This document shows positions 1 to 64,000 of a stretch of DNA of 64,000 nt, piece after piece. How positions within the stretch are numbered: position 1 is the stretch's first letter; the number at the start of each line of letters is the position of its first letter. The stretch is from positions 11,848 through 75,847 of the forward strand of contig DATMBC010000017.1 in assembly GCA_035559435.1 (NCBI GenBank). The letters are read 5' to 3'. The translations under genes were made by a program, and so were the position numbers. Source of the stretch: a bacterium (GTDB lineage Bacteria; Zixibacteria; MSB-5A5; WJJR01). The notes under the pieces are model-generated. The model had not been told where the DNA came from. It saw only the letters and a list, made by a program, of their open reading frames with translations, and searched no databases.

Positions 1-572
1 CGCGGCAGACGGTACTCCGGCACGCCGGTGGCGAGCATCCCGGCCAATACCGGCTCCATTTCATAGATGGTGACATCAAAGCCCAGCAGCGCCAGATCGT
101 GCGCACAGGCCAGCCCGGCCGGCCCGCTGCCGATGATCCCCACGCTTTCCCCCCGCGCCCGCGGCACCGATTGATCGGTGAGCGCCTGCAGAAGCGGCAG
201 GAGCTCATCGTGATCCTCGCAGGCGCGGTCGGCGCCAAGGGCGGCACGGCGCAGGAAGTCGACCAACTGCGCCGGGGCGTTCTCCCCTTCCGGGCCGAAC
301 TGCGAACAGACATAGCGCTTGAGGGCGCGAATGGCGATCGGGTCATCGAAGTCGCCGCGACGGCAGGCCTGTTCGCACGGGGCGCCGCAGACCCGTCCGC
401 AGATCGACGCCAGCGGATTCGGCCCGCGCGCGATCAGATAGGCGGTCCGGTCATCCCCGTCGGCAATGGCCCGCACATACCCGCGCGCGTCGGTGTGCAC
501 CGGACAGGCGTACTGGCACTTGATCTGCCGCTTCCAGTACTCGCGGTCGGGTATGGTGATCGGGTAATTCAT
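1..572 (-). CDS. Glutamate-synthase-small-subunit-like NAD(P)H-dependent FeS/FAD oxidoreductase. N-terminal part only; the gene continues past the window start.
   Basis: Minus-strand reading frame with no stop inside the window. Translation MNYPITIPDREYWKRQIKCQYACPVHTDARGYV...CGAPCEQAC...SVGIIGSGPAGLACAHDLALLGFDVTIYE shows Cys clusters followed by a GxGxxG dinucleotide-binding motif typical of GltD/SudA-like proteins. The ATG at 570-572 overlaps the TGA of the upstream Rrf2 gene (ATGA). Confidence 0.7.
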   Translation of the reverse strand, partial: MNYPITIPDREYWKRQIKCQYACPVHTDARGYVRAIADGDDRTAYLIARGPNPLASICGRVCGAPCEQACRRGDFDDPIAIRALKRYVCSQFGPEGENAPAQLVDFLRRAALGADRACEDHDELLPLLQALTDQSVPRARGESVGIIGSGPAGLACAHDLALLGFDVTIYEMEPVLAGMLATGVPEYRLP

Positions 573-1021
573 GCGGGCGCGCGTCGGTTGGCCGTGCCCG
601 GTCGGGCGCGGAACGGGGGTTTGAGCGGCGGCTCCAGTTTCTCCAGCGTCATTTGCCGCAGGAAGGTTTCGTACTTGTCCCACACCCCCGACCACATCGC
701 GTGGGCGGCGCAGGCATGATGGTCGCTGCAAGTCTTGTTGCCGAGGAAACAACGCCGCCGGCCGTCGAGGTCGTCGAAGAGCGTCACGATTTCGTAGGCG
801 GTCAGACGGCGGGCGGGGCGGGCCAAACGGAAGCCGCCGCCGGGGCCGCGGACCGAGTCGACCAGGCCGGCGCGTCCGAGGGTGTGCATGATCTTGGAAA
901 GGTAGTTGGCGGGGACGCCGCTGGAGCGGGAGAGGGCCCCGGCGCCGACCAAGCCGCCGTCGGACAATCGGCTGAGGGCGGCCATCGCGCGGATGGCATA
1001 TTCGGCGGTGTGCGAGATCAT
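569..1021 (-). CDS. Rrf2-family transcriptional regulator (IscR/NsrR-like)
   Basis: 150 aa. Begins MISHTAEYAIRAMAALS, a winged-HTH start typical of Rrf2. Conserved Cys residues (CFLGNKTCSDHHAC) could ligate an Fe-S cluster. Confidence 0.85.
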   Translation of the reverse strand: MISHTAEYAIRAMAALSRLSDGGLVGAGALSRSSGVPANYLSKIMHTLGRAGLVDSVRGPGGGFRLARPARRLTAYEIVTLFDDLDGRRRCFLGNKTCSDHHACAAHAMWSGVWDKYETFLRQMTLEKLEPPLKPPFRARPGTANRRAPA

Positions 1022-1170
1022 GGCGCCATGATAATTCTTGAATTCTTCATGTCAATATGATTTATTGCTCCCCGTGACAGAAATCGGCGGCGCGACGCCC
1101 ACGCTTGAGCGCCCCCTCCCCGATTCTGTCAAAAACCGGACCGCCGACGGTCCTCTCCAGGAGGCCTGCA

Positions 1171-1710
1171 ATGACCGGATCGTGCGATTCTCTGGTGCGG
1201 GAGCATGAAACCATCGAACGCGTCCTCGACATGCTGGAAGCCCGGGTGCGCGCCGTGGCCGAAGGCGCCCCGATCGACACCGACTACTTCACCGCCGCGA
1301 TCGGCTTCGTCCGCCATTTTGCCGACGGGCTCCACCATCAGAAGGAGGAGCAGGTCCTCTTCCCTGCCCTCTGCGCGGCCGGCATGTCGCGGGAAGCCGG
1401 CCCGGTCGCGGTCATGCTCTACGAGCACGACTTGGGACGTGGTCATATCCGGGCCATGGAAGCGGCGCTGACGCCCGCTGCCGGCGGCGACATGGCCGCG
1501 CGTCGGCAGCTGATCCGTGAGGCCCTGGCCTATGTCGCGCTTTTGCGCGCCCACATTCAAAAGGAGAACATGATCCTCTTCCCGCTGGCCGAGCGCGCCC
1601 TCGATCCGGCCAGCCAGGAGCGTCTGCTCCAGCAATTTGCCGCGTTGGAGGAGCGTGAGCGCGACCGCAGCCAGTCGCAGCGCGACTGGGTCGACTCGCT
1701 GACAACCTGA
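1171..1710 (+). CDS. Hemerythrin-like (HHE cation-binding) domain protein
   Basis: LVREHETIERVLDMLE...H..E...FPAL...MLYEHD motifs match the hemerythrin-like family. AGGAGG RBS at 1158-1165. Divergent from the Rrf2 gene. The ORF track starts at 1105 but the first RBS-supported ATG is 1171. Confidence 0.75.
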   Translation: MTGSCDSLVREHETIERVLDMLEARVRAVAEGAPIDTDYFTAAIGFVRHFADGLHHQKEEQVLFPALCAAGMSREAGPVAVMLYEHDLGRGHIRAMEAALTPAAGGDMAARRQLIREALAYVALLRAHIQKENMILFPLAERALDPASQERLLQQFAALEERERDRSQSQRDWVDSLTT

Positions 1711-1863
1711 CAACTGCGTGTTGCCACGCCTCGTCGTGCGCCCGCCGTCAGCTGATGGCGGGCGCTTGCGTGATTGCACACAATCACCATACACCATACT
1801 TTCGCTCCTGATTTGCGGACGTGCGAAATGGAATCCGAGGACGCGATTCGACCGGAGGGAGCG

Positions 1864-2799
1864 ATGAGCACATATCGCATTCTGTCCATGGACGGTGGGG
1901 GGATTCGCGGGTTGATCACCGCCATCCTCATTCAACGGCTGTCGCAAGCACCCGGCCTGAGCGGGTGGCTGAACCAGACCGATCTGCTGGCGGGGACATC
2001 GACCGGCGGCCTTCTGGCGCTGGGCATCGCCAAGGGACTGGACATCGAGGTCATCCGCGCGCTGTATGAGAAGAAAGGCACGAAGGTGTTCGACGACAGC
2101 TGGCTGGATGATGTCTTCGACCTGGGCAAAGTCATCGGTGCCGACTATGGTCTGACTGGGCTGAAAAGCGAACTGAAGGCGATCCTGGGCGAGACCAGAC
2201 TCAAGGACTTGAAAACCAAGGTCCTGATCACCGCCTTCGATCTGGACAACGAGGACCCCAATCCATCACGGCGGCGCTGGAAGCCAAAGCTGTTCCACAA
2301 TTTTAGGAGCCCGTCGGATCCCGGCGACGGCGATCAATTGGCCTGGAAGGTGGGGGTCTACACCGCCGCGGCTCCGACCTATTTCCCCTCCTTCGAGGGA
2401 TACATCGACGGCGGAGTCTATGCGACCAATCCGAGCATGTGCGCGCTGGCGCAGTCGCAGGATGTCCGGTTGCCGAACCGTCCCGCCTTCGGCGATGTCG
2501 TGTTGTTCTCGTTGGGAACGGGCACGCCGCTGGAGTATGTGCGCGGGCAGACGCTCAATTGGGGGTATGCGCAGTGGGCCAAACCGCTGGTCAGTCTCAT
2601 GCTCGACGGCGTCGCCGGAATCGCCGACTACCAATGCCGCCAGTTGCTCGGCGATCGCTACTGCCGTGTCGGACCGGCGTTCCCGCCTGATATGAAGATT
2701 CCGATGGATGGCGTCGGCAAGATCCAAGAGATGATCGACTTCGCCAATTCCGTCGACCTGAAGCCGGCGGTCGCCTGGCTGAAGGCGAACTGGATCTGA
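1864..2799 (+). CDS. Patatin-like phospholipase (cytosolic; no signal peptide)
   Basis: DGGGIRG oxyanion motif, GTSTGG serine hydrolase motif and DGG(V/A) catalytic Asp motif. GGAGGGA RBS precedes the ATG at 1864. The ORF track entry starts upstream at 1774. Confidence 0.85.
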   Translation: MSTYRILSMDGGGIRGLITAILIQRLSQAPGLSGWLNQTDLLAGTSTGGLLALGIAKGLDIEVIRALYEKKGTKVFDDSWLDDVFDLGKVIGADYGLTGLKSELKAILGETRLKDLKTKVLITAFDLDNEDPNPSRRRWKPKLFHNFRSPSDPGDGDQLAWKVGVYTAAAPTYFPSFEGYIDGGVYATNPSMCALAQSQDVRLPNRPAFGDVVLFSLGTGTPLEYVRGQTLNWGYAQWAKPLVSLMLDGVAGIADYQCRQLLGDRYCRVGPAFPPDMKIPMDGVGKIQEMIDFANSVDLKPAVAWLKANWI

Positions 2800-3107
2800 G
2801 GGGGTCTGGCGACTCGGGAGGAGCCAACAATGCGGCTCGGCGCCCTCACATCTGAGCGCCGTCCGTTTGCCCTTCGGTCAACCTGGTCCAATCGATTCAG
2901 TTTCGTTACCTCCGACCACGCAGGCCATCAACAAGAGCCGCGCCCAGCAACGGAGCGGGGCTCGGCCCCGGTTAAGGGCCTACTGACGGCCGCGTCCGGG
3001 CGGCCAGAAAGTGTCAGGAATGGACCGGATCGGGAGCCAAGTTGACCGCGGCGATTGGGGCACCTGTGTTTATTACACGCACGGCGCCTGGGGCGCCGGC
3101 AGCGCTT

Positions 3108-3938
3108 ATGCAGTCCCGATCAAAGTCCGTCCTGCTGTGGATTCTGGCGTTGGCCGTCACGCTGGTTTCCGCGACCTACCAACGGCGCACCGGGCCTACC
3201 TACCCCGTCTCCGGCGCTGTCTCGGTCGACGGCCATCGGCTCGAATTCGCTCTGCCGCGCAGCCATGGTGTTTCGGGTGATGCCCGGATCGTGATCACCG
3301 CGCCCGATACCACGCTTCGCGGCGAGATCACCTTCCGGCGGTTCAAGAGCCACGACGAATGGACGACGGTGGCAATGGTTCGTGACGGCGAGGTCCTGCA
3401 GGGGACCCTGCCCCATCAACCCCCGGCCGGAAAAATCGCCTACCAGGTCAGCGTCATCACTGGAGACGGAGCGCCGGTGCCGTTGACCGCCCAGCCGGTG
3501 ATCATCCGTTTCAAGGGGAGTGTTCCCCTCATCGTCCTGATCCCGCATGTCATCTTCATGTTCATGGCGATGCTGTTGTCCACGCGTGCCGGGCTGGAGG
3601 CGGTGACCCGGGGACCACGGGTGGCAGGTCTGACCTGGTGGACGCTTGGATTCCTGCTGGTCGGCGGGCTCATCCTCGGTCCGATGGTGCAAAAGCACGC
3701 CTTTGGCAGCTACTGGACTGGCTGGCCTTTCGGCCAGGACATGACCGACAACAAGACCCTGGTGGCCTTTCTCGGTTGGGCCTTCGCCGCCTATCGTGTG
3801 CGACGACCAAAGGCCCGATATCCTGAAGTGTTGGTGGCCGCATTGCTGCTTTTGGCTGTCTACTTGATTCCGCACAGCATGTGGGGCTCGGAGCTGGATT
3901 ACACGCGTCCGCCTTCCGGACAGCATGTGGGACCGTGA
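3108..3938 (+). CDS. Hypothetical integral membrane protein. N-terminal TM helix, an exported beta-rich domain of about 150 aa, then 3-4 C-terminal TM helices.
   Basis: Hydrophobic segments LLWILALAVTLVSA, LIVLIPHVIFMFMAMLL, LTWWTLGFLLVGGLILG and LVAALLLLAVYLI. No motif I recognise. Start could be 3042 or 3108. Confidence 0.5.
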   Translation: MQSRSKSVLLWILALAVTLVSATYQRRTGPTYPVSGAVSVDGHRLEFALPRSHGVSGDARIVITAPDTTLRGEITFRRFKSHDEWTTVAMVRDGEVLQGTLPHQPPAGKIAYQVSVITGDGAPVPLTAQPVIIRFKGSVPLIVLIPHVIFMFMAMLLSTRAGLEAVTRGPRVAGLTWWTLGFLLVGGLILGPMVQKHAFGSYWTGWPFGQDMTDNKTLVAFLGWAFAAYRVRRPKARYPEVLVAALLLLAVYLIPHSMWGSELDYTRPPSGQHVGP

Positions 3939-4022
3939 GTCACCCCCGGACCTGCTGCCACCGATCTCTTTGCGTCGCCACCCATAGCGCACCGATCGCG
4001 AATTCGTTACCATCCCGCTGTC

Positions 4023-4394
4023 ATGTTGCGCGCGATCAATCGAACGAAAAGCGACACCATCCTCGCCGCAAACGTGACCTGGGCCGGGACATCGCAACAA
4101 CGTCGTCGCGGTTGGCTGGGGCGGGCCTCTGTCGCGCCGGATGAGGCGATCTACCTCACTCCCTGCGAGGGGGTCCATACCATTGGCATGAGATTTCCGA
4201 TCGACGTGGCCTTTCTCGGCGCCGATGGGCGCGTTCTTGCCACGCAACACGGCCTGAAGCCGTGGCGCATCTCGAAACTGGTCTTCCGCGCCGCCGGGGT
4301 GCTGGAGCTATCTCCGGGACGGCTGCGGGCGACCGGCGCCGAAGTGGGGGATCTGATCGAGTTTGAGGAGACCGGCGGGCCTTCGCCGGAGTGA
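4023..4394 (+). CDS. DUF192 (COG1430) family protein
   Basis: Pattern ...YLTPCEGVHTIGMRFPIDVAFLGADGRVL... resembles the conserved DUF192 core (G-M-x-F-P-[IL]-D-[IV]-[AI]-F). Confidence 0.55.
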   Translation: MLRAINRTKSDTILAANVTWAGTSQQRRRGWLGRASVAPDEAIYLTPCEGVHTIGMRFPIDVAFLGADGRVLATQHGLKPWRISKLVFRAAGVLELSPGRLRATGAEVGDLIEFEETGGPSPE

Positions 4395-4479
4395 GCACGG
4401 CCGATTCACAGACAAGCGGATAACCGCCCCGGCGTCGGGATCGACGGCCGGGACACAGGCGGGGAGTTTGGCCCGACGG

Positions 4480-4587
4480 CTAACGCCGGCCCATCTTTTC
4501 GCGACGGATGCGATTGCGGCGGCGTGTGTACCACGCGACACCGAGGATAATGGCCAGGACAATCAGTACGATGTTGAGTGTGTCCAT
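4480..4587 (-). CDS. Small single-TM membrane peptide (35 aa) trailing the tad operon
   Basis: Found by hand; below the ORF-track length cutoff. MDTLNIVLIVLAIILGVAWYTRRRNRIRREKMGRR. AAGGGGAAG RBS 8 nt upstream. Lies 23 nt downstream of the tadC stop on the same strand. Confidence 0.35.
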   Translation of the reverse strand: MDTLNIVLIVLAIILGVAWYTRRRNRIRREKMGRR

Positions 4588-4610
4588 GCGCTTCCCCTTT
4601 CCGAAGGAAC

Positions 4611-5507
4611 CTACCGCGACATTTCCGTCAGCGACCGATACAACCGCAGGGCCGCCGGCCCCAGGAGCACCACCAACAACTCCGGGAATATGAACAGGAT
4701 GAGCGGAAACAGCAACTTAATTGGCAGCTTCTGCGCATCCTCCATGGCGCGCTGACGCCGTTTGGTGCGCAGGATTTCCGCCTGCACGCGCAGGACATCG
4801 GCAATGCTGGTTCCCAGTTTGTCCGATTGCATGAGCACGGTCGCCAGCGAGCGCAGTTCATCGACGCCGGTGCGCAGCGCCAGATTGCGGAAGGCATCGG
4901 CCCGTCCGACACCGAGGAAGAATTCCTGATTGAGGATGCTCAGTTCAGTGGCCAGTTCCGGGTAGGTGTGCCGCATCTCGCGCGCGATGCGCTGGATGGC
5001 GGCGTTGAGACTCAGCCCCGCCTCGACGCAGACGATGATCAGATCGAGCACGTTGGGAATGGCGCGCTGGATGTTCTCGCGCCGGGTCCGCGTCCGGCTG
5101 CTCACGATCAGATAGGGCAGCGCATAGCCGAATACCGCCGCGCCCAGCGGCAGGAGCACCTTCAGCGGTCCCTTGGCGATATACTGGTCCTGGACCCAGT
5201 AGCCGAGAAGCCCGAGGACCGCGCCCCAGAAGACCCGCAGGATCCAGTACCAGGTCACCGCATGCCGTCCGCGGAAGCCGGCGCGGGTCAGATCGGCCCG
5301 CAGCGAGGTGTAGGAACTCGGATCGACGCTGACTAAAAGCGAGGGCCCCTCGCCCGACCGACCACCCTCCAGCGGCGCGCCACCCTCGCGCACATCGCGC
5401 AACCGCCGCTCCAGCGGATCACGCGAGCGGAACACGAACAGCAGAATCGTGATCAGCAGCCCGAAAAAGCCGAGGAAGATTGCGACGGTCAGCAGGGAGA
5501 AGTTCAC
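4611..5507 (-). CDS. tadC: Tad/Flp pilus assembly inner-membrane protein TadC (type II secretion system F domain)
   Basis: 298 aa with TM helices and a T2SSF-like core. Last gene of the contiguous tad operon. Confidence 0.8.
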   Translation of the reverse strand: MNFSLLTVAIFLGFFGLLITILLFVFRSRDPLERRLRDVREGGAPLEGGRSGEGPSLLVSVDPSSYTSLRADLTRAGFRGRHAVTWYWILRVFWGAVLGLLGYWVQDQYIAKGPLKVLLPLGAAVFGYALPYLIVSSRTRTRRENIQRAIPNVLDLIIVCVEAGLSLNAAIQRIAREMRHTYPELATELSILNQEFFLGVGRADAFRNLALRTGVDELRSLATVLMQSDKLGTSIADVLRVQAEILRTKRRQRAMEDAQKLPIKLLFPLILFIFPELLVVLLGPAALRLYRSLTEMSR

Positions 5508-5516
5508 GGGTGTCCT

Positions 5517-6491
5517 CTAATAGCGCAGTCGAACGATCCGGCGGATAGCCATGATGCCGATGATCTGCAGGACGAGGGCCCCGACGATCAGATACATGCC
5601 GGCAGGATCGTCATAAAGCACCTTCAGGTACTCGGGATTCAGGAATTGCACGAGGATCGCCATGACCAGCGGCAGAATAACCAGAATCAGCCCGGAGAGC
5701 CGTCCCTGCGCGGTATGAATGCGGATTTCCCGCCGCAGCAGGAAGCGCTCGCGGATCATCCGCGCCAGCATCGCGAGGATTTCGGCGAGGTTGCCGCCGG
5801 TCCGGCGCTGGATCGAAATCGCGGTGGTCATGATCCGCAGATCGTCACTGGGCATGCGCCGCACCATGCTTTCCAGAGCCTGCACGAATTCGACGCCGAG
5901 GTTCTGCTCTTCATACGTGATCGCGAACTCGGTGCCGACCGGATCGGGCATCTCCTGCGCCGCCAGACTCATCGCCGCCTCCAGCGAGAACCCCGACCGG
6001 AGTGCGTTGACGGTCAAATCAATCGCTTCGGGAAGCAGTTCCTCGAAACGGTCAATGCGCTTGGCGCGCCGCCAGAACACCCAGAAAAACGGAATCGGCA
6101 AGATGACGATGAAGGCGAGAAATCCCAGAAGCCGTGATTGCATAAGCAGCGTGATGACCAGCCCGATGACGCTGCCCAGCGAGAGCGCCGCCAGCACCAA
6201 CGCGCCGGCGCGCATCGGCAGCCCGGCCTGGTTGATGACATCCTGCAGATACCGCGCCGAGGTCATCCGCCCGAGCAGGCGGTCGAGGAAGGGGATGGTG
6301 CTGTACGACTGGTCGCGCAGGATGAGGAAGTCTTTTTCCGGCGCCTGCGATTGCCCCTCGACGATGCGGCGCATGCGGTCGCGCAGTTTGCGGTTGCGCT
6401 TGCCCAGACGGTCGTAGGCGACCAGGAAGATCACCAGCGACAGCAGGAAGAAGCCGGCAAAGACGATGATGGCGAGGTACTGCAGGTTCAC
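5517..6491 (-). CDS. tadB: Tad/Flp pilus assembly inner-membrane protein TadB (T2SSF domain)
   Basis: 324 aa polytopic membrane protein. 4-nt overlap with cpaF upstream. Confidence 0.8.
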
Positions 6492-7873
6492 AACGGCGTC
6501 CCTTCCGGATCAAACAGTTCGGTGGGCAACTGGATGCCGGCCGCCGCCAGGTGGTTGACCGCCTTGGGACGGATCCCGGTGGGACGGAACACGCCGAGCA
6601 CCCGTCCGCCTTCGCCCAATCCCTGGCGCTCGAAGCGGAAGATCTCCTGCAGCGTGATCGTGCTCTGCTCCATGCCGACGATCTCGGAGATCGATGAGAC
6701 CCGCCGCGAGCCGTCGCTGTAGCGCGTCACCTGCACCAGCAGGTTGATGCTGCTGGCGATCAGTTCGCGGATGGCGCGTCCGGGAATGTCGATCCCGGAG
6801 AGCAGCATCAGCGTCTCCAGACGCAGCAGGCAATCGCGCGTGCTGTTGGCGTGGATGGTGGTGAGCGAGCCGTCGTGGCCGGTGTTCATCGCCTGCAGCA
6901 TGTCGTAGATCTCGGCGCCGCGCACCTCGCCGATGAGGATGCGGTCGGGACGCATGCGCAGCGCGTTGCGCAACAGATCGCGCTGGGTCACCGTGCCGCG
7001 CCCCTCGATGTTCGGCGGGCGCGTTTCCAGGCGGATCACATGCGGCTGCTGCAACTGCAACTCGGCCGAATCCTCAATCGTCACGATGCGTTCGTCGTCG
7101 GGGATGTAGGCCGAGAGGATGTTCAAAAGCGTGGTCTTCCCCGAGCCGGTGCCGCCGGAGATCACGATGTTCAGCCGTGACTTGATCGCGCCCTTCAAGA
7201 ATTCGAAGAGCGGCGGCGTGATCGAGCCGCGCTCCAGCAGATCCTCGATGCTGAGCACGTTGGTGCGAAATCGGCGGATGGACAACATCGGCCCGTCCAG
7301 CGCCAACGGCGGTATGATCGCGTTGACGCGCGAGCCATCGGGCAGCCGCGCATCGACCATCGGCGAGGCCTCGTCGAGACGGCGTCCGACGCGGGTCACG
7401 ATCCGGTCGATAATCTTCATCAAGTGGTCGTTGTCCTTGAAGCGCGTCTCGGTCAACTGCAGCTTGCCGCCCTCTTCGATGTAGACCTGGTTGTAGCCGT
7501 TGACGAGGATATCGGAGACCTCCGGGCGGTTCATGTACTGCTCCAGCGGCCCCAGGCCGAGCAGCTCGTCGCGGATTTCGGTGATCAGCCGCTCCTTGAC
7601 CTCGGGGGTCAGGTTGAGCCCTTCTTCGAGGAGCAGCGACTCGGTGACACGGCCGATCTGCGACTGCAGGACGGTGCGGTCGACGGTGATCAGGACGGAG
7701 AGGTCGAGTCGGTTGATCAGGGTCTGATGGATGTGGGATTTCAGCTCGCCGAAGGCGTCGCGTTTTTCGGCCGACACCGGAGCAGCCGGGGCGGTCTGGG
7801 ACGCCGGTTTGGCGGGCTCGCGCTTTTCGGACGCGGGCGGACGACCGAATCCTGATCGTGGACGAAATGCCAT
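6488..7873 (-). CDS. cpaF: Tad pilus secretion ATPase CpaF/TadA
   Basis: Walker [13 protein letters not shown] plus Asp box and His box motifs of T2SS/T4SS E-type ATPases. 461 aa. Confidence 0.9.
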
Positions 7874-7896
7874 GATTCGCTCCTGCCGGACGTCGC

Positions 7897-9045
7897 TTAA
7901 TTCGCCGGCGCCGATCCGTTCGGCGACATGGACATGCGCGCCATTTCGCTCAGACTGCGTGCGACGTTCGACTTCTGGTTGCTGATCACCAGCGGCTCAC
8001 CGGCGTTGATCGCCTCGATCACCGTGCGGTAGTCGCTGGGAATCCGGTATGCCACCCGGCAGCCCGCGGTCTCGCAGAACTGCTCCTCGGAGATGGCGTC
8101 TTTGCGCGAAACGCGGTTGAGGATCACCTTCACCTTGTTGTCGTCAAAGCCCAGCGACCGGAACACCTGCAGCGCGTAGCGCGTGGCCCGGATCGTCGAC
8201 AGTTCACAGGTGGCCACCAGCAGGATGCGGTCGGCGATCTGCAACGCCTCGTAGGTGTAGGCGTCGAAGGTATGCGGCAAATCGAGCACCACGTCGTTGT
8301 AGGAATCCCGCAGGTGGGAGAGCATCTGGCTCAACTGCTTGGCGGTGATCCCCTCGGACGTACTGGTGACTTCCTTTTCGCCCAGGTAGAGAAGGCCCGA
8401 CTTGTGCCGGATCAGCGACCCCTGCAGGCGGGCGGGATCGACCTCGCCGCGCGGATCGAGGATGTCGGTCATTCTGAAATCCGGTTCGAGGTCCAGCTGG
8501 CTGGCCACGTCGCCGATGTCGAAGGCCAGATCGGCGATGACCGTCTCGCGTCCGGCGGCGGCCAGTGCCACCGCCAGATTGACAGCGATGGTGGTGACTC
8601 CCAGTCCGCCTTTCTTGCTGAAGACGGCGATCACATTGCCGGCCGAGCGGGCGTGGGCGGTCTCGGCCTCGATCAGACGGACCACCCGGTCCAGCGCGCT
8701 GTGCAGTTCCTTCACTTCCAGCGGCTTCGACAGATACTCGCTCACCCCGGAGCGGAAGGCCGTTAAGATGAGATCCGGCGTCTTCGACGCCGAGGTGGCG
8801 AAGATGCGCAGTTGGGGATGCTCCTTGCGCCAGCGGTCGGCCGCCGCCAACGCCTCATCCGGGCGTGTGGGCAACTCGAGAAAGACCAGGTGCGGACGCG
8901 TGCGCAGGAGCAACTCCTGCGCCGCCGCGAAGTTTTCCGCCTCGCCCACCAGCTCGACGCCGGGGAATCCCTTCAGTTGCTGGCGCACCGCCTTGCGGAA
9001 TCCGCCATCGGAATCCACAATGATGGCCGTAACGTTAGGTCCCAT
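7897..9045 (-). CDS. cpaE: Pilus assembly protein CpaE/TadZ (N-terminal receiver-like domain plus ParA/MinD-like ATPase domain)
   Basis: REC-like N-terminal domain (IIVDSD...LVFLEL) followed by deviant Walker [10 protein letters not shown]. Confidence 0.85.
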
Positions 9046-9102
9046 AATCTCCGTTTTCTGTGCTGAAGGCGCCCGCCCTTTGCAAACGAATGGCCCCTCC
9101 GC

Positions 9103-10275
9103 CTACTCGACCAGTGTTGTCTTATACAGAAAGGTCGGATCGTTCTGATTGGCACACACGGTGCCGCCCGGCTCGCTCAGCCGCATAAAGCGGCCGGTGA
9201 TCTGCTGATTATTGTTTGAAGTGCTCTCGACAAACAGCACCATGATCTTGACCACTCTGACATACTTGCGTCCGGAGCCGTCATCGGCAAGTCCAATGTG
9301 CGGATCGAAGAGCGCGCATTTGACGATGCGCGGGCTCACACTGAAGGCGGAGTTCACGACCGTACCAGTGGCCTCGTCCCATTCTGCGGTCGGATCGCTC
9401 CCGACAATGCAGTTCAGTCCAGCGGAGTTCGGCCCCACTTGCTTTCCGGGTTCAACGACCAACTCATCGCCCGGATCAACAGTAAAGGAGGAGTCCAGGC
9501 ACCCCTGACACATCCAGTCGCGGTACCGGTCAGCCCCTGAAACCGGGTCACCGTCGTTGCGCGGCGGGAAGTCGACAGAGTAATACCAGAATTGGCCGAA
9601 GCCATCCTGATTGCCGTTGCCGAGGATGATCGTAATCGGCTGGCCCAGGTCGGCGTCGGTGTACCCCGTGGCGATGGGGTCATAATATTCGTTGGGATTC
9701 CTGATGCTGTCAGGGTTGTACTCGCCATTGCCGTCGGCGTCAAACCAGCGGTCGGGCGGCGCCCATGGCTCGAGGCACTTGCCCCCGCAGACCCAGAAGA
9801 ATTCGGCCGCGGCGCGCGCGGTCATCTCGCCTGCCCTGTCCTTGTCGAAGATGCGTATGAAGTAACTGACAAAGGAATCATCCGTTTCTTCGGTGCGATG
9901 GGTGACGACATGGATGCGTCGGGCCTGCGGGAAGGTGACATCGCCGTCGTTGATGACGACATTCCCCATGACGTTGCTCCTGCCATCACCGACATCGACG
10001 AGGGCGCGGTTGGTACCGGAAGCCATCATGGCCTCGAGCTGCGCCGCGGCGGTGTCGCCGCCCGTCAGCCCGCCCACGCGGGCACCCGCCAGCGCTGCGG
10101 CGTCGGCAGCGTTCTGCAGTTGCGTCCGTACCAATACCAGCTGGCCAATGTCAATCGCATACACGCAGAAAACCAACAGCAGGCCCATAAGCGCGCCCAC
10201 CAAGACGACCACCGCGCCCCGTTCGTCCTGATGAAAAGTCTCAAGCATGCGTCTCATCGGCCACCGTCCTTCCAC
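9103..10275 (-). CDS. TadG-like pilus assembly protein / pseudopilin with TadE/G N-terminal domain
   Basis: N-terminus RGAVVVLVGALMGLLLVFCVYAIDIGQLVLVRTQLQNAADAAALAGA matches the TadE/TadG-like signature. 390 aa. Confidence 0.7.
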   Translation of the reverse strand: MEGRWPMRRMLETFHQDERGAVVVLVGALMGLLLVFCVYAIDIGQLVLVRTQLQNAADAAALAGARVGGLTGGDTAAAQLEAMMASGTNRALVDVGDGRSNVMGNVVINDGDVTFPQARRIHVVTHRTEETDDSFVSYFIRIFDKDRAGEMTARAAAEFFWVCGGKCLEPWAPPDRWFDADGNGEYNPDSIRNPNEYYDPIATGYTDADLGQPITIILGNGNQDGFGQFWYYSVDFPPRNDGDPVSGADRYRDWMCQGCLDSSFTVDPGDELVVEPGKQVGPNSAGLNCIVGSDPTAEWDEATGTVVNSAFSVSPRIVKCALFDPHIGLADDGSGRKYVRVVKIMVLFVESTSNNNQQITGRFMRLSEPGGTVCANQNDPTFLYKTTLVE

Positions 10276-11493
10276 TTACTCTCCCTGCGAGCCGCCTTCC
10301 GGCGGCACCGCCTCCTCGGGCGACGGCACCACCGGACCCTCGTCGCCGCTGACACCATCCCACGGCAACTCGGGTAGGGTTTCGGCGCCCGCGGTATACA
10401 GTCGCGGCGAGACGAGAATCAGCAATTCGTTCTCCGCCGTGCTGCTCTCATGACGTGTGAACAACGCCCCGATGATCGGGAGATGCCCGAGAATCGGGAT
10501 CTTTTGCACATTCTTTACGCGCTCGCTCGACACCAGGCCGCCGAGCAGGAGTCCATCGCCGCTGTTGAGTTCCACGGTTGCGTCGGCGCGCCGGGTCAGA
10601 AGCGCCGGGATCGAGAATCCCGACAACAGCACGGCGTTGTTGTAGTCCAGACTGCTGACTTCGGGACGGACCCGGAGATTGATCAACGTCGAATCGATGA
10701 TTGTCGGCGTGAAGTTAAGCCGCACGCCGTATTCCTTCCACTCCAGCGTCAACTGGGTTACGCCGCCGACGTTGCTGACCGAGGACGGGACCGGAATTTC
10801 GCCGCCGGCGAGGAAACTGGCCTCGTTGCCGCTTAAGCAGAGCAACTGCGGCGAGGCGAGCAGTTTGTAGTCGCCGCGCTGTTGCAGCGCGCGTACCGCC
10901 GCCGAAATCTGATTGTAATCACCGACAAAACGGAAAAAGCCGGTCAACCCCTGATTGGGCAGAACCGGGACTTTCGGCACCTGGGTCTGGCCGCCGAAAC
11001 TGCCGACCGTCTTTTCCCCTTCGGTAATGAAGTTGTCGTCGGTGTTCACCCAGGTGAAGTCGAATCCCAGTTCCTTGAGCGTGCTGCGGTTCACCTCGCC
11101 GATCTGCACCTCCAGCAGGATCTGCTGGCCGGAAAAGTTGCGGTCGACGATGATGTTGTGCATCACATAGGGTGTGGTCTCGCCGAAGACGATCAGCGTC
11201 GTGTTGCCGACCTTTTTGCCAATCACGACCAGCTCATCCGGGGTCACCGCCACAACGTCGGCGACTTCGGTGTTGGCGACCGAGACGCTCTTGATCTTTT
11301 CGCGGTGGCGGAGGACCCTCGAGTGTCCTTCGACCACGCGCAATTCCGCCACCCCTCCCTGGGCGCGCGCGGACAGAGTTCCGGCACACATTGCGGCCAC
11401 AACCAGTGATGCGACGAGCAGGGCGCGCCCGGCCGGACAGGCGAAGCCCGTCCGACCCGTTCTCGCCCGCTGGGGAACCCGGTCGGTTGTCAT
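10276..11493 (-). CDS. cpaC: Secretin CpaC/RcpA of the Tad pilus
   Basis: Signal peptide after M34 of the track ORF (start taken at 11493). Secretin core GGEIPVPS...LILVSPRL. The ORF track extends to 11592. Confidence 0.85.
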   Translation of the reverse strand: MTTDRVPQRARTGRTGFACPAGRALLVASLVVAAMCAGTLSARAQGGVAELRVVEGHSRVLRHREKIKSVSVANTEVADVVAVTPDELVVIGKKVGNTTLIVFGETTPYVMHNIIVDRNFSGQQILLEVQIGEVNRSTLKELGFDFTWVNTDDNFITEGEKTVGSFGGQTQVPKVPVLPNQGLTGFFRFVGDYNQISAAVRALQQRGDYKLLASPQLLCLSGNEASFLAGGEIPVPSSVSNVGGVTQLTLEWKEYGVRLNFTPTIIDSTLINLRVRPEVSSLDYNNAVLLSGFSIPALLTRRADATVELNSGDGLLLGGLVSSERVKNVQKIPILGHLPIIGALFTRHESSTAENELLILVSPRLYTAGAETLPELPWDGVSGDEGPVVPSPEEAVPPEGGSQGE

Positions 11494-11503
11494 GGGTGTT
11501 GTG

Positions 11504-12409
11504 TCATTCTCCTGTTGGCTTGGTGGATGACGTGTCCTGCGGCGCCGGCGTCGGCTGCATCGCCGGCTTGACCGTCTTGGCTTCCGTGCCACGGAATATA
11601 GTGACTGTGTCGGGTCTCACAATGGGTTTCGCCGGCTCGGTCTTGGCGGGCGGTGTCTTGGCCACAGCGCGCGACGGCGCCGGTTGCGGCTTCTCTTCCT
11701 TCTTGCCGTGGATCAGATCCCCGGCGGTCACGCCCTCCGACTCCTTGGCGATCTCGGTGTCGTTGGGATTGCGCAACGACAGATGCACCTTGCCCTGGCT
11801 TTGGGCCAGCGTCAGTTTCTCGGCGCTCTCGATGTCGACCAGCAGGGTGACCGATTGCATCGTGATCGGCTCGTTCCCCTGCTTCTCGGTCTTCTCCCCG
11901 GCGGCGAGGACTTCGATGTTTTGCAAAATGGTCTTGGCCGTCGCGTCGCGGCGCGCACCGCGCTCGTCGACCACGGCGATGACGTCGACGCGGTCGCCCG
12001 GCAGGATGAAGCCGCTCACGCCCGAGACCCGGTCGACCTTGATCGACATGCCGCGCAATGGCGGCTCGATCTTCAGCGAAAGCCCGCCTCCGATCGAAGA
12101 GAGTTTGGTCGCCAGCACCGGCTCGTTCTCCGCCAGGAAGACCTTGGTGCTCTGCCCGATCAAGCTGTCAATCTCGGAGATTGCGCCCTTGGGCACGCTC
12201 TCCTGCGGAAACATCGCGATCCGCAGATTGGAGGCGGTGAGCGTCTGGCCGAACGACAGGTCGGAGGTTGCCACAACCACCGGCGTCAGCACCGGCCCGG
12301 CCTTGGCCTCCTGCGCGGTCTTTTGCAGGTACATGACGACCAGTGCGGTGGCCACCGCCGCGCAGAGCAAAGCAACAAAGCCGATAGCGATAAACGAGCG
12401 CGTGCGCAT
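11504..12409 (-). CDS. cpaB: Flp pilus assembly protein CpaB/RcpC
   Basis: N-terminal TM helix, SAF-like domain, Pro-rich C-terminal tail. Position and architecture match CpaB. Confidence 0.75.
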   Translation of the reverse strand: MRTRSFIAIGFVALLCAAVATALVVMYLQKTAQEAKAGPVLTPVVVATSDLSFGQTLTASNLRIAMFPQESVPKGAISEIDSLIGQSTKVFLAENEPVLATKLSSIGGGLSLKIEPPLRGMSIKVDRVSGVSGFILPGDRVDVIAVVDERGARRDATAKTILQNIEVLAAGEKTEKQGNEPITMQSVTLLVDIESAEKLTLAQSQGKVHLSLRNPNDTEIAKESEGVTAGDLIHGKKEEKPQPAPSRAVAKTPPAKTEPAKPIVRPDTVTIFRGTEAKTVKPAMQPTPAPQDTSSTKPTGE

Positions 12410-12428
12410 GAAAGCCCCCTGAGGCGCG

Positions 12429-12848
12429 TCAATTCTCTTTGCGCATCGCTGACGCGCCCCGCAAAGTCAGCGTGCCGGAAAACGGCAGGAGTCGCCCGGG
12501 AACCACATCGAACTCACAGGTGACGGTCACGTTAATCATGCCATTGGCATCGGCCGGGGCGATGTCGACCACCGGGTTATCGGTGGCATCGACGCCGGCG
12601 GAGGAGAGGATCGCTTCGACACGACTCACCACCGAGGCCGAATCGACGCCCACGGCGGCCGCCCGCGCGCCTTCGCGCGCGGCCTGCGTGAGCACATTCG
12701 TCCGCATCAACATGCGGCCCAGTTCGGTGATGCCGAAGACGAGGATGAGAAGCAACGGCAGGATAAAGGCGAATTCGACCACGGCCTGCCCGCACTCGAA
12801 TCGTCCTTGATGCCTGCGCGTCCGCCGCTCGAGGATGGCGCTCTGCAT
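12429..12848 (-). CDS. tadE: TadE-like pseudopilin
   Basis: GQAVVEFAFILPLLLILVFGITELG TadE signature. Start taken at the internal M (12848). The ORF track extends to 12953. Confidence 0.7.
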   Translation of the reverse strand: MQSAILERRTRRHQGRFECGQAVVEFAFILPLLLILVFGITELGRMLMRTNVLTQAAREGARAAAVGVDSASVVSRVEAILSSAGVDATDNPVVDIAPADANGMINVTVTCEFDVVPGRLLPFSGTLTLRGASAMRKEN

Positions 12849-12900
12849 GAAAGCCACCTTGCCTCTCCGGGGACTGTCCGACGACCCCGGACGTAAGAAC

Positions 12901-13515
12901 TCAAATAATCCGCCCAAAAGCGAGATAAGCATAGAGGCCCAGCGCAATTGCAACGCCGTAGGGGATGACCCCGGCGGTCTGGGCCAGCTGGGTATCTTTG
13001 AGCCCGCCTCGCACCCCTGCCAGCCCCTGCAACACTAAGGATGTCGTCCAATCGACAATGTTGCGGAGCGCCCGGATCAAGGTTCCCTTCCAAAGAGCGC
13101 TGACTACCGCCAGCACTCCGCCGATGAGAGCCGTGTAAAGGAACACCTGGATGATGGCAGCGATACCGAGAAGTGCTCCAAGCGCTGCCATCAGCTTCAC
13201 ATCGCCGGCACCCATACCGCCCACATAGTACGGCAAGATCATCAGCGTGAAGCCTACGACGAAACCACCTGCTGAGAACGACAACCCCTTCCAGCCACCG
13301 GCCATCAGGGCCAGAATCAGGCCCACGCCGGCGGCTGGAAGAGTTACCACATTCGGAATCCGTCTCCAGAGGAGATCGGTGACCAGACAGAGGGCCACCA
13401 CGATCGCAGCAATACCCACAGGCAGCGAGGCCAACAGCGAATCGGGCGCAACACTTTCAACCAAGCCATCAACTCCTTCGTCTAGGTCAGGTGCCTTGGC
13501 ATTCCTGCGTCGCAA
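12901..13515 (-). CDS. cpaA: Prepilin peptidase CpaA/TadV (A24 family)
   Basis: Polytopic membrane protein with the DLLWRRIPN motif and a second Asp (AGDVKLMAA). Lies immediately downstream of the flp pilin gene. The start codon appears to be TTG. Confidence 0.8.
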   Translation of the reverse strand: MRRRNAKAPDLDEGVDGLVESVAPDSLLASLPVGIAAIVVALCLVTDLLWRRIPNVVTLPAAGVGLILALMAGGWKGLSFSAGGFVVGFTLMILPYYVGGMGAGDVKLMAALGALLGIAAIIQVFLYTALIGGVLAVVSALWKGTLIRALRNIVDWTTSLVLQGLAGVRGGLKDTQLAQTAGVIPYGVAIALGLYAYLAFGRII

Positions 13516-13527
13516 TCCACTTCTTTG

Positions 13528-13695
13528 TTACGGGGTCGGGTTGGTAATGTCAGTCTGGATCGTATCATACCAGCCCTTGACGATTCCGCCAATGGCATCT
13601 ACGGCGATAATCGCAACGACCGATATGAACGCCGCCAGCATACCCCATTCGATCATGTCCTGTCCGTGTTCGTCACGGATGAGTTTCTTGAGCAT
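13528..13695 (-). CDS. flp: Flp-family pilin (55 aa)
   Basis: Found by hand; below the ORF-track length cutoff. MLKKLIRDEHGQDMIEWGMLAAFISVVAIIAVDAIGGIVKGWYDTIQTDITNPTP. The G/xxxxEW(Y) Flp processing motif is followed by a hydrophobic helix. GGAGG RBS 7 nt upstream. First gene of the tad operon. Confidence 0.8.
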   Translation of the reverse strand: MLKKLIRDEHGQDMIEWGMLAAFISVVAIIAVDAIGGIVKGWYDTIQTDITNPTP

Positions 13696-14698
13696 TGCGT
13701 TTCTCCTCCCGTTGATTCGGTCAACGAGTTCCGACCCCCGGTTTCACAGCAAGCCGCCCAACTCAGCGGCGGTGAGTTTCGCTCTTACACCAATTGGATT
13801 TCCCACAAGCCCCTCTTGAACGGACTGTAGTGCTGGAGAGCGATCGGGCAGATTGTGGTCAAGGCGACGACGTCAACACCGATAGAAGAGCTGCTTGAAA
13901 CTCCCCGCTCGATCATGTCTCGTTCTTCCTCGTCAATGAACAATCTCTTCAATCTCTCTCTCCTGCTTCTGCTTCGAACGTGAGAGTCCTGGCGCTTGGA
14001 TCTGTCCAAATGTCTCGTTCCAAGTCCGGTTTTGACAATTCTATTGCACACAGTTACACAGTCGTCGGTTGCCCGGTGGCGCCGGGATTTCCCCGGTGCG
14101 CGCTCTCCCCGTGCGGACCGACTTACCGCCGGACGCACAAGTCCAAGCAACAGAACGAGACGCGGCCCACCGAGACTGCGGGTTGGCTAACCGGGGTTGG
14201 TTGATGGTCCGCGCGACGCGTCATAAGACTTATGGGTACTTCGCAAACAGCGTGCCCCGATACGAGGCGTTGAGCAGGTGATCGAGAGACAGTTTCACAG
14301 GGCCCACTGAGAAGCCGCCTCCTGACCACCTTCGTGATGGTTAAAGATATGCTTCAAGTGGCAAAACGTCAAGAGCCGGAAGGGGCCATGGTAGCGGCGA
14401 TCTCGTAAGCAATTATTGCAAAATGTCTTAGACGTAAGCCACGCACTTGAGAAAAAATGCCATTGGGTCAATCTGACCTATTTTGTCCTGTTTGTCGGAC
14501 TGGCACGTGTGAACTCGTGCCGGAAATCACATTGTTCCTCTGGCAACCGACACATATATTGTGGCGTTTTGATCCTGGGCCGATTCCGGCTGGCTTAATC
14601 CCGATCAAGACCCAGAGGCAAGGCGCTCCCGGCCTCTATCTCTGTCCGGGAGAAGTGCGAAGGAGAACGTGTAACGACAAAGGGGCAGGACGCAACCG

Positions 14699-16588
14699 AT
14701 GACCAGCGCCACTCACATCCGCAACCTGGCGATCATCGCCCACATCGATCACGGCAAGACCACGCTGATCGACGCGATCTTCCAGGCGGCGCACCTATTC
14801 CGCGACAACGAGCAGGTCGCCAACCGGCTGATGGACAGCTACGAGCTGGAGCGTGAGCGCGGCATCACCATCCGCGCCAAGCACTGCACGGTCAACTGGC
14901 GCGATTACCTGATCAACATCATCGACACGCCCGGCCACGCTGATTTTTCCGGCGAGGTTGAGCGGGTGCTCTCGATGGTCGATTCCGTGTTGCTTCTGGT
15001 CGACGCCAACGAGGGGCCGATGCCGCAGACACGCTATGTGCTGATGCGCGCGTTGCGTCTGGGGCTGCGCCCGATCGTCATCATCAACAAGGTCGATCGT
15101 CCCAACGCCCGTCCGCTGGAGGCCCTCAACAAGACGTTTGATTTATTCATCGAACTGGGCGCCACCGACGAGCAGGCGCACTTCCCGGTGCTTTATGGCT
15201 CCGGTCTCGCCGGATGGCTGGTGCGCGATCTGGCGCACGATGCGCACCATCAGGGCATCGACGCCCTCTTCGAGACTATCATCGAGCATGTCCCGGCGCC
15301 GAAAGTCGATTCCGCGGCTCCCTTCCTGATGCAGATCAGCACGCTGGCCTGGAGCGACTATATCGGTCAGATCGGCTGCGGACGTGTGCTGCAGGGACGA
15401 TTGGACCGCGGCGGCGAATTCACCCGGGTCGTGACTCGCTGGCGCAAACCGGGAGACCCGGAGGCCGGCTGGGAAGAGATCGCGCGTGCCAGCGAGAGGG
15501 GTGTGCACATGTGGGTGACCCGCGGGCTGGAGCGGGTCGAGGTTGATTCGGTGTCGGCAGGGGACATTGTCTGGATCGCCGGCCCGGAGGAAATCGGCAT
15601 CGGCGACACCTTTGCCGCCGCCGGGGATGAGGCGACTGCGCTCAAGCCGCTGGACATCGAAGAACCGACCGTCTCGATGTTCTTCCTGGTCAACAGCGGC
15701 CCCTTCTCCGGCAAGGAGGGCAAGGCGATCATGCTGCGGCAGCTAAAGGAGCGGTTGCAGCGCGAGTGCCGCACCAATGTGGCGCTGCGCTACGAGGACA
15801 TCGGCCGCGCCGACGGGGTCAAGGTGTCGGGCCGCGGCGAACTGCATCTGGCCATCCTCATCGAAGAGATGCGGCGCGAGGGATTGGAACTGTGTGTCTC
15901 GCGTCCGGAGGTCATCACCCACATCGGCGACAATGGCGCGGTGCTGGAACCGATGGAGCAGCTCATCATCGATGTGCCGGAAGAATACCAGGGTGTGGTG
16001 ATGGAGAAGGTGGCACGCCGCAAAGGCGAGATCGTGCACATGGAGAACAACGGCGCCGGGCTGGCGCGTCTGGAGTTTGCCATTCCCACCCGCGGCCTGA
16101 TCGGCTACCGGACCGATTTCCTCACTGACACGCGCGGCCTGGGCATCATGGCATCGCGGTTTTCCGGTTACGGCCCCTGGAAGGGCGAGATCGCTTCGCG
16201 TTTCCGCGGGTCGCTGGTGAGCATGGAGACCGGCGCGGTCACCGCCTACCAGATGGAGAAACTCCAGGAGCGGGCCGTGCTGTTTGTCGAGCCGATGCAG
16301 TTGGTCTACCAGGGGCAGATTGTCGGCGAAAACTCGCGTCCCGACGATCTCCCCTGCAATCCCACCAAAAGCAAGGCGCTGACCAACCACCGTGCCGCCA
16401 GCAAGGACCAGAGCGTGGTGCTCAATGCGCCGCGACTGCTGACCCTGGACCAGGCGCTGGAGTGGATCGCCGAGGATGAGTTGGTTGAAGTCACGCCGAA
16501 GTCGATCCGCATGCGCAAGGTGATTCTCGACGCCGAGGAGCGCAAGCGCACCGAAAAGCGCCGTCAGGCCTCGTTGCAGACCACCTGA
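14699..16588 (+). CDS. typA: Translational GTPase TypA/BipA
   Basis: [10 protein letters not shown]1 motif, DTPGH G3 motif, NKVD G4 motif. 629 aa with BipA-like C-terminal domains. Long lower-GC 5' leader (14330-14698). Confidence 0.95.
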
Positions 16589-17129
16589 CCGTTCGGTCAA
16601 TCTCCATCGATTTGCCCGCGGCCGTGTTCACGCCGCCTTCCGCGGCGTGAAGCGGCAGGGAACGCGCCGGCCCGTGCCATTGATCTGCCCGACCGATTCC
16701 GTCTCACCATCACCCAACTGATGCGGATCGCGAACACTGACTCCGCCATGGGCGGGAACGACTACGGCGAGTACCGGATGGCCGAGGGGAAAACCTACGG
16801 CGTTCGTTCACCACGGGGATGATCCGTCCGAGCGAGGATGACTTCACCATGGACAAAAACGAGGTCCGGGATCCGCTCCGCGGCCGTTGGACCCAGCGGA
16901 GCGAATCGTACTTCAACTCGCTCATCCGCGAGCACAGCGTCGCGAGATCAACGCCGCCAGCGAATCGAGAGGGGCGGGAAGCATCCAGAATCCCTCTGAC
17001 AGAACGACTGTGACAACACACAGCGCGGCGGATCGGAAGGTCGGACCCGGCAAATCATAACCTCAACGCAGAAAGCCTCCCGGAGGTTGTTCCGGACGGC
17101 GTTCGCTTCAACTGCAAAGTCGGGATGAA

Positions 17130-20100
17130 CTACTTCCGCTTGTGCTTGCCGTCAGGCGAATGACTGAACCAGGCGGCGGGCACTTCCTGGCGGTGCATCC
17201 CCGGGCCCTCGACCAGCAGTACCAGACCACGTCCCCCCTTCTTCTGGAACATGCGCACCAGCAACGGATAGGTCCCGGCGCGCAGACCGATGGCGCCGCC
17301 GACTTCGCCCATGCCATGCAGACCATCGTTGTCGATGAGCACGGTGTCGGCCAGGGCAAGATCGCTGCCGTCATCGGAGCTGAGGAAAAAGTCATACAGT
17401 CCATCGATCGGGACAGTGATGTAGCCGCGCGCGGTGAGGCCGAATTCCTCTTCCCGCGCAAACGGCGGCAGGGTAACCGAATCGAGAACCGTTTGCCGCG
17501 CGGGCTTCAGGATTGCAAAGTCGGGGAGACTGTCCCAAGTACCTTCAAAATAGTCGCAGGCCAGGCCCGGCGCGGTCTTGGTCACCGTCACCGGCTCCTC
17601 GAAACCCAGAAGCGCATAGGTGGCTTGCGCCACATGCGCGTTGTCGGCTTGGTCCGAGAACGCCCGCGCCTTGACCGTGGTGGTGGCCGTCAGGGTGATG
17701 GGCCCGGCGTACAGCGGAGAAGATTCGGACGGGTCGCTGCCATCGAGCGTGTAGCGGAGTTCGACATCGGGCGACGGACTGGACAGCGAGACGACGAGAC
17801 TGTCGACAAAGGCCGTGCGCGGCGCCGCGATGCGCGCAATGGTCGCGTTGGCCACATCATAGAGCGGAGCCGCCGGGCGAATGTCATCGTAGGCGGCGTC
17901 GGCGGCGGTCATCGCAAAGAGGCGCAAACGCGGATCGTCCGGCAGGGTGATGCGCCGGGCGCCCGGTGACAGCGGCAACCGCGCGTGATACAGGTAGGTG
18001 AACTGATACGCCTCGTTTTCACCGTGCGCGCTGTGACGGTGAGTCCCGTACCAGCCGACCGGCTGGCGCAGGATGTAAGCCGGCGCGATCAGCCCCGGCT
18101 CCTCCACCAGTCGTCCGGCCACCAGACGGCTGTCCCACTGGCCGATGTAGTCGGCATAATCCTGCACCCAGAAACTGGTGTCGCGTCCATCGATCCGGAA
18201 TCTCGCTTCCGCGGGCCCGCCGACACTGGTCAGGAGCAGATGCAAACGGTTGTAATCACCGGCCGGCAGGTTTAATTCCTGACCACGGCAGACGACGACA
18301 TTGAGCGCCCCGGCGGATTTCGGTCCGGTGACAAAAGGAATGTCGTGATCCAGCACCGTGTCTGGCAAAAGTTCGCCAGCAAGAGAGCGTCCGTTGTCGA
18401 AGTCGCCATCCCGACGGTCCGTATCAAGCGAAATCCCATCGAGGTCAAACGGCAATTCAATCGGGTGGCAACGCGGGGGCGCGACCGTCAGGGACTTGGG
18501 CGCGGCAACCCGAATGGCGAAGGCGCGCGGCTGATAGGCGCCCAGCGATGTCGTCAGGACCCCCTCGCGGACAACCGCCTCTCCGAGCGGTTCCTCGGCG
18601 CCGTTGACTTCCCGGGCGGCGACAATCGGGAAGGCGCAACGCACCCGCACATCGGGCGCGGCCAAGCCGGCGGTCTCGCGCAGACGAATCACGATCTCAT
18701 CGCTTCGTTCCGCCGCCTTGACGCAGTTGAGATGCACCGTGCCGGGGCCGGACACAATGCGGCCATCGGAAGAGTAGGTTTCGACTTGGATCAACGCGAA
18801 GGGTGAGCGCGCCCCGGCGTGATTTTCGGTCTGGAAGGCGATCAATGGCTGATTGAAAGCGGCCGCGTGCGCCACCACCGCGCCCTCTCGCCAGTCGCCA
18901 CGATGCCCGATGACCGCAAACGCCACGTGATGAGTGCCGATATCCTGCGATCGCTGATCGCCCACCCAGGACCAGGAGTCATAGACACCGGGTGTGTGAA
19001 TCAATGACAGGCGCACGGTGTGCGAATCCGGGTGATCCCAGCCATAGCGGGAGTCGTTGAGAATCGCGACACCGTAGTCGCCGGTGGTCGAGGTCATGTC
19101 GGCCCACTGCTGACCGGGGACTTCGTAGAGTTTCGGATGATTCAGCCCCCGCTGAATCGTGCCCAGACCGATATCGTAGGTGACATGCTCATTGGGATGG
19201 GCCAGCTGGAAGGCCGCCTTCAGCAGGGTCTCCTTCTCGGCCCAATCAATATCGGCGTCGAACCGGACCATGTCGCCCGCGTCGCCTTCGGCCAGCGAGA
19301 TGGTGGTGCGGAATTCCGACGGGCCCTGACGGCGGGTGATGCGGACGCTGGCGCGCACCGGCCCGTTCTCCATCACTTGCACCTGCGGTTCGCCGCCAAC
19401 GACCGCGCGCGGCGGGGCCTGGATTTCATCGTAGTCGATTTCCCAGCTCGGCCAGGCGTTTGGCTTGTCGAAGAGCAGTTGCCACTCGATCGGGGCGGCG
19501 AGCAACTCGCGCTCGTGGCGCTTGTCAAAGATTGAGGCGACATCGCCGACAGCGTTCAATGTCACTCGGTAGCGGCGATTCTCCAGTGTCGTGGGTGTGG
19601 CGGATGCGCCGGTTGCCGGCAGAGGGGCTGCGGCGGGACGGACATCGTAGACGGCCAGGCCAACCGACGGGACACGTGCCGGGAAAAGAACATGCACCGT
19701 GTCACCGCTTCGCCCCAGCACCTGCGCCGGGACTTCGGCCCCCTGGGGGCCATAGATTCGGACCGCCGACGGCGCGCCGGCCGGGAAATGCACCGCCGCT
19801 TCGACCAAATCCTCGCGCGCAAAACCGACAGGGTTGTACACGACAACCGGCGCACCCTTGGCGCGGGTGTCGAGCACGGGACTGATGGCCTCGATCGCAT
19901 GCTCAAGCATGCCGGCGAATCGGTTCTGCGTGAGGATCTCATCGTTCCAGGAGAATTGGTACGCCTCAGGGATGCTGGTGCCGGTCAGGTCATCATGGAA
20001 CTGGTGCCAGAGGAAGCGCGTCCAGGTCGCTTCCAGCGCCGAGCGCGGGTATTGGATGCCGCCAAACAGCGAGCCGATCACCAGCGCCCGTTCGGCGGCG

Positions 20101-21089
20101 TCGGCGAGCTGTTCATTGCGGCGGTTCCAGCGTTTCATCGCCGCCTGCGAGGTGTAGCAGCCGACCCCGTGACGGGTCATCACCAACTCGCCATTGTAGC
20201 GCGGCAATCTGGTGCGGTCGGCCTGCGCGACGACATCCACGATGTCGCCGGGTGCGATGCTCTTCACCGCCAGTGGGCCATCGGAATCCAGCGAGCGGGC
20301 CAGCTGCGCCACGGAATTGGAGTCGGGCGCGCCGCCGGTGTCGCCGGTGCCGAAATACCGCAGCGCCGCCGCCAGCCCGGAGGATTTGCGCTGCGCCTCG
20401 GCGCGCGCAAGCCAAAGCGTGTCGCGCGTCAGGTCGCCTTCGATCCTGCTGACATACTCGCCCGGATTGACCGCCGCCACCAGCGATGAGCCGTCGACCC
20501 CTTCCCAGACACCGATATCAAACGGCGTCCCGATCCAGGAGCCCCAGGTGAGTTTTTGCGTCGAAAAACTCTTCAGGCCGCAGTGCGCCGCGATCGACGG
20601 CAGCGCGAAACCAAAGCCGAAGCAGTCGGGCAGATAGACGTCGTGGCTTTGGACGCCAAACTCCCGCTTGTAGAATCCGTTGCCATAGAGCGTGTGGCGC
20701 ACCAGGGATTCGAACGACGGCAGATTGACATCGACCGCATCCACCCAACTGCCGGTCACGCGCCACTGGCCGGACCGGATGTACGGCCCCAGACGAGCGT
20801 AGAGGTCGGGGCGGTATTCCCGCAGCAGCTGGTAGCGGAAGGACCCTTCGAAGCTGAAGACATAACCGGGGTAGAGGTCCAGCAACCTGTAGTTGTCGGC
20901 GAAGGTGGCCGGCACATACTCGTTGATCGTCGTGCGGATGTCCCAGCGCCATTGCGTGTCCAGATGCGAGGTTCCGACCACATAGAGCATCGGCTTGTCG
21001 GCCGGTTGGGTCGTGCCCGGCGTCTGCGCGCGCGCCGCCACCGCCGCGACCAGCGCGATCGCCGCCAATGTCATGATCCATCGATTCAT
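17130..21089 (-). CDS. Secreted glycoside hydrolase family 38 (alpha-mannosidase) with C-terminal CHB_HEX_C-like and PA14-like domains
   Basis: Signal peptide MNRWIMTLAAIALVAAVAARA (start 21089, GGAGGGG RBS). GH38 N-domain motif VVGTSHLDTQWRW. Later YTLDGSDPSESSPLYAGPITL (chitobiase C-terminal-like) and GLACDYFEGTWDSLPDF (PA14-like). Confidence 0.8.
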   Translation of the reverse strand: MNRWIMTLAAIALVAAVAARAQTPGTTQPADKPMLYVVGTSHLDTQWRWDIRTTINEYVPATFADNYRLLDLYPGYVFSFEGSFRYQLLREYRPDLYARLGPYIRSGQWRVTGSWVDAVDVNLPSFESLVRHTLYGNGFYKREFGVQSHDVYLPDCFGFGFALPSIAAHCGLKSFSTQKLTWGSWIGTPFDIGVWEGVDGSSLVAAVNPGEYVSRIEGDLTRDTLWLARAEAQRKSSGLAAALRYFGTGDTGGAPDSNSVAQLARSLDSDGPLAVKSIAPGDIVDVVAQADRTRLPRYNGELVMTRHGVGCYTSQAAMKRWNRRNEQLADAAERALVIGSLFGGIQYPRSALEATWTRFLWHQFHDDLTGTSIPEAYQFSWNDEILTQNRFAGMLEHAIEAISPVLDTRAKGAPVVVYNPVGFAREDLVEAAVHFPAGAPSAVRIYGPQGAEVPAQVLGRSGDTVHVLFPARVPSVGLAVYDVRPAAAPLPATGASATPTTLENRRYRVTLNAVGDVASIFDKRHERELLAAPIEWQLLFDKPNAWPSWEIDYDEIQAPPRAVVGGEPQVQVMENGPVRASVRITRRQGPSEFRTTISLAEGDAGDMVRFDADIDWAEKETLLKAAFQLAHPNEHVTYDIGLGTIQRGLNHPKLYEVPGQQWADMTSTTGDYGVAILNDSRYGWDHPDSHTVRLSLIHTPGVYDSWSWVGDQRSQDIGTHHVAFAVIGHRGDWREGAVVAHAAAFNQPLIAFQTENHAGARSPFALIQVETYSSDGRIVSGPGTVHLNCVKAAERSDEIVIRLRETAGLAAPDVRVRCAFPIVAAREVNGAEEPLGEAVVREGVLTTSLGAYQPRAFAIRVAAPKSLTVAPPRCHPIELPFDLDGISLDTDRRDGDFDNGRSLAGELLPDTVLDHDIPFVTGPKSAGALNVVVCRGQELNLPAGDYNRLHLLLTSVGGPAEARFRIDGRDTSFWVQDYADYIGQWDSRLVAGRLVEEPGLIAPAYILRQPVGWYGTHRHSAHGENEAYQFTYLYHARLPLSPGARRITLPDDPRLRLFAMTAADAAYDDIRPAAPLYDVANATIARIAAPRTAFVDSLVVSLSSPSPDVELRYTLDGSDPSESSPLYAGPITLTATTTVKARAFSDQADNAHVAQATYALLGFEEPVTVTKTAPGLACDYFEGTWDSLPDFAILKPARQTVLDSVTLPPFAREEEFGLTARGYITVPIDGLYDFFLSSDDGSDLALADTVLIDNDGLHGMGEVGGAIGLRAGTYPLLVRMFQKKGGRGLVLLVEGPGMHRQEVPAAWFSHSPDGKHKRK

Positions 21090-21117
21090 CTTGATCCCCT
21101 CCAGGGTATGCCGTGCA

Positions 21118-22509
21118 TCAGGATTTGTCGCGCTCGGACGCAACCGTCGGACGGCGCAGAAAGCGCCAGCCGCGCGCCATGCCGCGGTGCTTCAGTTGAT
21201 CGATCAGGACCGCCGCCAGAATGACCAGTCCCAAAACCACCTTTTGCGTGTAGCTCTCGACGTTGGTCAGATTCATGCCGTTCTGGATGACGCCGATGAC
21301 CAGCGCGCCGATCAACGTACCGAGGACTCGTCCCTCGCCGCCGCTGAGACTGGCGCCGCCGACCACGACCGCGGCGATAACATTCAGCTCATAGCCCGCG
21401 CCGTAGGTCGGCGCCCCGCTTTTCAACTGCGACGCCATGATCACGCCGCCCAGCCCTGCCAGCGCGCCGCAGAGGGTGTAGACCGCATACTGGACGCGGT
21501 GGACGCGCACGCCCGCCAAACGCGCCGCTTCCGGATTGCCGCCGACGGCGTAGATGTAACGACCGAAAACGGTGCGCGTCATCACCAGGTGCGCGATCGC
21601 ATAGAGCGCAATCATCAACAAAACCGCGTTCGGAATGCGCAGCAGCGGCTCGGTGCCGCGTCCCAGCCAGATGAAGCCATCGGGAATCTGGTAGAGGGGC
21701 AGCCCCTGCGAGATGATGTAAGCGACTCCGGCGCCGACCTGCATCATCGCCAGCGTGGCGATAAAGGGCGGAATACGAAAACCGGTGATCATCCAGGCGC
21801 TGAACGCGCCCGCCAGCCCGCAGACGACGATCGCGCCCAGCGAGGCGAAGATCATACCGCCGGTGGAGGCGGCGTTCCCGCCCAGGGCTTCGATGAACCA
21901 GGCAGTTAACACCGCCGACAGCGCGATCAGACTGCCCGCCGACAGGTCTATTCCGCCGGCGATGATGACCATGGTCATGCCGATCGCAATGATCGCGATC
22001 ACCGCAATCTGATTGGCGACATTGCGCAGATTGTCGGCCAGAAGAAACGTGGGCCACCGCGACGGCGCCGGCGTTACCAGCGTCAGTGCCGCCGGCTCGG
22101 GCGCGCCCTGACGCAGTCCTTCCAGAATCGACCGCAGGGCCGCCGGCGCGGCGACCACTGCCGCCGACGCGCCCTGCCCCAGTCGCTCACGGATCGCGAA
22201 TGGATCACCCAGAAGGGCACCGGCCACTCTCAGTCCGCGTGATTCCAGCAACGACCGCAAATGCGCGACGAACAGACTGTCCTCATGGGTGGCGCGTCCC
22301 ACGATCAGCACGTCTTGTGCGGAGACATCCCGCGCCGCAAGCGACTCGGCCACCGCCGCGGCGCCGTCGGCGCCGGTCGGGTACTGATCGGCCACGGTGA
22401 GGATGGAGAAAAAGATGCCCAGAATGACGAGCACTCCGAGCATCCCATAATCGCTTAACAGCCCGACCAGACGGCCACGCCAGAGATGTGGAGGGCGAGC
22501 GTTCATCAT
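21118..22509 (-). CDS. Sugar ABC transporter permease (RbsC/AraH branched family) with an unusual ~150-aa insertion after TM1
   Basis: C-terminal 330 aa match the ribose/xylose-type permease core. Start at the MMNARPP ATG (22509), which nearly abuts the ATPase stop (22514). Confidence 0.8.
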   Translation of the reverse strand: MMNARPPHLWRGRLVGLLSDYGMLGVLVILGIFFSILTVADQYPTGADGAAAVAESLAARDVSAQDVLIVGRATHEDSLFVAHLRSLLESRGLRVAGALLGDPFAIRERLGQGASAAVVAAPAALRSILEGLRQGAPEPAALTLVTPAPSRWPTFLLADNLRNVANQIAVIAIIAIGMTMVIIAGGIDLSAGSLIALSAVLTAWFIEALGGNAASTGGMIFASLGAIVVCGLAGAFSAWMITGFRIPPFIATLAMMQVGAGVAYIISQGLPLYQIPDGFIWLGRGTEPLLRIPNAVLLMIALYAIAHLVMTRTVFGRYIYAVGGNPEAARLAGVRVHRVQYAVYTLCGALAGLGGVIMASQLKSGAPTYGAGYELNVIAAVVVGGASLSGGEGRVLGTLIGALVIGVIQNGMNLTNVESYTQKVVLGLVILAAVLIDQLKHRGMARGWRFLRRPTVASERDKS

Positions 22510-22513
22510 CGAA

Positions 22514-23941
22514 TCAGACGGCCAGCGCCATGATGGTTTCGGCGGAAGCCGTTTCGGTGTTGACGATTTCGCCGGCGATCTGACCGCGGCGCATGACCAG
22601 AATACGGTCGCACAATCCGAGCAATTCGGGGAATTCCGAGGAGATGACGACAATCGCCTTCCCCTGCGCCGCCAGCCGGCGAATCAGAAGGTACATCTCG
22701 TGCTTGGCGCCGACATCGATGCCGCGTGTCGGCTCATCGAAGATCAGGACGCGGGCGTTGGTTTCCAGCCAGCGCGCCACCAGGAGCTTCTGTTGATTGC
22801 CGCCCGAAAGGTCCCTTGCCGGTTGCGCCGGCGAACTGAGACGCAGCTTCAACTCGCCCGCCCGCGCGGAAAACCGCGCGCCTTCGCGCCCGCGGTCGAT
22901 CCACCCCGCGCGTGACCACGCGGCCATGTTGCCCAGCGCGAAGTTGCCGAGCGCCGAGAGAGACAGAACCAGTCCCTGCGACTTGCGGTCCTCGGTCAGC
23001 AGGCAAAGACCGGCGGCGATGGCATCGCGGGGGTTTCGTATCCGCGCCGGTCGGCCGTCGATGATGATCTCGCCGGCTGTCATCGGATCGGCGCCGAAGA
23101 CCAGCCGCGCCAATTCGCTGCGTCCGGCGCCGACCAGGCCGCCCAGCCCCAGCACTTCGCCGCGACGGACCGCAAACGAGATGTCGGAGACGCGCGCGCC
23201 GGTCAGGCGGCGCACCTCCAGCGCAATCTCTCCCGGATGCGAGTCACGCGGCGGGAACTCCTCGGCCAGCGACAGCCCGACCATCATCTCAATCAACGTG
23301 TCGCGATCCAGCGCGGCGGTGTCGCGCGACGGCACGGTCTGGCCGTCGCGCATGACGGTGACCCGATCGGAGAATGCGAGGATTTCCTCGAGCCGGTGAC
23401 TGATGAAGATGATGCCGATGCCGCGCGCGGCCAGCTCGCGCAGGATGCCGGCCAGACGGCCCGCCTCATGTGGCGAGAGCGATGCCGTCGGCTCATCGAG
23501 GATGAGAATGCGGGCCTCGCGGATCAACGCGCGCCCGATCTCCACCAGCTGCTGATGCCCGATGCTCAGATCGCGCACCGGGGTCTCCAATGGCAGTTCG
23601 ACGCCCAGCCGGTCGAGCACCGAACGGGCCAGCGCGCGTTCAGCGGCGGCATCGATGAAGCCGCGGCGCGGGGATTCCCGTCCCAGCAACAGGTTCTCGC
23701 GCACCGTGAGCGCGGGAACCAGTGAGAATTCCTGATAGATGGTGGCGATGCCGGCGGCGATGGCGTCGCCGGGGCGCCGGAATTGAATCGGGCGGCCCTC
23801 CAGCCGAATCTCCCCGGCGTCGGCGCTCTGCACACCGGTGATGATCTTGACCAACGTGCTCTTGCCGGCGCCGTTGGCGCCGAGGAGGGCGTGGATTTCC
23901 CCCGCGCGCAATTCAAACCCGGCGCCCCGCAGCGCGACCAC
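22514..23941 (-). CDS. Sugar ABC transporter ATP-binding protein with two fused NBDs (RbsA/MglA-like)
   Basis: Two Walker A motifs (GANGAGKST and GLVGAGRSE) and two LSGG signature motifs (the second as LSGGNQQK). Confidence 0.9.
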   Translation of the reverse strand: MVALRGAGFELRAGEIHALLGANGAGKSTLVKIITGVQSADAGEIRLEGRPIQFRRPGDAIAAGIATIYQEFSLVPALTVRENLLLGRESPRRGFIDAAAERALARSVLDRLGVELPLETPVRDLSIGHQQLVEIGRALIREARILILDEPTASLSPHEAGRLAGILRELAARGIGIIFISHRLEEILAFSDRVTVMRDGQTVPSRDTAALDRDTLIEMMVGLSLAEEFPPRDSHPGEIALEVRRLTGARVSDISFAVRRGEVLGLGGLVGAGRSELARLVFGADPMTAGEIIIDGRPARIRNPRDAIAAGLCLLTEDRKSQGLVLSLSALGNFALGNMAAWSRAGWIDRGREGARFSARAGELKLRLSSPAQPARDLSGGNQQKLLVARWLETNARVLIFDEPTRGIDVGAKHEMYLLIRRLAAQGKAIVVISSEFPELLGLCDRILVMRRGQIAGEIVNTETASAETIMALAV

Positions 23942-24037
23942 GCCGGGGAAGGCCTTGTGGATGCCGGTGGCGCACAGGAGCGGCGCGCCGCTGTCAGCGA
24001 TGGAGGATGAGCCCGTATATGCCTCGCGTGGCCGGCG

Positions 24038-24973
24038 CTACGACGCGCTGGCGGCGGTGAACAGATCGCAGGGCACCAGAACCTGCGGCGCGACGGCGGC
24101 GCCGGAGAAGTAGGCCCGGACCGCCTCGATGGTCTTCTGCCCGATCACGCGCGGCCGCTGGATCACATCGGCAACGATCTTGCCGGCCTGGATCGCCGCG
24201 CGCGCCTCGGGGACGGCATCGAAGCCGACCACACGCACACTGCCGAGTTTGCCCGCCTTTTCGATGGCCGCCAACGCGCCCAGGGCCGAATCGTCATTGA
24301 TGCCAAAGATCCCATTCAGATCGGGATGCGCCTGCAGGATATCCTCGGTGGTTTTCATCGCCTGGTCTTTCATGCCGCGACCGGAGAGCTTGGCGACGAT
24401 GCGCATGCCGGGATGTTTGGCCAGTTCCTCCTCGAAACCGCGCACGCGCTGGATGACCGACTCGACTTCGGGATGGTCGATGATCGCCACGTTCCCATGG
24501 CCGCCGAGCGCCTGCGCCAGCGCCTGAGCGGCCAACGCGCCGCCGGCGACGTTGTCGGAGGCCACATGTGAGACGATCCGCACACCCTCGGCGAGGCAGG
24601 CGATGTCGGCGGTGAAGACCGGAATGCCGGCGTCGTTGGCGGCCTTGACCGCGGTGCCGATCGATTTGGAGTCGCACGGCGCCACGATGATGGCGTCGAC
24701 CTTGCGCACGATGAACTCGCCCAATTGATCCTTCTGGCGCGCGACATCGAACTCGCCGGCGGTGACAATCAGCGTGTAACCCGCCGCCGCGGCCGCGTCG
24801 GTCAAGCCCGCTTCGAGTTCCTGATAGAACGGATGAGTGCGGGTCAGAAGCGAGACGCCGATGGTGAAGTCCTTCTTCGCTTGCGACGACGGTTCGGGAC
24901 CGCTTTTCCCGCAGCCGAGCACCAGGACGACCGCCACAACGGCCGTCAGCAGACCGGAGACCAATGCGCGCAT
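24038..24973 (-). CDS. Sugar ABC transporter periplasmic substrate-binding lipoprotein (RbsB-like type I PBP)
   Basis: Lipobox LVLGC GK at the N-terminus. Periplasmic-binding-protein fold motifs. First gene of the operon transporter-ATPase-permease-GH38. Confidence 0.85.
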   Translation of the reverse strand: MRALVSGLLTAVVAVVLVLGCGKSGPEPSSQAKKDFTIGVSLLTRTHPFYQELEAGLTDAAAAAGYTLIVTAGEFDVARQKDQLGEFIVRKVDAIIVAPCDSKSIGTAVKAANDAGIPVFTADIACLAEGVRIVSHVASDNVAGGALAAQALAQALGGHGNVAIIDHPEVESVIQRVRGFEEELAKHPGMRIVAKLSGRGMKDQAMKTTEDILQAHPDLNGIFGINDDSALGALAAIEKAGKLGSVRVVGFDAVPEARAAIQAGKIVADVIQRPRVIGQKTIEAVRAYFSGAAVAPQVLVPCDLFTAASAS

Positions 24974-25275
24974 TCTGTTCCTCCGTGATGGGGCGTCCGT
25001 CTGCCCGCGCAGACGAAGTATTCAGGCCAGGGAAACTAACTCACCTGCCGGGGTGTTTCAAGCGGCGGTTCAGCGGACGCGTGGGAAAAGCGCGCTGGCG
25101 GGCCCCGCTGGAGCGCGCCGCGGGTCTGGTGGTCACAACGACGCGGCTCTGTCAAGACCGGAACGCGGCGTCCGTGCGGAGAAGAAAAGTCGGGATTGAA
25201 CCCGCCGCCGCGTTGGCGTAGTATGCGGGGCGGTCGCGACGCCGAACGACGGCGCGCGCAGACGCCCGATCCGGT

Positions 25276-25680
25276 ATGGAATGCCAATTCCCCAAGCAAG
25301 CTGCATCGCTGGAGTCCATCTTCGAATTTGTCAGCGAATTGGCCAACCGGCACGGCGTATCCGCCGACATCACCCGCGAGATGCAATTCGCCATCGAAGA
25401 GATCTTCACCAACATGGTGCGATACAACACCGAAACGCACAACGATGTGACGATCGATGCCGACGTGGCCGACGGCGTCTTCCGTGTGACGCTGGCCGAC
25501 CGCGACGTGCACTCCTTCGACCCAACGCAGCGTCCGCCGGTGGACACCGAGCGCCCCCCGCACGAACGCACACCCGGCGGCTTGGGAATTCATCTGGTGC
25601 GGCAGATGATGGATGATGTCCGTTACGAGTATGTCGACCGCACCGCGCGCATCACATTGATCAAACGTCTGGAGACCTGA
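25276..25680 (+). CDS. Anti-sigma regulatory factor, serine protein kinase (RsbW/SpoIIAB-like HATPase_c)
   Basis: 134 aa. N-box EEIFTNMVRYN and G-box PGGLGIHLV. Confidence 0.8.
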   Translation: MECQFPKQAASLESIFEFVSELANRHGVSADITREMQFAIEEIFTNMVRYNTETHNDVTIDADVADGVFRVTLADRDVHSFDPTQRPPVDTERPPHERTPGGLGIHLVRQMMDDVRYEYVDRTARITLIKRLET

Positions 25681-25682
25681 CC

Positions 25683-25964
25683 ATGCTCAAGGTTGAACTG
25701 GCCGACAAATCCACCATCGTGCTTACCGGTCGATTCGACGCCTCCCAGGTGTCGCAGGCCGACCCGGTCTTCGACAGTCTGGAGGGCAACAGCGTGCTGG
25801 ACTGCCGGGGCCTGGACTACATCTCCAGCGCTGGCATCGGCGTGGTTCTCGGCGCCTACAAACGATTGCACGAACAGGGGCACACCCTGACCATGATCAA
25901 TGTCAACGACCACATCCGTCAGGTCTTCCGCTATGCGGGCCTGGACAAGATCATCAAGATGTAA
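25683..25964 (+). CDS. STAS-domain anti-sigma-factor antagonist (RsbV/SpoIIAA-like)
   Basis: 93 aa. Conserved phosphorylatable Ser in LDYISSAGIGVVL. 2-nt gap after the kinase gene. Confidence 0.8.
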   Translation: MLKVELADKSTIVLTGRFDASQVSQADPVFDSLEGNSVLDCRGLDYISSAGIGVVLGAYKRLHEQGHTLTMINVNDHIRQVFRYAGLDKIIKM

Positions 25965-26194
25965 GGTTGGCTTTGCCGGAGGCGTCATCTGGTCCGCGGC
26001 GCGGCTCCAATCTCCCTTGCCCCAACCCTGATTTCCTGCTATCCTGAGTTTCACTTGGCTCCGCCGATCCGCCATGAGGCCCCGCGTTGGCTGAGCGTCT
26101 AATGCTTTAAATGACAAGAGGTTAATGCTCGACCGATGATTCGAGTTGCTGAGACCGGATAAAAACAATCGCTTTTGACCAACCTTGCGATCGG

Positions 26195-26752
26195 ATGGCT
26201 GTCATTATGTCGACGTTCGATGACCAGGCACTGGTGAGAAAGTGCCTTGCCGGCGAAACGGAGGCGTTCGGGGAATTGATCGATCGTCACCAACGGGCGC
26301 TGTTCAACACGGCCCTGCGGATGACGGGTGACAGCGAAGAAGCCGCCGACCTGACGCAGAGCGCCTTTGTCAAGGCCTACGAGAAGTTGGACAGTTATCG
26401 ACCCGAGCACAAGTTCTTCAGCTGGATTTATCGGATTCTGGTGAACGAAACCATCAACGCGCTCAAACAGAGGAGACAACAGCAGGGATTGGACATGGAA
26501 CCGGAATCGTCGGACCCGACGCCGGATGAACTGCACGAGACCAATGTCCGCAATCTTCGCATCGAGACGGCCCTGCGCGAGTTGTCCTTCGACTACCGGT
26601 TGGTGATTGTGTTGCGCTACTTCAACGATATGAGCTACCAGGAGATGAGCGAGATTCTCGCCGTGCCGGAGAAGACGGTCAAGTCGCGGCTTTACACGGC
26701 GCGTCAGAATCTGGCAACGATCCTGGGACGGATGGGAGTGGTGACGCCGTGA
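26195..26752 (+). CDS. ECF (group 4) RNA polymerase sigma-70 factor
   Basis: Region 2 (FGELIDRHQRALFNTALRMTGDSEEAADLTQSAFVKAY) and region 4 HTH (YQEMSEILAVPEKTVKSRLYTARQNL). An alternative ATG lies at 26207. Confidence 0.9.
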   Translation: MAVIMSTFDDQALVRKCLAGETEAFGELIDRHQRALFNTALRMTGDSEEAADLTQSAFVKAYEKLDSYRPEHKFFSWIYRILVNETINALKQRRQQQGLDMEPESSDPTPDELHETNVRNLRIETALRELSFDYRLVIVLRYFNDMSYQEMSEILAVPEKTVKSRLYTARQNLATILGRMGVVTP

Positions 26753-27522
26753 TCGAAGAACGTCTCCTGCATCTGATTCACCGGGCGGCCGACAACGCGC
26801 TGTCCGAGCGCGAGCGGACCGAACTCGACCGCCGTCTGCAGGACTCACCCGAGGCGCGCCGGCTGTACGAACAGATTCTCGGATTGAAGGATCTGGCATC
26901 GGCGGTGCCATCGGTGGAGCCGCCGGCCGCGTTGAAGTCGCGCATCCTGGCGCAGATCGATCCGGCGCGGTATCGCCGGCGCACGGCCGATTCGCGGACG
27001 ATCGCCGGCTGGATCGGCCATCTGTGGACGCCGCAACTGGCCTATGGTCTGGCGGCCGGGCTGATCCTCGGCATCGGGGTGGCGACGCTGACCCACAACG
27101 CGAGCGTCGACCCGTTGAACCCGCGGGACCTGTCCGGCACGATCCTGCGGCAGCAGCCATCGACGCTGTCGCGGATCGACGCCGACGCCTTCACCACCGG
27201 CCAGGCGACCGGCCGGCTGGCCGTGGACGCGGGCAATGGACTGACCTATGTCCAGATCGCGTTGGAATCGTCGTTGGAAGTCGCCGTGGTGCTGGAGTTT
27301 GACGAAAGCGCCTTGGTCGCCCGCGCCTACGAGCAACAGCAGCCGCAGGCGGGCAACATCACCGCCGCCCCCGGACGGATCACTGCCACCCACTTGGGAC
27401 AGAATCGCTATCTCTTTGTGCTGGACCAGATTGCCGACACCGACCGGCCGCTGGTCTGCCGCATCGAATCCACCGGGCAGATCTACCAGCGCGAAATCCG
27501 CCTCCCTCGGCAGGGCGATTGA
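26749..27522 (+). CDS. Membrane-spanning ECF anti-sigma factor
   Basis: GTGA overlap with the sigma gene. N-terminal anti-sigma helix region, single TM (LAYGLAAGLILGIGVATL), and a C-terminal extracytoplasmic domain of about 150 aa. Confidence 0.75.
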   Translation: MIEERLLHLIHRAADNALSERERTELDRRLQDSPEARRLYEQILGLKDLASAVPSVEPPAALKSRILAQIDPARYRRRTADSRTIAGWIGHLWTPQLAYGLAAGLILGIGVATLTHNASVDPLNPRDLSGTILRQQPSTLSRIDADAFTTGQATGRLAVDAGNGLTYVQIALESSLEVAVVLEFDESALVARAYEQQQPQAGNITAAPGRITATHLGQNRYLFVLDQIADTDRPLVCRIESTGQIYQREIRLPRQGD

Positions 27523-27542
27523 GCCACCAACCTTTTCCAACC

Positions 27543-27568
27543 GGAATTGTCATTATTACACTTCGAAT
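27543..27568 (+). promoter_or_regulatory. Candidate ECF-type promoter (GGAAT-N16-TCGAA) upstream of the repeat-protein gene
   Basis: aaccGGAATtgtcattattacactTCGAAtgg lies 35-60 nt upstream of the ATG. It resembles the GGAAC-N16-CGAA style of ECF promoters. Inference only. Confidence 0.3.
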
Positions 27569-27602
27569 GGGATTGAGAGCGACAGAAAGCGAGGAAAACG
27601 AA

Positions 27603-28664
27603 ATGGCACAGAACAAGTCGAACGGCACGAAGTTCATCATCATCGGCGGCGTCGCCGTCGTGGCGGTGGTGGCGATCGTGCTTATCTCCGGCGTGTATCC
27701 GCCGGCCAAGGAAGATGTGTCGGGCACGATCGGGGTGGCGGAGCGCTACCGGACCGAGCAAATCACCGACGCGGACGTGAAGATCGAGGACGCGGGCGTG
27801 CAGGCGCTTCTGCAGGACGACGAGGTGATCGCCCTGTTGCAGAGCGCCGAGTTCCAGACGCTGGCCTCCACGCCGGGCGTGATTGAGCTGATGACGAGCC
27901 CGACCTTCGCGGAGCTGGCCAAGTCGCCGGTCTTTGCCGAACTGTCGCGCGATCCGCACTTTGCCGAACTGGCGAAGAGCCCGCAGTACGCCGAACTGAT
28001 GAAGTCGCCGATTTACGTCGACCTGGCCAAGAACCCGCAGATGTTGGAGCTGGCCAAGAGCCCGATCCTGATGGAGCTGGCGAAGGTGCCGACCTACGCC
28101 GAACTCTCCGCCAAGCCCCAGTGGGTGGAGCTGGCCAAGAATCCGCAGATGGCTGAGTTGATCCGCGACCCGAAGTTCGCCGAGCTGGCGCGTGTCCCGA
28201 ACGTCGTCGAGTTGTCGTCCAACCCGCAGTTCGCCGAACTGATGAAACAGCCGCAGTATGCCGAGCTTTCCAAGCAGCCGGCGCTGATCGAACTGGCCAA
28301 GACCCCGCTTCTGATCGAACTGGCCAAAGTTCCGGCCTTCGTCGAGCTGGCCAAGCAGCCGTCGCTGATGGAGCTGGCTTCGCGTCCGGGCATCATGGAA
28401 CTGGCGAAGAACCCGACGCTCGCCGAGCTGGCCCGTCAGCCGCAGTACGCCGAGCTGATCACCAAGCCCGGCTACGCCGAACTGATGAAGTCGCCCAGCT
28501 ACCTCGAGTTGGCCAAGAAGCCGGTCTTCATCGACCTGGCCACCAACCCGAAGTTCGCCGACCTGATGAAGAAGCCGGAATTCATCGACCTGGCCACCAA
28601 TCCCAAGTTCGCCGATCTGGCCAGCAACCCGAAGTTCATGGAGCTGGTCATGCGCTCTGAGTAA
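27603..28664 (+). CDS. Membrane-anchored protein made of about 30 tandem nonapeptide repeats (consensus x-E-L-A-K-x-P-x-[FY]). Function unknown.
   Basis: ATG at 27603 with a GAGGA RBS. N-terminal TM FIIIGGVAVVAVVAIVLISG. From about residue 67 to the C-terminus there are near-perfect 9-aa repeats (FAELAKSPV, FAELSRDPH, FAELAKSPQ, YAELMKSPI ...). The ORF track entry starts at 27519. Confidence 0.8.
   Translation: MAQNKSNGTKFIIIGGVAVVAVVAIVLISGVYPPAKEDVSGTIGVAERYRTEQITDADVKIEDAGVQALLQDDEVIALLQSAEFQTLASTPGVIELMTSPTFAELAKSPVFAELSRDPHFAELAKSPQYAELMKSPIYVDLAKNPQMLELAKSPILMELAKVPTYAELSAKPQWVELAKNPQMAELIRDPKFAELARVPNVVELSSNPQFAELMKQPQYAELSKQPALIELAKTPLLIELAKVPAFVELAKQPSLMELASRPGIMELAKNPTLAELARQPQYAELITKPGYAELMKSPSYLELAKKPVFIDLATNPKFADLMKKPEFIDLATNPKFADLASNPKFMELVMRSE
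27801..28660 (+). repeat. 27-nt tandem coding repeat array (about 30 units) inside the nonapeptide-repeat gene
   Basis: Visible in DNA as reiterated gccgaactggc[c/g]aag...ccg... units with period 27. Translated units keep E2, L3, K5 and P7. Confidence 0.85.
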
Positions 28665-28691
28665 TCGGATTAGGGACGACCCGGAAACCAC

Positions 28692-28733
28692 GGCGGGACG
28701 CGGTCGACATTGACCGCGTCCCGCCTTTCGTTG
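28692..28733 (+). terminator. Rho-independent terminator after the repeat-protein gene
   Basis: Perfect 14-bp inverted repeat ggcgggacgcggtc/gaccgcgtcccgcc, followed by tttcgttgtt. Confidence 0.7.
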
Positions 28734-28747
28734 TTCCTTACCGTCCG

Positions 28748-31690
28748 ATGAAGACTCACCGTGTCCTCTTTCCGCTGGCGGCGCTCCTGATGATCGGGGC
28801 CGCCGCCACGCCCGTGCGGGCCGGTCTGCGCTACATGGAGACCGCCCACCTGCGGCTGGTGTACGTCGATGGCCTCCACTCGTTTCTCGCCCCACACGCG
28901 GTCCGTTGCTTCGAGAATTCCTACAACTTCCACGTGAACCTCTGGGGCCACGAACTGGACGGGAAGACCAATGTCTTCCTGCACGATCTCGGCGATCAGG
29001 CCAACGGCGGGGCCAAGAACATCCCGCGCAACATGATCATCGCCGCCATCGCGCCGTTCAACTACGCCTACGAGACGATGCCCGCCAACGAGCGCATCAA
29101 CACCATCATGAATCACGAGGTGGCGCACCTCTACACGATGGACCGTCCCGGCGCCTGGGACCGCTTCTTCCGCGCCGTCTTCTTCGGCAAGCCGGAGCCG
29201 ATCGCCGAGCAGCCGGTCACCATCCTGTACGACTATCTCACCTCACCGCGGCGCTCGGCGCCGCGCTGGTACCAGGAAGGCATCGCGGTCTTCCTCGAAA
29301 CATGGATGGCGGGCGGGTATGGCCGCGCGTTGGGTTCCTACGATGAAATGGTCTTCCGGACCATGGTCCATGACGGCGCGCGCTTCTACGACCCCGTTGG
29401 CCTTGAGTCGGAGGCCACGCGGAAGGATTTCCACGTCGGCGTCAATTCGTACCTCTACGGCACCCGCTTCATGAGCTACCTGGCGTTGCAGCACGGTCCG
29501 GAGAAGGTGATGGAGTGGGTCAATCGCGCCGCGGGCAGCCGGGCCTACTTCATGGCGCAATTCCGCCGGGTCTTCGGCCAGTCGCTCGACGATGCCTGGC
29601 GCGACTGGATCGCCTATGAACGGGATTTCCAGGCGGCCAATCTGGCGCGGGTGCGCGAATACCCGGTGACGCCCCACCGCGATCTCTCCGACATGGCGCT
29701 GGGCTCGATGTCGCGCGCCTTTCTCGATCCCGCCTCGCGGACCTTGTACGCGGCGGTCAACTACCCGGGACGCATCGCCCACATCGCCGCGATCAACATC
29801 GACGACGGAAAAAGCGAACGGCTCTGCGATGTCAAGGGCGCCTCGCTCTACTACGCCAGCTCGACCGCTTACGACCCCCGGTCGCACACGCTCTTCTACA
29901 CCGCGGACAACTACGGCTGGCGCGACCTGTGCGCCGTCAACACGCAGACCCGCGAACGCCAAACCCTGATGAAGGACGCCCGCATCGGCGACCTGGCCTT
30001 CAACCGCGTCGACAGCTCGCTGTGGGGGGTGCGTCATTTCAACGGCATGTCGACGGTGGTGCGCATCCCGTTTCCCTACCGCGAATGGAAGACGGTCTAC
30101 GCCTGGCCTTACGGGCGGGACATCTATGACCTGGATATCTCGCCCGATGGACGGCTGCTCGCCGCGTCGCTGGCCTATGTCTCAGGGCGGCAGACGCTGA
30201 TCCTGATGCGCACCGATTCCCTGCTGGCCGGCGACACGTCGCACGTCGAGCTGTACGACTTCCACAACACCATCCCGCAGAGTTTCATCTTTTCGGAGGA
30301 TGGCCGCTATCTCTACGGATCCTCGTACTTCACCGGCGTGTCGAACGTCTTCCGTTACGATCTGAAAGTCGACTCGATGGATGCCATGTCCAACGCCGAG
30401 ACGGGATTCTTCCGCCCGCTGCCGGTCGGCGCCGATTCCGCCATTGTGTTCCGCTACACCGCCGCCGGGTTTGTGCCCGCGATGGTCCCGTTGCGTCCCT
30501 TGCAGGACGTGAACGCGATCGACTACTTCGGGCAACAGATTGTGGAGCGGCATCCCGTCGTGACGGAGTGGCTGGCGGGGTCGCCGGGGCGGATCGACGT
30601 GGACTCAGTGGTGATTAAACGCGGGGACTATCGCATCGCCACCAGTTGGAATCTGATGTCGCTCTATCCGGTGGTCGAGGGATTCAAGACCACGACCGCC
30701 GGCGGTCTGCGGCTCAATTTCGCCGACCATCTTGGACTGCATCAGGCCGATCTGACGGTGTCGTATTCGCCGGAAGAAAACCTGCCGCGCGACGAACGCT
30801 GGCATGTCGGCGCGCACTACTCGTATGGCGCCTGGGACGCCCGCTTCACTTACAACAAGGCCGACTTCTACGACCTGTTCGGCCCGACCAAGACCAGCCG
30901 CCGCGGCTACTCCGGCATGCTGGAGCACTCACACTCGCTGCTCTACGACGAGCCGCGGGTGATGGACCTGACCGTCGGCGCCGCCGGGTACTGGGATCTG
31001 GAACGCCTGCCCGATTATCAAAACGTCGCCGCGGCCTTCGACGAACTCTACACCGCCTGGATCGATCTGCACTATGAGAACATGACCACGTCGCTGGGGG
31101 CGGTCGAGCAGGAAAAAGGGATCCAGTGGACGCTCTCTCCCAGCGGGGCCTATGTGAACGACGATTTCTACCCCGCGGCGGTCGGTCGTCTTGACGGTGG
31201 ATTGCCGATCTTGATTCCGCATTCGTCGCTCTGGGTGCGCACGGCCGCCGGCATGGCCCCGGACAAGAAGGACGATCCGTTTGCCAATTTCTATTTCGGC
31301 GGCTTCGGCAACAACTGGGTCGACCACGGTAAGGTGAAGCGCTACCGCGAGTGGTACAGCTTCCCCGGTCTGGCGCTCAACGAGGTCGGGGGCACCAACT
31401 TCGTGCGCGTCATGGCCGATTGGAACCTGCCGCCTCTGCGATTCCGTCGCCTCGGATTCCCGGCGCTTTACTGCGCCTGGGCGCGGGCCTCGATTTTCTC
31501 CTCGGCGCTGGTCACCAATCTTGACGTCTCCGACGCGCGCGTCGAGGTCGGCAACATCGGCGCGCAGCTGGACCTGCAATTCCAACTGCTGTCGCAGTTG
31601 AAACTGACCTTCTCTGTCGGCTACGCCCGCGCTTACCGCAAGGACCGGCGCGGATCAGATGAGACGATGGTCTCGCTGAAGGTCCTATGA
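28748..31690 (+). CDS. Secreted 980-aa protein: N-terminal HExxH (putative zinc-metallopeptidase-like) region, central beta-propeller-like region, C-terminal beta-barrel-like region
   Basis: Signal peptide MKTHRVLFPLAALLMIGAAATPVRA. HEVAH at residues 123-127 with E in QEGIAVFLE about 50 residues later. DISPDGR / SEDGRYLYGSSYF propeller-like blades. C-terminal alternating amphipathic beta strands. ATGA overlap with downstream prsW. Confidence 0.55.
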   Translation: MKTHRVLFPLAALLMIGAAATPVRAGLRYMETAHLRLVYVDGLHSFLAPHAVRCFENSYNFHVNLWGHELDGKTNVFLHDLGDQANGGAKNIPRNMIIAAIAPFNYAYETMPANERINTIMNHEVAHLYTMDRPGAWDRFFRAVFFGKPEPIAEQPVTILYDYLTSPRRSAPRWYQEGIAVFLETWMAGGYGRALGSYDEMVFRTMVHDGARFYDPVGLESEATRKDFHVGVNSYLYGTRFMSYLALQHGPEKVMEWVNRAAGSRAYFMAQFRRVFGQSLDDAWRDWIAYERDFQAANLARVREYPVTPHRDLSDMALGSMSRAFLDPASRTLYAAVNYPGRIAHIAAINIDDGKSERLCDVKGASLYYASSTAYDPRSHTLFYTADNYGWRDLCAVNTQTRERQTLMKDARIGDLAFNRVDSSLWGVRHFNGMSTVVRIPFPYREWKTVYAWPYGRDIYDLDISPDGRLLAASLAYVSGRQTLILMRTDSLLAGDTSHVELYDFHNTIPQSFIFSEDGRYLYGSSYFTGVSNVFRYDLKVDSMDAMSNAETGFFRPLPVGADSAIVFRYTAAGFVPAMVPLRPLQDVNAIDYFGQQIVERHPVVTEWLAGSPGRIDVDSVVIKRGDYRIATSWNLMSLYPVVEGFKTTTAGGLRLNFADHLGLHQADLTVSYSPEENLPRDERWHVGAHYSYGAWDARFTYNKADFYDLFGPTKTSRRGYSGMLEHSHSLLYDEPRVMDLTVGAAGYWDLERLPDYQNVAAAFDELYTAWIDLHYENMTTSLGAVEQEKGIQWTLSPSGAYVNDDFYPAAVGRLDGGLPILIPHSSLWVRTAAGMAPDKKDDPFANFYFGGFGNNWVDHGKVKRYREWYSFPGLALNEVGGTNFVRVMADWNLPPLRFRRLGFPALYCAWARASIFSSALVTNLDVSDARVEVGNIGAQLDLQFQLLSQLKLTFSVGYARAYRKDRRGSDETMVSLKVL

Positions 31691-32691
31691 TCGAACTGCT
31701 CAAGACGGGTGTCAGTCTGTTGCCGGTGCTGATCTTCCTGGCGCTGCTGATCCTGCTGGACAGTTACAAACTGGTCGCCAAGCAACTGGTGGCGGCGACG
31801 ATCGTAGCCGGCGCGGCGGCGGCGGCGCTGTGCGCCCCGGTCAACGCCCTCCTGGTGCAGACTCTCCCCGGCGGCGCTGCGGTCTACTCACGCTACCTGG
31901 CGCCAATCGTCGAGGAGAGCGTCAAGACAATCCCCCTCGTCGTGCTGTTCCGCGGCAACCGTGTCGGCTTCATGGTTGACGCCGCCATCTATGGGTTCGC
32001 GGTCGGCGCGGGGTTCTCGCTGGTGGAGAATGTCTTCTATCTGTTCAGCCTCAAGAGCGCCAATGTGGTGGTGTGGATCATCCGCGGTTTCGGCACCGCC
32101 GCCATGCACGCCGCCACCATGGCGATGCTGGCGGTCATCACCAAGACCCTGATTGATCGCCGCGGCCGTCTTGTCGGGTGGGCGTTCCTCCCCGGCCTGC
32201 TGTTGGCGATCGCCACGCACTCGCTGTTTAATCACTTCATCCTCTCCCCCACCCTGTCCACCGTGCTGCTCATGGTCCTTTTGCCGCTTTTGGTCGTGCT
32301 TGTCTTTCAGCGCAGCGAGAAGGCCACCGAGGAGTGGTTGGGCGTGGGCTTTGACGCCGATCAGGATCTGATGGGTCAGTTGTCCACCGGCGAGTTTTCG
32401 CAGACGCGCATCGGACAGTACCTGCACACCCTGCAGGCGCATTTTCCACCCGCGGTGGTCGTGGATATGTTCTGCCTGTTGCGCATCCGCACCGAGCTGG
32501 CCCTGCGCGCCAAGGGCGTGGTGATGATGCGTCAGGCGGGCATCGATGTGCCCCCCGATCCCGAACTGCGGGAGAAATTCGAAGAGATGGCCTTCCTCGA
32601 ACGCAGCATCGGCAAGACCGGGATGCTGGCCATGCGTCCCTTCCTGCACACCTCCACCCGCGACCTCTGGCAGTTAACCACGATCAAGTAG
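31687..32691 (+). CDS. prsW: PrsW-family intramembrane metalloprotease (anti-sigma factor site-1 protease family)
   Basis: Polytopic membrane protein. Conserved EESVK (EExxK), FxxxH region (MHAATMAM) and HSLFNH motifs of the PrsW/CPBP-related family. Confidence 0.75.
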   Translation: MIELLKTGVSLLPVLIFLALLILLDSYKLVAKQLVAATIVAGAAAAALCAPVNALLVQTLPGGAAVYSRYLAPIVEESVKTIPLVVLFRGNRVGFMVDAAIYGFAVGAGFSLVENVFYLFSLKSANVVVWIIRGFGTAAMHAATMAMLAVITKTLIDRRGRLVGWAFLPGLLLAIATHSLFNHFILSPTLSTVLLMVLLPLLVVLVFQRSEKATEEWLGVGFDADQDLMGQLSTGEFSQTRIGQYLHTLQAHFPPAVVVDMFCLLRIRTELALRAKGVVMMRQAGIDVPPDPELREKFEEMAFLERSIGKTGMLAMRPFLHTSTRDLWQLTTIK

Positions 32692-32814
32692 AACCAGGCG
32701 GGTTTTCCACATTCTCCCGGCGCGCCACCTTTTCGCTGGTAAAGCGGAGGAAACTCGTGTATTCTCCCGGCTCGGAAAGAATGAAGTCGGCGGTCCTGCC
32801 GGTTTATCGCGACG

Positions 32815-33915
32815 ATGCGCACACGCCCTGAGTCGATCCTCGTCCTTGCGGATGGCCGCCACTTTCGCGGCCATGGATTCGGCGCCCGACGGACGGTGAT
32901 CGGCGAAGTGGTGTTCAACACCGCCATCACCGGCTACCAGGAAATCCTCACCGATCCCTCGTACTGCGGCCAGTTGGTCTGCATGACCCAACCGCACATC
33001 GGCGTCTATGGGATCAACGACGACGACATCGAAAGCCACGACCGCCGCATCTGGGCCTCGGGGCTGATCGTGCGCGAACTCTCGGAGATTGCCTCCAATC
33101 GCCGCGCGACCATGACGCTCTCCGACTACCTCGAACGGCACAACATCGCCGGGCTGACCGGGATCGACACCCGCGCGCTTACGCGGCACATCCGCGACCG
33201 CGGCGCGATGGTCGGCGCGATCGCCCCGGCCGAGGCCGCCATCGAGGACCTGCTCCCGCAGTTGGCGCAGTGGGGCACCATGGAAGGCAAGTCACTGGTG
33301 GGGGCGGTCAGTTGTGATGCGCCCTACACCATTCCCGCCCTCGGGCCCGAGCGTTTCCGCGTGGCGGCCTACGATTGCGGCGCCAAGCAGAACATCTTCC
33401 GTGAGATGGCGCGGCGCGGGATCACGGTCACGGTCTATCCCGACAACACGCCCGCGGCGACCCTGGCCGCCGGCAATCCCGACGGCTACTTTATCTCCAA
33501 TGGCCCCGGCGATCCGGCCGCCTGCGGCGACGCGGTCGCCAATGTGCGCGCGGTTTTGGGCACCCGCCCGGTCATGGGCATCTGCCTGGGCCATCAGCTG
33601 ATGGCGCTGGCGATCGGGGCGCGGACCTACAAACTCCCCTTCGGCCACCATGGCGCCAATCATCCGGTCAAGGACACCACCACCGACCGTATCGAAATCA
33701 CCTCGCAGAACCACGGCTTCGCGGTCGAGGAACACTCGCTCATCGACGCCGGCGGTGAAATCACCCACATCAATCTCAACGACGGTTCCATTGAAGGATT
33801 CGAATTGCCGGATCGCAAGGCCTTCTGTGTGCAGTACCATCCCGAGGCCGCGCCCGGCCCCCACGACGCCGGTTATCTCTTCGACCGCTTTGTCCGGTTG
33901 CTGGAGCGCGGATAG
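32815..33915 (+). CDS. carA: Carbamoyl-phosphate synthase small (glutaminase) subunit
   Basis: CPSase small-chain N-domain. Class-I GATase catalytic triad region (GICLGHQL ... H.E). Confidence 0.95.
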   Translation: MRTRPESILVLADGRHFRGHGFGARRTVIGEVVFNTAITGYQEILTDPSYCGQLVCMTQPHIGVYGINDDDIESHDRRIWASGLIVRELSEIASNRRATMTLSDYLERHNIAGLTGIDTRALTRHIRDRGAMVGAIAPAEAAIEDLLPQLAQWGTMEGKSLVGAVSCDAPYTIPALGPERFRVAAYDCGAKQNIFREMARRGITVTVYPDNTPAATLAAGNPDGYFISNGPGDPAACGDAVANVRAVLGTRPVMGICLGHQLMALAIGARTYKLPFGHHGANHPVKDTTTDRIEITSQNHGFAVEEHSLIDAGGEITHINLNDGSIEGFELPDRKAFCVQYHPEAAPGPHDAGYLFDRFVRLLERG

Positions 33916-33918
33916 CCG

Positions 33919-37200
<3,282 letters not shown>

Positions 37201-37305
37201 CAGCAGACTTCGCGATAAAAGAGCAGGCTCGGCAAAGCCTCGCCCTCCACAAGAACTTACCCGGAGGGCGATGCGCCGCGGCGGATGCCGAGCCTGCATT
37301 TTAAG

Positions 37306-37389
37306 CGGAGGGCCGGGGACTCGAACCCCGATGGGCTTTCGCCCGGCAGTTTTCAAGACTGCTGCCTTACCAGTTAGGTCTAGCCCTCC
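37306..37389 (-). tRNA. tRNA-Ser (anticodon UGA), class II with long variable arm
   Basis: Minus-strand sequence ggagggc...gcagtcTTGAaaactgc (anticodon loop cuUGAaa)...cgggcgaaagcccatc (variable arm)...ggggTTCGAGtcccc (T arm)...gccctcc g. The 7-bp acceptor stem pairs perfectly. Confidence 0.85.
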
Positions 37390-37502
37390 GGGCGATTGAC
37401 TCTCAATTATACGAATCCGGAAGCGAGGATTCCAGACAGCAAGATAAGCGCAGGCCGGGCGCCAGAGGCACACCCGAACGCGACCCGCGGGGTGCGCCTA
37501 AC

Positions 37503-38270
37503 CTACATTTGCGGAAACAGCGATTCGAGCAGACGCAGATCGTCGGGAGAATTCACGCCCAAGACTTCGCGCGGATCGGGAGCGATGTAAGCCATCACTT
37601 TGTGGCCGCCGTCGCGCAAGAAGCCGATCACGTCGGTCAGGTAGTATTCCCCCTGCGCGTTGTCGTTGTCGACACGTTCGAGGTTGGGCCAGAGCAGTTC
37701 GGAGCGGAAGGCGATCATGCCGGAATTGATTTCGCGGATGGAGCGGATGCGCTCGTCGGCGTCGCGGTGCTCGACGATGCGGTCAACGGTGCCGTCGGCG
37801 GCGCGCACGATCCGTCCATAACCGCTCGGATCGGCGACTTCGGCGGAGAGAATGGTGGCGGCGGCGTGGGCCTCGCGGTGGAGACGCAGCAGGTCGCGAA
37901 TAGTCTGCGGGCGAACGCAGGGGGCATCACCCAACAGCACCAGCACATGCCCTTGATGACCGCGCAGGAGCGGCTCGCACTGGCACAGGGCGTGCCCGGT
38001 CCCCAGACGTTCATGCTGCCAGGCGAACGCAACTCGGCCGGGCGGAAAGAGGCGCTCGACCTCCTCGCCGTGATGCCCGATCACGACAACCACACGCTTG
38101 ATGCCCGCTTCATCCAACGCATCGGTGACCCATTGCACCAGCGGGCGGCCATGAAAGGGCGCCATCACCTTGGCGTGTTCGCCGCCGAAGCGTTTGCCCA
38201 GTCCCGCGGCCAGCACGACCGCGGCGGTCGCATCGAGTGTCTGGTGAATGTCGGAATCCGCGCCGGTCAT
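37503..38270 (-). CDS. Sugar-phosphate nucleotidyltransferase resembling the N-terminal uridyltransferase domain of GlmU (no acetyltransferase domain)
   Basis: LAAGLGKRF, GTGHAL, LLGDAP and NAQGEYYLTD motifs. Start taken at the MTGADSD ATG (38270). The ORF track extends to 38309. Confidence 0.7.
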   Translation of the reverse strand: MTGADSDIHQTLDATAAVVLAAGLGKRFGGEHAKVMAPFHGRPLVQWVTDALDEAGIKRVVVVIGHHGEEVERLFPPGRVAFAWQHERLGTGHALCQCEPLLRGHQGHVLVLLGDAPCVRPQTIRDLLRLHREAHAAATILSAEVADPSGYGRIVRAADGTVDRIVEHRDADERIRSIREINSGMIAFRSELLWPNLERVDNDNAQGEYYLTDVIGFLRDGGHKVMAYIAPDPREVLGVNSPDDLRLLESLFPQM

Positions 38271-38274
38271 GGCA

Positions 38275-38619
38275 TCAGGCGGGCAGCGGGCGATTCTTCG
38301 CGTCGACATGGACGATCTTCGGCGTTACCTTCTCGGTCGCCGGATCGATGTAGGCGTAGGCCAGCACGATCACGATGTCGCCGGTCAGCCCCAGACGCGC
38401 CGCGGGGCCGTTGAGGCACATCTCCCCGGGCTTGCCCTCGATGACGTACGTCTCGAACCGCTCGCCGTTGTTGAGATTGACCACCTGCACGCGCTCGTAG
38501 ACCGAAATTCCGGTGGCACGCAGCAACTCGGGACTGATTGCGATCGAGCCCTCGTAGTTGAGGTTGGCGTCGGTGATGCGGGCGCGGTGTATCTTGGCGC
38601 GGAGAGTCGGGATCAGCAT
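38275..38619 (-). CDS. panD: Aspartate 1-decarboxylase
   Basis: MLIPTLRAKIHRARITDANLNYEGSIAI... includes the pyruvoyl-forming GS site. 114 aa. Confidence 0.95.
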   Translation of the reverse strand: MLIPTLRAKIHRARITDANLNYEGSIAISPELLRATGISVYERVQVVNLNNGERFETYVIEGKPGEMCLNGPAARLGLTGDIVIVLAYAYIDPATEKVTPKIVHVDAKNRPLPA

Positions 38620-38640
38620 GCGGTCACATCCAGACGGAGT

Positions 38641-39501
38641 TCAACGGATCAAGAGATTGTCGATATAGCGCCGGCCCAGGGCGGGTCCCTTGACGCGGCA
38701 ACGCGCCGCCACCAGGATCACCAGCGGCGGGACGGCGGTCTTTTTTGATGCCAGTGTCGCCGGGTCGCAGAAGCCGATCTGGTCGACGTCGAAACGTCCC
38801 CCGGCTTCGATCATTCCGGTCATAACCCTCGTCAGCCGCGCCACGTTGCGCCGTCCGGCGCGAATCTCCCGTCCCGCCCACAGCAGCGAGCGGTGAATCG
38901 AACGCGCGTCCTGGCGGCTGAGCGCATCAAGATACGCATTTCGCGACGACATCGCAAGGCCGCCCGGCTCGCGCACCGTCGGCGCAACCACCAGCCGCAC
39001 CGGCAGATTGAGGTCGGTCACCATGCGCCGGATCACCACGGTCTGCTGGTAATCCTTTTGCCCGAAGATCGCCACGTCCGGCCCGATGATGTAAAACAGC
39101 TTGGCCACCACCGTGGCGACGCCCTCGAAGTGCCCCGGACGCGCCGCGCCCTCCCAGAGATCGCCGATCGGGCCGACACGAATCATCGTCGCGAATCCCT
39201 CGGGGTACATTGTCTCCACCGACGGCGCAAAAATCAGATCGACCCCCGCGCGGCGGCAGACGCGCAGGTCACTTTTCCAGGTCCGGGGGTAGCTGGAGAA
39301 ATCCTCGCGCGGGCCGAATTGGGTGGGGTTGACGAAGATCGAGACCACGGTGCGATCGCAGAGCCGGCGGCAGCGGCGCACCAGCGACAGATGCCCCTCA
39401 TGCAAGGCGCCCATGGTGGGGACCAGCCCCACACGCAACCCCCGCGCCCGCCAGGCGGCCACCTGGCGGCGCACGGAAGCGATGGAGCGCGCCACGGTCA
39501 C
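38641..39501 (-). CDS. panC: Pantoate--beta-alanine ligase
   Basis: VPTMGALHEGHLSL HIGH-type motif. Start placed at the GTG (39501) next to the dcd stop, to avoid an 89-nt overlap. The track ORF runs to 39591. Confidence 0.85.
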   Translation of the reverse strand: MTVARSIASVRRQVAAWRARGLRVGLVPTMGALHEGHLSLVRRCRRLCDRTVVSIFVNPTQFGPREDFSSYPRTWKSDLRVCRRAGVDLIFAPSVETMYPEGFATMIRVGPIGDLWEGAARPGHFEGVATVVAKLFYIIGPDVAIFGQKDYQQTVVIRRMVTDLNLPVRLVVAPTVREPGGLAMSSRNAYLDALSRQDARSIHRSLLWAGREIRAGRRNVARLTRVMTGMIEAGGRFDVDQIGFCDPATLASKKTAVPPLVILVAARCRVKGPALGRRYIDNLLIR

Positions 39502-39502
39502 G

Positions 39503-40057
39503 TTAGAGTTTCGGGACAGTAATGCCCTGCTGGCCCTGATATTTCCCCTTCTTGTCGGCGTAAGAGACTTCGCAGTCCTCGTCGGACTCAAAGAAGAGCA
39601 CCTGGGCGATCCCCTCGTTGGCGTAGATGCGCGCCGGCAGGGGCGTGGTGTTGGAAATCTCGAGCGTGACGAATCCCTCCCACTCCGGCTCGAAGGGAGT
39701 CACATTGGTGATGATGCCGCAGCGGGCATAGGTCGATTTGCCGACACAGACGGTCAGCACACGGCGCGGAATGCGGAAGTATTCCACCGAGCGCGCCAGC
39801 GCAAACGAGTTGGGCGGGATCGTGCAGACATCCGCCTGAATCTCCACAAAGGCGTTGGCGTCGAACTGCTTGGGATCAACCACCGTCGTGCGCACGTTGG
39901 TGAACACCTTGAACTCATCGGCCACCCGCATGTCGTAGCCGTACGAGGAGACGCCATAGGAGATCACGCCCTGGCGGACCTGCCGGTCGGCGAAGGGTTC
40001 GATCATGCGATGCTTGAGCGCCATTTCCTTGATCCAGCTGTCCGACTTAATCGACAT
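39503..40057 (-). CDS. dcd: dCTP deaminase
   Basis: 184 aa, dUTPase-like fold. VSSYGYDMR and [13 protein letters not shown] motifs. Confidence 0.9.
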
Positions 40058-40135
40058 GCGTCTCTCCTCGTTGAGGTCACAAAGACGGCGGCCAAAGTAC
40101 GCGAAAAGTCCGCGCAGGTAAACCCCCGGATTGGG

Positions 40136-40696
40136 CTAACGAATGCCCGGCCGGTGGATCAGGTCGAGGAACTCCGAACGGGTCATCGGGCAATCCTTGA
40201 AGACTCCGAGCATGGTCGAGGTGAGCGCGACCGAGTTTTGCTTTTCCACCCCGCGCATCTGCATGCAGAGGTGCTCGGCTTCCATCACCACCGCCACGCC
40301 GAGCGGTTTGACGGCCTCGGCGATGGTGTCGGCGATCTGCTTGGTCAGCCGCTCCTGCACTTGCAGACGGCGGGCGTACATGTCGACGATGCGCGGCAGT
40401 TTGGACAGGCCGATGATCTTGTGGTCGGGGATGTAGGCGACATGGCACTTGCCGAAAAACGGAAGCAGGTGATGCTCGCAGAGACTGAAAAAGTCGATGT
40501 CGCGCACCACCACCATTTCCTTGTTCTCTTCGGTGAAGAGCGCGCCGTTGAGCAGTTCGGCCGCATCCTGACGGTAGCCGCGGGTGAGAAACCGCATCGA
40601 TTCGGCCACCCGCGACGGGGTCTTCAGAAGCCCCTCCCGACCGGGGTCCTCGCCGATCTCCTGAAGCAGGGTACGTATGGTGTCTTCCAGCGCCAT
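40136..40696 (-). CDS. folE: GTP cyclohydrolase I
   Basis: [14 protein letters not shown] and [12 protein letters not shown] motifs. 186 aa. Confidence 0.95.
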
Positions 40697-40708
40697 GTCG
40701 ATCTCCTC

Positions 40709-41107
40709 TCATTGCCCGTGGAAGGCAAATGAGTTCTTCTCGGTTTCCACCAACCGCACCGTCAGCGCCACCCCATCGGGCAGATGGGGCGCCAGCAGCC
40801 GGTGGGCGGCGACGGCGAGGTTCTCGCCGGTGGTGATGAAATCCTCGCCGAAGGTCTGATTCAGATCGCGCCGATCAAACCGCGGCGCGATGACCCGCGC
40901 CACCAGTTGATCGAGCCAACCGTGGCCCACCACCACATCGTCGGTCAGCCGCGGCGCGCGCAGTTGGAATTCCAGATGGTAGTCGTGCCCGTGACCGGCG
41001 GGATGGGCGCATTTGCCGTAGACCCGCGCGTTTTCCGCCCCGCTCAGATGCGGCGACCGCAGCGTGTGCGCCGCCGCAAAGCGATAGGTCCGCGCCAGCG
41101 TGATCAT
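40709..41107 (-). CDS. 6-carboxytetrahydropterin / 6-pyruvoyl-tetrahydropterin synthase family protein (QueD/PTPS paralog 1)
   Basis: CxxxHGH-type zinc motif (CAHPAGHGHDY) and a C-terminal EKNS... tail. Start at the ATG that overlaps the upstream paralog stop (ATGA). Confidence 0.8.
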   Translation of the reverse strand: MITLARTYRFAAAHTLRSPHLSGAENARVYGKCAHPAGHGHDYHLEFQLRAPRLTDDVVVGHGWLDQLVARVIAPRFDRRDLNQTFGEDFITTGENLAVAAHRLLAPHLPDGVALTVRLVETEKNSFAFHGQ

Positions 41108-41517
41108 GATGGCCTCCGCCGCGCGGACCACAGGTCATCGGCCTCGTAGACGCGCACCTCGTCGAGTTCGCCGACCGGCAGACGGCCATCCAGCGCGTTC
41201 CAGATGAAGTCGGCCAGCACTTCGGTGGTGGGGATGCGTCCGGCCAGCTCGGGAATGTCGATATTCAGATTGCGATGGTCGATGCGCTCAATCACGCGCT
41301 GTTGGATCAGCCGGTCGAGGTCGGTGAGGTTGATCACCATGCCGGTCTGCGGATCAACCGGTCCGCGCACCGTGACCTCGAGCGTGTAGTTGTGCCCGTG
41401 GCCATGCTCGTTGGCGCAGGCGCCGAAGACCTCGCGATTCTTCTCCGGAGTCCAGTCGGCGCGCCAGTAGCGATGCCCGGCGCAGAAACGTGCTTTGCGG
41501 GTCACGGAAACGGTCAT
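41104..41517 (-). CDS. queD: QueD/PTPS family protein (paralog 2)
   Basis: CANEHGHGHNY matches the QueD CxxxHGH signature. 137 aa. Confidence 0.8.
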   Translation of the reverse strand: MTVSVTRKARFCAGHRYWRADWTPEKNREVFGACANEHGHGHNYTLEVTVRGPVDPQTGMVINLTDLDRLIQQRVIERIDHRNLNIDIPELAGRIPTTEVLADFIWNALDGRLPVGELDEVRVYEADDLWSARRRPS

Positions 41518-42380
41518 AGGCCTCTACGAAACACAACCATACGGGCCAGAACAATACCCAGCCAATAAAGGTTCAGCCCGACCGCGATCGCCGGCAGAAA
41601 CCAGAAGGGATGTTGACCCGCAACGAAGAGAATCAGGACAAAGGCCTGCGTGCCGAAGCAGAGGGCCGAATTGGCCACCATGAAGCCGCGATGCCCGTAC
41701 CAGCGCTCCGCGGACGCGTCGGGAATTCCCAGCCGGTGGCGCAGCCGGCGATCAAAAGCGGCCAACAGCCGGTCCTGCCAGCCAAACCAGAGATCATAGA
41801 TACGGGCCATCCACGCGACCGGCCCCTGGCCCGTCTCTGCCCGTTCATCGAGACGGCTGGTCAGGCGCGCGCCCGCCAGGCGGATATAGTGCAATTGATG
41901 GAAATTGAAGTACGAGCATTGCAGGAAAAGCGACACCCAGGCAACGATCCCCCAGATCACCGCGGCACGACCGGACAAACCCACATCCGGCGCGCGCCAG
42001 GCCGCCGCCGCAATCCAGGCGGTAAAGACAACGCCGTCGCCGATGGTGTCGAGGAATCGTCCCAGTCGATGGCCGGTGCCGGTCAGACGCGCCAGCGCCC
42101 CATCGCAGGCGTCGAAGAGGTCTTTGAGATGAACCAGAATCGCGGCCACAACAAACATCGGCAGCGCACGCGCGCCGGCGATCAGGGCCGCGGCGGCCAG
42201 GCCGGAGACGATCGAGGCGAGCGTGACCAGCTCATGACGGACCCGCAGATGGTAGAAGACGCGGATCGCCCACCGGTAGTAGGGGATCCAGAGCACGCTG
42301 ATGTTGCAATACCGCCAGCCCCGCGGCAGTTTGTGGATGGCGTCCCAATCGATGGCAGTGGTTGTGCGCGTCCGATTCAC
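41514..42380 (-). CDS. CDP-alcohol phosphatidyltransferase family membrane protein
   Basis: D-x2-D-G-x2-AR motif (DACDGALAR) within a polytopic membrane protein. Start placed at the GTG that overlaps the VanZ stop (GTGA at 42377-42380). The track ORF extends to 42680. Confidence 0.7.
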   Translation of the reverse strand: MNRTRTTTAIDWDAIHKLPRGWRYCNISVLWIPYYRWAIRVFYHLRVRHELVTLASIVSGLAAAALIAGARALPMFVVAAILVHLKDLFDACDGALARLTGTGHRLGRFLDTIGDGVVFTAWIAAAAWRAPDVGLSGRAAVIWGIVAWVSLFLQCSYFNFHQLHYIRLAGARLTSRLDERAETGQGPVAWMARIYDLWFGWQDRLLAAFDRRLRHRLGIPDASAERWYGHRGFMVANSALCFGTQAFVLILFVAGQHPFWFLPAIAVGLNLYWLGIVLARMVVFRRGL

Positions 42381-42754
42381 TTGGGCGATCGTCGCCAGAG
42401 GATCAGTCCCACGGCAAACCCGAACAGGATGCCCAGACTGTCGGCGGTCCAGTCGAGGAAACTGGCCTCGCGCCGGGGGATCCAGAGTTGATGCAGTTCG
42501 TCGACGGCGGCAAACAGCAGCAGAAACAGGACGGGCCGCCACTGGGTTTTCCAGGCGCGCCACCCGCCCGCCCGCGCCCAGCCCCCGGCGACCAGACAGG
42601 CAAACACCGCATACTGGGCAAAGTGCGCGAACTTGTCGGTCCAATCGATGCCCAGATCGGGCAGCCGGATGCTCGGCCATGAAGAGACCGTCGACACCAA
42701 CACCGCGTAGAGAACCGACAGGATGCGAAATGCCGTGATGGCGCGCGGTTTCAT
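42377..42754 (-). CDS. VanZ-like family membrane protein
   Basis: About 125 aa with four hydrophobic helices. The pattern including LWIPRREASFLDW is typical of VanZ-like proteins. Start taken at the MKPRAIT ATG. Confidence 0.6.
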   Translation of the reverse strand: MKPRAITAFRILSVLYAVLVSTVSSWPSIRLPDLGIDWTDKFAHFAQYAVFACLVAGGWARAGGWRAWKTQWRPVLFLLLFAAVDELHQLWIPRREASFLDWTADSLGILFGFAVGLILWRRSPK

Positions 42755-42869
42755 GGGGATGTGAGCGGGAAGTAAGGTAGCCAATCGGCGCGGCGGCGGC
42801 AAGCGGCGGCCGGGATGGTTGCCGAGGGTGTTGGTTCGTACCCGGTGATCATCTACATTGTTCCCCGTC

Positions 42870-45296
42870 ATGCGCCGCGTCCGCTTCCACCATCTGCCTG
42901 CGCGCCCGCTTCGAGGACTCTGGCTGGCGACGCTGACCATGCTGGTATGGACCGCGACGGGAGCGACTCAGCCCCTCGATCTGCTGCAACCACACTCCCC
43001 GCTCTCCGGCCGCGATGATTCATCCGGCCCGCGGGTGGCGTTGGCGCTGGCCGGCGGGGGCGCGCGCGGGATCGCGCACATCGGCGTTCTGCGCGCCCTG
43101 GAAGAACGGGGGATCGCCGTAGACCTCATCTGCGGCGTCTCGATGGGCGCCATCATCGGCGGCCTGTACGCCTCCGGGATCAGCACCGACTCCCTCGAAG
43201 CGCTGGTGCATCGCGTCGATTGGGATCGGCTGCTGCAGAACACCCCGTCGCGGGCCCAACTGCTGCTCTCACAGAAAGACGAGAGCGCCGAGTGGTTCTT
43301 CAGTCTGCCTCTGCGGGGGCTTGAACCGGTCTGGCCCACCGGCGCCACGTCGGGGCAGGGACTCTACAATTATCTGATCTCGCTGACCCAGCGCGCCACC
43401 TACCTGTCGCAATCGGATTTCGACCATTTGCCGACGCGATTCCGCGCGGTGGCCACCGACCTGATCACCGGAGAACGCGTGGTGCTTGCGCGCGGCGGCC
43501 TGGCCGCGGCCTTGCGCGCGTCGATGGCCTTTCCCCTGGCCGTCTCGCCGTTGCGTCTGGATGGCTACCTGCTGGCCGACGGCGGGTTGATCGATCCGCT
43601 GCCGGTCATTCTGGCCGATTCGCTGTCCGACTGCCCGGTGGTGGCGGTCAACACCGCCTCGGGCATGGCGCCGGCCGATAAGCTCGATGATCCCTACGCG
43701 CTGGCCAATCAGGCCACGACCGTCATGACGCATGAGCGGTTGGCGCGCGCCTGGGCAGCCGCCGACTACCGCTGCGCACCGATCGGCGATGAGCTAAGCA
43801 ACGTCGATTTCGATCGGGTCGATTCGCTCCTCGCCCTCGGATACCGTGCCGGCCGCGTGTTGGCCGACGAGATCCACGCCCGGTCCGAGCGACTGCCGCT
43901 GGTGGCGATCGCGGGGGCCGAGCCGATTCGTTACCGGGTCGACACGGTGATCCTCGCCGGCCACAGCGTCATTGCCGATTCGGTCCTGCGCGCGGCGCTG
44001 GCGCTGCGGCCCAGTCAACGGTACACGGCCGCCGAATTGCGGGCGGCGATCCGCCGTCTGGAATCGGCCTACACCGCGCGCGATTTCTCGCTGGCCGCCG
44101 TCACGCATGCCGCGCTCGACAGCGCGGGCGCGCTGGCGGTCACCATTGACGAGGCGCGTTTGGCCGGCATCAAACTCGACGGCAACCGCACGGTCAAAAG
44201 CTGGGTCATCCTGCGCAGTTTCCCGCTGAAGATCGGCACGCCGTTCAATGCCGCGCGGATGGCGCGCGGCCTGGCCGACATGCACGCCACCGGGCTGTTC
44301 GAGCAGGTCACCAGCGAGGTCGTCCATTCCCCCAACGGTCCGGTGGTGCATCTGACGGTGACGGAAAAGTCGACCGACGCATTGCGCCTGGGGTTGCATC
44401 ACAACCTCGAGTACCAGACCGAGGGGTTCATCCAATGGGCGAAGACCAATCTGTTCGGGCTGGGCAACGAACTGACCGCGCATGCGCAGTACGCGCCGCG
44501 CCGAACGCTCTATTTCGCGCGGCTTAAATCGGACCGGATTTTCCGCACCTATCTGACCGCCTCGCTGCGGGTGTACCACCACAAGCACGAGCGCTTTCCC
44601 TATCGCGACCACGAACGTCTGCCGTCATTCATCACGACGCGCGATGGGGTCGAGTTCTCGATCGGCCAGAACATCTCGCGTTTCGCGCAGATGTCGCTTC
44701 TGGTCGGCGCCGAGAACATCGATCACGAGATCGACTCGGTCGAGACCGAGTACCGCCATTCGCGGATTGCGGCGGTGGCGCGCCTGGACGATCTCGATCA
44801 TGCCGAATTCCCCACGCGCGGCCGGCGGTTGAGGGCGCAGTTGAGTTGGGGGGATGACTTCTTCGACGGCGACCTGGTCTACCGCGCCTTCACTGCCGAC
44901 GGCGAGTGGTTCCATTCGCCGGGCAAACGGCTCACGCTGTCGATTGGCGCGCGCTTTGGCTCCGCCGACCGGGTCCTGCCGATGTTCGAGCGCTTCTCGC
45001 TGGGAGGACGCCGATCCTTCATGGGACTGGCCGATGACGAGTTGCTCGGCGACCGTCTCGTGGCCGGCTCGTTGGGGGCGCGCTACCAGTTCCTGTCAAT
45101 CGGCTATGCGACGGGGCGCGTCGATCTGGGCAACGCCTGGTCCAAAGGCAGCGACATCGATTTCTGGGGCGCCTTGCGCGCGGGGGTCGGAGTCGGACTG
45201 CTGTTTGAGACGCCGCTGGGGCCGTTGGCGCTCGCCTATGGCCTGGCCGACCGCGGGTACACGAAGTTCTATTTCAGCTGGGGGCACGACTTCTGA
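42870..45296 (+). CDS. Patatin-like phospholipase fused to POTRA/Omp85 (D15 surface antigen) beta-barrel; PlpD-like type Vd secreted protein
   Basis: Signal peptide. GGGARG and GVSMG patatin motifs with DGG. Long C-terminal beta-barrel ending ...YFSWGHDF (aromatic C-terminus). Confidence 0.8.
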
Positions 45297-45432
45297 CAAA
45301 TCCGCGGCCATCCGCCGGGATTCTCTCCAGCGCCCGTAACAACCCCGTCTATTTGGTGACTATAGTATTGAAGGATTGGATCGGACCAATCCTGGGAGCA
45401 CGGCGAAGGAATTGGGGCCTGGGCCGTGACAC

Positions 45433-45475
45433 ATGGCGCGGTGGTGCAGTGATGCATCGCCGCGCCATTTTTTCT
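45433..45475 (+). terminator. Rho-independent terminator downstream of the PlpD-like gene
   Basis: atggcgcgg ...loop... ccgcgccat stem followed by TTTTTTCT. Confidence 0.7.
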
Positions 45476-45756
45476 GAGGGGCGTCAAAACCGGAGCTTTT
45501 TCACAAGATTTCACTAAAGTCCGAACGTGGGACTTGCCGACGTGTGTAATAGGTGGAAGAAGAGTGGTGATTAAAGAATTTTTGGCCCTGCATCACTTTT
45601 TCTGTTGCGCCCGGATGTGAAGAGGGTTAATTCCCGCTACTCGCCCGACTGCGGATCGGGCGGAACCTACGGAATGACAGTAAATTAGGGCAGGGACTTC
45701 AAGAAATTGCCTCAACAAGCGGGTTGAAGGCGCTCAAACAAGGGGGGTTAACACCA

Positions 45757-45876
45757 TGCAGGGATTCTGGACAGCTTTCTGGGCCATTGTGCCGCCTGTA
45801 GCCTTGTTGGTCATGGCGTTTGTGCAGTTCTTTCGCCGTGATTTTTCTGAGCGACTCACCGAGGAACACCGCTCGT
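45757..45876 (+). CDS. Candidate small hydrophobic peptide (39 aa) in a non-coding island
   Basis: MQGFWTAFWAIVPPVALLVMAFVQFFRRDFSERLTEEHRS. Preceded by aaggggggtt. Weak support. Confidence 0.25.
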
Positions 45877-46177
45877 AACGATTCAGACAACTGTATAATT
45901 GGAGTTGCGGGCACGTCTGCCGATAAGTATGGTGTGACGTGTCCGTCGACGTTTGCGCCGGACCGCATGCCGACAAGTCGATGTGGCATAATTGCTTACG
46001 CCAAGAGATCGGTGGGGCGGCAAATTGATCGCAAACTGAATTGGTCTTGTTTCGTTTAGTCTTTTGAGGCAACCTGTGGTGGTGAGAACGCCCACCATAC
46101 TTTCGACACATCCCGCTTGGGCCGTTGTTGGCCTGGGCGGGACTTTCACTATAGATCTCCCCTCAAAGGAGGGAGCC

Positions 46178-46429
46178 ATGACCACCGCCCCGCGGTGCGA
46201 GGCGTGCGGCATGCCGATGTCACGGCCGTCACAGCACGGCAACGGCAATTCCGGCGGCCGTCTCTGCATCTACTGCACCGATCCGGCGGGCAACCTGAAG
46301 CCCCGTAGTGAGATTCGGGAGGGAATGATCCAGTACACGATGAAGCTGGAAAGCTGGACCCGCGAGAAAGCCGAGCAGGAAGTCGACCGTCAGATGTCGT
46401 ATCTCCCCGCCTGGCAGAATGTGGGATAG
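46178..46429 (+). CDS. Small zinc-ribbon (CxxC ... CxxC) domain protein, 83 aa
   Basis: AAAGGAGGGAG RBS. MTTAPRCEACGMPMSRPSQHGNGNSGGRLCIYCTDPAGN... with two Cys pairs. The track ORF starts at 46064 but the RBS supports 46178. Confidence 0.65.
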   Translation: MTTAPRCEACGMPMSRPSQHGNGNSGGRLCIYCTDPAGNLKPRSEIREGMIQYTMKLESWTREKAEQEVDRQMSYLPAWQNVG

Positions 46430-46469
46430 CTTCGCGCCGTACGGATTCCGCGTTCCCGTAATCTTCGAA

Positions 46470-46502
46470 CCCCCGTCCCGACTGGGACGGGGGTTTTATT
46501 TT
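46470..46502 (+). terminator. Rho-independent terminator after the zinc-ribbon gene
   Basis: ccccgtccc gactg ggacggggg, followed by ttttatttt. Confidence 0.8.
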
Positions 46503-46612
46503 GGGTATCACGACTTCAACTCGCCTGCGCAAGAGGCTTCGATTCGGCAAGAGGCGCATTTTCGGCAGCGTCACGCTGGAATCGGTGCCCCCAATTCCGT
46601 CCTTCTAAACGA

Positions 46613-49111
46613 TTACAGCCCCTTCGGCAGACTATCGGGCACCCAGCCGGTGCCGTCCCACCCACGCACGGCGGCCTGAAGGTCACGGAAGTACTCTGGC
46701 CAGAGCACGTCCGGGAGTTTCCCTTCGCGGACGAGCATCTCCCGCCGGGCCTTATAGGCATCTTCTACATCGACTCGGTTCACTCTCAGCGAATCGTCCA
46801 AGTAGTAGTAGATTTGCCATGACATTTCACGCCCGTCCTCGCCGGGAACTCCCCCTTCCCGCGTGTTCAGACGCATCCCGACGCTCGAAACGTCATAGAT
46901 GCCTCCGTATGAGTTGTAGATACGGTAGCCGTAGACCAGCGTCAGATCGGAAGGGGGAAACAGCATGTAGCGCATCTGATTCCCAGGGATTACCCGCGAC
47001 ATGTCGTACTGCTCGTCCTGGTAGGGCGGCGACACGCCCTCACTGCCACGCGCTTTCAGGACGAATAGAGCGACCGAACGCATGCGGATGTTGTATCCCG
47101 GAAAGACCAGGTCATCGGTGCCGTCGCCGTCGAAATCCCGTGCCAGTCCCTGGGATACGACACCGGCGTTGACATACCATCCCAGCAATTCCCCCTGCGC
47201 CGACCAGATCTTCACATGGAATCGCGACGGGTTCTGTCCGTTGGCGCCGGTGATGATGAGCGGCGCGCCCTGAACTTCCACGATCTGCAACAAGCCGGGC
47301 GTGTAGACTTCCTGGCCCTCGTAATCACCGGGGTATTGGCCAAGAATCCGGGCGTCCAATCGGAAACGCAGCGTGCCATCGTGATTGAAGATGTCGATGC
47401 GCGCCTGATCCTGCGATTCGCGGCCCGTGGAAACATAGAAACCCGCCTCGTTTTTCCCGTCCCGATCCAGGTCGTAAACCACTTTCGGACAGTCATTCTC
47501 AAGTGTGTCCGGAAGGTATACGTGGTCCCACACCACGCGCCCGTAGCGGTTCAGGGCGACGATGCCGTTGCGGCGTTGCTCGAGATTGACAATGTGATCA
47601 TCGATCACTGACCGCAGCCAGGGCCAGACAAGCCAGCCGAGGATCAGGCAAAGAACCGCGAACGCCGGCGCCTGCACTTTCACACTTCGGCCATACTTTG
47701 CCGCGGCAAGGACGGCGTACTCGCCCAGACAGACGCGTTCGGGGAGAAAGATGTAGTGATCCGCGATCAGATCGGCGGCGCGCTCGATGCCGATGATCCG
47801 CAGCCGCCGGGCGGGGTGCTGTAGACGTAGCGTCTCGACCAACGCTTCGGCGGCCGCGCGATTGGCCTCCGGCAGCGCCAGCGCGCTGATCGGCGAGAAG
47901 AAGACGCGCTCGACCTTGCGGGCCAGCGAGGCCTCGCTGATGGCCGCGGCGCGTCCATCCGGCTCGAGCGCGCCGCTGAGCGCGACATCGGCGGATATCA
48001 GGCGTCGCTCACGGTGCAGCGTCCGCGACCAGTGATCGCCAAAGGCGGTGGCCAGACAGGCAAAGCCCAGCGAATCGCCGCCGTAGAGTTCGCGTCCATG
48101 GTCCAGGAATTCGAAATGACCGCGCAGCGGGGAGCCATGGGCCGACGATCGGACACGCGACTCGGGCCCGGATGTCCCGTTGAGGGGTGCTTGGCCGGCA
48201 CGAGTAGATCGGGACGGCGTCGATCGACCCGCGCCCCCCGCGCTGTCGGCAGCGGCTGCGGCCGGTCCGGCTTTCGATGAGCTCCGGCGGGTGAGTTCGC
48301 GCAACGCCGTCAGGGCCGCGTAGGCCCCGGAAATCTGGGTGTCGTCGGCGCCGCGCAACTGATGGGCGAACACCACCTGATCGGCGCCGTTGTCCCCGGC
48401 GATCGACTCGATGGCTCCGCGCAGGCGCCGGAGCCGTCCGCGCACCGGGCGCATCAGGCCATCGTATTCGATCAGCGCGCAGAGCGCTTCGTTGGCCACG
48501 GCGCTTTCGCGATCGGCCTGCCACCGGGCATCAAACCGCACCAGCCAGTCCATCAGCGTATGGCGCGCCTCCGCGCTCCCGACCGACGCGCGCGGCTCCT
48601 CTGAGTGGGCGATCGCCAGCGCGTCGATCAGCCCCTGGGGCAGTTCGAGCGCGTCATCGCAGATGACCGTGGGCGGTTCCTCGCCCATGTCGGCACCGTA
48701 GGGGGTGCGGCGAAGCGCCGCCCAGGCCCGTCCCGCCTCGCCGACATACATCCAGCCACGCGCCGCCATTTCCCAGACCGTGTCCGCGGTCATTGCGGGC
48801 ACCAGATGGCGGGACACTGCCTCGAGGAATGCGGCGATCTCTTCCAATTCGGCAGGCAGCAGGTCCTGGAGATCGGGCGCGACCGCCAGCAGAGTGGGCA
48901 GGTCTTCGCGCCAGTAACTCTCGTACGAAGGATCGCCGAGGGCGGCATGGCGCGGCAACCAGAAACGGGCGGCGGCCAGAAGCCGGGCGTCGGCAAACGG
49001 CGTCGTCATGGCCAGTTGGCGATAGGCCTGGTAGTCGCGGGCAAACGCCAGCGGGGAGTGCGATGACGACGATTGCGGCATGCGGGAAAGATACGCTGGA
49101 TTCGCGGTCAA
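46613..49111 (-). CDS. 832-aa transmembrane protein: cytoplasmic N-terminal region with a Lon-protease-like (S16) Ser-Lys segment, one TM helix, periplasmic FG-GAP/VCBS-like beta-propeller region
   Basis: GGDSLGFACLATAF...ISADVALSGAL...EASLARKVERVFFSP aligns by eye to Lon KDGPSAGIAMATAL...KDVAMTGEI...GGLKEKLLAA (candidate Ser347/Lys399). TM at about 481-499 (AFAVLCLILGWLVWPWL). C-terminal DLDRDGKNE and DFDGDGTDDLVF Ca-binding FG-GAP-like loops. ATGA overlap with the upstream anti-sigma gene. Confidence 0.5.
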   Translation of the reverse strand: MTANPAYLSRMPQSSSSHSPLAFARDYQAYRQLAMTTPFADARLLAAARFWLPRHAALGDPSYESYWREDLPTLLAVAPDLQDLLPAELEEIAAFLEAVSRHLVPAMTADTVWEMAARGWMYVGEAGRAWAALRRTPYGADMGEEPPTVICDDALELPQGLIDALAIAHSEEPRASVGSAEARHTLMDWLVRFDARWQADRESAVANEALCALIEYDGLMRPVRGRLRRLRGAIESIAGDNGADQVVFAHQLRGADDTQISGAYAALTALRELTRRSSSKAGPAAAAADSAGGAGRSTPSRSTRAGQAPLNGTSGPESRVRSSAHGSPLRGHFEFLDHGRELYGGDSLGFACLATAFGDHWSRTLHRERRLISADVALSGALEPDGRAAAISEASLARKVERVFFSPISALALPEANRAAAEALVETLRLQHPARRLRIIGIERAADLIADHYIFLPERVCLGEYAVLAAAKYGRSVKVQAPAFAVLCLILGWLVWPWLRSVIDDHIVNLEQRRNGIVALNRYGRVVWDHVYLPDTLENDCPKVVYDLDRDGKNEAGFYVSTGRESQDQARIDIFNHDGTLRFRLDARILGQYPGDYEGQEVYTPGLLQIVEVQGAPLIITGANGQNPSRFHVKIWSAQGELLGWYVNAGVVSQGLARDFDGDGTDDLVFPGYNIRMRSVALFVLKARGSEGVSPPYQDEQYDMSRVIPGNQMRYMLFPPSDLTLVYGYRIYNSYGGIYDVSSVGMRLNTREGGVPGEDGREMSWQIYYYLDDSLRVNRVDVEDAYKARREMLVREGKLPDVLWPEYFRDLQAAVRGWDGTGWVPDSLPKGL

Positions 49112-49962
49112 ATCACAAACAGGCGAATTTCGATGGGTTCGTCGCCGACGACCTGAGTCGAGACCGGTTCGTGCCGGGAGGAGGACTCGCCGACACGCCA
49201 GTGGCCGCCCATCTGACTGACCACAATGCGCACGTGCGCAAATTCGGTCTGGCCGCCGATCTCAAGCGGCCGGATCTGCAAGGTGACGCCATCGCCCGCA
49301 TCGCGCAGGATCGCCTCCACACGGTTGCCGTCGGGGCTTTCCAGCACTTGCCCTGCACCCTCGGCGGATCGGTTCCACCAGTCCAGCGGCGAGAGCGTGA
49401 AGGTCGCATCGGGGAGACGGACCTGCCAATGGATCCCGACGGGGTCGCCCTCCAGCCCGCCGCTGACTTCGGCGATGCCGCGCTCATCGGTGAGGAAATC
49501 CCGGTCCGGATTGTCCAGATGAATGTACACATGGCGCGCATGCGCAGTGTCGGCGCCGGACAGATGGAGGATGTCGCGGTGGCCGTGCGGGTCATGCATG
49601 ACGCGCAGGACCAATTCGGGATGTTCGGAGTAGAGCGTGGCGCGATGGGTCCAGCCGGGTCCCACGGCCGCGTTGCCGTCGGCGGCCAGCGCCATGGGCG
49701 TCGCCGGTGTCGTCGCGATGGCCAGGGGCGCCAGCGCGACATGCCGCGGCACAGACCTCAGGGTTTGCAAAAGCAAGCGCGCAAACGGCGGCAACGGGAC
49801 TGGCGCGGCCACCGGCGCGGCGAGCCATTCTTCGATGATCGCCAGCTCGTCGGCGCAATGCGGGCAGGCGGCCAGATGCGCGGTCAATTCGGGCACTCCC
49901 GCGCGGCCATCCGGAGTCAGACGGGCATATCGAACCAGATCGTAGTCGCTTGGATGCGTCAT
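49108..49962 (-). CDS. Anti-sigma factor with N-terminal zf-HC2 zinc-finger motif
   Basis: LTAHLAACPHCADELAIIEEWL contains the H-x3-C-x2-C anti-sigma zinc-finger signature. 284 aa with a beta-rich C-terminal domain. Confidence 0.65.
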   Translation of the reverse strand: MTHPSDYDLVRYARLTPDGRAGVPELTAHLAACPHCADELAIIEEWLAAPVAAPVPLPPFARLLLQTLRSVPRHVALAPLAIATTPATPMALAADGNAAVGPGWTHRATLYSEHPELVLRVMHDPHGHRDILHLSGADTAHARHVYIHLDNPDRDFLTDERGIAEVSGGLEGDPVGIHWQVRLPDATFTLSPLDWWNRSAEGAGQVLESPDGNRVEAILRDAGDGVTLQIRPLEIGGQTEFAHVRIVVSQMGGHWRVGESSSRHEPVSTQVVGDEPIEIRLFVI

Positions 49963-50034
49963 CTATCCACTGTCCCCGCGATAAAAATAGCCGCCAAACG
50001 GCCCTCCTGTGGCCGTCCGGCGTGTTCCACTGGA

Positions 50035-51069
50035 TCAGTCATCGCGCCGACCGGATTCCATGCGCTCGCTCACCTGCTGCTTGCATTTCTTCACCAGCGT
50101 GTCCCAGATATACTTGAAGCGGCTGGCGTACAATTCGTTAGAAACATCCCCCAGTTCTTCCCGCAAATAGACCGGCAACAGGTCGTGGCTGCCATGCTCG
50201 ACCCAGTCGGCGGTCAGGTTGTGCATGGCCTGAACGAAGGCCGCGTGCTCGGCGTCGGTCAGGCCCTGACGCTGGGCCAGACGGGGCAATTCCGCCTCCA
50301 GCAGATCCGCGGCAACCGCCGCCACGATGACGCGGAAACGGCGGCGCAGATACTCGGTCTGGGCGTCAAGCTGCGGCGGGTCCGGTCGGTATTCCGGCTC
50401 TGCCAGCACATCGTCCAGTCCGTGGGCCAGCGCATACACGGTCAGCGAATTGCGCCAGTTCCGGCTCTGGTCCAGACAGGCGAAGATCACACGGCAGTAC
50501 TCGGGGATGTTGCGCTTGTCGCGGACGGCTTCGTACGCCCACTGCCGAAGCGCGGTGCGATCGGCGCAGGGCGCATGGTCGCGCGGGCCATCCTTCGCCG
50601 GCCGCCAGCGCCACTCCGGCTGGCTGTGGCCGTTGAGCATTGCGAATTCATCCGGCGCGCTGATCAGCGCGCGGCGCACGCCGCGCAGGATCTGTGTCCA
50701 CGAAGGGTCGCATGTCACGTCGATGCGCGGGATCCGCTGACGCACCTGCCCGCAGATGATGGCGCTGAATCGGTCGCTGAGTTCCTTGTCGGGGACGTCG
50801 CGGTAGGGTGACAAGTAACTCGCCAATTTGGGAACACCCGTGCGGGGGTCGGGCGCGAGCATTTCGGCCACGCAATCGATCGCCAGGTCGCCGAGCGCAT
50901 CCTCGCCGCCGAATTCGGACAGCGGCAGGGGGCGCCGGTTTCGGAGGACACTCAGATAGGCTCGGGCCTCATTGGTGGCCAGCATGAAGACCGCCTCGAC
51001 CAGCACAGGGTCCGACGCGGACCTGAGGAATCGGCGGAGAAGTTCGGCAATCGGTTGCGGATCACGCAT
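50035..51069 (-). CDS. Hypothetical 344-aa protein upstream of the anti-sigma factor (no recognisable sigma-70 regions)
   Basis: Long intact ORF in a consistent operon position. No motif recognised. It occupies the slot where a cognate sigma factor would normally sit. Confidence 0.4.
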   Translation of the reverse strand: MRDPQPIAELLRRFLRSASDPVLVEAVFMLATNEARAYLSVLRNRRPLPLSEFGGEDALGDLAIDCVAEMLAPDPRTGVPKLASYLSPYRDVPDKELSDRFSAIICGQVRQRIPRIDVTCDPSWTQILRGVRRALISAPDEFAMLNGHSQPEWRWRPAKDGPRDHAPCADRTALRQWAYEAVRDKRNIPEYCRVIFACLDQSRNWRNSLTVYALAHGLDDVLAEPEYRPDPPQLDAQTEYLRRRFRVIVAAVAADLLEAELPRLAQRQGLTDAEHAAFVQAMHNLTADWVEHGSHDLLPVYLREELGDVSNELYASRFKYIWDTLVKKCKQQVSERMESGRRDD

Positions 51070-51184
51070 GGCACAGCGACCGCGGAAAGCACGTGATTGG
51101 TTACAGCGACCTGAATAAACAAAACGGACCGGGTTGGGGACAACCCCAAACTCGGCCCGTGTGACAGACTTGCGGGTGCGGCGG

Positions 51185-51841
51185 CTACAGTGATTTGCCG
51201 ATGCGCTCCCACCGGGTGCTGGTGGGGAAATGCGCCAGATTGTAAAACGGAATGGTCAATAGCGGCAGAATGTAGGGGCTCTCCCATTTGGGGGCGTCGG
51301 GATCGGGTTCCCAGGACCAATAGATGAACATCGCCTTGCCGCGGATGAGGTCCTTGTCGAGGAAGCCCCAATCACGCGAATCGCGGGAGTTGTCGCGATT
51401 GTCACCCATGACGAACAGATGTCCGGGCGGGACCACCGCCGGGCCGAAGTTGTCGCGGTTGGACAACTGCGCCGGGAGGATGCGTGTGTCGGTGTACATG
51501 ACTTCGTCGGGAACCGGCGCCGGCTGCCCGTTGACATAGAGCACCTTGTCGCGCACTTCGACGGTCTGGCCTTCGACGGCGACGCAGCGCTTGACATAAT
51601 CCTTGGCCGGATTGAGCGGATACTGGAACACCACGATGTCGCCCGGCTTCGGCTCGGAAAAATGGTAGGCGAACTTGCTGACCAGGAGATAATCTCCGGG
51701 CAGCAGGGTGTTCTGCATCGATTCCGACGGAATGCGGTAGGCCTGCACCACGAAGGCGCGCAGGACGACGCCAATGATCAGCGCGACCAGAATTGCTTCC
51801 AGGTAGTCGCGCGCGGCGCTGCGTGTGGGTTTTGCCAGCAT
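51185..51841 (-). CDS. lepB: Signal peptidase I
   Basis: Catalytic Ser region IPSESMQNTLLPGDYLLV, Lys region KRCVAVEGQTV and GDNRDNSRDSR box. Start taken at the MLAKPTR ATG; the track ORF runs to 52252 via a TTG. Start position is uncertain by 2 nt: the displayed sequence places the ATG at 51837-51839, out of frame with the track ORF. Confidence 0.85.
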   Translation of the reverse strand: MLAKPTRSAARDYLEAILVALIIGVVLRAFVVQAYRIPSESMQNTLLPGDYLLVSKFAYHFSEPKPGDIVVFQYPLNPAKDYVKRCVAVEGQTVEVRDKVLYVNGQPAPVPDEVMYTDTRILPAQLSNRDNFGPAVVPPGHLFVMGDNRDNSRDSRDWGFLDKDLIRGKAMFIYWSWEPDPDAPKWESPYILPLLTIPFYNLAHFPTSTRWERIGKSL

Positions 51842-52052
51842 ACGAAATCCTCGGTGGACGATGGCCGCCGCCAGACCCGGAGAGCGGCCCGCCTTTTGAC
51901 TACATCGGCTGAAAGTCTCAATCCGTTTAGCGGGAATCTGACAGGTTAAGGCGCTGGACGCCAAGGGGCTGGCGAACCGGGGCCACAAAAACGCTCGGCG
52001 GGAGTAAATTTTTGCGCAACCACTGCATCGATCAATGCGTATATACGCATGA

Positions 52053-52421
52053 ATGCATATGAAAAAACCGGACCCATCACCCCAAGTGCCGCCCGAGGCG
52101 CTGCGCGCTTTGGCCGACCCCACGCGCATGAAGATCATGCTCATGCTCGAGGGGCGGCGTCGCACGGTCGGCGAGATTGTCGCGTTCTTCGAACTCTCGC
52201 AGCCGACCATCTCCCGCCATCTGCGGACACTGGCCGAGGCGGGGCTGGTCAAACGCGAGAAATCGGCGCAGAAAGTCTATTACTCGATCAACGGCGATGT
52301 CTTAAGCCAGATCTGCATCGGCCTGGCGACGAGCTTCCCCTGCTGCTGCGTGACGGTGGTTCCGCAACGGGAGGCGGCAGCTTCGTCGGAGGCCCACCCG
52401 CGGAAAGGAGGAAAGCGATGA
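52053..52421 (+). CDS. arsR: ArsR/SmtB-family metalloregulator
   Basis: HTH ALADPTRMKIMLMLEGRRRTVGEIVAFFELSQPTISRHLRTLAEAGLV. C-terminal Cys cluster CCC. Confidence 0.85.
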   Translation: MHMKKPDPSPQVPPEALRALADPTRMKIMLMLEGRRRTVGEIVAFFELSQPTISRHLRTLAEAGLVKREKSAQKVYYSINGDVLSQICIGLATSFPCCCVTVVPQREAAASSEAHPRKGGKR

Positions 52422-52618
52422 CCCGCTATCAGGTGCCGCGCGTCGCGCATTGTTGCGGCGGCGCCCGAGGACCGTCCTCGGCAGGACGGTAAAAGGCCCA
52501 TTGGACATTCTCCGGGGACCCCGCAAGGGGTCTCCCGGAGGCGCGCGTCGCAACGGGCCTTTATCGAATCAGTCTATTTCCGGACATCCACGAAAGTCAA
52601 CGCACAAGAAAGATACCG

Positions 52619-53380
52619 ATGATGAGCCACAAGCAATCCATTACCGATGCGGTGCGGGCGCATTACGCCGCCATTGCCAGCAAACGTGCCTCCTGCTGCG
52701 GACCCGACACCTGCTGCGGCGACGGCGCCGTGACCGATATGACCACCGGTTACCGGCCGGAGGAACTGGGAAAGATTCCGGAGGGAGCCAATCTCAACCT
52801 GGGCTGTGGAAACCCCACCGCCCTCGCCGATCTGCGGCCGGGCGAAGTGGTGATCGATCTTGGCTCGGGCGCCGGGATCGACTGTTTCCTGGCGGCCGAA
52901 CGGGTCGGCCCCGAGGGGCGGGTGATTGGCATCGACATGACCGAAGAAATGATCGCCCAGGCGCGCGCGAACGGCCGGCGCGGCAACTTCCAGAATGTCG
53001 AGTTTCGTCACGGGCAGATTGAGGCCATGCCGGTGGCGGACAACACCGCCGACGTCATCATTTCCAATTGTGTGATCAACCTCGCGCCGGACAAGGAGCA
53101 GGTCTTCCGCGAGATGTTCCGTGTGCTCAAGCCCGGGGGGCGTTTCATCGTCTCCGACATCGTCACCCGCGGACAGATTCCCGACGCCCGGCGCCGCGAC
53201 ATGGAAGCGTGGGCCGGCTGCATCGCCGGCGCCCTGCCGAAGGAGGCCTACCTGGCGATCGTCCAGGCGGTGGGCTTCACCGAGCTGGACATCCGCGCCG
53301 AGGTCGAATACGACTACCAGAGATCGGCCGACTTCGCGCTGATGTCGCTGACCCTGGCGGCGCGCAAGCCGGCGGCCTGA
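52619..53380 (+). CDS. arsM: Arsenite S-adenosylmethionine methyltransferase
   Basis: Conserved Cys pairs (CCGPDTCCG) and SAM motif [11 protein letters not shown]. Genomic pairing with arsR. Confidence 0.8.
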
Positions 53381-53442
53381 GGACGCATGTCAACGGACTT
53401 TCCCCGGATCGCGCTCTCCCCTACCTTGGCCGGGGGGAGACG

Positions 53443-53946
53443 ATGTTCAACTTCGATCCGACCTTTGATTACGAGCGCGCGCTGTTTTTCATGAAGCAGG
53501 CGCTGCGCGAGGCGCAGCGGGCCTTCGACGAGGGGGAAGTGCCGATCGGGGCGGTGGTGGTCAAGGAGGGGATGGTCGTGGGACGCGGCCACAACCAGAC
53601 GGAGCGTCTCAACGATCCCACCGCCCACGCGGAAATCCTGGCGTTGGGCGCGGCCTCGGAACACTTCGACTCGTGGCGGCTGCTGGACGCGACGGTCTAC
53701 TCGACCATTGAACCCTGCGTCATGTGCGCGGGGGCGCTGGTGATGGCGCGGGTCAAGCGGGTGGTCTATGGCGCGCCCGATCCGAAGTTCGGCGGCTGTG
53801 TCTCGATCTTCAAGATCCCGACCGACGCACGCCTCAATCACCGGGTGGATGTGGTGGGGGGTGTGATGGCGGAAGAGGCCGCGGAGCTGATGCGGCTTTT
53901 TTTCGCCAAACGCCGTGAACAGAACCCCGGACGCCGAGGCCCATGA
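53443..53946 (+). CDS. tadA: tRNA-specific adenosine deaminase
   Basis: HAEILAL and PCVMCAGAL zinc-binding CDA motifs. Start at the MFNFDP ATG with a GGGGGGAGA RBS. The track ORF starts at 53068. Confidence 0.9.
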
Positions 53947-54464
53947 TGGATCAATCCAACGGATCGCCGACGCCGTTTCGGTCGGCGGCGCACGATTTCG
54001 ATGACTTGGCGGCGCGGGCTTTGCGCATCGCGCTGGCGGTCAATGTCGTCATCCCGCTCCTGCTCTTTGTGGCCATCTACCTGCTCAAAAGCGCCGCGAT
54101 CATCCCGTCGTCCGTGTCCATCCCCACCTCAACGCAGCGACTTTTGTTCATCGTGATGGCGCTGGTGGCGGTCTCGGAAGTGGCCGTGGGTTTCATCGTG
54201 CGCAAGGCGCTGTTTGCGCCGGCGAAACTGCGGCTGATTCTGGCCGACGCCGATCTGTTCGCGAAGATGGTGATGGGCGCCGGCATCGTGCTCGCGGCGC
54301 TGGGAGCGGCCTCGATGGTTTACGGGATTGTCCTGTATGCGCTCGGCGCGCCCGAAAGCTGGGTTGCCGTCTTTGGATTGATCGGGCTGGTCCACTTTCG
54401 CCTGCTGCGTCCCACATCCGAATTCCTGCGCGCCGCGGCCACCCGTGCCGCCGCTGCGGCATGA
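53943..54464 (+). CDS. Hypothetical membrane protein (4 predicted TM helices)
   Basis: ATGA overlap with tadA. Hydrophobic helices. No motif recognised. Confidence 0.45.
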
Positions 54465-54568
54465 GACACCCGGGCCGAGGGCACGGAAACCGCTTGATCG
54501 GCAGACTGTTTTTGTGCGATTTAGGGATTCACGATTGTGGTTTCCATGTGAACTCGAGGGTGTGATTC

Positions 54569-55624
54569 ATGAACGAGGCGGCAAGAAGCCAATTGATGGA
54601 TGAGTTTGTCGGCACGCTGGCTCCGCTGCACCTGTATCCGCTCTGGCGCCAGCAGGGACTTTTGATCCGCAAGCCGACCACCCGGGCGATTCCCTACCTG
54701 TGGCCTTATGCGCCGATCCGCGAACGGCTGCTGCGCGCCGGCGAATTGATCACCGCCGAGGAGGCCGAGCGCCGCGTGCTGATTCTGCGCAACCCCGGAC
54801 TGGAGGGAAAGCCGGCCGCAACCGCGCGGTTGTATGCCGGCATGCAGCTGGTCCTGCCGCATGAAATCGCGCCGGCTCATTACCACTCGGCCAGCGCGAT
54901 CCGGTTTGTCGTCGAGGGAGCGGGAGCCTACACGGCCGTCGACGGCGAGCGCGCGATCATGGCGCCGGGCGATCTGGTCCTCACCGCCGCCTGGGCGGTG
55001 CATGACCACGGCAACGAGACTGATGTCCCGATGATCTGGCTGGATGGACTGGACCTGCCGCTGGTCAATGGCCTGGAGTGCTCCTTTTTCAGCGAGATTG
55101 AGACGCGCACCCAGAAACTGACGCTGCCGGATGACGTTTCGGAGCGCACCTACGCGCAGGGGGCGATGCGTCCCGATTGGGTCGCCTGGTCGAAGAACCA
55201 TTCGCCCCTGATGAAGTATCCCTGGACGGCGACGGAGCGGATTCTGCTGGACGCGTGGAAAGATGGCGCCGCCGGCACGCCCGCCGATGCGATTCGCTTT
55301 GAATACACCAATCCCATCACCGGCGGGCCGGTTTTGCCGACGATGTCCTGCTTTGCGCAACTGTTGCCGCCGCAGTCGCACACCGCGGCGCACCGTCACA
55401 CCGCCAGCGCGGTTTACCATGTGGTGCGCGGCGGCGGCACGACGATCATCGACGGGGAGCCGATCCATTGGCAGGAGAAGGACACCTTCGCCCTGCCGGG
55501 GTGGGCAGTCCATGAACACATCAATTCATGCACGGAGCCCGCGCTGCTGTTCTCGTTTACCGACGATCCGACGCTGCGGGCGCTGGGGTTTTACCACGAA
55601 CGCTCCGAACAACGACAGGGCTGA
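54569..55624 (+). CDS. Gentisate 1,2-dioxygenase (bicupin)
   Basis: Two cupin modules with the His triads HYHSASAIRFVVEG...H and HRHTASAVYHVV...H. About 350 aa, typical of gentisate/1-hydroxy-2-naphthoate dioxygenases. Confidence 0.85.
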   Translation: MNEAARSQLMDEFVGTLAPLHLYPLWRQQGLLIRKPTTRAIPYLWPYAPIRERLLRAGELITAEEAERRVLILRNPGLEGKPAATARLYAGMQLVLPHEIAPAHYHSASAIRFVVEGAGAYTAVDGERAIMAPGDLVLTAAWAVHDHGNETDVPMIWLDGLDLPLVNGLECSFFSEIETRTQKLTLPDDVSERTYAQGAMRPDWVAWSKNHSPLMKYPWTATERILLDAWKDGAAGTPADAIRFEYTNPITGGPVLPTMSCFAQLLPPQSHTAAHRHTASAVYHVVRGGGTTIIDGEPIHWQEKDTFALPGWAVHEHINSCTEPALLFSFTDDPTLRALGFYHERSEQRQG

Positions 55625-55630
55625 CAACCG

Positions 55631-56469
55631 TGCGCTTGCTCACTTTGAAAAGCCCCGCCGGGCCGGTGGCCGCGGTGGAGCGTCCTGAGGGACGCCGCCT
55701 CATTCAGAATCAGCAGGGACAGACCTATCCCGACATCGGCGCGCTATTGCGCGAAAGCGATTGGCGCGCGATCGCCGAACGGGCCAGCCGGCCGGCGGCG
55801 ATGGACTGGCCGGTCCTGCGACCGATCCACGAGCCCGGCGCCACGGTCTGCGTCGGACTGAATTATCGTCGCCACATTCAAGAGATGGGGCGTCAGATGC
55901 CGACTGTCCCCACTCTGTTTGCCAAGATTCCGCGGGCGCTGACCGACCCCGAGACCACCATCATGCTGCCCGCAGCGTCGGAGATGGTCGATTACGAGGG
56001 CGAACTGACGATCGTCATCGGACGCGGCGGACGAAATATCCCGTCGGAACGCGCTTGGGAGGCGGTCGCGGGGCTCACGCTGTTGAATGACGTCACCGCC
56101 CGTGATTTCCAGAAGCGGTCGTTGCAGTGGTTTGCCGGCAAAAACTGGGAACGCTGCACACCGGTCGGGCCGGCGGTGGTGACCCCCGATGACCTGCCCG
56201 GGTTCGGGGAACGGGAGATTGTCACGCGGGTCAACGGGCAGGAGCGCCAGCGCTCGCCGTTGTCGGATCTCATCTTCGATGTCCCGACGCTGGTGGCCGA
56301 CTTATCGCGCATCATCACCCTGCACCCCGGCGATTTGATCGCCACCGGCACGCCGGGCGGTGTCGGTGACGCGATGACGCCGCCATCGTATCTGCAACCG
56401 GGGGACACCGTGGAGATCACCATCGACGGGATCGGCACCCTGCGCAATCGGTTCGACCGGGTCCGATGA
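55631..56469 (+). CDS. Fumarylacetoacetate hydrolase (FAH) family hydrolase, fumarylpyruvate hydrolase-like
   Basis: NYRRH...DYEGEL...NDVTARD FAH-family motifs. Start placed at the GTG (55631) after the dioxygenase stop. The track ORF starts at 55528. Confidence 0.8.
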
Positions 56470-57116
56470 TCATCGATCCACGCACACTGGACCGGGCCGC
56501 GCTGAACGGGCTCATCAACGGGCTGGTGATTCCGCGCCCAATCGCCTGGGTCTCGACCCTGAGCGCGCAGGGGCAGCCGAACCTGGCGCCGTTCTCGTTT
56601 TTCAACGCCTTCTCCTTCTTTCCGCCCACCGTGGCCATCGGCCCGGGGAGCCGTCAAGGCGTCAACAAGGACACCCTGCGCAATATCCGCGCGACCGGGG
56701 AGTTTGCCATCTCGCTGGTGAGCGAGGCGTTGGCGCGTCTGGCCAACGCCACCGGCGCCGAGTTTCCCCCCGAGGTCAACGAGTGGGAGGCGCTGGGGAT
56801 CGAGGGCGCCGATTGCGTGGAGATCCGCCCGCAACGAGTCGCCGCCTCGCCGGCGGCGTTTGAATGCAAGTTGCTGCAGATTGTCGACCTCGGCGCGCCG
56901 GAGCTGCCGACCAACTCGCTGGTCATCGGACGGGTTGTGCGCATTCATGTCGACGATGCGGCCATGGATGGGATGCGTCCGCGTTCGGCGGCGTTGCGTC
57001 TGGTGGCGCGCATGGGCGGGACCGAGTGGTGCCGCACCACCGACACTTTCCATCTGATGCGTCCGGCCAGCGCCGACCCTGCGGCGGTGCGGCGGGAGCT
57101 GGACGAGGGCCAATGA
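56466..57116 (+). CDS. Flavin reductase-like FMN-binding split-barrel protein
   Basis: Flavin_Reduct-like fold motifs (RPIAWVST...NLAPFSFF). ATGA overlap with the FAH gene. Confidence 0.75.
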   Translation: MIIDPRTLDRAALNGLINGLVIPRPIAWVSTLSAQGQPNLAPFSFFNAFSFFPPTVAIGPGSRQGVNKDTLRNIRATGEFAISLVSEALARLANATGAEFPPEVNEWEALGIEGADCVEIRPQRVAASPAAFECKLLQIVDLGAPELPTNSLVIGRVVRIHVDDAAMDGMRPRSAALRLVARMGGTEWCRTTDTFHLMRPASADPAAVRRELDEGQ

Positions 57117-57135
57117 TCCGCCTGCTGCGTTTCCC

Positions 57136-59154
57136 GTGAACCGACTCCTCGCGCCCCAGACCGTCGCCGTCATCGGCGCTTCGCCCCATCCGGACAAGAT
57201 CGGCCATGTGCTGATGCGCAACCTGGCCGGGTTTGCCGGACGGGTCTATCCGGTGCATCCGTCCGCGGACGAGGTGCTGGGATGCCGCGCCTATCCCTCG
57301 GTGCGCGCGATACCGGAAACGATCGATCTGGCATTGGTGGCGATCCCGCCACAGGCGACGCCGACGGCGCTGGAAGATTGCGCCGCGGCCGGAGTCGGCG
57401 CGGCGATCATCTACTCAGGGGGATGGGCCGAGGCAGGCGGCGAAGGCATCACCGCGCAGGCCCAGGCCTTGCAAATCGCGCGCGCCGCGGGGCTGCGCCT
57501 GCTGGGACCGAACACTTCGGGGTTTGTGCTGCCGGCGGCGGGACTGTATGCCACCTTCGTCCCCGATTTGCCGTCCAAGCTGCAGGGTGGTACGCTGGCC
57601 ATCGTGTCGCAGAGCGGTGGGGTCAATGTCAGTCTCTGTTTCCTGGCGCAGAATGAAGGACTGGGAGTTCGTCTGGGGATCGGCCTCGGCAATGCCTGTG
57701 ATATCGGCTGGTCCGACGCTCTCGACTGGCTGGCGGCGGACCGTGAGACCGCCGTGGTCGCGCTGGCGCTGGAAGGCGTGGTGAATGGGCGCGCGCTCTA
57801 TGAGTCGCTGGAGCGGCTCACGGCCAAGCATCCGGTGGTGGCATACACCGTGGGACGCAGCGATGTCGGCGGATTCGCCAAGTCGCACACCGGCGTGCTG
57901 ACCGGAAGCCATCGGGTCAAACGCGCGGCGCTGGCGCAGGCGGGCGCGGTGGTGGTCGACTCGCTGACGGAGTTGATCGATGCGGCGCAAGCGTTGGGCG
58001 CGACGCGTCTGATGCCCCGCCGCGATTACGGCGTCGGCGTTGTCACCGGCCAGGCCGGGCCGGGCCTGATTCTCACCGATGAATTGCGCGCGCGTGGGAT
58101 TTCGCTGCCGCCGTTGCCGAAGACGTCGCGCGCGCGGCTGACCGAATTGCTTCCCCCGCTCACTTATCAGGAAAACCCCGTCGATACCGGCCGTCCGGGA
58201 CCGACCTTTACGCAAGTCATCCAAACGGTGCGTCAGGCCGAAGGCATCGACCTGTTGGCGGTTTCGCTTCTGCACGAACCCGGCGCGGTCGATCCCGTGA
58301 GCGCGTTGGCCGATGCCGCACCGTGTGTGCTCTGCAGTCTAGGGCCGGCGGAATCGACCGCCGAAGTCCGCGACCATCTGAGGTCGGCACGTATACCGGT
58401 TCTGCCGTCGCCCGAACGGGCCGCGGCGGGTGTGGCGGCCTTGATTGACGATGCCCGCCGGCAATGGCGAAAGTCGCAGCAGAGGCCCGGTCGCTCCCCA
58501 TCAAATGCGCCGCAGTTCCGGCCCGCCGATGGCGTGTGGAACGAGGATTCCGCCAAGGAATTGGTCGCGCAACTTGGCATCGCGGTGCCGCCGCGTGTTG
58601 TCTGCGCAACAGTCGCCGAGGCGGAGGCGGCTTTTGCCCGTCTCGGCCCACCGGTGGTCGCCAAGATTTTGCACGTCGATATCGCGCACAAGACCGAAGC
58701 CGGAGGAGTGCATTTGAATGTGCGCACGGTCGATGGATTGCGCGGCGCATTGGAGGCGATGAGCCGAATCGCGGGGGGTCGTTATCTTATCGAACGCATG
58801 GCGGCGCCCGGTCCGGAGTTGCTCATCGGGGCGCGTCGCGACCCATCCTTCGGGCCGATTGTCGCGCTGGGCAGCGGCGGGATTGGCACGGAGGTCGATG
58901 ACGATGCGGTGATCCGTCTGGCGCCGCTTTCGACCGCCGAAGCGGCGACGATGCTCGATGAACTGAAATCGGCGGCGCGGTACCGGGGATTCCGCGGCGA
59001 TCCGCGGGTCGATGAGCAGGTCTTGGCAGAGGCGCTGGCGGCCTTGGGAAATCTGCTGGCAATGCGCAGTGATATCAACGAGATCGAGATCAATCCGTTG
59101 CGGGTCACTGACCAGGGATTGATCGCGCTCGATGCGCTGGTGGTGGCGCGTTGA
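57136..59154 (+). CDS. NDP-forming acyl-CoA synthetase (acetate--CoA ligase [ADP-forming]-like), fused alpha and beta domains
   Basis: N-terminal CoA-binding Rossmann motif VAVIGASPHPDKIGHVLMRNL, succinyl-CoA-synthetase-like ligase domain and C-terminal ATP-grasp domain. Confidence 0.8.
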   Translation: MNRLLAPQTVAVIGASPHPDKIGHVLMRNLAGFAGRVYPVHPSADEVLGCRAYPSVRAIPETIDLALVAIPPQATPTALEDCAAAGVGAAIIYSGGWAEAGGEGITAQAQALQIARAAGLRLLGPNTSGFVLPAAGLYATFVPDLPSKLQGGTLAIVSQSGGVNVSLCFLAQNEGLGVRLGIGLGNACDIGWSDALDWLAADRETAVVALALEGVVNGRALYESLERLTAKHPVVAYTVGRSDVGGFAKSHTGVLTGSHRVKRAALAQAGAVVVDSLTELIDAAQALGATRLMPRRDYGVGVVTGQAGPGLILTDELRARGISLPPLPKTSRARLTELLPPLTYQENPVDTGRPGPTFTQVIQTVRQAEGIDLLAVSLLHEPGAVDPVSALADAAPCVLCSLGPAESTAEVRDHLRSARIPVLPSPERAAAGVAALIDDARRQWRKSQQRPGRSPSNAPQFRPADGVWNEDSAKELVAQLGIAVPPRVVCATVAEAEAAFARLGPPVVAKILHVDIAHKTEAGGVHLNVRTVDGLRGALEAMSRIAGGRYLIERMAAPGPELLIGARRDPSFGPIVALGSGGIGTEVDDDAVIRLAPLSTAEAATMLDELKSAARYRGFRGDPRVDEQVLAEALAALGNLLAMRSDINEIEINPLRVTDQGLIALDALVVAR

Positions 59155-60365
59155 CCCGGCGTGACGTCATCGTGGTCGGCGCCGGACCGGTCGGGATGAC
59201 CGCGGCGCTGGCGTTGCGGAGTCTCGGCCTGCCGGCGACGATCATCGAGGCGGGCGCCCCCGATCGGGTCCGTCCCGGCAGCCGCGCCATCTTCATTCAC
59301 CGCGCTTCGCTTCTGCTCCTGGAACAGATCCAGTCCGGGTTGGGCATTGAACTGAACCGCCATGGCCTGACCTGGCAGACCAAGCGCACGCTCTATCGCG
59401 GACGCGAGGTCTTCCGACGGACTTATCCGCCGCCGCCGACGAACGTGATTCCCACCGCGACCAGTCTGCCGCAGATTGTCACCGAACAGGTGCTCTATCG
59501 CGCCTGTGTCGCCGCCGGTGTGGAATTCATCTGGGACACGCCGGTCACCGCCGCGTCGGCGGAGCCCGATGCCGTCGCCCTGGCGACATCGATGGGTGAG
59601 GCCTTCGCCGCGCGCTATGTAATCGCCGCCGACGGCGCGCGTTCGGCGGTGCGTGAAACCGCCGGGTTGCGTCTCGAGGGACCGCAGACCACCAACGCGT
59701 TCGTGATCGTGGATGCCGCCGAAGATCCGACCCGGCCGCTGCCGGTGGAACGTGTGTTCCACTACGAGCATCCGGCGGTCGACGGGCGCAACGTCCTCTA
59801 TGTGCCATTCGCCGGACATTGGCGGATCGACCTGCAGTGCCATCCGGGGGATGATCCCGACAGCTTCAGCGGCGCCGAGGGCGCGCGTCGCTGGTTGCCC
59901 CACGTAATTCGTCCCGATTACGCTGATCGGATCACCTGGGTGTCGACGTATATCTTCCGCCAGGCGGTGGCCGACTCCTTCGCCGATGCGAGGCGGCGCA
60001 TCCTATTGACCGGAGAGGCGGCGCATGTGTTCGCCCCCTTCGGGGCGCGGGGGTTGAATTCGGGGATTCCCGATGCCTGTCTGGCGGCGCGTGCCATCCA
60101 TAAAGCGCTGTCCGCCAGTTCGCCCGGCGAGGCCGCCGCCGCCATCGAGCACTTCGCGCGGTCGCGCCGCGCCGCGGCACTGCGCAATCGCGCATCATCC
60201 AATGTTGCCCTCCGCCACTTGACCGCACCGACCCCCTGGCGCCGCCTGGCGCGCCGCGGCGCCGCCGCGCTGGCGCCGATGATTTCAGCCACGGGGAAAT
60301 GGCTCGATCGCGCGCCCTATGGCCCGCCGCTCGGGTCGCCTGATGCCGATGGGATGCAGTATTAG
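59151..60365 (+). CDS. FAD-dependent aromatic-ring monooxygenase (salicylate / 3-hydroxybenzoate hydroxylase-like)
   Basis: GxGxxG VIVVGAGPVGMTAALAL, DG motif IAADGARSAVR and a GD-type motif. GTGA overlap with the ligase gene. Confidence 0.8.
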   Translation: MTRRDVIVVGAGPVGMTAALALRSLGLPATIIEAGAPDRVRPGSRAIFIHRASLLLLEQIQSGLGIELNRHGLTWQTKRTLYRGREVFRRTYPPPPTNVIPTATSLPQIVTEQVLYRACVAAGVEFIWDTPVTAASAEPDAVALATSMGEAFAARYVIAADGARSAVRETAGLRLEGPQTTNAFVIVDAAEDPTRPLPVERVFHYEHPAVDGRNVLYVPFAGHWRIDLQCHPGDDPDSFSGAEGARRWLPHVIRPDYADRITWVSTYIFRQAVADSFADARRRILLTGEAAHVFAPFGARGLNSGIPDACLAARAIHKALSASSPGEAAAAIEHFARSRRAAALRNRASSNVALRHLTAPTPWRRLARRGAAALAPMISATGKWLDRAPYGPPLGSPDADGMQY

Positions 60366-60501
60366 TGCGTGACCGTCAGCGGCGGCTCGGCACCTTCGGG
60401 CCTCGCCCTCCTAAAATGTAATGAGGGGGCGTGATTTGGCTACTGCGGAGACAAGGGGCTTTCAACCCCTTGATTGATGGATCACCGATTCAGCGACCCT
60501 G

Positions 60502-61347
60502 TCAGATCGAAAGACCGCCATCGATGGCGATCAACTGGCCGGTGATGTAGGACGCATCATCGGAGGCGAGGAAAGCCACCAGGCGCGCCGCCTCCTCGGG
60601 ACGTCCCATGCGCGCCGCCGGGACCATGCCGCTGATCCGTTCGCGCTCCTTCGACGTCAGTTCGACGGTGCGCGGCGTTTCGAAGATGCCCGTGGCGACG
60701 CAGTTGACGGTGATGCCGCGGGCGGCGTTTTCGACCGCCAGCGCGCGCGCCAGACCGGTGATCGCCGATTCGCCGGTCATGACCTGGCCATACTGACGGC
60801 GGTTCTGCCGCCAAGGGGTCTCGACCACAAAGATGACCCGTCCGCCGCCGTGCTGGCGCATCGGGTTGATCAGGGCGCGGGTGAGATTGTAGGCCCCGCC
60901 GAGCCCTTCATGGACGACCAGGTCCCAATCCTTGCGGTGCAGCAGATGGATTGGCGTTTCGGTGCGGAAGTCGGCGAAGTGCACGAGGATATCGACCACG
61001 CCCAGGTGATCGAAGACATCGGCGACCATGTGGGCGCATGCGATTTCATTGGTGATGTCGGTATCGATGGCCAGCGACTTGGAGCCGAACGACTGAATGA
61101 CGCTGCAGAGAGTTTCGGCCGGATGCGGCTGGCCATGATGGATGATGGCGACATCGGCGCCATGCTGGGCCAGTTCGGTGGCGATGGCGCGCGCAATGCC
61201 GGACGCGCCGCCGGACACAATGGCGACACGTCCCCGCAGGGACGCGGCGGACGCGACGGCTACGCGGGGATTGTCGTGGGGTTCGGGCGCGAAGGTGAAA
61301 CGTGACAGGCGGCTTTGGCCGGTGGTGAGTGTGTCGGACGTGCTCAT
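60502..61347 (-). CDS. Short-chain dehydrogenase/reductase (SDR) family oxidoreductase
   Basis: TGxxxGxG cofactor motif IVSGGASGIARA and Yxxx(K) active-site region. The true start may be internal to the track ORF. Confidence 0.8.
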   Translation of the reverse strand: MSTSDTLTTGQSRLSRFTFAPEPHDNPRVAVASAASLRGRVAIVSGGASGIARAIATELAQHGADVAIIHHGQPHPAETLCSVIQSFGSKSLAIDTDITNEIACAHMVADVFDHLGVVDILVHFADFRTETPIHLLHRKDWDLVVHEGLGGAYNLTRALINPMRQHGGGRVIFVVETPWRQNRRQYGQVMTGESAITGLARALAVENAARGITVNCVATGIFETPRTVELTSKERERISGMVPAARMGRPEEAARLVAFLASDDASYITGQLIAIDGGLSI

Positions 61348-61368
61348 CGATCCCCCCTGTGGCGATGG

Positions 61369-62187
61369 TCACGAGCGTCGTTGCGTCTCGGCCAGGGGCG
61401 GCGGCGCCTCGAGGCCGGAGCGCGCGGCGGCCGGAATCCTCCGGAGCGCGACAAACCGCTCCGGATGATCGGCGACCAGCCGCTGGGCTTCTTCGTAATC
61501 GTCGGGACGCCCGATGTCGAGCCAGAGCCCGGTGTGCTCGCAGGCGACCACCGGCAGGTGCTCGCGCAACAGGCGCGCGACCAGATCGGGAAAGTCGAAG
61601 CGTTGATTCTTCGGAATCCAGGAGAGCGCCTCGCGCGAAAAGGCGTAGACCCCCTCTGAAACCGAGAGGTGATACGATGGCTTCTCGCTGTATTCGCGCA
61701 CCAGCCCCTCGCTGGTGGCGTTGAGCACGCCATACTCGGAACACAGCACGCGGCGGTGGGTGGAGATGGTGAGCAATCGCGCCGGCGTGTTGCGCTGGTG
61801 CGTCGCGAGGAAGGCGCCGTAATCCAAATCGGTCATGACATCGCCGTTAAGCACGAGGAAATGCTCGGGCAATTGCGGCGCAAGAATCGACAACGGACCC
61901 GCGGTGCCCATCGGCGCGCTCTCGCGGGAGTAGGCAATTCGGACATGATCGCCCCAACGCGACCCATCGCCGAAATAGGCCTCGATCAATTCGGCCAGGT
62001 GACCAACAGCGAACCGAAAGTCGGTGAAACCATCGCGGACGAGTTGATCGATCAAAATCTCCAGCACCGGGCGATCCCCGATCGGCATGAGCGGCTTGGG
62101 AAAAGATGTCGTGTAAGGGCGCAGGCGCGTGCCCTTGCCTCCCGCCAGAATGACGGCCGTACGGGTTTCGTGGGTGTGTGTGGTCAC
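61369..62187 (-). CDS. NDP-sugar pyrophosphorylase (glucose/mannose-1-phosphate nucleotidyltransferase family)
   Basis: AVILAGGKGTRLRPYT motif. Start placed at the internal GTG (62187) close to the motif. The track ORF runs to 62247. Confidence 0.75.
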   Translation of the reverse strand: MTTHTHETRTAVILAGGKGTRLRPYTTSFPKPLMPIGDRPVLEILIDQLVRDGFTDFRFAVGHLAELIEAYFGDGSRWGDHVRIAYSRESAPMGTAGPLSILAPQLPEHFLVLNGDVMTDLDYGAFLATHQRNTPARLLTISTHRRVLCSEYGVLNATSEGLVREYSEKPSYHLSVSEGVYAFSREALSWIPKNQRFDFPDLVARLLREHLPVVACEHTGLWLDIGRPDDYEEAQRLVADHPERFVALRRIPAAARSGLEAPPPLAETQRRS

Positions 62188-62620
62188 GATGTGATTGCCT
62201 CTCGACGTGTTGAAATGGGCTCCCTGGTTCTTTATCGGTCCCGGCACGGCTTAGCAATACGGGCGCTGCATCGACAGGCAGTAGAGCACGAAGATGGCGA
62301 CGATGAGCAGGATGAAAAACCAGACGCCGGAGTTGGATTCTTCGACTTGACGTGACTTCGCGGGCATGATCCCCTCCCTGGGGCTTTGATGTGACGGACT
62401 CTGCCAGTCCGTCATGGCGGGCGCCTTCCGTGGCGCCAGGCCTATGCCCATGTCAAATCGGGTGCCAGTATGGGGACAACCCCACAGAAAAGAAGTAACG
62501 CATTGCCCGACAATGTAATACGAGAGCGCGACCTGGCTGGATTGAGGACTCGGTTCGAGAGGACGGCAGAAGCGACCGGAAATTGCCTCCCTATGCGCGG
62601 AAGGAATTTCCGCGGGGGTT

Positions 62621-63505
62621 TCAGTCGGTGGTGCGAGTCAGGATCCGTTCCAAGGCAATCTCCAGAGGCGGAAATTGCAGGCCAAAGCGGGCGATGGCTT
62701 TCTCGCCGATCAGTCCACCGTTGAGCGGACGCAATGCCGGGCGGCCCAGCGAAATGTAATTGGTCGGCTTGACCCGTGATTCCTCAAGTCCGGCGGCACG
62801 GGCAAGAAGGAGGGCGAACTCGTAGCGTGAGAGCACGGTCGGATGCACGATGTGCCAGAGGCCGCCCTCGCCGCTCTCGGCGAGCAGCAGGATGCCGCGG
62901 GCCAGTTCATCCACGGGCGTGACGTTGGAGCGCTGATCGGTGGGAGCCAGAAACGGCGGGTGATCGCGGATCGCTTCCAGCATGCGCGCGGCGAAGCTGG
63001 GGGGCTCCAGTTCGTCGACATCGAGAAAACTGGCCGAGCGCACGACGGCGTGGGCGGCAGCACCGGCCAACGCCGCCTCCTCCCCGGCGCGTTTGGCGCG
63101 GCCATAGGCATTGATGGGTCGCGGCACGGCGTTCTCGTCATAGGGCCCGGTAAGTCCATCGAAAACATAGTCGGTCGACACAAAAATCACGCGCGCGCCC
63201 GCACGGTCCGCCGCCGACACCAAGGCGCGTGTCGCATCGGCGTTGATGCGTTGCGCCAGGTCCGGATGCTGTTCGCAAAGATCGACATCGGTGATGGCGC
63301 CGGAATGCACGATGAGCTCGGCACGGGCGTCGGCAACAAACCGACGGATCGAATCTTCCTCCTGCAAGTCCAACGGCAGGACCGATGCCGCCGTCGCCAC
63401 CGGTGTGGAGTGCGCGCCGGCCACCAGATCATGACCGCGCTGTCGCCCGGCGATCAGAAGGGCCCGTCCCAACAGGCCGGAGGCGCCGGTGATGGCGATT
63501 CGCAT
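62621..63505 (-). CDS. rfbD: dTDP-4-dehydrorhamnose reductase
   Basis: MRIAITGASGLLG Rossmann start. RmlD substrate-binding-domain layout. 294 aa. 15 nt downstream of the rfbB stop. Confidence 0.85.
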   Translation of the reverse strand: MRIAITGASGLLGRALLIAGRQRGHDLVAGAHSTPVATAASVLPLDLQEEDSIRRFVADARAELIVHSGAITDVDLCEQHPDLAQRINADATRALVSAADRAGARVIFVSTDYVFDGLTGPYDENAVPRPINAYGRAKRAGEEAALAGAAAHAVVRSASFLDVDELEPPSFAARMLEAIRDHPPFLAPTDQRSNVTPVDELARGILLLAESGEGGLWHIVHPTVLSRYEFALLLARAAGLEESRVKPTNYISLGRPALRPLNGGLIGEKAIARFGLQFPPLEIALERILTRTTD

Positions 63506-63520
63506 AGCAATGCTCCTGTG

Positions 63521-64000
63521 TCAGCGCGACCGCAGAAATCCGGGGGTCCAGGAGCGGCGCGCCCGGCACCAATCCAGATGGTCGCGGATCCAGTCGACAG
63601 TGTCGCGCAAGCCCTCGTCGAAGCCGATGCGCGGCGTCCAACCGAAGACGCGCTCGGTTTGCGAGAAATCGAGCGCGTAGCGGGCATCGTGGCCGGGACG
63701 GTCGGCCACGGTGGCGATCAACGACGGATCGGCGCCACAAAGTTCGCAGATACGCTGAGCGATGGCGCGGTTTTCGCGCTCCTCGCGCGAGCCCAAATGC
63801 CAGACCGGGCGTTCCCGCCGGCGTTCGCGGTCGGTGGCGATGGCCCGCAGCCCCGCCACAAAGTCATCGACATGCAGCCAGACGCGGCGATGACGGCCAT
63901 GCCCATAAAGCGGCAAGGGCTCCCCCGCCAGGGCGTTGGTGACAAACAGCGGGATGAACTTCTCGGGATACTGCCGCGGGCCATAGACGTTGACCGAACG
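63521..64000 (-). CDS. rfbB: dTDP-glucose 4,6-dehydratase, C-terminal part only (gene continues beyond the window end)
   Basis: ...LPLYGHGRHRRVWLHVDDFVAGLRAI... matches the RmlB C-terminal region (conserved YG.G...R.WL.V.D block). Confidence 0.8.
   Translation of the reverse strand, partial: RSVNVYGPRQYPEKFIPLFVTNALAGEPLPLYGHGRHRRVWLHVDDFVAGLRAIATDRERRRERPVWHLGSREERENRAIAQRICELCGADPSLIATVADRPGHDARYALDFSQTERVFGWTPRIGFDEGLRDTVDWIRDHLDWCRARRSWTPGFLRSR

What the first reader, a model, noticed from the sequence alone, without database searches (positions are those of the whole stretch)
25276..32691. Seven-gene sigma-regulation locus: RsbW-like kinase and STAS antagonist, ECF sigma, membrane anti-sigma, nonapeptide-repeat membrane protein, secreted HExxH/propeller/barrel protein and PrsW protease
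Seen directly: seven same-strand genes with short gaps or overlaps (GTGA at sigma/anti-sigma, ATGA at the 980-aa protein/prsW). Established knowledge: PrsW-family proteases perform site-1 cleavage of the extracytoplasmic domain of anti-sigma RsiW in Bacillus. RsbW/RsbV partner-switching modules normally regulate group-3 sigma factors, not ECF sigmas. The combination here does not correspond to any ECF signalling arrangement I know. Its parts are a partner-switch pair placed kinase-first (reversed relative to rsbV-rsbW), an ECF sigma, a single-TM anti-sigma, a periplasm-facing repeat protein that could act as a scaffold or decoy, a large exported putative metalloprotease and PrsW. The most plausible reading is a new envelope-signal transduction module in which the exported HExxH protein and/or PrsW control proteolysis of the anti-sigma.
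Basis: partly seen in the sequence, partly recalled or inferred. Interest (0 to 1): 0.8.

Follow-up and report, generated by a model that had tools for sequence, protein, structure and literature searches.

The report
Conserved ECF sigma envelope-protease gene module
The seven genes are a real unit, kept together in bacteria of at least ten phyla: a stress sigma factor that switches on itself and an operon for a membrane-anchored repeat protein, an uncharacterised outer-membrane protease/propeller protein and a PrsW membrane protease, with a phospho-switch pair beside it.

Summary
All seven + strand genes exist and carry the stated domains.

The gene order is conserved. I examined 79 related loci from Ignavibacteria, Bacteroidota, Acidobacteriota, Zixibacteria, Eisenbacteria, Calditrichia, KSB1 and others.
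- PrsW follows the 980-aa gene in 70 of 74 loci.
- Of 45 loci with enough upstream flank, 40 hold the ECF sigma, 40 the repeat protein, 40 the STAS gene and 38 the kinase.

New findings:
- One ECF-type promoter motif (CCAAC-N16-TGTA) occurs twice, at the sigma start codon and before the repeat-protein gene. Genes 5-7 are therefore probably sigma outputs.
- The anti-sigma and the repeat protein share a membrane-proximal GT[IML] motif. In many genomes they are one fused protein.
- A strong hairpin separates genes 5 and 6 in every locus checked.
- A GAF-PP2C phosphatase gene lies within 10 kb in 21 of 80 loci.

Proteolysis of the anti-sigma by PrsW or the HExxH protein is plausible but untested. 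I found no description of this combination in the literature I could search. I call it a new variant of known kinds.

The parts
25276..25680 (+). g1: RsbW/SpoIIAB-like serine kinase / anti-sigma-type HATPase (134 aa)
   Evidence: Pfam HATPase_c_2 4e-23. Best solved relative is RsbW 6m36, E 1e-7. The N-box E..N, the G1 Asp and the G2 GGLG motif are conserved in 46 orthologues.
25683..25964 (+). g2: single-domain STAS anti-sigma antagonist (93 aa)
   Evidence: Pfam STAS_2 2e-13. TIGR00377 scores 53.4 bits, just under its cutoff of 53.45. The YISSAGLG motif with the phosphorylatable Ser is at least 90% conserved in 55 sequences.
26177..26207 (+). P1: ECF-type promoter motif (CCAAC 26179-26183, N16, TGTC 26200-26203) abutting the sigma start codon
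   Evidence: PWM score 21.8. It is one of only 2 hits in the 64-kb window, against 0.03 expected. The same motif sits at the ECF start in 41 related loci.
   Evidence: Sigma70_r2 1e-17, r4_2 1e-15, TIGR02937 123 bits. The closest solved structure is B. subtilis SigW 5wuq, E 6e-24.
26749..27522 (+). g4: single-pass membrane anti-sigma factor (257 aa): N-terminal anti-sigma domain, TM, GT[IML] motif (SGTIL), beta-rich periplasmic domain
   Evidence: NF052375 1e-11, below its cutoff. The start overlaps the sigma stop codon (GTGA). Orthologues of about 250-265 aa occupy the same position. The motif is found in 26 of 32 orthologues, against 1.8 expected.
27525..27555 (+). P2: second copy of the ECF-type promoter motif (CCAAC 27527-27531, N16, TGTC 27548-27551), directly after the g4 stop codon
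   Evidence: PWM score 29.1, the best hit in the window. 29 independent P2 hits lie at the equivalent place in other loci, and none of them was used to build the PWM.
27603..28664 (+). g5: inner-membrane-anchored periplasmic repeat protein (353 aa from ATG 27603): short tail, TM, conserved GTIG..RY..EQI..DV module, then 30 nonapeptide repeats (nt 27843-28652)
   Evidence: The N-module family has 733 clusters at 50% identity. AF2 on the single sequence gives one short helix per 9-mer, at low confidence (pLDDT 64).
28692..28725 (+). 15-bp G+C-rich hairpin followed by TTTCGTTGTT between g5 and g6: terminator or attenuator candidate
   Evidence: A comparably strong hairpin (-18 to -40 kcal/mol) is present in the g5-g6 spacer of 27 of 27 loci examined, 14 of them with a T-run.
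28748..31690 (+). g6: outer-membrane protein (980 aa): signal peptide 1-25, HExxH gluzincin-like domain about 27-302, TolB-like beta-propeller about 319-581, 16-stranded Omp85-type barrel about 635-980
31687..32691 (+). g7: PrsW-family membrane protease (334 aa) with a conserved cytoplasmic C-terminal domain of about 130 aa
   Evidence: Pfam PrsW-protease 1e-20. EE..K, GFGTA.mHG and H..fNH, and also the C-terminal domain, are conserved in 69 orthologues. It lies directly downstream of g6 in 70 of 74 loci.

Best explanation
This is a self-contained envelope-signalling and response module built around an ECF sigma factor.

Shown by the data:
- The sigma/anti-sigma pair carries an ECF-type promoter (P1, CCAAC-N16-TGTA) at its own start codon.
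- A second copy of the motif (P2) sits in front of an operon for an inner-membrane-anchored periplasmic repeat protein (g5).
- Past a strong hairpin, that operon continues with an Omp85-family outer-membrane protein carrying a zinc-peptidase-like domain and a TolB-like propeller (g6). A PrsW-type membrane protease (g7) overlaps the end of g6.
- The anti-sigma (g4) and the repeat protein (g5) share a membrane-proximal periplasmic motif. In many genomes they are one fused protein.
- A kinase/STAS pair is a constant neighbour, often with a GAF-PP2C phosphatase.

Inferred:
- The sigma factor recognises P1 and P2. It therefore autoregulates and induces g5-g7, with g5 made in excess because of the hairpin.
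- The sigma factor is held at the membrane by g4 (or by the fused g4/g5 protein).
- It is released by regulated proteolysis that starts at or near the shared GT[IML] site. PrsW is the most likely site-1 enzyme, as for RsiW in Bacillus.
- The periplasmic peptidase/propeller of g6 binds or trims the periplasmic part.
- g5, which has the same site but no sigma-binding domain, competes as a substrate or links the inner membrane to g6. It thereby feeds back on signalling.
- The RsbW-like kinase, the STAS protein and the PP2C phosphatase add a cytoplasmic phospho-switch. It acts either on the sigma factor or on the cytoplasmic domain of PrsW.
For: Domains.

Synteny in 79 loci from more than 10 phyla:
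- PrsW follows g6 in 70 of 74 loci.
- Of 45 loci with enough upstream flank: ECF 40, g5-like 40, STAS 40, kinase 38.
- The STAS-to-ECF gap is only 12-60 bp in many loci.

Promoter motif:
- 72 PWM hits in 1.29 Mb, against 0.8 in shuffles.
- All hits are on the coding strand: 41 at P1, 29 at P2, and one mislabelled P1.
- The window has exactly two hits.

Shared motif and fusions:
- GT[IMLV] after the TM in 26 of 32 g4, 20 of 25 g5 and 9 of 12 fused proteins. Shuffles give 2 or fewer.
- Anti-sigma domain fused to the g5 module in Acidobacteriota, Ignavibacteria and Bacteroidota loci.
- About one fifth of the top family members carry such an N-terminal extension, and 8 of 10 tested hit the same anti-sigma model as g4.

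Catalytic residues:
- PrsW motifs are conserved.
- HExxH and the E-G-x-A motif are invariant in g6.
- The STAS serine and the kinase ATP-binding motifs are conserved.

Other support:
- A GAF-SpoIIE gene lies within 10 kb in 21 of 80 loci.
- The closest solved sigma factor is SigW, the sigma whose anti-sigma is cut by PrsW (the PrsW-RsiW link is established knowledge).
Against: - No experiment or transcript data exist, so P1 and P2 are motif inferences.
- In P1 the ATG lies only 3 nt after TGTAyTT. Either the mRNA is leaderless or the motif is read differently.
- A sigma-dependent PrsW would give pure positive feedback, which is unusual. In Bacillus prsW is not linked to sigW.
- The fused type B loci lack the g4 periplasmic domain, so that domain cannot be the universal sensor.
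- L008 and L010 keep the kinase/STAS pair and g5-g6-g7 with no adjacent ECF, and no PWM hit was found in them. The partner switch may therefore target the g5-g7 machinery rather than the sigma factor.
- No site-2 protease gene is part of the module.
- The sidedness of the g6 soluble domains (periplasm or cell surface) is inferred from other Omp85 proteins, including PlpD (PMC11116518).
Confidence: 0.45

Rival explanations
1. Export or assembly machine with secretion-coupled regulation.
- g5 is an abundant cargo.
- PrsW cuts it from its membrane anchor at the conserved site.
- The conserved N-module docks on the propeller of the Omp85 protein g6.
- g6 translocates, assembles or processes the variable repeat domain, with TpsB/TpsA- or TamA/TamB-like logic.
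- The anti-sigma carries the same site, or is fused to the cargo. Sigma activity therefore reports how busy the machine is, as with FlgM or Bordetella BtrA.
- The partner switch gates the machine rather than the sigma factor, as BtrU/W/V do.
For: - All characterised Omp85 proteins assemble or translocate proteins (PMC11116518).
- The hairpin after g5 fits an abundant substrate followed by low-abundance machinery.
- The repeats are hypervariable and lineage-specific (9-, 11-, 27- and about 60-residue units) behind a conserved N-module.
- g6 and g7 are translationally coupled.
- The kinase/STAS pair stays with g5-g7 when no ECF is adjacent.
- The Bordetella btr locus is a precedent (PMC7498569).
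Against: - No POTRA domain and no recognisable TPS domain are present.
- The g6 barrel gives no sequence-level hit to Pfam Omp85 models.
- An intact peptidase site in g6 suggests degradation or processing rather than transport.
- Nothing shows that g5 leaves the periplasm.
Confidence: 0.25
2. Plain regulon. The sigma/anti-sigma pair senses its signal through the anti-sigma's own periplasmic domain and generic proteases encoded elsewhere. g5, g6 and g7 are only downstream envelope-repair effectors, for example quality-control proteases like BepA in the E. coli sigma-E regulon. They play no part in controlling the sigma factor.
For: - P2 puts g5-g7 under the sigma factor.
- ECF operons commonly sit next to their main targets.
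- g4 has its own beta-rich periplasmic domain of about 130 aa.
Against: - Fusion of the anti-sigma domain to the g5 module in many genomes.
- The GT[IML] motif shared by g4 and g5. Both ties link g5 directly to sigma control.
- PrsW's only characterised role is site-1 cleavage of an anti-sigma.
Confidence: 0.2
3. The kinase/STAS pair is an unrelated neighbour that controls another sigma factor or process elsewhere in the genome.
For: - A 230-bp gap and an apparently separate promoter region lie between g2 and g3 in the window.
- There is no ECF-type motif upstream of g1.
- RsbW-type proteins classically bind group 3 sigma factors.
Against: - The adjacency is kept in 38-40 of 45 loci across phyla, in both co-directional and divergent arrangements.
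- In many loci the gap to the ECF gene is 12-60 bp.
Confidence: 0.05

Closest known systems
Bacillus subtilis sigma-W / RsiW / PrsW / RasP regulated intramembrane proteolysis
   Same: - An ECF sigma whose closest solved relative is SigW.
- A single-pass membrane anti-sigma.
- A PrsW-family protease with conserved catalytic motifs.
- A promoter skeleton AAC-N16-(C/T)GTA like the sigma-W consensus TGAAAC-N16-CGTA (my knowledge).
   Different: - Here prsW is genetically linked and apparently sigma-dependent.
- The PrsW protein has an extra cytoplasmic domain of about 130 aa.
- The organism is a diderm with an Omp85 partner.
- The anti-sigma has no zinc motif.
- The sigma and PrsW proteins score well below the NCBIfam equivalog cutoffs (125 against 209, and 36 against 225).
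- No RasP gene lies in the module.
- A partner-switch pair is attached.
Bordetella btr locus (ECF BtrS, secreted anti-sigma BtrA, partner switchers BtrU/BtrW/BtrV)
   Same: - An ECF sigma encoded beside an RsbU/RsbW/RsbV-type phosphatase, kinase and STAS set.
- An anti-sigma that is a substrate of the machine the sigma factor controls.
- A partner switch that acts on the machine rather than on the sigma factor (PMC7498569).
   Different: - The machine there is a type III secretion system, and BtrA is soluble.
- No PrsW, Omp85 or repeat protein is involved.
- It is a proteobacterial, host-associated system.
'WD40-like Omp85' subfamily (Heinz and Lithgow 2014, PMC4104836)
   Same: The architecture is the same: aminopeptidase-like domain, TolB-like propeller and Omp85 barrel. 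The taxa overlap too (Ignavibacterium, Melioribacter, Rhodothermus, Caldithrix, Salinibacter and others in their Table S3).
   Different: - That work only catalogued the subfamily and assigned no function or gene context. In 2024 it was still called uncharacterised (PMC11116518).
- Whether g6 is orthologous to any listed protein was not tested here.
- The link to an ECF sigma, PrsW and a partner switch was not found in the sources I could search.
E. coli sigma-E / RseA / DegS / RseP envelope stress response, with BepA in its regulon
   Same: - An ECF sigma with an AACTT-type -35 element.
- A membrane anti-sigma removed by proteolysis.
- Induction of periplasmic or outer-membrane quality-control proteases.
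   Different: - The site-1 protease there is the PDZ serine protease DegS.
- There is no partner switch and no repeat protein.
- BepA is a soluble M48 protease, not part of an Omp85 protein.
TamA/TamB and two-partner secretion (TpsB/TpsA)
   Same: An Omp85-family barrel is paired with a partner that has an N-terminal signal anchor and a long repetitive periplasmic or exported region.
   Different: - No POTRA, DUF490 or TPS domains are present.
- g5 is a helical 9-mer repeat protein.
- g6 carries a peptidase and a propeller.

Membership tests
ECF (group 4) sigma-70 factors | Regions 2 and 4 only, about 180-200 aa, matching the ECF superfamily model | tested here: met
   Pfam r2 1e-17 and r4_2 1e-15, with no region 3 hit. 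TIGR02937 scores 123.2 bits against a cutoff of 42.9.
SigW orthologues (ECF30) | Score above the NCBIfam SigW equivalog cutoff | tested here: not met
   NF007223 scores 124.9 against a cutoff of 209. TIGR02948 scores 115 against 243. Assignment to an ECF Hub group could not be made, because those HMMs and the supplement of PMC7826278 were not available.
ECF autoregulation | An ECF-type -35 AAC / -10 CGT-like promoter upstream of its own operon | tested here: met
   The CCAAC-N16-TGTA motif is present at the sigma gene in 41 loci and in the window. Whether this sigma factor uses it was not tested.
Class I membrane anti-sigma factor | N-terminal anti-sigma domain that binds the sigma factor, one TM segment, gene coupled to the sigma gene | tested here: inconclusive
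   NF052375 scores 45 bits, below its cutoff of 100. RskA_N E 0.015. The gene overlaps the sigma stop codon and has one TM segment. Binding to the sigma factor is not testable here.
PrsW family (Pfam PF13367) | Match to the family model and conserved EE..K / H / H...N catalytic motifs | tested here: met
   74.4 bits against a cutoff of 23.5. The motifs are conserved in 69 orthologues.
PrsW sensu stricto (site-1 protease of an anti-sigma) | Equivalog-level similarity to B. subtilis PrsW, and cleavage of the cognate anti-sigma | tested here: not met
   NF033739 scores 35.6 against a cutoff of 225. An extra C-terminal domain of about 130 aa is present. Cleavage is not testable with these tools.
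RsbW/SpoIIAB-type anti-sigma serine kinases | HATPase_c_2 fold with ATP-binding N and G boxes; binds a sigma factor and phosphorylates a STAS partner | tested here: inconclusive
   The fold and the N and G2 boxes are met. The G1 box is degenerate (D-R-D-V-H-S-F). The RsbW equivalog scores 42 against a cutoff of 145. Sigma binding and kinase activity are not testable.
STAS anti-sigma antagonists (RsbV/SpoIIAA) | Single STAS domain with a conserved phosphorylatable Ser in the DSSG-like loop | tested here: met
   Pfam STAS_2 scores 50.6 against a cutoff of 29.2. TIGR00377 scores 53.4 against 53.45. The SS of YISSAGLG is at least 90% conserved.
Complete partner-switching module | A PP2C (RsbU/SpoIIE) phosphatase alongside the kinase and STAS genes | tested here: not met
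   The 64-kb window holds no SpoIIE-domain gene. A GAF-SpoIIE gene is present within 10 kb in 21 of 80 related loci.
Omp85 superfamily | [quoted passage not shown] | tested here: met
Omp85 superfamily | [quoted passage not shown] | tested here: not met
   There is no POTRA hit. The region before the barrel is a propeller plus a short helical linker. This fits the non-POTRA 'WD40-like' subfamily of PMC4104836.
Gluzincin (M1-like) metallopeptidases | HExxH plus a downstream Glu as third zinc ligand; peptidase fold | tested here: inconclusive
   H123, E124 and H127, and W174..E177-G178-x-A180, are invariant in 80 sequences. Resemblance to the M1 'NEGFA' motif is from my own knowledge. No peptidase appears in the top fold matches, which are dominated by propellers and barrels. 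Heinz and Lithgow report aminopeptidase hits for the subfamily.

The most novel reading that the evidence does not exclude
The module is a trans-envelope proteolytic signalling or export machine.
- An Omp85-family protein with a periplasmic zinc peptidase and TolB-like propeller (g6) and a PrsW protease (g7) process a membrane-anchored repeat protein.
- That repeat protein is itself, or is a paralogue of, the anti-sigma factor.
- An RsbU/V/W-type phospho-switch gates the machine through the conserved cytoplasmic domain of PrsW, rather than acting on the sigma factor itself.

If true, this would give the first function to the WD40-like Omp85 subfamily. It would also be the first case of a partner switch controlling a membrane protease.
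Probability: 0.25. Interest if true: 0.85.

Novelty: new variant of a known kind. Interest (0 to 1): 0.7.

Why it matters
These include Ignavibacteria, Bacteroidota, Acidobacteriota, Zixibacteria, Eisenbacteria, Calditrichia, KSB1, Latescibacterota, Krumholzibacteria and Fibrobacterota. The 980-aa protein is at least 48% identical across all of them, yet every copy is annotated as hypothetical.
- It gives a concrete regulatory and genetic context to the WD40-like Omp85 subfamily, which has been listed as uncharacterised since 2014.
- It predicts a promoter and a minimal regulon for an unstudied ECF sigma factor.
- It offers a second, diderm setting in which to test PrsW-type site-1 proteolysis.
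- It provides a widespread case of an ECF sigma factor associated with an RsbW/RsbV/PP2C switch.
- The fused and split forms of the anti-sigma and repeat protein are a natural experiment on how anti-sigma factors and decoy or cargo proteins evolve from one another.

Tried and rejected
- ECF group assignment. The main text of PMC7826278 does not mention PrsW, STAS or RsbW, and its supplements are not held. The group remains unknown.
- Literature searches for ECF + PrsW + STAS or Bacteroidetes or outer membrane found nothing describing this cluster.
- The afdb50 fold library was unavailable. I could therefore not list cultured organisms through UniProt.
- Word-indexed homologue searches on g5 failed. 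The N-module gave 0 hits and the full-length protein gave 2, because of composition bias. The full HMMER scan worked instead.
- AF2 of g5 could only be run without an alignment and is of low confidence (pLDDT 64). I did not run a fold search on it.
- No PP2C gene and no single-domain response regulator gene were found in the window.
- All-against-all clustering of flanking ORFs found no further universally conserved neighbour. Its 'cluster 6' was a single-linkage mix of kinases, GAF-PP2C proteins and receiver domains.
- carA and carB downstream, and the sugar ABC transporter upstream, are not conserved with the module. They mark its borders.
- Chance adjacency is rejected by the synteny counts.
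- I considered the P1 motif as a Bacteroidetes sigma-A -33/-7 promoter. I rejected this because the conserved CCAAC-N16-TGTA matches the ECF skeleton instead.

Full report

Profile searches confirm the domain calls.
- g1 (25276-25680) is an RsbW/SpoIIAB-type HATPase_c_2 protein, E 4e-23.
- g2 (25683-25964) is a single STAS domain, E 2e-13.
- g3 is an ECF sigma factor. It has regions 2 and 4, and TIGR02937 scores 123 bits against a cutoff of 43.
- g4 overlaps the sigma stop codon (GTGA). It has weak anti-sigma hits and one TM segment.
- g7 (31687-32691) is a PrsW-family protease, E 1e-20. It overlaps the g6 stop codon (ATGA).

g5 contains 30 uninterrupted nonapeptides of the form xP.[FY].[ED]L.., without a single indel.

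g6 has no Pfam family. An AlphaFold2 model built on 80 homologues is confident (pLDDT 89.5, pTM 0.88). It shows four parts.
- A signal peptide.
- An alpha/beta plus helical domain with an invariant H123-E124-x-x-H127.
- A beta-propeller.
- A 16-stranded C-terminal barrel.

The flanks are unrelated genes. A divergent sugar ABC transporter and a GH38 mannosidase lie upstream. carA and carB lie downstream.

**2. Is it a unit?**

The 980-aa protein has more than 5000 homologues. All are about 980 aa and unnamed. A scan of one genome per species found at least 590 species with it, all MAGs or SAGs among the best 80. These come from Ignavibacteria, Bacteroidota (including Rhodothermales and Balneolaceae), Acidobacteriota, Zixibacteria, Eisenbacteria, Calditrichia, KSB1, Latescibacterota, Krumholzibacteria and Fibrobacteraceae. 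One locus, L001 from an uncultured Ignavibacteria MAG, is 96-99% identical to the window.

I ran tblastn of all window proteins against the 80 loci. The complete order kinase-STAS-ECF-anti-sigma-repeat protein-980 aa-PrsW recurs across these phyla. The counts exclude L001.
- PrsW lies directly downstream of g6 on the same strand in 70 of 74 loci, often overlapping it.
- Of 45 loci with at least 4.5 kb of upstream flank, 40 have the ECF gene.
- 40 have a g5-like gene.
- 40 have the STAS gene.
- 38 have the kinase gene.

In Acidobacteriota the kinase/STAS pair is inverted but still adjacent. In many loci the STAS-to-ECF gap is only 12-60 bp.

**3. What the sequences add**

(a) Promoters. A conserved motif, aCCAACtTTt-N11-tTGTAtTT, lies immediately 5' of the sigma start codon. 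It has the ECF skeleton AAC-N16-(C/T)GT. The B. subtilis sigma-W consensus is TGAAAC-N16-CGTA (my knowledge).

I built a PWM from 32 of these sites and scanned both strands.
- The 64-kb window gives exactly two hits, against 0.03 expected.
- One is at 26177, before ATG 26207.
- The 1.29 Mb of related loci give 72 hits, against 0.8 in shuffles. None is on the minus strand.
- 41 are at the sigma gene (P1) and 29 are before the g5 gene (P2). The P2 sites were not in the training set.

The sigma factor therefore most probably drives its own operon and g5-g6-g7. This also relocates two start codons: the sigma start to ATG 26207 and the g5 start to ATG 27603, or possibly 27567.

In P1 the ATG follows TGTAyTT by only 3 nt. 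The mRNA would be leaderless or nearly so. This is an inference and remains a difficulty.

(b) The hairpin. A 15-bp G+C-rich hairpin followed by a T-rich tail lies between g5 and g6, at 28692-28725. A comparably strong hairpin lies in that spacer in all 27 loci examined. g5 is probably made in excess over g6 and g7.

(c) The g5 family. Orthologues share four features.
- A short cytoplasmic tail.
- One TM segment.
- A conserved periplasmic module of about 60 aa: PP..GTIG..KY..EQ...DV.L....Q.LLQ.D.
- Lineage-specific repeats. Most are 9-mers of different sequence. Eisenbacteria have 11-mers (LPDADGGRQIK). Longer units occur elsewhere.

A full HMMER scan finds 733 clusters at 50% identity with this module.

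In Acidobacteriota loci and in several Ignavibacteria and Bacteroidota loci there is no separate g4-type protein. Instead the anti-sigma domain is fused in frame to the g5-type TM, module and repeats. About one fifth of the top 150 family members carry such an N-terminal extension. Eight of ten tested hit the same anti-sigma model as the window's g4.

Stand-alone g4 proteins share with g5 a GT[IMLV] motif 8-14 residues after the TM.
- g4: 26 of 32, against 1.8 expected.
- g5: 20 of 25, against 0.3 expected.
- Fused proteins: 9 of 12, against 0.1 expected.

In the window the motif reads DLSGTIL in g4 and DVSGTIG in g5. g5 is therefore an anti-sigma-like membrane protein without the sigma-binding domain.

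(d) The partner switch.
- The STAS serine (YISSAGLG) is conserved, and so are the kinase N-box, G1 Asp and G2 GGLG.
- A GAF-SpoIIE (PP2C) phosphatase gene lies within 10 kb in 21 of 80 loci. It sits just upstream of the kinase or just after PrsW. None is in the window.
- In L008 and L010 the phosphatase, STAS and kinase genes sit beside g5-g6-g7 with no ECF nearby.
- In L057 and L062 the ECF gene lies after PrsW.

(e) PrsW. The catalytic EE..K, H and H...N motifs are conserved. So is a cytoplasmic C-terminal domain of about 130 aa that is absent from B. subtilis PrsW.

(f) The g6 peptidase-like domain. Beside HExxH, W174..E177-G178-x-A180 is invariant. This resembles the M1 'NEGFA' third-ligand motif (my knowledge).

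**4. Mechanism**

Shown: the conserved gene set, two copies of one ECF-type promoter motif, the shared motif and fusions of g4 and g5, the hairpin, and conserved catalytic residues.

Inferred (confidence about 0.45):
- The sigma factor is sequestered by g4, or by the fused protein.
- It is released by proteolysis starting near GT[IML]. PrsW is the likeliest site-1 enzyme, as in the sigma-W/RsiW system.
- The periplasmic peptidase/propeller of the Omp85 protein binds or trims the periplasmic part.
- Free sigma factor induces itself and g5-g7.
- g5 competes as a substrate, or links the inner membrane to g6, and feeds back on signalling.
- The kinase, STAS protein and PP2C add a cytoplasmic phospho-input, on the sigma factor or on the PrsW cytoplasmic domain.

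Rivals:
- An export or assembly machine with secretion-coupled regulation, with g5 as cargo and Bordetella BtrS/BtrA/BtrUWV-like logic (0.25).
- g5-g7 as mere effectors of the regulon (0.2).
- An unrelated kinase/STAS pair (0.05).

**5. Comparison with what is known**

The parts belong to known kinds: an ECF sigma/anti-sigma pair, the PrsW family, RsbW/RsbV-type proteins and the Omp85 superfamily.

The sigma and PrsW proteins fail the equivalog cutoffs for SigW and PrsW. They are relatives, not orthologues.

g6 matches the architecture of the 'WD40-like Omp85' subfamily catalogued by Heinz and Lithgow. That subfamily has an aminopeptidase-like domain, a TolB-like propeller and a barrel. It is listed in Ignavibacterium, Melioribacter, Rhodothermus, Caldithrix, Salinibacter and others. 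In 2024 it was still described as not well characterised, in a paper that also showed the non-POTRA N-domain of PlpD to be periplasmic.

An ECF sigma beside RsbU/V/W-type proteins has a precedent in the Bordetella btr locus. There the partner switch controls secretion and the anti-sigma is exported.

I found no description of the present combination.

**6. Verdict**

The module is real and conserved. Proteolytic control is plausible but untested. Genes 5-7 are also outputs of the sigma factor. It is a new variant of known kinds, widespread in poorly studied phyla. Interest 0.7.

Noticed in passing
window 42858-45296 (+): An 812-aa ORF with patatin, POTRA and Omp85 domains: a PlpD-like Omp85 protein. 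It is a second non-canonical Omp85 family member in the same window and appears unrelated to the module.
   Followed up: no
window 28692-28725; g5-g6 spacers of L001-L080: A strong G+C-rich hairpin (12-17 bp) lies between the repeat-protein gene and the Omp85 gene in every locus checked. The structure is conserved but the sequence is not. About half of the hairpins have a T-run.
   Followed up: partly
L020 8911-9888, L037 8755-9915 (Eisenbacteria): In these loci the g5 orthologues carry about 15-20 tandem 11-mers, LPDADGGR(Q/R)(I/T)(K/T), in place of helical 9-mers. Other lineages have 27-mer (L021) or roughly 60-residue (L080) units behind the same conserved N-module.
   Followed up: no
L042 8879, L052 8854, L056 3035, L069 3236: In the fused (anti-sigma domain + repeat) genes of Acidobacteriota, the P2 promoter motif is retained inside the ORF. 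It sits in the linker before an internal Met and the TM segment. A full-length anti-sigma and a shorter isoform without the sigma-binding domain could therefore both be made from one gene.
   Followed up: partly
L019 4879: This is the only PWM hit outside the two standard positions. It lies upstream of a GAF-SpoIIE phosphatase gene (5527-6816) that precedes the kinase and STAS genes. In that genome the partner switch may be under the same sigma factor.
   Followed up: no
L012 14212-14652, L020 14201-14641, L035 12867-13307, L037, L046, L027, L064: A single-domain response-regulator receiver gene of about 145 aa sits directly after PrsW in several loci.
   Followed up: no
L008 6848-9851, L010 1-1823: Variant loci hold GAF-PP2C, STAS and kinase genes (divergent) next to g5-g6-g7, with no ECF sigma gene within reach and no PWM hit.
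   Followed up: partly
window 17130-21143 (-): A 1337-aa GH38 alpha-mannosidase with CHB_HEX_C, Fn3-associated and PA14 domains lies next to a sugar ABC transporter at 21118-24973.
   Followed up: no
window 39323-40732 (+): A 469-aa ORF with no Pfam match at E 1e-5. It partly overlaps the pantoate ligase gene on the other strand, so it may not be a gene.
   Followed up: no

Follow-up and report, generated by a model that had tools for sequence, protein, structure and literature searches.

Pairs of ECF sigma and anti-sigma factors are the main envelope-stress sensors of bacteria; to our knowledge, the extracytoplasmic sensing parts are unknown for most ECF groups beyond model organisms. In the sigmaW/RsiW pathway of Bacillus subtilis, PrsW is the site-1 protease. 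RseB, encoded with rpoE-rseABC of Escherichia coli, and CpxP are periplasmic regulators induced by the very stress pathway that they damp. Here we describe a locus that recalls these systems, found in a 64-kb stretch of DNA from a bacterium of the Zixibacteria (hereafter the window). As in the sigmaW-RsiW-PrsW system, a PrsW-family protease accompanies an ECF sigma factor and a single-pass anti-sigma factor. Unlike the Bacillus system, PrsW is encoded in the same cluster, which also specifies a repeat protein, an HExxH protein of ~1000 aa and an RsbW/STAS pair, none of which belongs to the Bacillus system. The repeat protein resembles RseB and CpxP in the position of its gene right after the anti-sigma gene, in its predicted control by the same sigma factor and in its extracytoplasmic location. 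It does so without sequence or fold similarity: searches of Pfam and NCBIfam gave no MucB_RseB match, and the protein is repetitive, membrane-anchored and predicted to be all-helical. An inhibitory role would be assigned to it by functional analogy.

Gene order and predicted transcription of the cluster

The repeat gene is a fixed member of a seven-gene envelope-signalling cluster, which encodes, in order, an RsbW-like kinase, a STAS protein, an ECF sigma factor, an anti-sigma factor, the repeat protein, a secreted HExxH protein of ~1000 aa and PrsW. This arrangement of seven proteins recurs in Eisenbacteria, Zixibacteria, Latescibacteria, Ignavibacteria, Bacteroidota and Acidobacteriota. All features given below lie on the + strand of the window. 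The RsbW-like HATPase_c_2 protein (25276-25680) and the STAS protein (25683-25964), both recognized by Pfam, precede the sigma gene as a pair in most loci. The sigma gene (Pfam Sigma70_r2/r4_2; NCBIfam sigma70-ECF) ends at 26752 and likely starts at the ATG at 26207; in locus L123 it is called as 181 aa. Its top NCBIfam matches are SigW models, at scores far below the equivalog cut-offs. Overlapping its stop is the start of the gene for a 257-aa membrane anti-sigma factor (26749-27522; NCBIfam 'antisigma', E=1.2e-11, and a weak Pfam RskA_N match), whose orthologues hold the same position in 62 loci. Downstream of the repeat gene, a secreted 980-aa protein with an HExxH motif (28748-31690) and a PrsW-family intramembrane protease (31687-32691; Pfam PrsW-protease, E=1.1e-20) are encoded by genes that are translationally coupled through an ATGA overlap, and nearly all loci long enough to show them have both genes 3' of the repeat gene. 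Pfam, NCBIfam and PDB sequence searches returned no match for the HExxH protein. Neither the repeat family nor the cluster is described in the literature searched on anti-sigma/STI1, PrsW/ECF context, PrsW of Bacteroidetes and nonapeptide repeats with anti-sigma factors, or in the parts of the 2021 ECF reclassification paper reached by term search.

An ECF-type promoter of the repeat gene is predicted at 27526-27554, with a -35 element ACCAACCTTTT (27526-27536), a -10 element TGTCATT (27548-27554) and a transcription start near 27561. The putative autoregulatory promoter of the sigma gene (26178-26206) consists of ACCAACCTT (26178-26186) and TGTCATT (26200-26206), and at both promoters ACCAACC and TGTCATT have the same 22-nt start-to-start spacing. 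A transcription start near 26213, as predicted there, would give the ATG of the sigma gene an odd position. Across loci the conserved motif is ACCAACyTTT-N12-TGTAwTT. It stands at the sigma gene in 42 of 88 loci and 5' of the repeat gene in 42 of 56, in the latter always with a score above the 99th percentile of shuffled controls, against a background of 0.044 per kb. When the 64-kb window was scanned with a position-weight matrix, two sites only were recovered, at the sigma gene and the repeat gene, and the motif was found between the repeat and HExxH genes in none of 66 loci. The -35/-10 motif and spacing of the repeat gene match those of the autoregulatory promoter, and the gene fits the predicted regulon of the adjacent ECF sigma factor.

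Beyond the stop codon, an intrinsic-terminator-like hairpin of 15 bp, 12 of them G-C pairs, is followed by the T-tract tail TTTCGTTGTT (28692-28735). A strong hairpin occupies this place in 62 of 66 related loci, with a median dG of -30.7 kcal/mol versus -17.9 for shuffled sequence. Rfam gave no match in the interval 25000-33000. These sequence features support a repeat gene that has its own promoter, bearing the autoregulatory motif of the sigma factor, and whose transcription would stop at a strong terminator. The initial annotation had placed the gene just after an ECF anti-sigma gene, read it as an apparent dedicated output of a sigma regulon and noted a strong terminator. All of this agrees with the sigma and anti-sigma genes directly upstream, the motif shared with the sigma gene and the conserved hairpin. 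The promoter it proposed, GGAAT-N16-TCGAA, must be replaced by the conserved motif: GGAAT (27543-27547) and TCGAA (27563-27567) are 15 nt apart and are not the conserved element, and GGAAT falls inside the spacer of the conserved promoter.

Architecture, family and predicted fold of the repeat protein

The repeat gene (27603-28664; 353 codons plus stop) is a genuine conserved gene with a membrane-anchored product, as judged from the ORF list, homologues and the substitution pattern. A Shine-Dalgarno sequence, GAGGA (27591-27595), can be read 7 nt 5' of the ATG, and homologues with the same gene neighbours were found in more than 100 genomes. The relative in locus L045 shares 94.5% DNA identity with the window gene and retains the GAGGA. 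Both genes are 1062 nt long without an indel, and their codons differ by 23 synonymous and 16 non-synonymous, mostly conservative, changes.

One long hydrophobic segment of 22 residues, FIIIGGVAVVAVVAIVLISGVY (residues 11-32; 27633-27698), with K5 and K10 on its N-terminal side, corresponds to the single N-terminal transmembrane helix first proposed for the protein; AlphaFold places the helix at residues 9-28. The predicted topology, N-terminus in and C-terminus out, is fixed by fused relatives, where a cytoplasmic anti-sigma domain precedes the transmembrane helix. The window protein has only 10 residues before the helix and lacks a class I (ASD/ZAS-type) cytoplasmic N-terminal anti-sigma domain. 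After the helix comes a conserved juxtamembrane module (residues 33-83; 27699-27851), PP-x3-D-x2-GTIGVAERYRTEQITDADV..., and then the first degenerate units, VQALLQDDE and VIALLQSAE. This module is the best-conserved region of the family: among 42 family sequences G41 and Q71 are invariant, and I, A, Y, D and V positions are at least 90% conserved. The anti-sigma factor and the repeat protein alike have a motif D-[VLA]-x-G-[TSA]-[ILM] 12-20 residues past the transmembrane helix; its covariation between the two proteins within genomes was not significant (permutation p=0.064).

The remainder of the protein is an array of 30 nonapeptide units with a 27-nt period (27852-28661), which runs without a register break from residue 84 to the last residue, 353, and is preceded by two to three degenerate units. 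The last unit, FMELVMRSE, is followed by the stop, and the protein ends inside the array. The unit consensus is [FYL]-A-E-L-A-K-x-P-x, with Leu in 30 of 30 units, Pro in 29, Glu or Asp in 29 and Lys or Arg in 20. Amino acid self-identity is 0.48, 0.50 and 0.47 at lags of 9, 18 and 27 residues and 0.01-0.08 at other lags, a periodicity far above chance. The figure of about 30 tandem nonapeptides in the initial annotation therefore stands; its description of them as near-perfect does not, as identity between units averages 44% at the amino acid level.

With an alignment of 50 sequences, AlphaFold returned a model (pLDDT 77.5, pTM 0.61) of 33 helices of ~7 residues, one per unit, whose 9-residue spacing begins at residue 64. 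Prediction from the single sequence was weak (pLDDT 64), and its Foldseek matches were not significant. On the first model, the chain after the juxtamembrane module is predicted to be a rod-like alpha-solenoid of about 32 seven-residue helices, in line with an early suggestion of a solenoid in place of a continuous helix or coiled coil. In each unit, Pro would begin the helix and Ser, Asn, Asp or Thr would cap it, and Phe or Tyr, Leu and Ala would form a core stripe with Glu and Lys on the surface. Comparison of the model with PDB structures found no close analogue, and the best-scoring matches were extended designed repeat fibres. The sole PDB sequence match, to the repeat region of coagulation factor V (E=0.0012), was rejected as compositional. 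Beside LRV repeats, which are 24 residues long, and de novo designed helical repeats, the period of nine residues with a predicted seven-residue helix per unit stands out as far shorter than that of LRV. A nine-residue tandem period is likewise found in RTX repeats (GGxGxDxUx), which are Gly/Asp-rich, calcium-binding and form a beta-roll; the units described here have no Gly-Asp motif, with Gly at one position in 3 of 30 units, and are predicted to be helical.

A word-indexed search with the whole repeat protein gave two matches only, and an exhaustive HMMER search revealed the family. Members have the transmembrane helix and a GTIGAAxRYRxEQ module followed by a variable array of short repeats. 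This TM/GTIG module is present in 92 of the top 150 HMMER representatives, and its GTIG..RY..Q..DV motif, written as a degenerate DNA pattern, located 120 genomic loci. The top HMMER matches (P0003-P0006 and others; E down to 7e-45) lack the module and were rejected as homologues; they are tail-fibre-like or low-complexity repeat proteins. A tail-fibre-type 'SGSYxDLTxKPTL' identity was also set aside, as P0003-P0006 have a period of 18 and Mtd_N or Peptidase_S74 domains, and their sole similarity to the repeat protein is a Y-x-D-L-x-x-K-P motif. A profile search with the family alignment found 132 proteins; the 120 matches listed were mostly fragments of ~100-180 aa, and the relatives among them were all 'hypothetical protein' or unnamed. 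The family is large and unannotated, and no dedicated named family exists for it. All carriers found are metagenome-assembled genomes. Family arrays have periods of 9, 10, 11 or 12 residues, in proteins of 151-813 aa. This variation in period and length speaks against a surface that binds a specific ligand, and against a ruler of fixed length. An N-terminal extension is present in 24 of the 92 representatives, and matches the anti-sigma N-terminal domain in at least 17 of the 24 at E<=1e-15 and in 20 at E<=0.01. Fused loci, such as L083 and L079, have no separate anti-sigma gene, so the repeat module can supply the periplasmic portion of an anti-sigma factor.

Proposed role and alternatives

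The explanation that we favour, at about even confidence, is that the protein is a sigma-induced periplasmic alpha-solenoid that takes part in PrsW-type signalling as the partner of the anti-sigma factor outside the cytoplasm; its exact role we infer. Anchored in the inner membrane and facing the periplasm, it would serve as a feedback module or co-anti-sigma factor. Jointly with the periplasmic portion of the anti-sigma factor, it would govern whether the site-1 protease PrsW, and perhaps the HExxH protease too, can reach the anti-sigma factor. As the sigma factor is predicted to induce the repeat protein, the latter may damp or reset the response in the manner of RseB and CpxP. The conserved membrane-proximal module would be the functional end, and the array would provide an elongated scaffold or shield in which the exact type of repeat can vary freely during evolution. 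The conserved gene neighbourhood, the fusions to an anti-sigma domain, the promoter motif common to the sigma and repeat genes, the juxtamembrane motif found in both membrane proteins and the presence of PrsW speak for this explanation; the non-significant covariation of the juxtamembrane motif counts against it. The AlphaFold model, with one helix per unit, supports the fold that this explanation assigns. Conserved length, conserved unit order and mostly synonymous or conservative changes relative to L045 are sequence evidence of selection that supports it as well. More tentatively, and with clearly lower confidence, we consider that the protein may represent a new type of natural alpha-solenoid, with seven-residue helices at period 9 as the shortest helical repeat unit known, and the extracytoplasmic gatekeeper of an undescribed seven-gene ECF/PrsW module of the FCB superphylum and Acidobacteriota. 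It would there act as a sigma-induced, anti-sigma-like decoy or shield that shares a PrsW-recognised D-x-x-G-T-[ILM] site with the anti-sigma factor.

A sigma-dependent promoter fits a stress effector as well as it fits a regulator, and the repeat gene is the sole gene in the 64-kb window with the ECF promoter besides the sigma operon. As an effector induced by the sigma factor, the protein might be tethered to the membrane and act in the periplasm as a holdase or binding protein, Spy/Skp-like or like eukaryotic STI1 domains; its repeated STI1-like helices would line a long hydrophobic groove that captures unfolded envelope proteins, lipids or amphipathic peptides. We regard this as unlikely, if the strongest of the alternatives. 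Pfam STI1-HOP_DP (PF17830) matches the window protein at 39.3 bits (cut-off 29.1), a score summed from weak partial matches, the best of which aligns residues 174-193 with profile positions 5-24 of 55; 22 of 50 family members match at E<=0.01. The claim that the repeat belongs to no named family is accordingly qualified: the relatives are hypothetical proteins, and STI1-HOP_DP is above its cut-off over 20 of 55 profile positions. STI1 domains consist of short helices with conserved Pro turns and a Met-rich groove that binds hydrophobic helices (PMC11257586). Like the DP domains of STI1/HOP and the STI1 'helical hand' of ubiquilin, the repeat protein has short amphipathic helices split by Asp/Asn/Ser-Pro turns, and local motifs such as xxLxxNPxh are common to both. 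Unlike a single STI1 domain of five to six helices, it iterates the motif ~30 times in a strict 9-residue register, and its predicted location is the bacterial periplasm, whereas STI1 proteins belong to the eukaryotic cytosol. A discrete hand of five to six helices with a Met-rich groove (PMC11257586) was not found in it, and structure comparison of the model gave no STI1 match.

Somewhat less probable still is a periplasm-spanning tether, which would connect the complex of anti-sigma factor and PrsW in the inner membrane with the secreted HExxH/propeller protein, itself possibly associated with the outer membrane. A rigid solenoid would pass on perturbation of the outer envelope mechanically, much as TolA domain II or the Pro-rich spacer of TonB, with which the repeat protein shares an N-terminal transmembrane anchor and a long, repetitive, probably extended periplasmic segment. 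The anchor followed by a long predicted rod, the designed fibres among the top structure matches, and a repeat gene that adjoins the HExxH gene in nearly every locus long enough are all consistent with such a tether. Unlike TolA and TonB, however, the repeat protein has different repeat chemistry, no Tol/Ton gene context and no C-terminal globular domain for binding or docking to a partner, as the array runs to the stop. Moreover, a five-fold range of length in the family is ill-suited to a fixed span, and the location of the HExxH protein is hinted at solely by a weak Porin_4 trace (E=0.086).

From high DNA-level identity between units, the initial annotation concluded that the array had expanded recently and might vary in length between strains. 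As a general explanation, a hypervariable contingency repeat with strain-specific copy number is very improbable, and for the lineage of the window it is largely refuted. A 54-nt duplication (28515-28619, 90% identity) does look recent, unit number differs widely across family arrays, some lineages are strongly homogenised (0.80 amino acid identity at lag 9 in L092), and one short-read contig ends at the start of the array. However, DNA identity between units of the window gene averages just 57%, Tandem Repeats Finder reported only fragments with 65-80% matches, and all 30 units recur in L045 in unchanged order.

That no real protein exists, either because the frame is open by chance in repetitive, GC-rich DNA or because the true gene is an antisense ORF of 470 aa (27483-28895), has a negligible probability: several frames of this GC-rich region do hold long ORFs, but hundreds of + strand homologues have a common non-repetitive N-terminal module and common gene neighbours, the Shine-Dalgarno sequence, promoter and terminator all serve the + strand gene, and substitutions relative to L045 are consistent with its frame.

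A conspicuous repeat protein is now tied to a cross-phylum cluster that joins three layers of control: a partner-switching pair, an anti-sigma factor with PrsW, and a large secreted HExxH protein. The comparison also provides the ECF sigma factor with a predicted promoter motif. If the nine-residue helical solenoid proves true, it would be of interest for the study of repeat-protein folds and for protein design. Collectively, these data recast 'hypothetical proteins' from hundreds of uncultured bacteria of soil and sediment as a signalling module that can be tested.

An unannotated family in a conserved signaling cluster

The repeat gene at 27603-28664 on the forward strand is a member of a widespread, unannotated family in a conserved signaling cluster, not a single-genome oddity. 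Its ATG lies 7 nt downstream of a Shine-Dalgarno sequence (GAGGA), and in its 353-residue product Lys residues precede a 22-residue hydrophobic segment (residues 11-32), which bears out the N-terminal transmembrane (TM) anchor proposed in the initial annotation; the predicted topology is N-in, C-out. From residue 84 to the C-terminus run 30 nonapeptides with zero register shifts and the consensus [FYL]-A-E-L-A-K-x-P-x (Leu in 30/30, Pro and Glu/Asp each in 29/30, Lys/Arg in 20/30). Because amino acid self-identity peaks at lags of 9, 18 and 27 residues (0.48, 0.50 and 0.47, versus 0.01-0.08 at other lags), the tandem periodicity also described in that annotation is real and far beyond chance.

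A word-indexed homologue search returned two relatives only. P0001 shares the N-terminus and gene neighbors of the repeat protein, with degenerate 9-residue repeats that lack Pro, and P0002 joins an anti-sigma N-terminal domain to a TM helix, the shared juxtamembrane motif and degenerate repeats in one fused protein. Exhaustive HMMER searching yielded 1108 cluster representatives (E<=1e-3). Among the best 150 of these, 92 carry a non-repetitive N-terminal module laid out as a TM helix, PP and x3-D-x2-GTIGAAxRYRxEQIxxxDVxLxDxxxQxLLQxDxF; of these, 68 resemble the window protein in being stand-alone, and 24 are N-terminally extended, with the anti-sigma N-terminal domain matched in at least 17 of the latter (E<=1e-15). 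About 59 matches of the best 150 remain, best E-values included, and those examined are not homologues. Some are tail-fibre-like, with 18-residue SGSYxDLTxKPTL repeats, and others are low-complexity Pro/Glu/Lys proteins; both resemble the repeat protein solely in a Y-x-D-L-x-x-K-P-like motif. The former include giant proteins with Mtd_N and Peptidase_S74 domains (P0003-P0006, P0009, P0012 and others). Tail-fibre-like proteins rank above true homologues because they have this motif in common, a trap when annotating the family automatically.

True members display lineage-specific, regularized nonapeptides (RFAQDPAF, KLPEFSQLA, FLEALKAPA, ALANPAFEQ, NLVKNADFN, AKLMADGRF). Furthermore, arrays with periods of 11/22 (loci L033, L041), 10/20 (L006, L034, L082) or 12 residues (L027, L009, L073), with units such as GRQIKLPDADG, NLVANEYEKK and RATLQEKAAxFx, follow the same N-terminal module; thus, repeat type is not fixed. 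Since array unit, period and protein length (151-813 aa) all vary, the conserved part is the first ~85 residues, and the repeat array is therefore an evolvable appendage. Source names for the members found are "hypothetical protein" in every case, and no description of the family or of the seven-gene cluster was found in the searchable literature.

At least 120 loci matching a degenerate DNA pattern of the GTIG..RY..Q..DV motif were recovered in a species-representative genome collection, almost all of them in Candidatus Eisenbacteria, Zixibacteria, Latescibacteria/Krumholzibacteria, Ignavibacteria, Bacteroidota, Chlorobiaceae and Acidobacteriota. When the window's neighboring proteins were searched against every ORF of the listed loci, a single conserved order emerged: HATPase_c_2 (RsbW-like; 25276-25680), STAS (25683-25964), ECF sigma (26195-26752, first listed start), anti-sigma (26749-27522), repeat protein, a ~1000-aa HExxH protein (28748-31690) and PrsW (31687-32691). 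By this synteny, the repeat gene is assigned to a conserved ECF/anti-sigma/PrsW cluster. The RsbW-like/STAS partner-switching pair (25276-25964) is kept directly upstream of the sigma gene in most listed loci, so the ECF module may have a second input, in the cytoplasm. The window's HExxH protein is a secreted protein of 980 aa with a signal peptide and a HEVAH motif, and had no match in Pfam, NCBIfam or PDB sequences. The protein shows strong conservation, with orthologues at E=0; a PrsW gene follows it in nearly every listed locus long enough to show it, and in the window the two genes overlap by ATGA (31687-31690). It appears to represent an uncharacterized putative metalloprotease family tied to the ECF module.

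Promoter, terminator and sigma-gene start

In almost every listed locus with separate anti-sigma and repeat genes, the two are ~75-150 nt apart; alignment of these spacers by eye gave a two-block motif, ACCAACyTTT-N12-TGTAwTT. With a stringent regular expression, the motif was found at a fixed position overlapping the sigma-gene start in 42 of 88 listed loci and upstream of the repeat gene in 20 of 56. Of 61 regions ahead of the kinase gene, one matched, at what is also the sigma-gene site of its locus; the 66 listed repeat-to-HExxH spacers gave no match. Sigma-gene and repeat-gene sites make up 62 of the 73 matches in 1.66 Mb, both strands counted. A position weight matrix placed 42 of 56 listed repeat-gene spacers above the 99th percentile of shuffled controls. 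In the 64-kb window the motif occurs exactly twice, at 26178-26206 (sigma gene) and 27526-27554 (repeat gene), with 22 nt between block starts at both. An AAC-containing -35 block and a GTC/GTA -10 block, 16-17 nt apart, match the usual layout of ECF promoters. The repeat-gene promoter thus carries the motif of the ECF sigma factor and, given this layout and the motif common to both sites, the neighboring sigma very probably transcribes the repeat gene. Sigma control as initially proposed is therefore retained, with the conserved two-block motif replacing GGAAT and TCGAA, which are not conserved blocks.

The strong terminator predicted after the repeat gene is evident as a 15-bp hairpin (28692-28725; 12 G-C pairs) with a T-rich tail. 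Of 66 listed loci, 62 have a strong hairpin after the repeat gene (median -30.7 kcal/mol versus -17.9 shuffled). Recurrence of motif and hairpin across loci thus defines a conserved unit of ECF promoter, repeat gene and terminator, and the downstream HExxH-PrsW pair is without the two-block motif.

The sigma-gene promoter (ACCAACCTT at 26178-26186 and TGTCATT at 26200-26206) overlaps the first listed sigma start, ATG 26195. A conserved ATG at 26207 directly follows the -10 block (consensus TGTAtTTATG; spacing fixed in 37 of 42 listed loci), and a gene caller begins the sigma gene of a related contig at the matching ATG (181 aa). By analogy with sigmaE-like geometry, transcription would start beyond ATG 26207; candidate true start codons are therefore ATG 26207 (leaderless) or the in-frame GTG 26234.

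Predicted structure and possible roles

Confidence of the AlphaFold model rose from pLDDT 64 without an alignment to 77.5 (pTM 0.61; repeat region mostly 73-93) with a 50-member alignment. The model has a TM helix (residues 9-28) and, from residue 64, 33 helices of ~7 residues each separated by 2-residue turns. Pro is predicted to begin each helix of the array, capped by the preceding Ser/Asn/Asp/Thr (directly before Pro in 17/30 units), with Phe/Tyr, Leu and Ala at i, i+3, i+4 forming a putative buried stripe and Glu and Lys at i, i+3 the surface. This unusual predicted short-period alpha-solenoid may be a new fold.

Genomic context points to the repeat protein as an accessory extracytoplasmic component of the ECF sigma/anti-sigma proteolytic switch. 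On the periplasmic side it would cooperate with the anti-sigma factor and might regulate PrsW cleavage (in Bacillus, PrsW is the site-1 protease of the sigmaW/RsiW pathway); induction by sigma would then provide feedback, by analogy with RseB and CpxP elsewhere. Loci that encode a fusion of repeat module and anti-sigma domain (such as L083 and L079) lack a separate anti-sigma gene, and the module apparently can take the place of the anti-sigma's periplasmic part. Moreover, anti-sigma orthologues and repeat proteins both have D-[VLA]-x-G-[TSA]-[ILM] 12-20 residues past the TM helix, which in the window reads DLSGTI (anti-sigma residues ~110-137; 27075-27160) and DVSGTI (repeat protein residues 33-46; 27699-27740) and is conserved among the orthologues of each. 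The motif may mark a protease or docking site common to both; its paired covariation between the two proteins was not significant (p=0.064).

A rival reading makes the repeat protein an STI1-like periplasmic holdase, induced as a stress effector. The Pfam STI1-HOP_DP profile scores 39.3 bits (cut-off 29.1) and also matches 22 of 50 relatives (E<=0.01), covering just positions 5-24 of 55 in the window protein. In STI1 domains, conserved Pro turns link six short helices around a Met-rich groove, where hydrophobic helices bind (PMC11257586). Given the partial match, the likeness therefore extends to the helix-turn motif and not to the domain. Alternatively, the protein may span the periplasm as a tether to the HExxH protein. 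That repeat period and length differ from member to member speaks for a generic contribution by the array, for example as an extended scaffold or shield of helices, and against a specific surface for binding.

Array maintenance

Units are less alike than first described, with mean pairwise identity of 44% (protein) and 57% (DNA). Tandem Repeats Finder recovered fragments only (65-80% matches), and a 54-nt duplication at 28515-28619 (90% matches) is the sole recent-looking piece. A contingency repeat, which the suggested recent expansion and strain-level length variation would imply, is largely refuted by locus L045, with 94.5% DNA identity to the window over 3.7 kb. There, too, the repeat gene measures exactly 1062 nt; it is free of indels and keeps the same 30 units in identical order, and the 39 codon differences comprise 23 synonymous and 16 mostly conservative changes. 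The units are therefore maintained individually by purifying selection in this lineage; expansion and homogenization clearly happen over longer family history. A spurious repeat ORF is refuted: the 470-aa antisense ORF covering the whole gene (minus strand, 27483-28895) was rejected because homology and synteny all favor the plus strand, and is a by-product of GC-rich periodic codon structure, leaving 27603-28664 as the real gene on sequence evidence.

In L123 (Logan contig SRR7882662_166121) the anti-sigma gene is identical and the contig stops ~60 nt into the repeat gene (locus positions 3855-3917), probably an assembly break at the array. The family may therefore be under-represented or shortened in short-read metagenomes. 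The ECF/PrsW module with its repeat protein is broad and testable.

Follow-up and report, generated by a model that had tools for sequence, protein, structure and literature searches.

A predicted zinc peptidase, propeller and Omp85-type barrel protein encoded beside a PrsW-family protease: a possible link between two membranes

Analyses of sequence, predicted structure and gene neighbourhood in a 64,000-nucleotide stretch of a Zixibacteria contig (the window) indicated that a 980-aa protein, encoded from an ATG start at 28748..31690 (this and all other features discussed are on the forward strand), combines a signal peptide, a gluzincin peptidase domain, a six-bladed propeller and an Omp85-type barrel, and that its gene is coupled to one encoding a PrsW-family intramembrane protease. 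The locus ties a candidate Omp85-anchored zinc protease to PrsW, to a repeat protein and to an ECF sigma/anti-sigma pair, and this link suggests signalling or quality-control between both membranes. The reading that we prefer, tentatively and with somewhat less than even confidence, is that the protein may be a periplasmic endopeptidase tethered to the outer membrane, acting together with PrsW on a periplasmic substrate that is anchored in the membrane and feeding into ECF sigma control as part of a trans-envelope relay.

Domain architecture and family assignment

The sequence-only reading of this DNA had described a secreted 980-aa protein made up of a protease, a propeller and a barrel. The open reading frame was recovered as described, and the AlphaFold model of its product (pLDDT 91, pTM 0.89) contained these three domains. 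A Sec-type signal peptide was read from the sequence at residues 1-25 (28748..28822), where the N-terminus MKTHRVLFPLAALLMIGAAATPVRA, followed by GL, has a single hydrophobic stretch (residues 5-25) and a putative cleavage site between VRA and G. No lipobox Cys was seen in this N-terminus, and the AlphaFold model places a helix at residues 2-19. The homolog search returned more than 5161 proteins, every one of approximately 980 aa; matches to the gene set were found in at least 589 species-level genomes (more than 5000 proteins), and identity between phyla exceeds 50% over the full length. The HMM search proposed earlier, when run with Pfam and NCBIfam, reached no usable model, with Porin_4 as the only match (E 0.086), and PDB sequence searches with the single sequence or with a 116-sequence profile gave chance or weak propeller matches only.

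The N-terminal domain (residues ~27-302; 28826..29653) adopts a thermolysin-like zincin fold of the gluzincin (clan MA) type in the AlphaFold model, with 7-16% sequence identity to solved gluzincins. The HEVAH motif noted earlier at residues 123-127 (29114..29128) proved to be the sole HExxH of the protein and is predicted to form the zinc-binding and catalytic motif. The Glu that had been put forward as a third ligand is E177 (29276..29278), about 50 residues from H127 in W-Y-Q-E-G-I-A, and its conservation makes it the probable third zinc ligand. The model places HEVAH in a helix spanning residues 116-132, and E177 in a later one at residues 173-187. A lack of HExxH conservation had been named beforehand as a possible refutation; H123, E124, H127 and E177 are invariant in 116/116 close homologs (51-77% identity), and all four are retained in 27 of 29 full-length distant relatives with identity down to 23%. 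Position 177 is occupied by Glu in 28 of these 29 relatives and by Asp in P0141, and every PrsW-linked relative examined has HExxH plus E177.

The sequence around E177, W-Y-Q-E-G-I-A, resembles the 'NEGFA' motif of M1 peptidases, which carry a GxMEN motif upstream of HExxH and have the spacing HExxH-x18-E. No occurrence of the GxMEN exopeptidase motif (pattern G.MEN) was found anywhere in the 980-aa protein, and membership of the M1 aminopeptidases was rejected on the grounds that GxMEN is absent and that the HExxH-to-Glu spacing differs (49 vs 18 intervening residues). Among the gluzincins (clan MA(E): M1, M30, M9 and M4), this spacing is ~18-20 residues in M1 and M4, whereas it is 50 in the 980-aa protein, on which none of the Pfam and NCBIfam peptidase models reaches threshold. 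Because the HExxH...E site is intact and GxMEN is absent, the N-terminal domain is probably an endopeptidase.

In the AlphaFold model the peptidase domain is followed by a six-bladed TolB-like beta-propeller (residues ~310-585; 29675..30502), by a linker of short helices (residues 594-621) and by a 16-stranded Omp85-like beta-barrel (residues ~624-980; 30617..31687), for which BamA is the best match. No POTRA domain was matched by Pfam in the protein, and the region preceding the barrel contains short helices only; Omp85 subfamilies that lack POTRA domains are recognised (PMC4104836). A long conserved loop of 47 residues between barrel strands 11 and 12 (residues 837-883, 31256..31396; FYFGGFGNNWVD...RYR...FPG) occupies the position of Omp85 loop L6, with G851, G852, F853, N855, N856, D859 and P873 invariant in 116 homologs, and sub-threshold Pfam Omp85_2 matches recur there. 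The canonical Omp85 L6 motif is (V/I)RG(F/Y); in the loop motif the G-G half (F-x-x-G-G / F-x-F-G-G) is present and RG[FY] is absent. The Pfam search gave no match of the 980-aa protein to the Omp85 profiles PF01103 and PF19143, and the best Omp85 profile score in its relatives was E 0.0012 and 18.7 bits, with a cut-off of 23.1.

The family could not be named in the sequence-only reading. On the AlphaFold model, however, with a peptidase-like domain and a TolB-like propeller N-terminal to the barrel, the protein matches in architecture the subfamily that Heinz & Lithgow (2014; PMC4104836) called 'WD40-like Omp85'. The WD40-like members in Table S3 of that paper combine a barrel of the BamA/TamA kind with a TolB-like propeller and an N-terminal match of the aminopeptidase/collagenase type, and they come from Ignavibacterium, Melioribacter, Caldithrix, Rhodothermus, Salinibacter, Anaeromyxobacter and others (PMC4104836). 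This three-part architecture is shared, and the loci studied here are mainly from uncultured relatives of several of the listed groups. The clade of the window lies below the Pfam Omp85 thresholds. Identical architecture and taxon overlap suggest homology to the UniProt members of that table, such as I0AH41, H1XQ58 and D0MEQ5. The propeller of the subfamily was discussed as a 'BamA-BamB fusion' in a main text that does not deal with the peptidase domain, PrsW or ECF sigma factors (PMC4104836), and WD40-like Omp85 proteins were still listed in 2024 among the subfamilies that are not well characterised (PMC11116518).

Linkage to PrsW and to upstream genes

At the junction ...CTATGATCG..., the TGA stop codon of the 980-aa gene (31688-31690) overlaps the prsW ATG (31687-31689), which confirms the ATGA coupling read earlier. 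The downstream open reading frame (31687..32691, 334 aa) matched PF13367 (PrsW-protease; E 1e-20, 74.4 bits, cut-off 23.5). Its product contains the PrsW motifs EESVK (76), FSLVE (110) and HSLFN (178), five hydrophobic segments, and a C-terminal extension of ~125 aa in which Pfam gave no match. Against the NCBIfam equivalog the protein scored 35.6, short of the cut-off of 225, and it is therefore regarded as a member of the family and not as an equivalog of B. subtilis PrsW.

The association with PrsW turned out to be far stronger than could be known from one locus, since the two are neighbours across phyla and fused in one lineage. In 68 of the 74 related loci, the 980-aa homolog is followed on its own strand, no more than 500 nt away, by a prsW-like gene, and the prsW-linked loci came from Zixibacteria, KSB1, Eisenbacteria, Ignavibacteria, Bacteroidota, Fibrobacteres and Acidobacteriota. 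The fused form, of 1365 aa, was represented by 4 cluster members on several contigs, and it keeps a signal-peptide-like hydrophobic segment between the PrsW part and the protease/barrel part; the idea of a soluble periplasmic barrel, which the fusion had prompted, was rejected because of this retained segment. A relative with 34% identity retains the trio of a TM protein, a 980-aa-type protein and PrsW. PrsW neighbours are absent in two paralog lineages that were checked and also from the two relatives lacking HExxH. Paralogs of the same architecture were found in unrelated contexts, one of them adjoining a gene for a SurA-like chaperone. In the literature searched, the PrsW gene context of WD40-like Omp85 proteins was not found, and the text of the ECF reclassification paper (PMC7826278) is silent on PrsW, on the propeller and on the phyla concerned.

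Upstream of the 980-aa gene lies a gene encoding an ECF sigma factor (26195..26752) with Sigma70_r2 and r4_2 domains, whose best named matches are SigW-type models (PRK09641 SigW, E 3e-36, below cut-off) and which scores 123 bits, above cut-off, against TIGR02937; such a gene was found upstream of the 980-aa homolog in 46 of 54 loci. Its end overlaps (GTGA) the start of the gene for a 257-aa single-pass anti-sigma factor (26749..27522; TM segment 96-115; NF052375, E 1e-11, below cut-off), from which the HxxxCxxC zinc motif is absent and whose periplasmic domain is poorly conserved (~21-29% identity at most loci beyond the closest relatives). The next gene (27519..28664, although its true start may be the ATG at 27603) encodes a membrane-anchored protein with one TM segment, the juxtamembrane motif GTIGVAERYRTEQI..DV and 29 in-register 9-aa repeats, x-P-x-[FY]-x-E-L-A-K. 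A repeat protein is present in the same gene slot in 49 of 54 loci; the type and length of the repeats differ from locus to locus, and of 63 loci 43 carry the juxtamembrane motif, which none of the reverse-strand controls contained. Further upstream, an RsbW-like kinase (25276-25680; PF13581, E 4e-23) and a STAS anti-anti-sigma protein (25683-25964; PF13466, E 2e-13) are encoded, with homologs among 19 and 27 ORFs of related loci, respectively, as conserved upstream neighbours in part of the loci. When the regions upstream of the sigma genes in 47 loci were searched for dyads of a common ECF-type promoter, no motif exceeded the shuffled control.

The 980-aa gene had previously been placed in the same operon as the anti-sigma gene. 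This is uncertain, and counting against it is an intervening terminator-like hairpin (28692..28725; a 15-bp G+C-rich stem with a T-rich tail) that ends 22 nt 5' of the ATG; comparable hairpins were found at 38/73 related loci vs 0-5/73 in coding-sequence controls. Judged from gene content, the conserved core of the locus is the anchor protein, the 980-aa protein and PrsW, because in more distant PrsW-linked relatives a membrane-anchored periplasmic protein is retained although sigma/anti-sigma genes are missing from the neighbourhood. Since sigma/anti-sigma genes are absent next to the fusion lineage as well, sigma control may be a clade-specific add-on or may be a role other than the primary one.

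Possible roles in the envelope

According to the relay that we tentatively prefer, the protein would be fixed in the outer membrane by its BamA-like barrel of 16 strands after Sec export and removal of the signal peptide, and both N-terminal domains would lie in the periplasm, by analogy with other Omp85 proteins; for PlpD, a periplasmic location of the N-terminal enzyme domain has been demonstrated (PMC11116518). The protein would act as a unit with the two inner-membrane partners encoded beside it, namely the PrsW-family protease and the single-pass repeat protein, whose long and variable part of helical repeats would also be periplasmic. The propeller would bind, and the zinc protease would cut or trim, the periplasmic part of the anchored partner and/or of the anti-sigma factor; PrsW would make the membrane-proximal cut, and the outcome in this clade would be the release of the adjacent SigW-like ECF sigma factor. 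The periplasmic topology, the substrates, the order of the cuts and the signal sensed are all what we infer. In its favour are the conserved active site, the synteny and fusion with PrsW, the trio kept by the 34%-identical relative, the missing PrsW neighbours of the two paralog lineages and of the relatives lacking HExxH, and the upstream sigma and repeat-protein genes. The lack of adjacent sigma genes in distant relatives, the hairpin, the poor conservation of the anti-sigma domain and the non-significant profile comparison with an Omp85 barrel of the window count against this relay. The two-protease cascade on the anti-sigma factor that the sequence-only reading had suggested is one reading only, as more distant PrsW-linked relatives lack neighbouring sigma/anti-sigma genes.

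It may also be, although we regard it as rather unlikely, that the two membranes are physically bridged for signalling and that the PrsW-linked WD40-like Omp85 clade supplies the end of this bridge in the outer membrane. The barrel, with its own protease and propeller, would then engage the inner-membrane-anchored repeat protein as a 'tether' of variable length, and loss or change of this contact, through outer-membrane damage, envelope spacing or a barrel ligand, would license PrsW to destroy the anti-sigma factor. With such a bridge, an Omp85 protein would for the first time have a role in signalling and a PrsW protease a defined upstream input, and the arrangement would be conserved from Acidobacteriota to Bacteroidota.

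A possible but doubtful alternative to the relay is that the protein is a BepA/DegP-like effector of envelope quality control and that PrsW clears membrane proteins, both belonging to the regulon of the ECF sigma factor and not to its regulators. Consistent with this, more distant relatives and the fusion lineage have the pair but no sigma/anti-sigma genes beside it, paralogs of the 980-aa protein lie in unrelated contexts, including the one beside a SurA-like chaperone gene, and the terminator-like hairpin separates the gene from the regulatory genes; periplasmic quality control has also been proposed for the 'Metallo' Omp85 subfamily, which has a different N-terminal domain, PF00149 (PMC4104836). 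However, site-1 cleavage of an anti-sigma factor is the only documented role of PrsW, the co-conserved anchored partner with its conserved juxtamembrane motif hints at a specific substrate or partner, and more than 50% identity across phyla over 980 aa suggests tightly constrained interactions.

It is improbable that the protein is an outer-membrane assembly or translocation factor, as the 'BamA-BamB fusion' idea would have it, in which the function lies in the barrel, the propeller serves as a platform for docking and the peptidase domain is accessory. The Omp85 proteins characterised before PlpD all assemble or translocate proteins (PMC11116518; PMC4104836), and the BamA match, the 16 strands and the conserved lumen-type loop at the L6 position fit such a function, but POTRA domains and RG[FY] are absent, only the F-x-F-G-G half of the motif is present, Pfam Omp85 scores stay below threshold, and the strict PrsW linkage and the invariant zinc site would be left unexplained.

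Very improbable is a surface-displayed or secreted autotransporter-like protease for nutrient acquisition or for interaction with a host or competitor. The order of an N-terminal enzyme and a C-terminal barrel resembles type V secretion, and the linker has short helices, but a folded propeller of ~30 kDa together with a 30-kDa zincin would be unlikely to serve as a passenger, the conserved L6-like loop apparently fills the lumen of the barrel, the two conserved partners reside in the inner membrane, and the N-terminal enzyme domain of PlpD, formerly the paradigm of passenger export, has been demonstrated to be periplasmic (PMC11116518). Equally hard to credit is a non-catalytic scaffold, in which the zincin domain binds a peptide or partner without cleaving it, given that none of the 116 close homologs and none of the PrsW-linked relatives examined deviates from HExxH and E177, and that the two relatives without HExxH have no PrsW neighbour.

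Relation to characterised systems

In Bacillus, PrsW is the classic example of a site-1 protease, acting in SigW control. It cuts RsiW at site 1 in B. subtilis, after which further extracytoplasmic trimming by other peptidases is reportedly needed before RasP acts. We know of no study of PrsW in bacteria with two membranes. The locus described here shares with the SigW-RsiW-PrsW system a SigW-like ECF sigma factor, a single-pass anti-sigma factor and a PrsW-family protease with intact motifs, whereas it differs in its two-membrane host, in the clustering of all genes and in the C-terminal extension of PrsW (~125 aa). The outer-membrane protease and the membrane-anchored repeat protein that are co-conserved with PrsW do not belong to the Bacillus system.

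Two further systems resemble the locus by analogy only: TamA-TamB, in which an Omp85 outer-membrane protein is paired with an inner-membrane-anchored partner spanning the periplasm, and the DegS-RseA-RseB branch of E. coli sigma-E control, in which the status of the outer membrane is coupled to anti-sigma proteolysis. No sequence relationship of the locus genes to TamB, DegS, RseA or RseB was found. The established function of Omp85 proteins is protein insertion or translocation, and in 2024 several conserved subfamilies with other N-terminal domains, the WD40-like one among them, still counted as not well characterised (PMC11116518). The locus offers testable hypotheses on what one orphan subfamily of Omp85 does and on the way in which PrsW is signalled to, and for the poorly studied phyla Zixibacteria, KSB1, Eisenbacteria, Ignavibacteria and Acidobacteriota it represents a candidate pathway of envelope stress.

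PlpD, like the 980-aa protein, has an enzyme domain N-terminal to an Omp85 barrel, but it combines a lipase with POTRA whereas the 980-aa protein combines a zincin with a propeller and has no POTRA. Profile comparison by hhalign of the 980-aa family with the PlpD-like Omp85 barrel of the window, the latter as a single sequence or as a shallow 6-sequence profile, gave no significant similarity between the two barrels. The PlpD-like gene itself is located in the window at 42858-45296, and a homolog search with its product returned 5 proteins.

Predicted architecture and metal site of the 980-aa protein

The open reading frame, the HExxH motif and the coupling to prsW that a preceding sequence-only reading had described were all found in the window. 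The gene (28748-31690 (+)) starts with ATG, encodes 980 aa, and its stop shares ATGA with the ATG of prsW. The N-terminus of the product (MKTHRVLFPLAALLMIGAAATPVRA followed by GL), which contains a hydrophobic stretch at residues 5-25 and no lipobox cysteine, displays the charged, hydrophobic, small-residue order of a Sec signal peptide and reads as a putative one.

An AlphaFold2 model of the protein, built with a 116-sequence alignment, was of high confidence (mean pLDDT 91, pTM 0.89). It consists of a signal-peptide helix at the N-terminal end, an alpha/beta domain (residues 27-302; helix 116-132 bears the HExxH and helix 173-187 bears E177), a propeller (residues 319-581) whose 24 strands form six four-stranded blades, a short helical linker, and a barrel (residues 635-979) of 16 long strands. 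In the C-terminal domain, most strands present a polar and a hydrophobic face. Barrel strands 11 and 12 are joined by a highly conserved loop of 47 residues (837-883, FYFGGFGNNWVD...RYR...FPG), at the position where Omp85 proteins carry the lumen-filling loop L6, and sub-threshold matches to Pfam Omp85_2 in several homologs fall exactly on this loop. Other homologs gave sub-threshold Peptidase_MA_2 matches, and PD40 matches were obtained in 16 of 30.

A word-indexed search of ~5.8 billion proteins yielded more than 5161 significant homologs, and nearly all of the 120 listed were ~980 aa long (954-1015) with 51-96% identity. HEVAH (residues 123-127) is the sole HExxH of the protein, and in an alignment of 116 of the listed homologs H123, E124, H127 and E177 were invariant, as was much of the W-x-x-E-G-x-A-V-F-x-E-T-W motif around E177. 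HMMER, run exhaustively against 1.84 billion cluster representatives, recovered 2643 relatives, the full-length ones reaching down to 23% identity; among 29 distant full-length relatives, the HExxH was kept in 27, and the position of E177 held Glu in 28 and Asp in one. The motif is thus conserved in close and in nearly all of these distant homologs, contrary to the outcome that the sequence-only reading had named as refuting it. An M1 aminopeptidase identity was ruled out by the absence of a GxMEN motif from the protein and by the 49-residue spacing between H127 and E177, features that argue for a predicted gluzincin outside M1, most likely an endopeptidase.

The family, which the sequence-only reading could not name, can be named from this architecture. 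The Omp85/TpsB superfamily has been split into ten subfamilies, one of them 'WD40-like' (Heinz & Lithgow 2014, PMC4104836). For this subfamily the main text of that study mentions only a TolB-like propeller and speculates on a BamA-BamB fusion, and its Table S3 gives for the members a BamA/TamA barrel match, a TolB match and a 'best aminopeptidase hit', with tricorn factor F3, aminopeptidase A, ERAP1 and collagenase as templates. The 980-aa protein has the same three-domain architecture and matches the same templates, and is a protein of WD40-like Omp85 architecture; architecture and taxonomy together suggest its orthology to the Table S3 members, which come from Ignavibacterium, Melioribacter, Caldithrix, Rhodothermus, Salinibacter, Anaeromyxobacter, Sorangium and others. 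The three-domain arrangement is therefore not new, having been catalogued in 2014, and the family is uncharacterised; in 2024 the WD40-like group was still among the Omp85 subfamilies not well characterised (PMC11116518).

In PlpD, another Omp85 protein, the N-terminal enzyme domain remains periplasmic (PMC11116518). The 64-kb window itself encodes, at 42858-45296 (+), a PlpD-like protein that combines patatin, POTRA and Omp85 barrel domains (PF01734, PF07244, PF01103) and so is a second enzyme-Omp85 fusion. Sequence-profile comparison detected no link between its barrel and that of the 980-aa protein, so that the probable Omp85 membership of the latter is assigned from its fold, its number of strands and the position of its loop.

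Gene order and its conservation across phyla

The gene order in the window is an RsbW-like HATPase_c_2 kinase (25276-25680 (+)), a STAS anti-anti-sigma protein (25683-25964 (+)) directly upstream of the sigma gene, an ECF sigma factor (26195-26752 (+)), an anti-sigma factor (26749-27522 (+), GTGA overlap with the sigma gene), a membrane-anchored repeat protein (27519-28664 (+), TTGA overlap with the anti-sigma gene, probable true start 27603), a hairpin, the 980-aa gene and prsW. The highest-scoring models for the sigma factor were SigW models, whose equivalog cut-offs it did not reach, and the anti-sigma factor is single-pass, without a zinc motif. The adjoining of a partner-switching pair (RsbW-like and STAS) to an ECF sigma/anti-sigma pair is unusual.

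Scanning one genome per species turned up at least 589 loci, the best 80 of which belong to Zixibacteria, KSB1, Calditrichia, Eisenbacteria, Latescibacteria, Ignavibacteria, Bacteroidota, Fibrobacteres, Marinimicrobia, Rhodothermales and Acidobacteriota. The closest genome match, a MAG labelled 'uncultured Ignavibacteria' (L001), showed 96% protein identity and was collinear with the window, including carAB, and the next-best matches (81% and 56%) include Zixibacteria. By tblastn, a prsW-like gene was located downstream, in the same orientation and no more than 500 nt away, in 68 of the 74 loci with enough downstream sequence, often with an overlap of 1-4 nt, and upstream an ECF sigma gene (46/54 loci) and a repeat-protein homolog (49/54) were found. 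Some of the related loci also have kinase homologs (19 ORF matches) and STAS homologs (27 ORF matches) ahead of the sigma gene.

The hairpin (28692-28725 (+)) has a 15-bp G+C-rich stem and a T-rich tail, and ends 22 nt before the ATG of the 980-aa gene. Comparable hairpins, defined by a folding energy of <= -15 kcal/mol and a T tail within 300 nt upstream of the 980-aa gene homolog, were present in 38 of 73 loci versus 0-5 of 73 for coding-sequence controls. GGAGAT...ATCTCC arms, which contain a Shine-Dalgarno-like GGAG together with its complement, are common to many of these hairpins. The interval between the hairpin and the ATG is too short for a promoter, which suggests a leaky terminator or attenuator that may keep the 980-aa gene and prsW at a lower level of expression than the sigma, anti-sigma and repeat genes. 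The proposal that the 980-aa gene lies in the same operon as the anti-sigma factor is qualified by the hairpin between the two genes.

PrsW, the repeat anchor and distant relatives

The PrsW-family protease (31687-32691 (+); Pfam PrsW-protease E 1e-20, well above threshold) keeps the EExxK, FxxxE and HxxxN motifs. It differs from the 218-aa PrsW of B. subtilis, which is not known to have such an extension, in a C-terminal domain of ~125 aa (residues ~210-334; 32317-32691 (+)), presumably cytoplasmic, for which no Pfam match or known family was found.

The repeat protein crosses the membrane with a single TM segment, bears the motif YPP..D.SGTIGVAERYRTEQI..DV immediately outside it, and contains 29 nonapeptide repeats in perfect register, x-P-x-[FY]-x-E-L-A-K. 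The TM segment and juxtamembrane motif (GTIG..KYR..Q) were kept in 43 of 63 loci (none in reverse-strand controls). The repeats vary by locus (DARFAELMK, DKNFRKAVQ, SEAFRNALN, ATLQEKA...), and the periplasmic part of the orthologs ranges from ~200 to 770 aa. A juxtamembrane motif that is conserved, together with a helical stalk that is hypervariable, is compatible with a role as tether, ruler or protease substrate.

A fusion protein of 1365 aa (P0152; L081 8001-12098 and L082 4839-8936) comprises a PrsW domain that includes the C-terminal extension, then a hydrophobic segment resembling a signal peptide, and finally a complete copy of a 980-aa-type protein. Its four near-identical members occur on several independent contigs, and it is therefore no one-off sequencing error. 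Upstream of it is a 369-aa single-pass protein, and no sigma/anti-sigma genes were found nearby. In a relative with 34% identity (P0296), a 307-aa single-pass protein, the 980-aa-type protein and PrsW form a trio with no sigma gene beside it. The G-x-I-G-K-A core of the juxtamembrane motif is recognisable in both. Since both lineages keep the anchor and PrsW without sigma genes, the core conserved at depth comprises the membrane-anchored protein, the Omp85-protease and PrsW; the window's clade has the sigma/anti-sigma pair joined to this core.

PrsW and ECF neighbours were absent in two paralog lineages (~29-31% identity), and also beside two relatives, P0141 (L089 6001-8934) and P0163 (L090 6001-8943), that have lost the HExxH (RESMQ and YQTTQ) and kept the whole architecture. 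One of the latter has a 2654-aa protein on one side and a gene for a SurA-like chaperone on the other. The paralogs P0155 (1226 aa) and P0157 (1211 aa) carry an N-terminal extension of ~250 aa, with a weak AMIN-domain match in P0157 and no Pfam match in P0155; in locus L088 the P0155 gene is followed by TPR and histidine-kinase genes, not PrsW.

Possible role of the module

The conserved module, Omp85-protease, PrsW, repeat anchor and ECF sigma/anti-sigma factors, with or without the partner-switching pair, is akin to known Omp85 enzyme fusions and to PrsW-dependent ECF control. In B. subtilis, PrsW makes the site-1 cut in the anti-sigma factor RsiW, and trimming of the cut protein by other extracytoplasmic peptidases is reportedly needed ahead of site-2 proteolysis (work of Heinrich et al. 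in 2009). The best-supported reading, which we propose tentatively as a possibility somewhat short of probable, is that the barrel would hold both a periplasmic endopeptidase and a propeller that binds peptides at the outer membrane. Together with PrsW, these two domains would process the membrane-anchored partner, the anti-sigma factor or both, and this processing would control the ECF sigma factor in the window's clade. Alternatively, the 980-aa protein and PrsW might be envelope quality-control effectors rather than regulators, the foremost of the other explanations and one we consider unlikely. Roles of the 980-aa protein as an assembly factor, in surface display or as a non-catalytic scaffold are less likely still. 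A literature search returned no work tying PrsW to Omp85 proteins, joint mentions concerning toxins only. The module is both widespread and strongly conserved, and through it two questions become open to direct test, namely what this orphan Omp85 subfamily does and how PrsW receives its signal.

Elsewhere in the window, which has a G+C content of ~64%, two candidate large ORFs in G+C-rich sequence (46613-49111 (-), 832 aa, and 39323-40732 (+), 469 aa) had no Pfam match at E 1e-5. A GH38 alpha-mannosidase of 1337 aa with CHB_HEX_C, Fn3-associated and PA14 domains is encoded at 17130-21143 (-) and adjoins ABC-transporter genes for sugar uptake (21118-24973 (-)).

Follow-up and report, generated by a model that had tools for sequence, protein, structure and literature searches.

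A module of three genes, encoded on the minus strand of a 64,000-nucleotide stretch of Zixibacteria DNA (the window; contig DATMBC010000017.1), is conserved in bacteria of the FCB group, namely Zixibacteria, Bacteroidota and MAGs labelled Ignavibacteria. Its third product is a single-pass membrane protein that joins a cytoplasmic domain with the predicted fold of Lon proteases, and no ATPase, to an extracytoplasmic FG-GAP-type β-propeller; the second is a soluble protein with an anti-sigma-like N-terminus. We give about an even chance to the reading that the module is a transmembrane signalling system, in which the sensor-protease cleaves the gene 2 protein and thereby frees the gene 1 protein. 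Literature searches on Lon-like domains with anti-sigma factors, the ECF/Lon context, FG-GAP domains with anti-sigma factors, and Zixibacteria sigma factors found no description of this module, nor of an FG-GAP propeller paired with anti-sigma factors.

Organization and conservation of the locus

The open reading frame list of the window contains three consecutive minus-strand ORFs of 344, 284 and 832 aa (Table 1), as an earlier sequence-only reading had reported. The neighbourhood that this reading suggested checking is indeed kept together across the loci compared: gene 2 is second in all triad loci, and a conserved partner gene always precedes it. However, the ATGA overlap described between genes 2 and 3 is an error. 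Gene 2 ends in ATT TGA (49110-49108), and an overlap with this end arises solely if gene 3 starts with the TTG at 49111 (TTGA). Because the start of each of the 14 aligned homologues coincides with Met11 (ATG at 49081), and NCBI gives the protein a length of 822 aa, the two genes are probably separated by a 26-nt spacer; consequently, the proposed translational coupling is not borne out. Residue numbers given here for gene 3 are those of the 832-aa ORF, from which 10 is subtracted for the 822-aa protein.

Table 1. Positions of the genes of the module and of their features within the window
Feature	Position	Strand	Description
Gene 1	50035..51069	minus	344-aa soluble all-helical protein; member of a large family without annotation; perhaps a divergent output protein of sigma-like type
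Terminator-like hairpin and T-run	49992..50022	minus	Spacer between genes 1 and 2; particular to this window
Gene 2	49108..49962	minus	ORF for 284-aa soluble two-domain protein with N-terminal zinc-binding anti-sigma-like domain
Anti-sigma-like domain	49825..49962	minus	Residues 1-46; putative Zn ligands His3, His29, Cys33, Cys36
Putative Zn-ligand codons	His3 49954-49956; His29 49876-49878; Cys33 49864-49866; Cys36 49855-49857	minus	
Pro/Ala-rich variable linker	49690..49824	minus	Residues 47-91; candidate protease-accessible segment
Invariant LAADG	49675..49689	minus	Residues 92-96, junction of linker and C-domain; hypothetical cleavage between LAA and D
Conserved C-terminal domain	49111..49689	minus	Residues 92-284; proposed docking/recognition domain for gene 3
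Gene 3	46613..49111	minus	832-aa ORF, probably 822 aa from ATG 49079-49081; single-pass membrane protein
N-terminal all-helical cytoplasmic domain	48506..49054	minus	Residues 20-202; AF2 helices; no ATPase motifs
Lon (S16)-like protease domain	47687..48499	minus	Residues 205-475
Disordered insert in Lon-like domain	48137-48277	minus	Residues 279-325
Ser347 codon (TCG)	48071..48073	minus	Candidate catalytic nucleophile; invariant; at N-terminus of helix 345-363 in the AF2 model
Lys399 codon (AAG)	47915..47917	minus	Candidate catalytic base; invariant
Single transmembrane helix	47603..47671	minus	Residues about 481-503
Extracytoplasmic domain	46616..47599	minus	Residues 505-832; FG-GAP-type β-propeller and C-terminal α/β subdomain

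The spacer between genes 1 and 2 holds a hairpin with a 12-bp stem, 9 GC pairs and the tail GCTATTTTTA (RNAfold -31.4 kcal/mol, z = -2.75). This hairpin is not conserved, since most of the equivalent spacers at 10 other loci have z values near 0. No promoter motif common to the gene 1 upstream regions of 12 loci emerged beyond the shuffled expectation; ATATT, present in 7 of the 12, equals the 95th percentile of the null. Adjacency to lepB was considered as a functional link and rejected, because lepB is missing from paralogous and distant loci and a terminator-like site lies 3' of it.

Two loci (L014 and L019) carry a two-gene variant, in which a zinc-finger anti-sigma domain, a transmembrane helix and an extracytoplasmic sensor domain are fused. 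The loci that lack the C-domain of gene 2 are precisely those in which gene 3 lacks its helical and Lon-like domains; thus, this C-domain and the protease part of gene 3 co-occur and are lost together. Family sizes depend on the method: a word-indexed homologue search badly under-reported them, giving 17 matches for gene 3 and, although a profile was used as well, 3-4 for gene 1. An exhaustive HMMER search corrected this for gene 1, whose family comprises over 500 clusters at the 50% identity level, Bacteroidota being among its lineages.

Searches of Pfam, NCBIfam and PADLOC with the three window proteins returned no significant family and no defence-system match, and PDB searches with single sequences and whole-protein profiles gave nothing or sub-threshold matches. 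Since no Lon or zf-HC2 model exceeds its threshold on these proteins, the assignments below rest on predicted structures, on profile comparisons and on residue conservation. All three proteins lack a curated family model, and naming the families would annotate many genes now called "hypothetical."

The Lon-like domain of the gene 3 protein

A resemblance of part of the gene 3 protein to the Lon catalytic region had been noticed by eye, and the motifs in question are present: GGDSLGF (with Ser347), ALSGAL (Ser379-Gly380) and ARKVERVFFSP (Lys399). The segment is predicted to have the fold of the Lon proteolytic domain. In the AF2 model of the protein (mean pLDDT 82), most of residues 329-470 have a pLDDT of 80-97, and the top Foldseek matches of the domain in the PDB are Lon proteases (3k1j at E=1e-7, 6on2, 7ypk and 7sxo), with a target-normalised TM score of 0.72 to the protease domain of BsLonBA. 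In a PDB search with the domain profile, the archaeal LonB protease domain is the sole family matched (E=0.04), and Lys399 falls on the catalytic lysine of LonB, the K in VTQKIEAA. Furthermore, hhalign aligns the family with the P-domain of E. coli Lon at E=9.7e-5 over 80 columns. Here S347, S/T379 and K399 fall on Lon S679, T704 and K722, and the GDS of the window protein falls on the GPS at Ser679. Judged by this register, the protein carries a putative Ser-Lys dyad and a conserved Thr/Ser at Lon-homologous positions.

The conservation of this region is far beyond chance. Eight residues (Gly345, Ser347, Arg367, Gly380, Lys399, Arg402, Ser406 and Pro414) are unchanged in 15 of 15 aligned homologues, down to 33% identity, as well as in all 10 loci compared, very divergent ones included; position 379 is Ser or Thr throughout the family. 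The expected invariance of Ser347 and Lys399 is therefore found. The companion expectation of an S16/Lon HMM match is not borne out at threshold level: Lon_C (PF05362) has no match at E<=1 to the window protein in Pfam or NCBIfam, and its best score in the family, for the L018 homologue, is 14.5 bits against a cutoff of 21.1 (E=0.026). However, the predicted fold, the profile comparison and the conserved dyad all point to Lon.

There is no ATPase module. Walker A is found in 0 of 15 family members, and no AAA Pfam model matches the window protein. The N-terminal helical domain, modelled mostly at pLDDT 85-96 (AF2), has no Pfam match. The lack of Walker A and AAA, together with this all-helical domain, makes the protein comparable to AAA-less S16 proteins such as YlbL rather than to LonA or LonB.

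Membrane topology and the extracytoplasmic propeller

The single transmembrane helix seen by the sequence-only reading is the one hydrophobic segment of the protein. Its hydropathy is 1.9-2.6 in all gene 3 family members, with the second-best segment below 1.6, and by hydropathy none of them has an N-terminal signal-like segment. The N-side flank of the helix contains 2-5 K/R versus 0-1 D/E, and the C-side is neutral or acidic. These charges indicate an N-in, C-out topology, placing the Lon-like region on the cytoplasmic side, where it had been supposed to lie. Neither outcome named beforehand as refuting the sequence-only reading is seen, as Ser347 and Lys399 are invariant and the Lon-like region is predicted to face inward.

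The C-terminal part has two of the DxDxDG loops previously noted, DLDRDGKNE at 547-555 and DFDGDGTDD at 659-667, which are of the Ca type; Asp551 and Glu555 are invariant among aligned homologues. The Pfam FG-GAP model is sub-threshold on the window protein (E=0.089), and FG-GAP_3 passes on the homologous domain of L019 (29.9 bits versus a cutoff of 26.9). The propeller also has a profile match to Bap1 (6mlt, E=0.024), and Foldseek matches it to Bap1 at 1e-4 and to BBSome and integrin alpha. By profile, structure search and homologue HMM match, the domain belongs to the FG-GAP/integrin-alpha-type β-propellers.

The anti-sigma-like protein

The H-x3-C-x2-C motif attributed to gene 2 is HLAACPHC at residues 29-36. 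HxxxCxxC occurs in 12 of 12 distinct family members; in the five aligned homologues His29, Cys33, Cys36 and also the upstream His3 are invariant. Alignment with ChrR by hhalign (E=1.6e-3) places these residues on H6, H31, C35 and C38, the confirmed zinc ligands of ChrR (PMC6852236). At the level of sequence, then, the N-terminus has the ligand pattern of a class I ZAS, H-x3-C-x2-C with an upstream His, and would bind zinc. Pfam zf-HC2 (PF13490) does not match the window protein and reaches E=0.01-0.08, below cutoff, in homologues; the NCBIfam anti-sigma model NF052375 gives E=6e-4, with 19.8 bits against a cutoff of 100.

There is no transmembrane segment in gene 2 (maximum hydropathy 1.46). 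The linker is 43% Pro+Ala, and 4% of its columns are invariant versus 33% in each flanking domain. At its end, LAAD followed by G or T stands at the same position in 12 of 12 distinct family members, often as YALAADG. The C-domain motifs ATLYSE.PE, TDE.G.AE and LPDA.F.L.PL are strongly conserved, even in AT-rich distant genomes.

The gene 1 protein and the question of a sigma factor

The sequence-only reading saw no sigma-70 regions in the 344-aa protein, and no sequence relationship to sigma factors has been found. Pfam sigma models match 0 of 116 gene 1 family members, and an NCBIfam sigma model matches one of the 116, at E=0.06. With hhalign, the family does not rise above reversed controls against E. 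coli RpoE, FecI, RpoS, RpoH and FliA or the ECF sigma of the window. The sequence signatures of Sigma70_r2 and r4 are absent from the gene 1 protein.

The description of the anti-sigma gene as an "orphan" is questionable. As stated, the module has no canonical sigma gene next to it; the closest one lies at 26195-26752, about 20 kb off, and this ECF sigma was rejected as a partner of the module because an anti-sigma gene of its own, encoding a membrane protein, overlaps it. However, in every locus the gene 1 protein takes the place of a sigma factor, and its predicted fold may be sigma2-like. The model is weak because it was folded with a 4-sequence alignment; its central ~120 residues have a pLDDT below 50, and Foldseek on it was uninformative. 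Gene 1 may encode a very divergent sigma-like factor, so that the anti-sigma-like protein may have a partner after all; were it a true sigma factor, few known ones would diverge as far. It is improbable that there is no transcription switch at all, with a gene 1 protein that is not sigma-like and a zinc finger that serves as a general protein-binding module in an envelope-related proteolytic pathway, such as one that controls the adjacent genes for secreted or surface proteins at another level.

A model for signalling

In the proposed model, the extracytoplasmic Ca-binding propeller of gene 3 would sense an envelope or external cue. The anti-sigma-like domain of gene 2 would keep the gene 1 protein inactive, and its C-domain would dock on the cytoplasmic helical/Lon part of gene 3. 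A signal at the propeller would then turn on the Ser-Lys domain in the cytoplasm, which would cleave the gene 2 protein within or at the end of the linker, possibly after the invariant LAA, exposing a C-terminal degron of the ClpX type. Once the gene 2 protein is cut, the gene 1 protein would be freed. The degron idea is modelled on ssrA and RseA. That the gene 3 protease degrades the co-encoded anti-sigma, as first suggested from the sequence, is a step that we infer, and one that the fused two-gene variant makes more plausible. A fuller version is distinctly less likely than the outline: a propeller ligand triggers, across the single transmembrane helix, ATP-independent clipping by the Lon-type domain between LAA and D, creating an ssrA-like degron for ClpXP and freeing a new class of sigma-like factor, in a system widespread in Bacteroidota, Zixibacteria and related lineages.

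Alternatively, the locus could encode a split anti-sigma factor that works without proteolysis, gene 3 tethering gene 2 to the membrane and signalling by conformation through a non-catalytic Lon-like scaffold. The Lon-like domains of RadA/Sms and ComM are such non-catalytic binding scaffolds, and inactive RadA is among the best structural matches of the gene 3 domain (5lkq, target-normalised TM 0.69; also 5h45); moreover, the fused variant has a sensor and an anti-sigma-like domain in one chain with no Lon domain. However, Ser347, Thr/Ser379-Gly380 and Lys399, which align with the Lon dyad, are invariant in very divergent members. Loss of the dyad is typical of inactive Lon-like domains, and gene 3 keeps it; we judge this alternative to have a small chance of being correct.

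No greater weight is given to the possibility that the protease acts on another substrate, either the 344-aa protein as a pro-protein or its own disordered insert, with gene 2 as a regulator or adaptor. The poorly modelled centre of the gene 1 protein and an insert of variable length among homologues inside the Lon-like domain would suit such a role, but the low gene 1 pLDDT may merely reflect the 4-sequence alignment. In addition, it is the gene 2 protein that has the clearest exposed, unconserved linker, next to an invariant junction motif, and whose C-domain is kept or lost with the protease part. Finally, the literal GDSLG string of the window protein has next to no chance of marking a GDSL/SGNH lipase rather than a protease, because some members have A or N in place of Asp346 (G-N-S in L018), the predicted fold is that of Lon, with no SGNH hydrolase among the Foldseek matches listed, and the motif register fits Lon, including T-G, K and P..N.

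Comparison with known systems

Among the ways in which bacteria signal across the membrane, the regulated proteolysis of anti-sigma factors takes a central place. In the known routes, the anti-sigma factor spans the membrane and is cut by distinct site-1 and site-2 proteases, as in the σE route of E. coli, where RseA is processed by DegS, RseP and ClpXP. The proposed model is similar in that an extracytoplasmic cue would cause an anti-sigma domain to be destroyed and its partner to be set free, and the C-terminus left by a cut after LAA, if it occurs, would resemble the VAA degron that sends RseA to ClpXP. However, RseA spans the membrane and is cut by separate S1 and M50 proteases. In the present module, the anti-sigma-like domain belongs to a soluble protein, and sensor and putative S16-type protease form one polypeptide whose catalytic domain is cytoplasmic. 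The three genes include no homologue of DegS, PrsW or RseP. The same logic would thus be wired differently, and the module points to a new proteolytic route for relaying envelope signals.

ChrR, the partner of σE in Rhodobacter sphaeroides (ECF11), is a soluble two-domain ZAS with an N-terminal H/H/C/C domain and a C-terminal signal-response domain, and its activation involves anti-sigma proteolysis (PMC6852236). Gene 2 is likewise soluble and two-domained, with its zinc anti-sigma-like domain at the N-terminus. However, its C-domain is unrelated to the cupin of ChrR, its gene 1 partner is no recognisable ECF sigma, and a protease candidate is co-encoded, whereas none has been identified for ChrR. 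For one system, the module would therefore supply a candidate explanation of the way in which ChrR-like, soluble anti-sigma factors are degraded.

YlbL (DdcP) of Bacillus subtilis is a membrane-anchored Lon-domain protease with a Ser-Lys dyad, no AAA+ and a specific regulatory target; its Lon and PDZ domains come after an N-terminal transmembrane segment and lie entirely outside the cell, and its substrate is a checkpoint protein of the membrane (PMC6051672). Gene 3 shares the membrane anchor, the Lon-type dyad register and the lack of an AAA+ module. However, its Lon-like domain is cytoplasmic, lies N-terminal to the transmembrane helix, between the helical domain and the propeller, and fails to match the Lon_C-type Pfam models that YlbL matches. 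With archaeal LonB, which is also membrane-bound, and bacterial LonA (MEROPS S16), it shares the predicted proteolytic-domain fold and the register of Ser, Thr and Lys; unlike them, it has no AAA+ ATPase or Lon N-domain, carries a large disordered insert in the protease domain and is too divergent to reach the Lon_C cutoff.

The classical single-pass ZAS anti-sigma factors are of the RsiW and RslA type, and the two-gene variant has exactly their layout. In the window, by contrast, this layout is divided between two proteins and includes an inserted protease domain, and the sensor is an FG-GAP propeller. The natural fused and split versions would thus provide a comparative handle for experiments.

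A Lon-like domain in a membrane protein

The product of gene 3 had been read by eye as a Lon-like Ser-Lys protease domain joined by a single transmembrane helix to an external FG-GAP-like sensor. Searches of the three window proteins with Pfam, NCBIfam and PADLOC yielded nothing significant: neither Lon_C nor zf-HC2 matched at E<=1 (Pfam/NCBIfam), the FG-GAP match stood at E=0.089, an NCBIfam anti-sigma model reached E=6e-4 at a score far under its cutoff, and PDB sequence searches with single window proteins gave no matches. The Lon_C match to be looked for according to the sequence-only reading did not materialize for the window protein; in a fused homologue (see below), the propeller passes Pfam FG-GAP_3.

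A word-indexed search retrieved 17 homologues of gene 3, one of them named Zixiibacteriota, and none of the 17 has a Pfam domain. In an alignment of 15 sequences, with identity down to 33%, the putative catalytic pair Ser347 and Lys399 is invariant, together with Gly345, Arg367, Gly380, Arg402, Ser406 and Pro414, and the same eight residues are unchanged in 10/10 loci compared, including AT-rich distant genomes. Asp346 is A or N in some homologues, which argues against a GDSL-lipase motif at this site. With a profile of residues 322-484, the sole PDB family found at E<=10 was that of the proteolytic domain of Archaeoglobus LonB (E=0.04), in which the catalytic lysine, the K of VTQKIEAA, aligns with Lys399. 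Comparison by hhalign with the E. coli Lon protease domain, whose motifs are textbook, gave E=9.7e-5 over 80 columns in the register GDS347/GPS679, T379-G/T704-G, K399/K722 and P414..N417/IPFEN. Furthermore, a Bacteroidota-type homologue (locus L018) scores E=0.026 with Lon_C, short of that model's cutoff. A Walker A motif was found in no member of the family; consequently, the protease-like part would have no ATPase.

An AlphaFold2 model built with the family alignment (mean pLDDT 82) contains a helical domain (residues 20-202), a mixed alpha/beta domain (208-278 and 329-475) broken by a disordered insert, and, on the C-terminal side, a transmembrane helix, beta-rich propeller-like strands (509-720) and an alpha/beta subdomain extending to ~825. 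The best Foldseek matches of this model in the PDB are Lon proteases (3k1j, E=1e-7; 6on2; 7ypk; yeast PIM1; human LONP1), with TM 0.72 for the BsLonBA protease domain and 0.69 for the RadA Lon-like domain; beta-propellers follow (Bap1, 1e-4; BBSome; integrin alpha). As had been noted from the sequence, there is one hydrophobic segment (~481-503), and there are DxDxDG-type loops, of which two were counted. Throughout the family a single transmembrane segment, an N-terminus without a signal-like segment and a net-positive N-side flank place the Lon-like domain in the cytoplasm and the propeller outside. In terms of predicted fold and of the register of catalytic residues, the architecture seen by eye is correct, although the family does not pass the curated Lon_C HMM.

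The disordered insert is Ser/Ala/Gly/Arg/Pro-rich and is lodged inside the Lon-like domain, after the N-terminal subdomain of the latter and before the strand that runs to the putative catalytic Ser. The insert is highly variable in length and nearly missing in some homologues; autoprocessing or regulation are conceivable roles. In locus L009 two overlapping ORFs cover the gene 3 homologue, a sign of a frameshift that could reflect a pseudogene or an assembly error; the database counterpart of this homologue, P0015, has only 466 aa.

Gene starts and the zinc-finger protein

The three minus-strand ORFs lie where they had been placed, and the motifs quoted for them are all present (HLAACPHC in gene 2; GGDSLGF, ALSGAL and ARKVERVFFSP in gene 3). 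The ATGA overlap claimed for genes 2 and 3 is wrong, as gene 2 ends in ATT TGA and could be overlapped solely by a TTG start at 49111, giving TTGA. The aligned homologues of gene 3 all begin where Met11 lies (ATG at 49081), and the NCBI call is an 822-aa protein; thus, the two genes are most likely 26 nt apart. The 832-aa numbering has been retained for comparability.

In gene 2, His3, His29, Cys33 and Cys36 are invariant among aligned homologues, and hhalign against a ChrR sequence (E=1.6e-3) places them on His6, His31, Cys35 and Cys38, the documented ligands of the ChrR anti-sigma domain (PMC6852236). HxxxCxxC is present in 12/12 distinct family members collected, and no transmembrane segment was found in the protein. 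A Pro/Ala-rich, essentially unconserved linker (residues 47-91) leads to a C-domain (92-284) that is strongly conserved, distant genomes included. The junction bears an invariant LAAD[GT], often as YALAADG. The C-terminal LAA of the ssrA tag is a ClpX recognition element, and RseA cleaved by RseP ends in VAA; by this analogy, a cut after Ala94 would, purely hypothetically, create a degron.

Conservation of the module and a natural fusion

The three family HMMs, run against every ORF of each locus collected, recovered a conserved neighbourhood: the order gene 1-gene 2-gene 3 occurs in the window, L001-L011, L013 and L017, and a compact triad (344, 205 and 718 aa) in L018. In L012 and L016 the sequence ends after gene 2. 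L003 is a second copy of the module within the same MAG, in an unrelated context, and L013 and L018 are from AT-rich genomes with T9SS cargo genes near the module. The module has a solid architecture, one that is both conserved and widespread.

A different layout is seen in L014/L015 and L019 (a Bacteroidota MAG). There, the gene 1 homologue is followed by a gene whose product carries H3/HxxxCxxC, a transmembrane helix and the extracytoplasmic domain known from gene 3, with likeness to gene 3 running to the C-terminal motif YF..L...V.YW.G..W. This fused protein is without the gene 2 C-domain, the helical domain and the Lon-like domain. Through this fusion, zinc finger and propeller sensor are linked to a single pathway. 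In addition, the C-domain of gene 2 is present or absent together with the helical and Lon-like domains of gene 3, which suggests that the two parts interact.

A model for the module and its alternatives

These three unannotated protein families may constitute a variant of regulated anti-sigma proteolysis, a function that is proposed here. In this model, the propeller would sense an extracytoplasmic cue, and the signal would pass the single transmembrane helix to the cytoplasmic Ser-Lys domain. Once docked, the 284-aa protein would be cut by this domain, either within its exposed linker or where the linker ends, with LAA|D as a possible site. The zinc-finger fragment would then be cleared and the 344-aa protein set free, its activity perhaps being that of a sigma-like factor. 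YlbL, a membrane Lon-domain protease without an ATPase that acts on a specific regulator (PMC6051672), provides a precedent for the protease, and ChrR, a soluble two-domain ZAS proteolysed upon a signal by an unknown protease (PMC6852236), for the substrate. Literature searches turned up neither an anti-sigma factor paired with a Lon-domain sensor-protease nor anti-sigma sensors of FG-GAP type. Alternatively, gene 3 may be a protease with another substrate, either gene 1 or gene 3 itself, or a non-catalytic tether, or the module may have a non-transcriptional role.

Genomic context

In agreement with the earlier statement that no sigma gene is adjacent, a canonical one borders the module in none of the loci examined. 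The single canonical ECF sigma gene that the window contains (phmmer E=2e-23 against E. coli RpoE) was rejected as a partner because a membrane anti-sigma gene of its own overlaps it; immediately upstream lie two small genes, by eye RsbW-type anti-sigma kinase-like and STAS anti-anti-sigma-like.

Directly upstream of the module, on the same strand, is lepB, which is syntenic in most Zixibacteria-type loci. It is missing from paralogous and distant loci, and consequently the two are probably neighbours by inherited synteny, not by function; given the terminator-like site after lepB, the module is probably transcribed separately from it. A common promoter motif upstream of gene 1 was looked for in 12 loci and not found. 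The strong hairpin in the spacer after gene 1 (RNAfold -31.4 kcal/mol, z = -2.75) is confined to the window, as most of the corresponding spacers in 10 other loci do not conserve it; thus, it may be a lineage-specific attenuator that sets how much of gene 1 is made relative to genes 2 and 3. Zixibacteria-type spacers seem to share a short CCTATC-like motif ~30 nt upstream of gene 2, then a long purine-rich (GGGAGG-type) ribosome-binding site. This arrangement may serve as an internal promoter or in translation.

The module is often followed, in the same orientation, by a gene for a secreted or surface protein. The proteins are an FG-GAP protein, Laminin_G_3, or T9SS cargo with Por_Secre_tail, Dockerin, Fib_succ_major or InhA-like MAM/Big_1, and their genes are candidate regulated targets. 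The window has no such gene there; a convergent Zn_ribbon_2 gene takes this position. A fusion of a patatin-like phospholipase, POTRA and an Omp85 outer-membrane barrel is kept beside the module in L001, L004 and L006.

Coordinates of the module, its surroundings and features of homologous loci
Feature	Sequence	Coordinates	Strand	Remark
Gene 1, 344 aa	window	50035-51069	minus	ORF
Gene 2, 284 aa	window	49108-49962	minus	ORF
Gene 3, 832 aa	window	46613-49111	minus	ORF
Gene 3 insert, residues 279-325	window	48137-48277
lepB, signal peptidase I	window	51185-52252	minus	Peptidase_S26 E=3e-52
Terminator-like hairpin after lepB	window	51131-51146	minus
Terminator-like hairpin + T-run, gene 1 stop/gene 2 start spacer	window	49992-50022	minus	12 bp, 9 GC
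ECF sigma gene, 185 aa	window	26195-26752	plus
ECF sigma gene + 257-aa anti-sigma gene	window	26195-27522	plus
RsbW-type-like and STAS-like genes	window	25276-25964	plus
Zn_ribbon_2 gene	window	46064-46429	plus
Patatin-POTRA-Omp85 fusion, 812 aa	window	42858-45296	plus
Gene 3 homologue	L009	5986-8432		ORFs 5986-7392 and 7383-8432
Spacer with CCTATC-like motif	L001	5077-5135
Spacer with CCTATC-like motif	L003	5044-5108
Spacer with CCTATC-like motif	L004	4877-4939
Spacer with CCTATC-like motif	L006	4921-4976
Spacer with CCTATC-like motif	L010	3447-3516
Secreted/surface gene	L003	8513-9928
Secreted/surface gene	L004	8481-9263
Secreted/surface gene	L006	8391-9242
Secreted/surface gene	L013	8312-10603
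Secreted/surface gene	L018	4439-6904
Secreted/surface gene	L019	4496-7714
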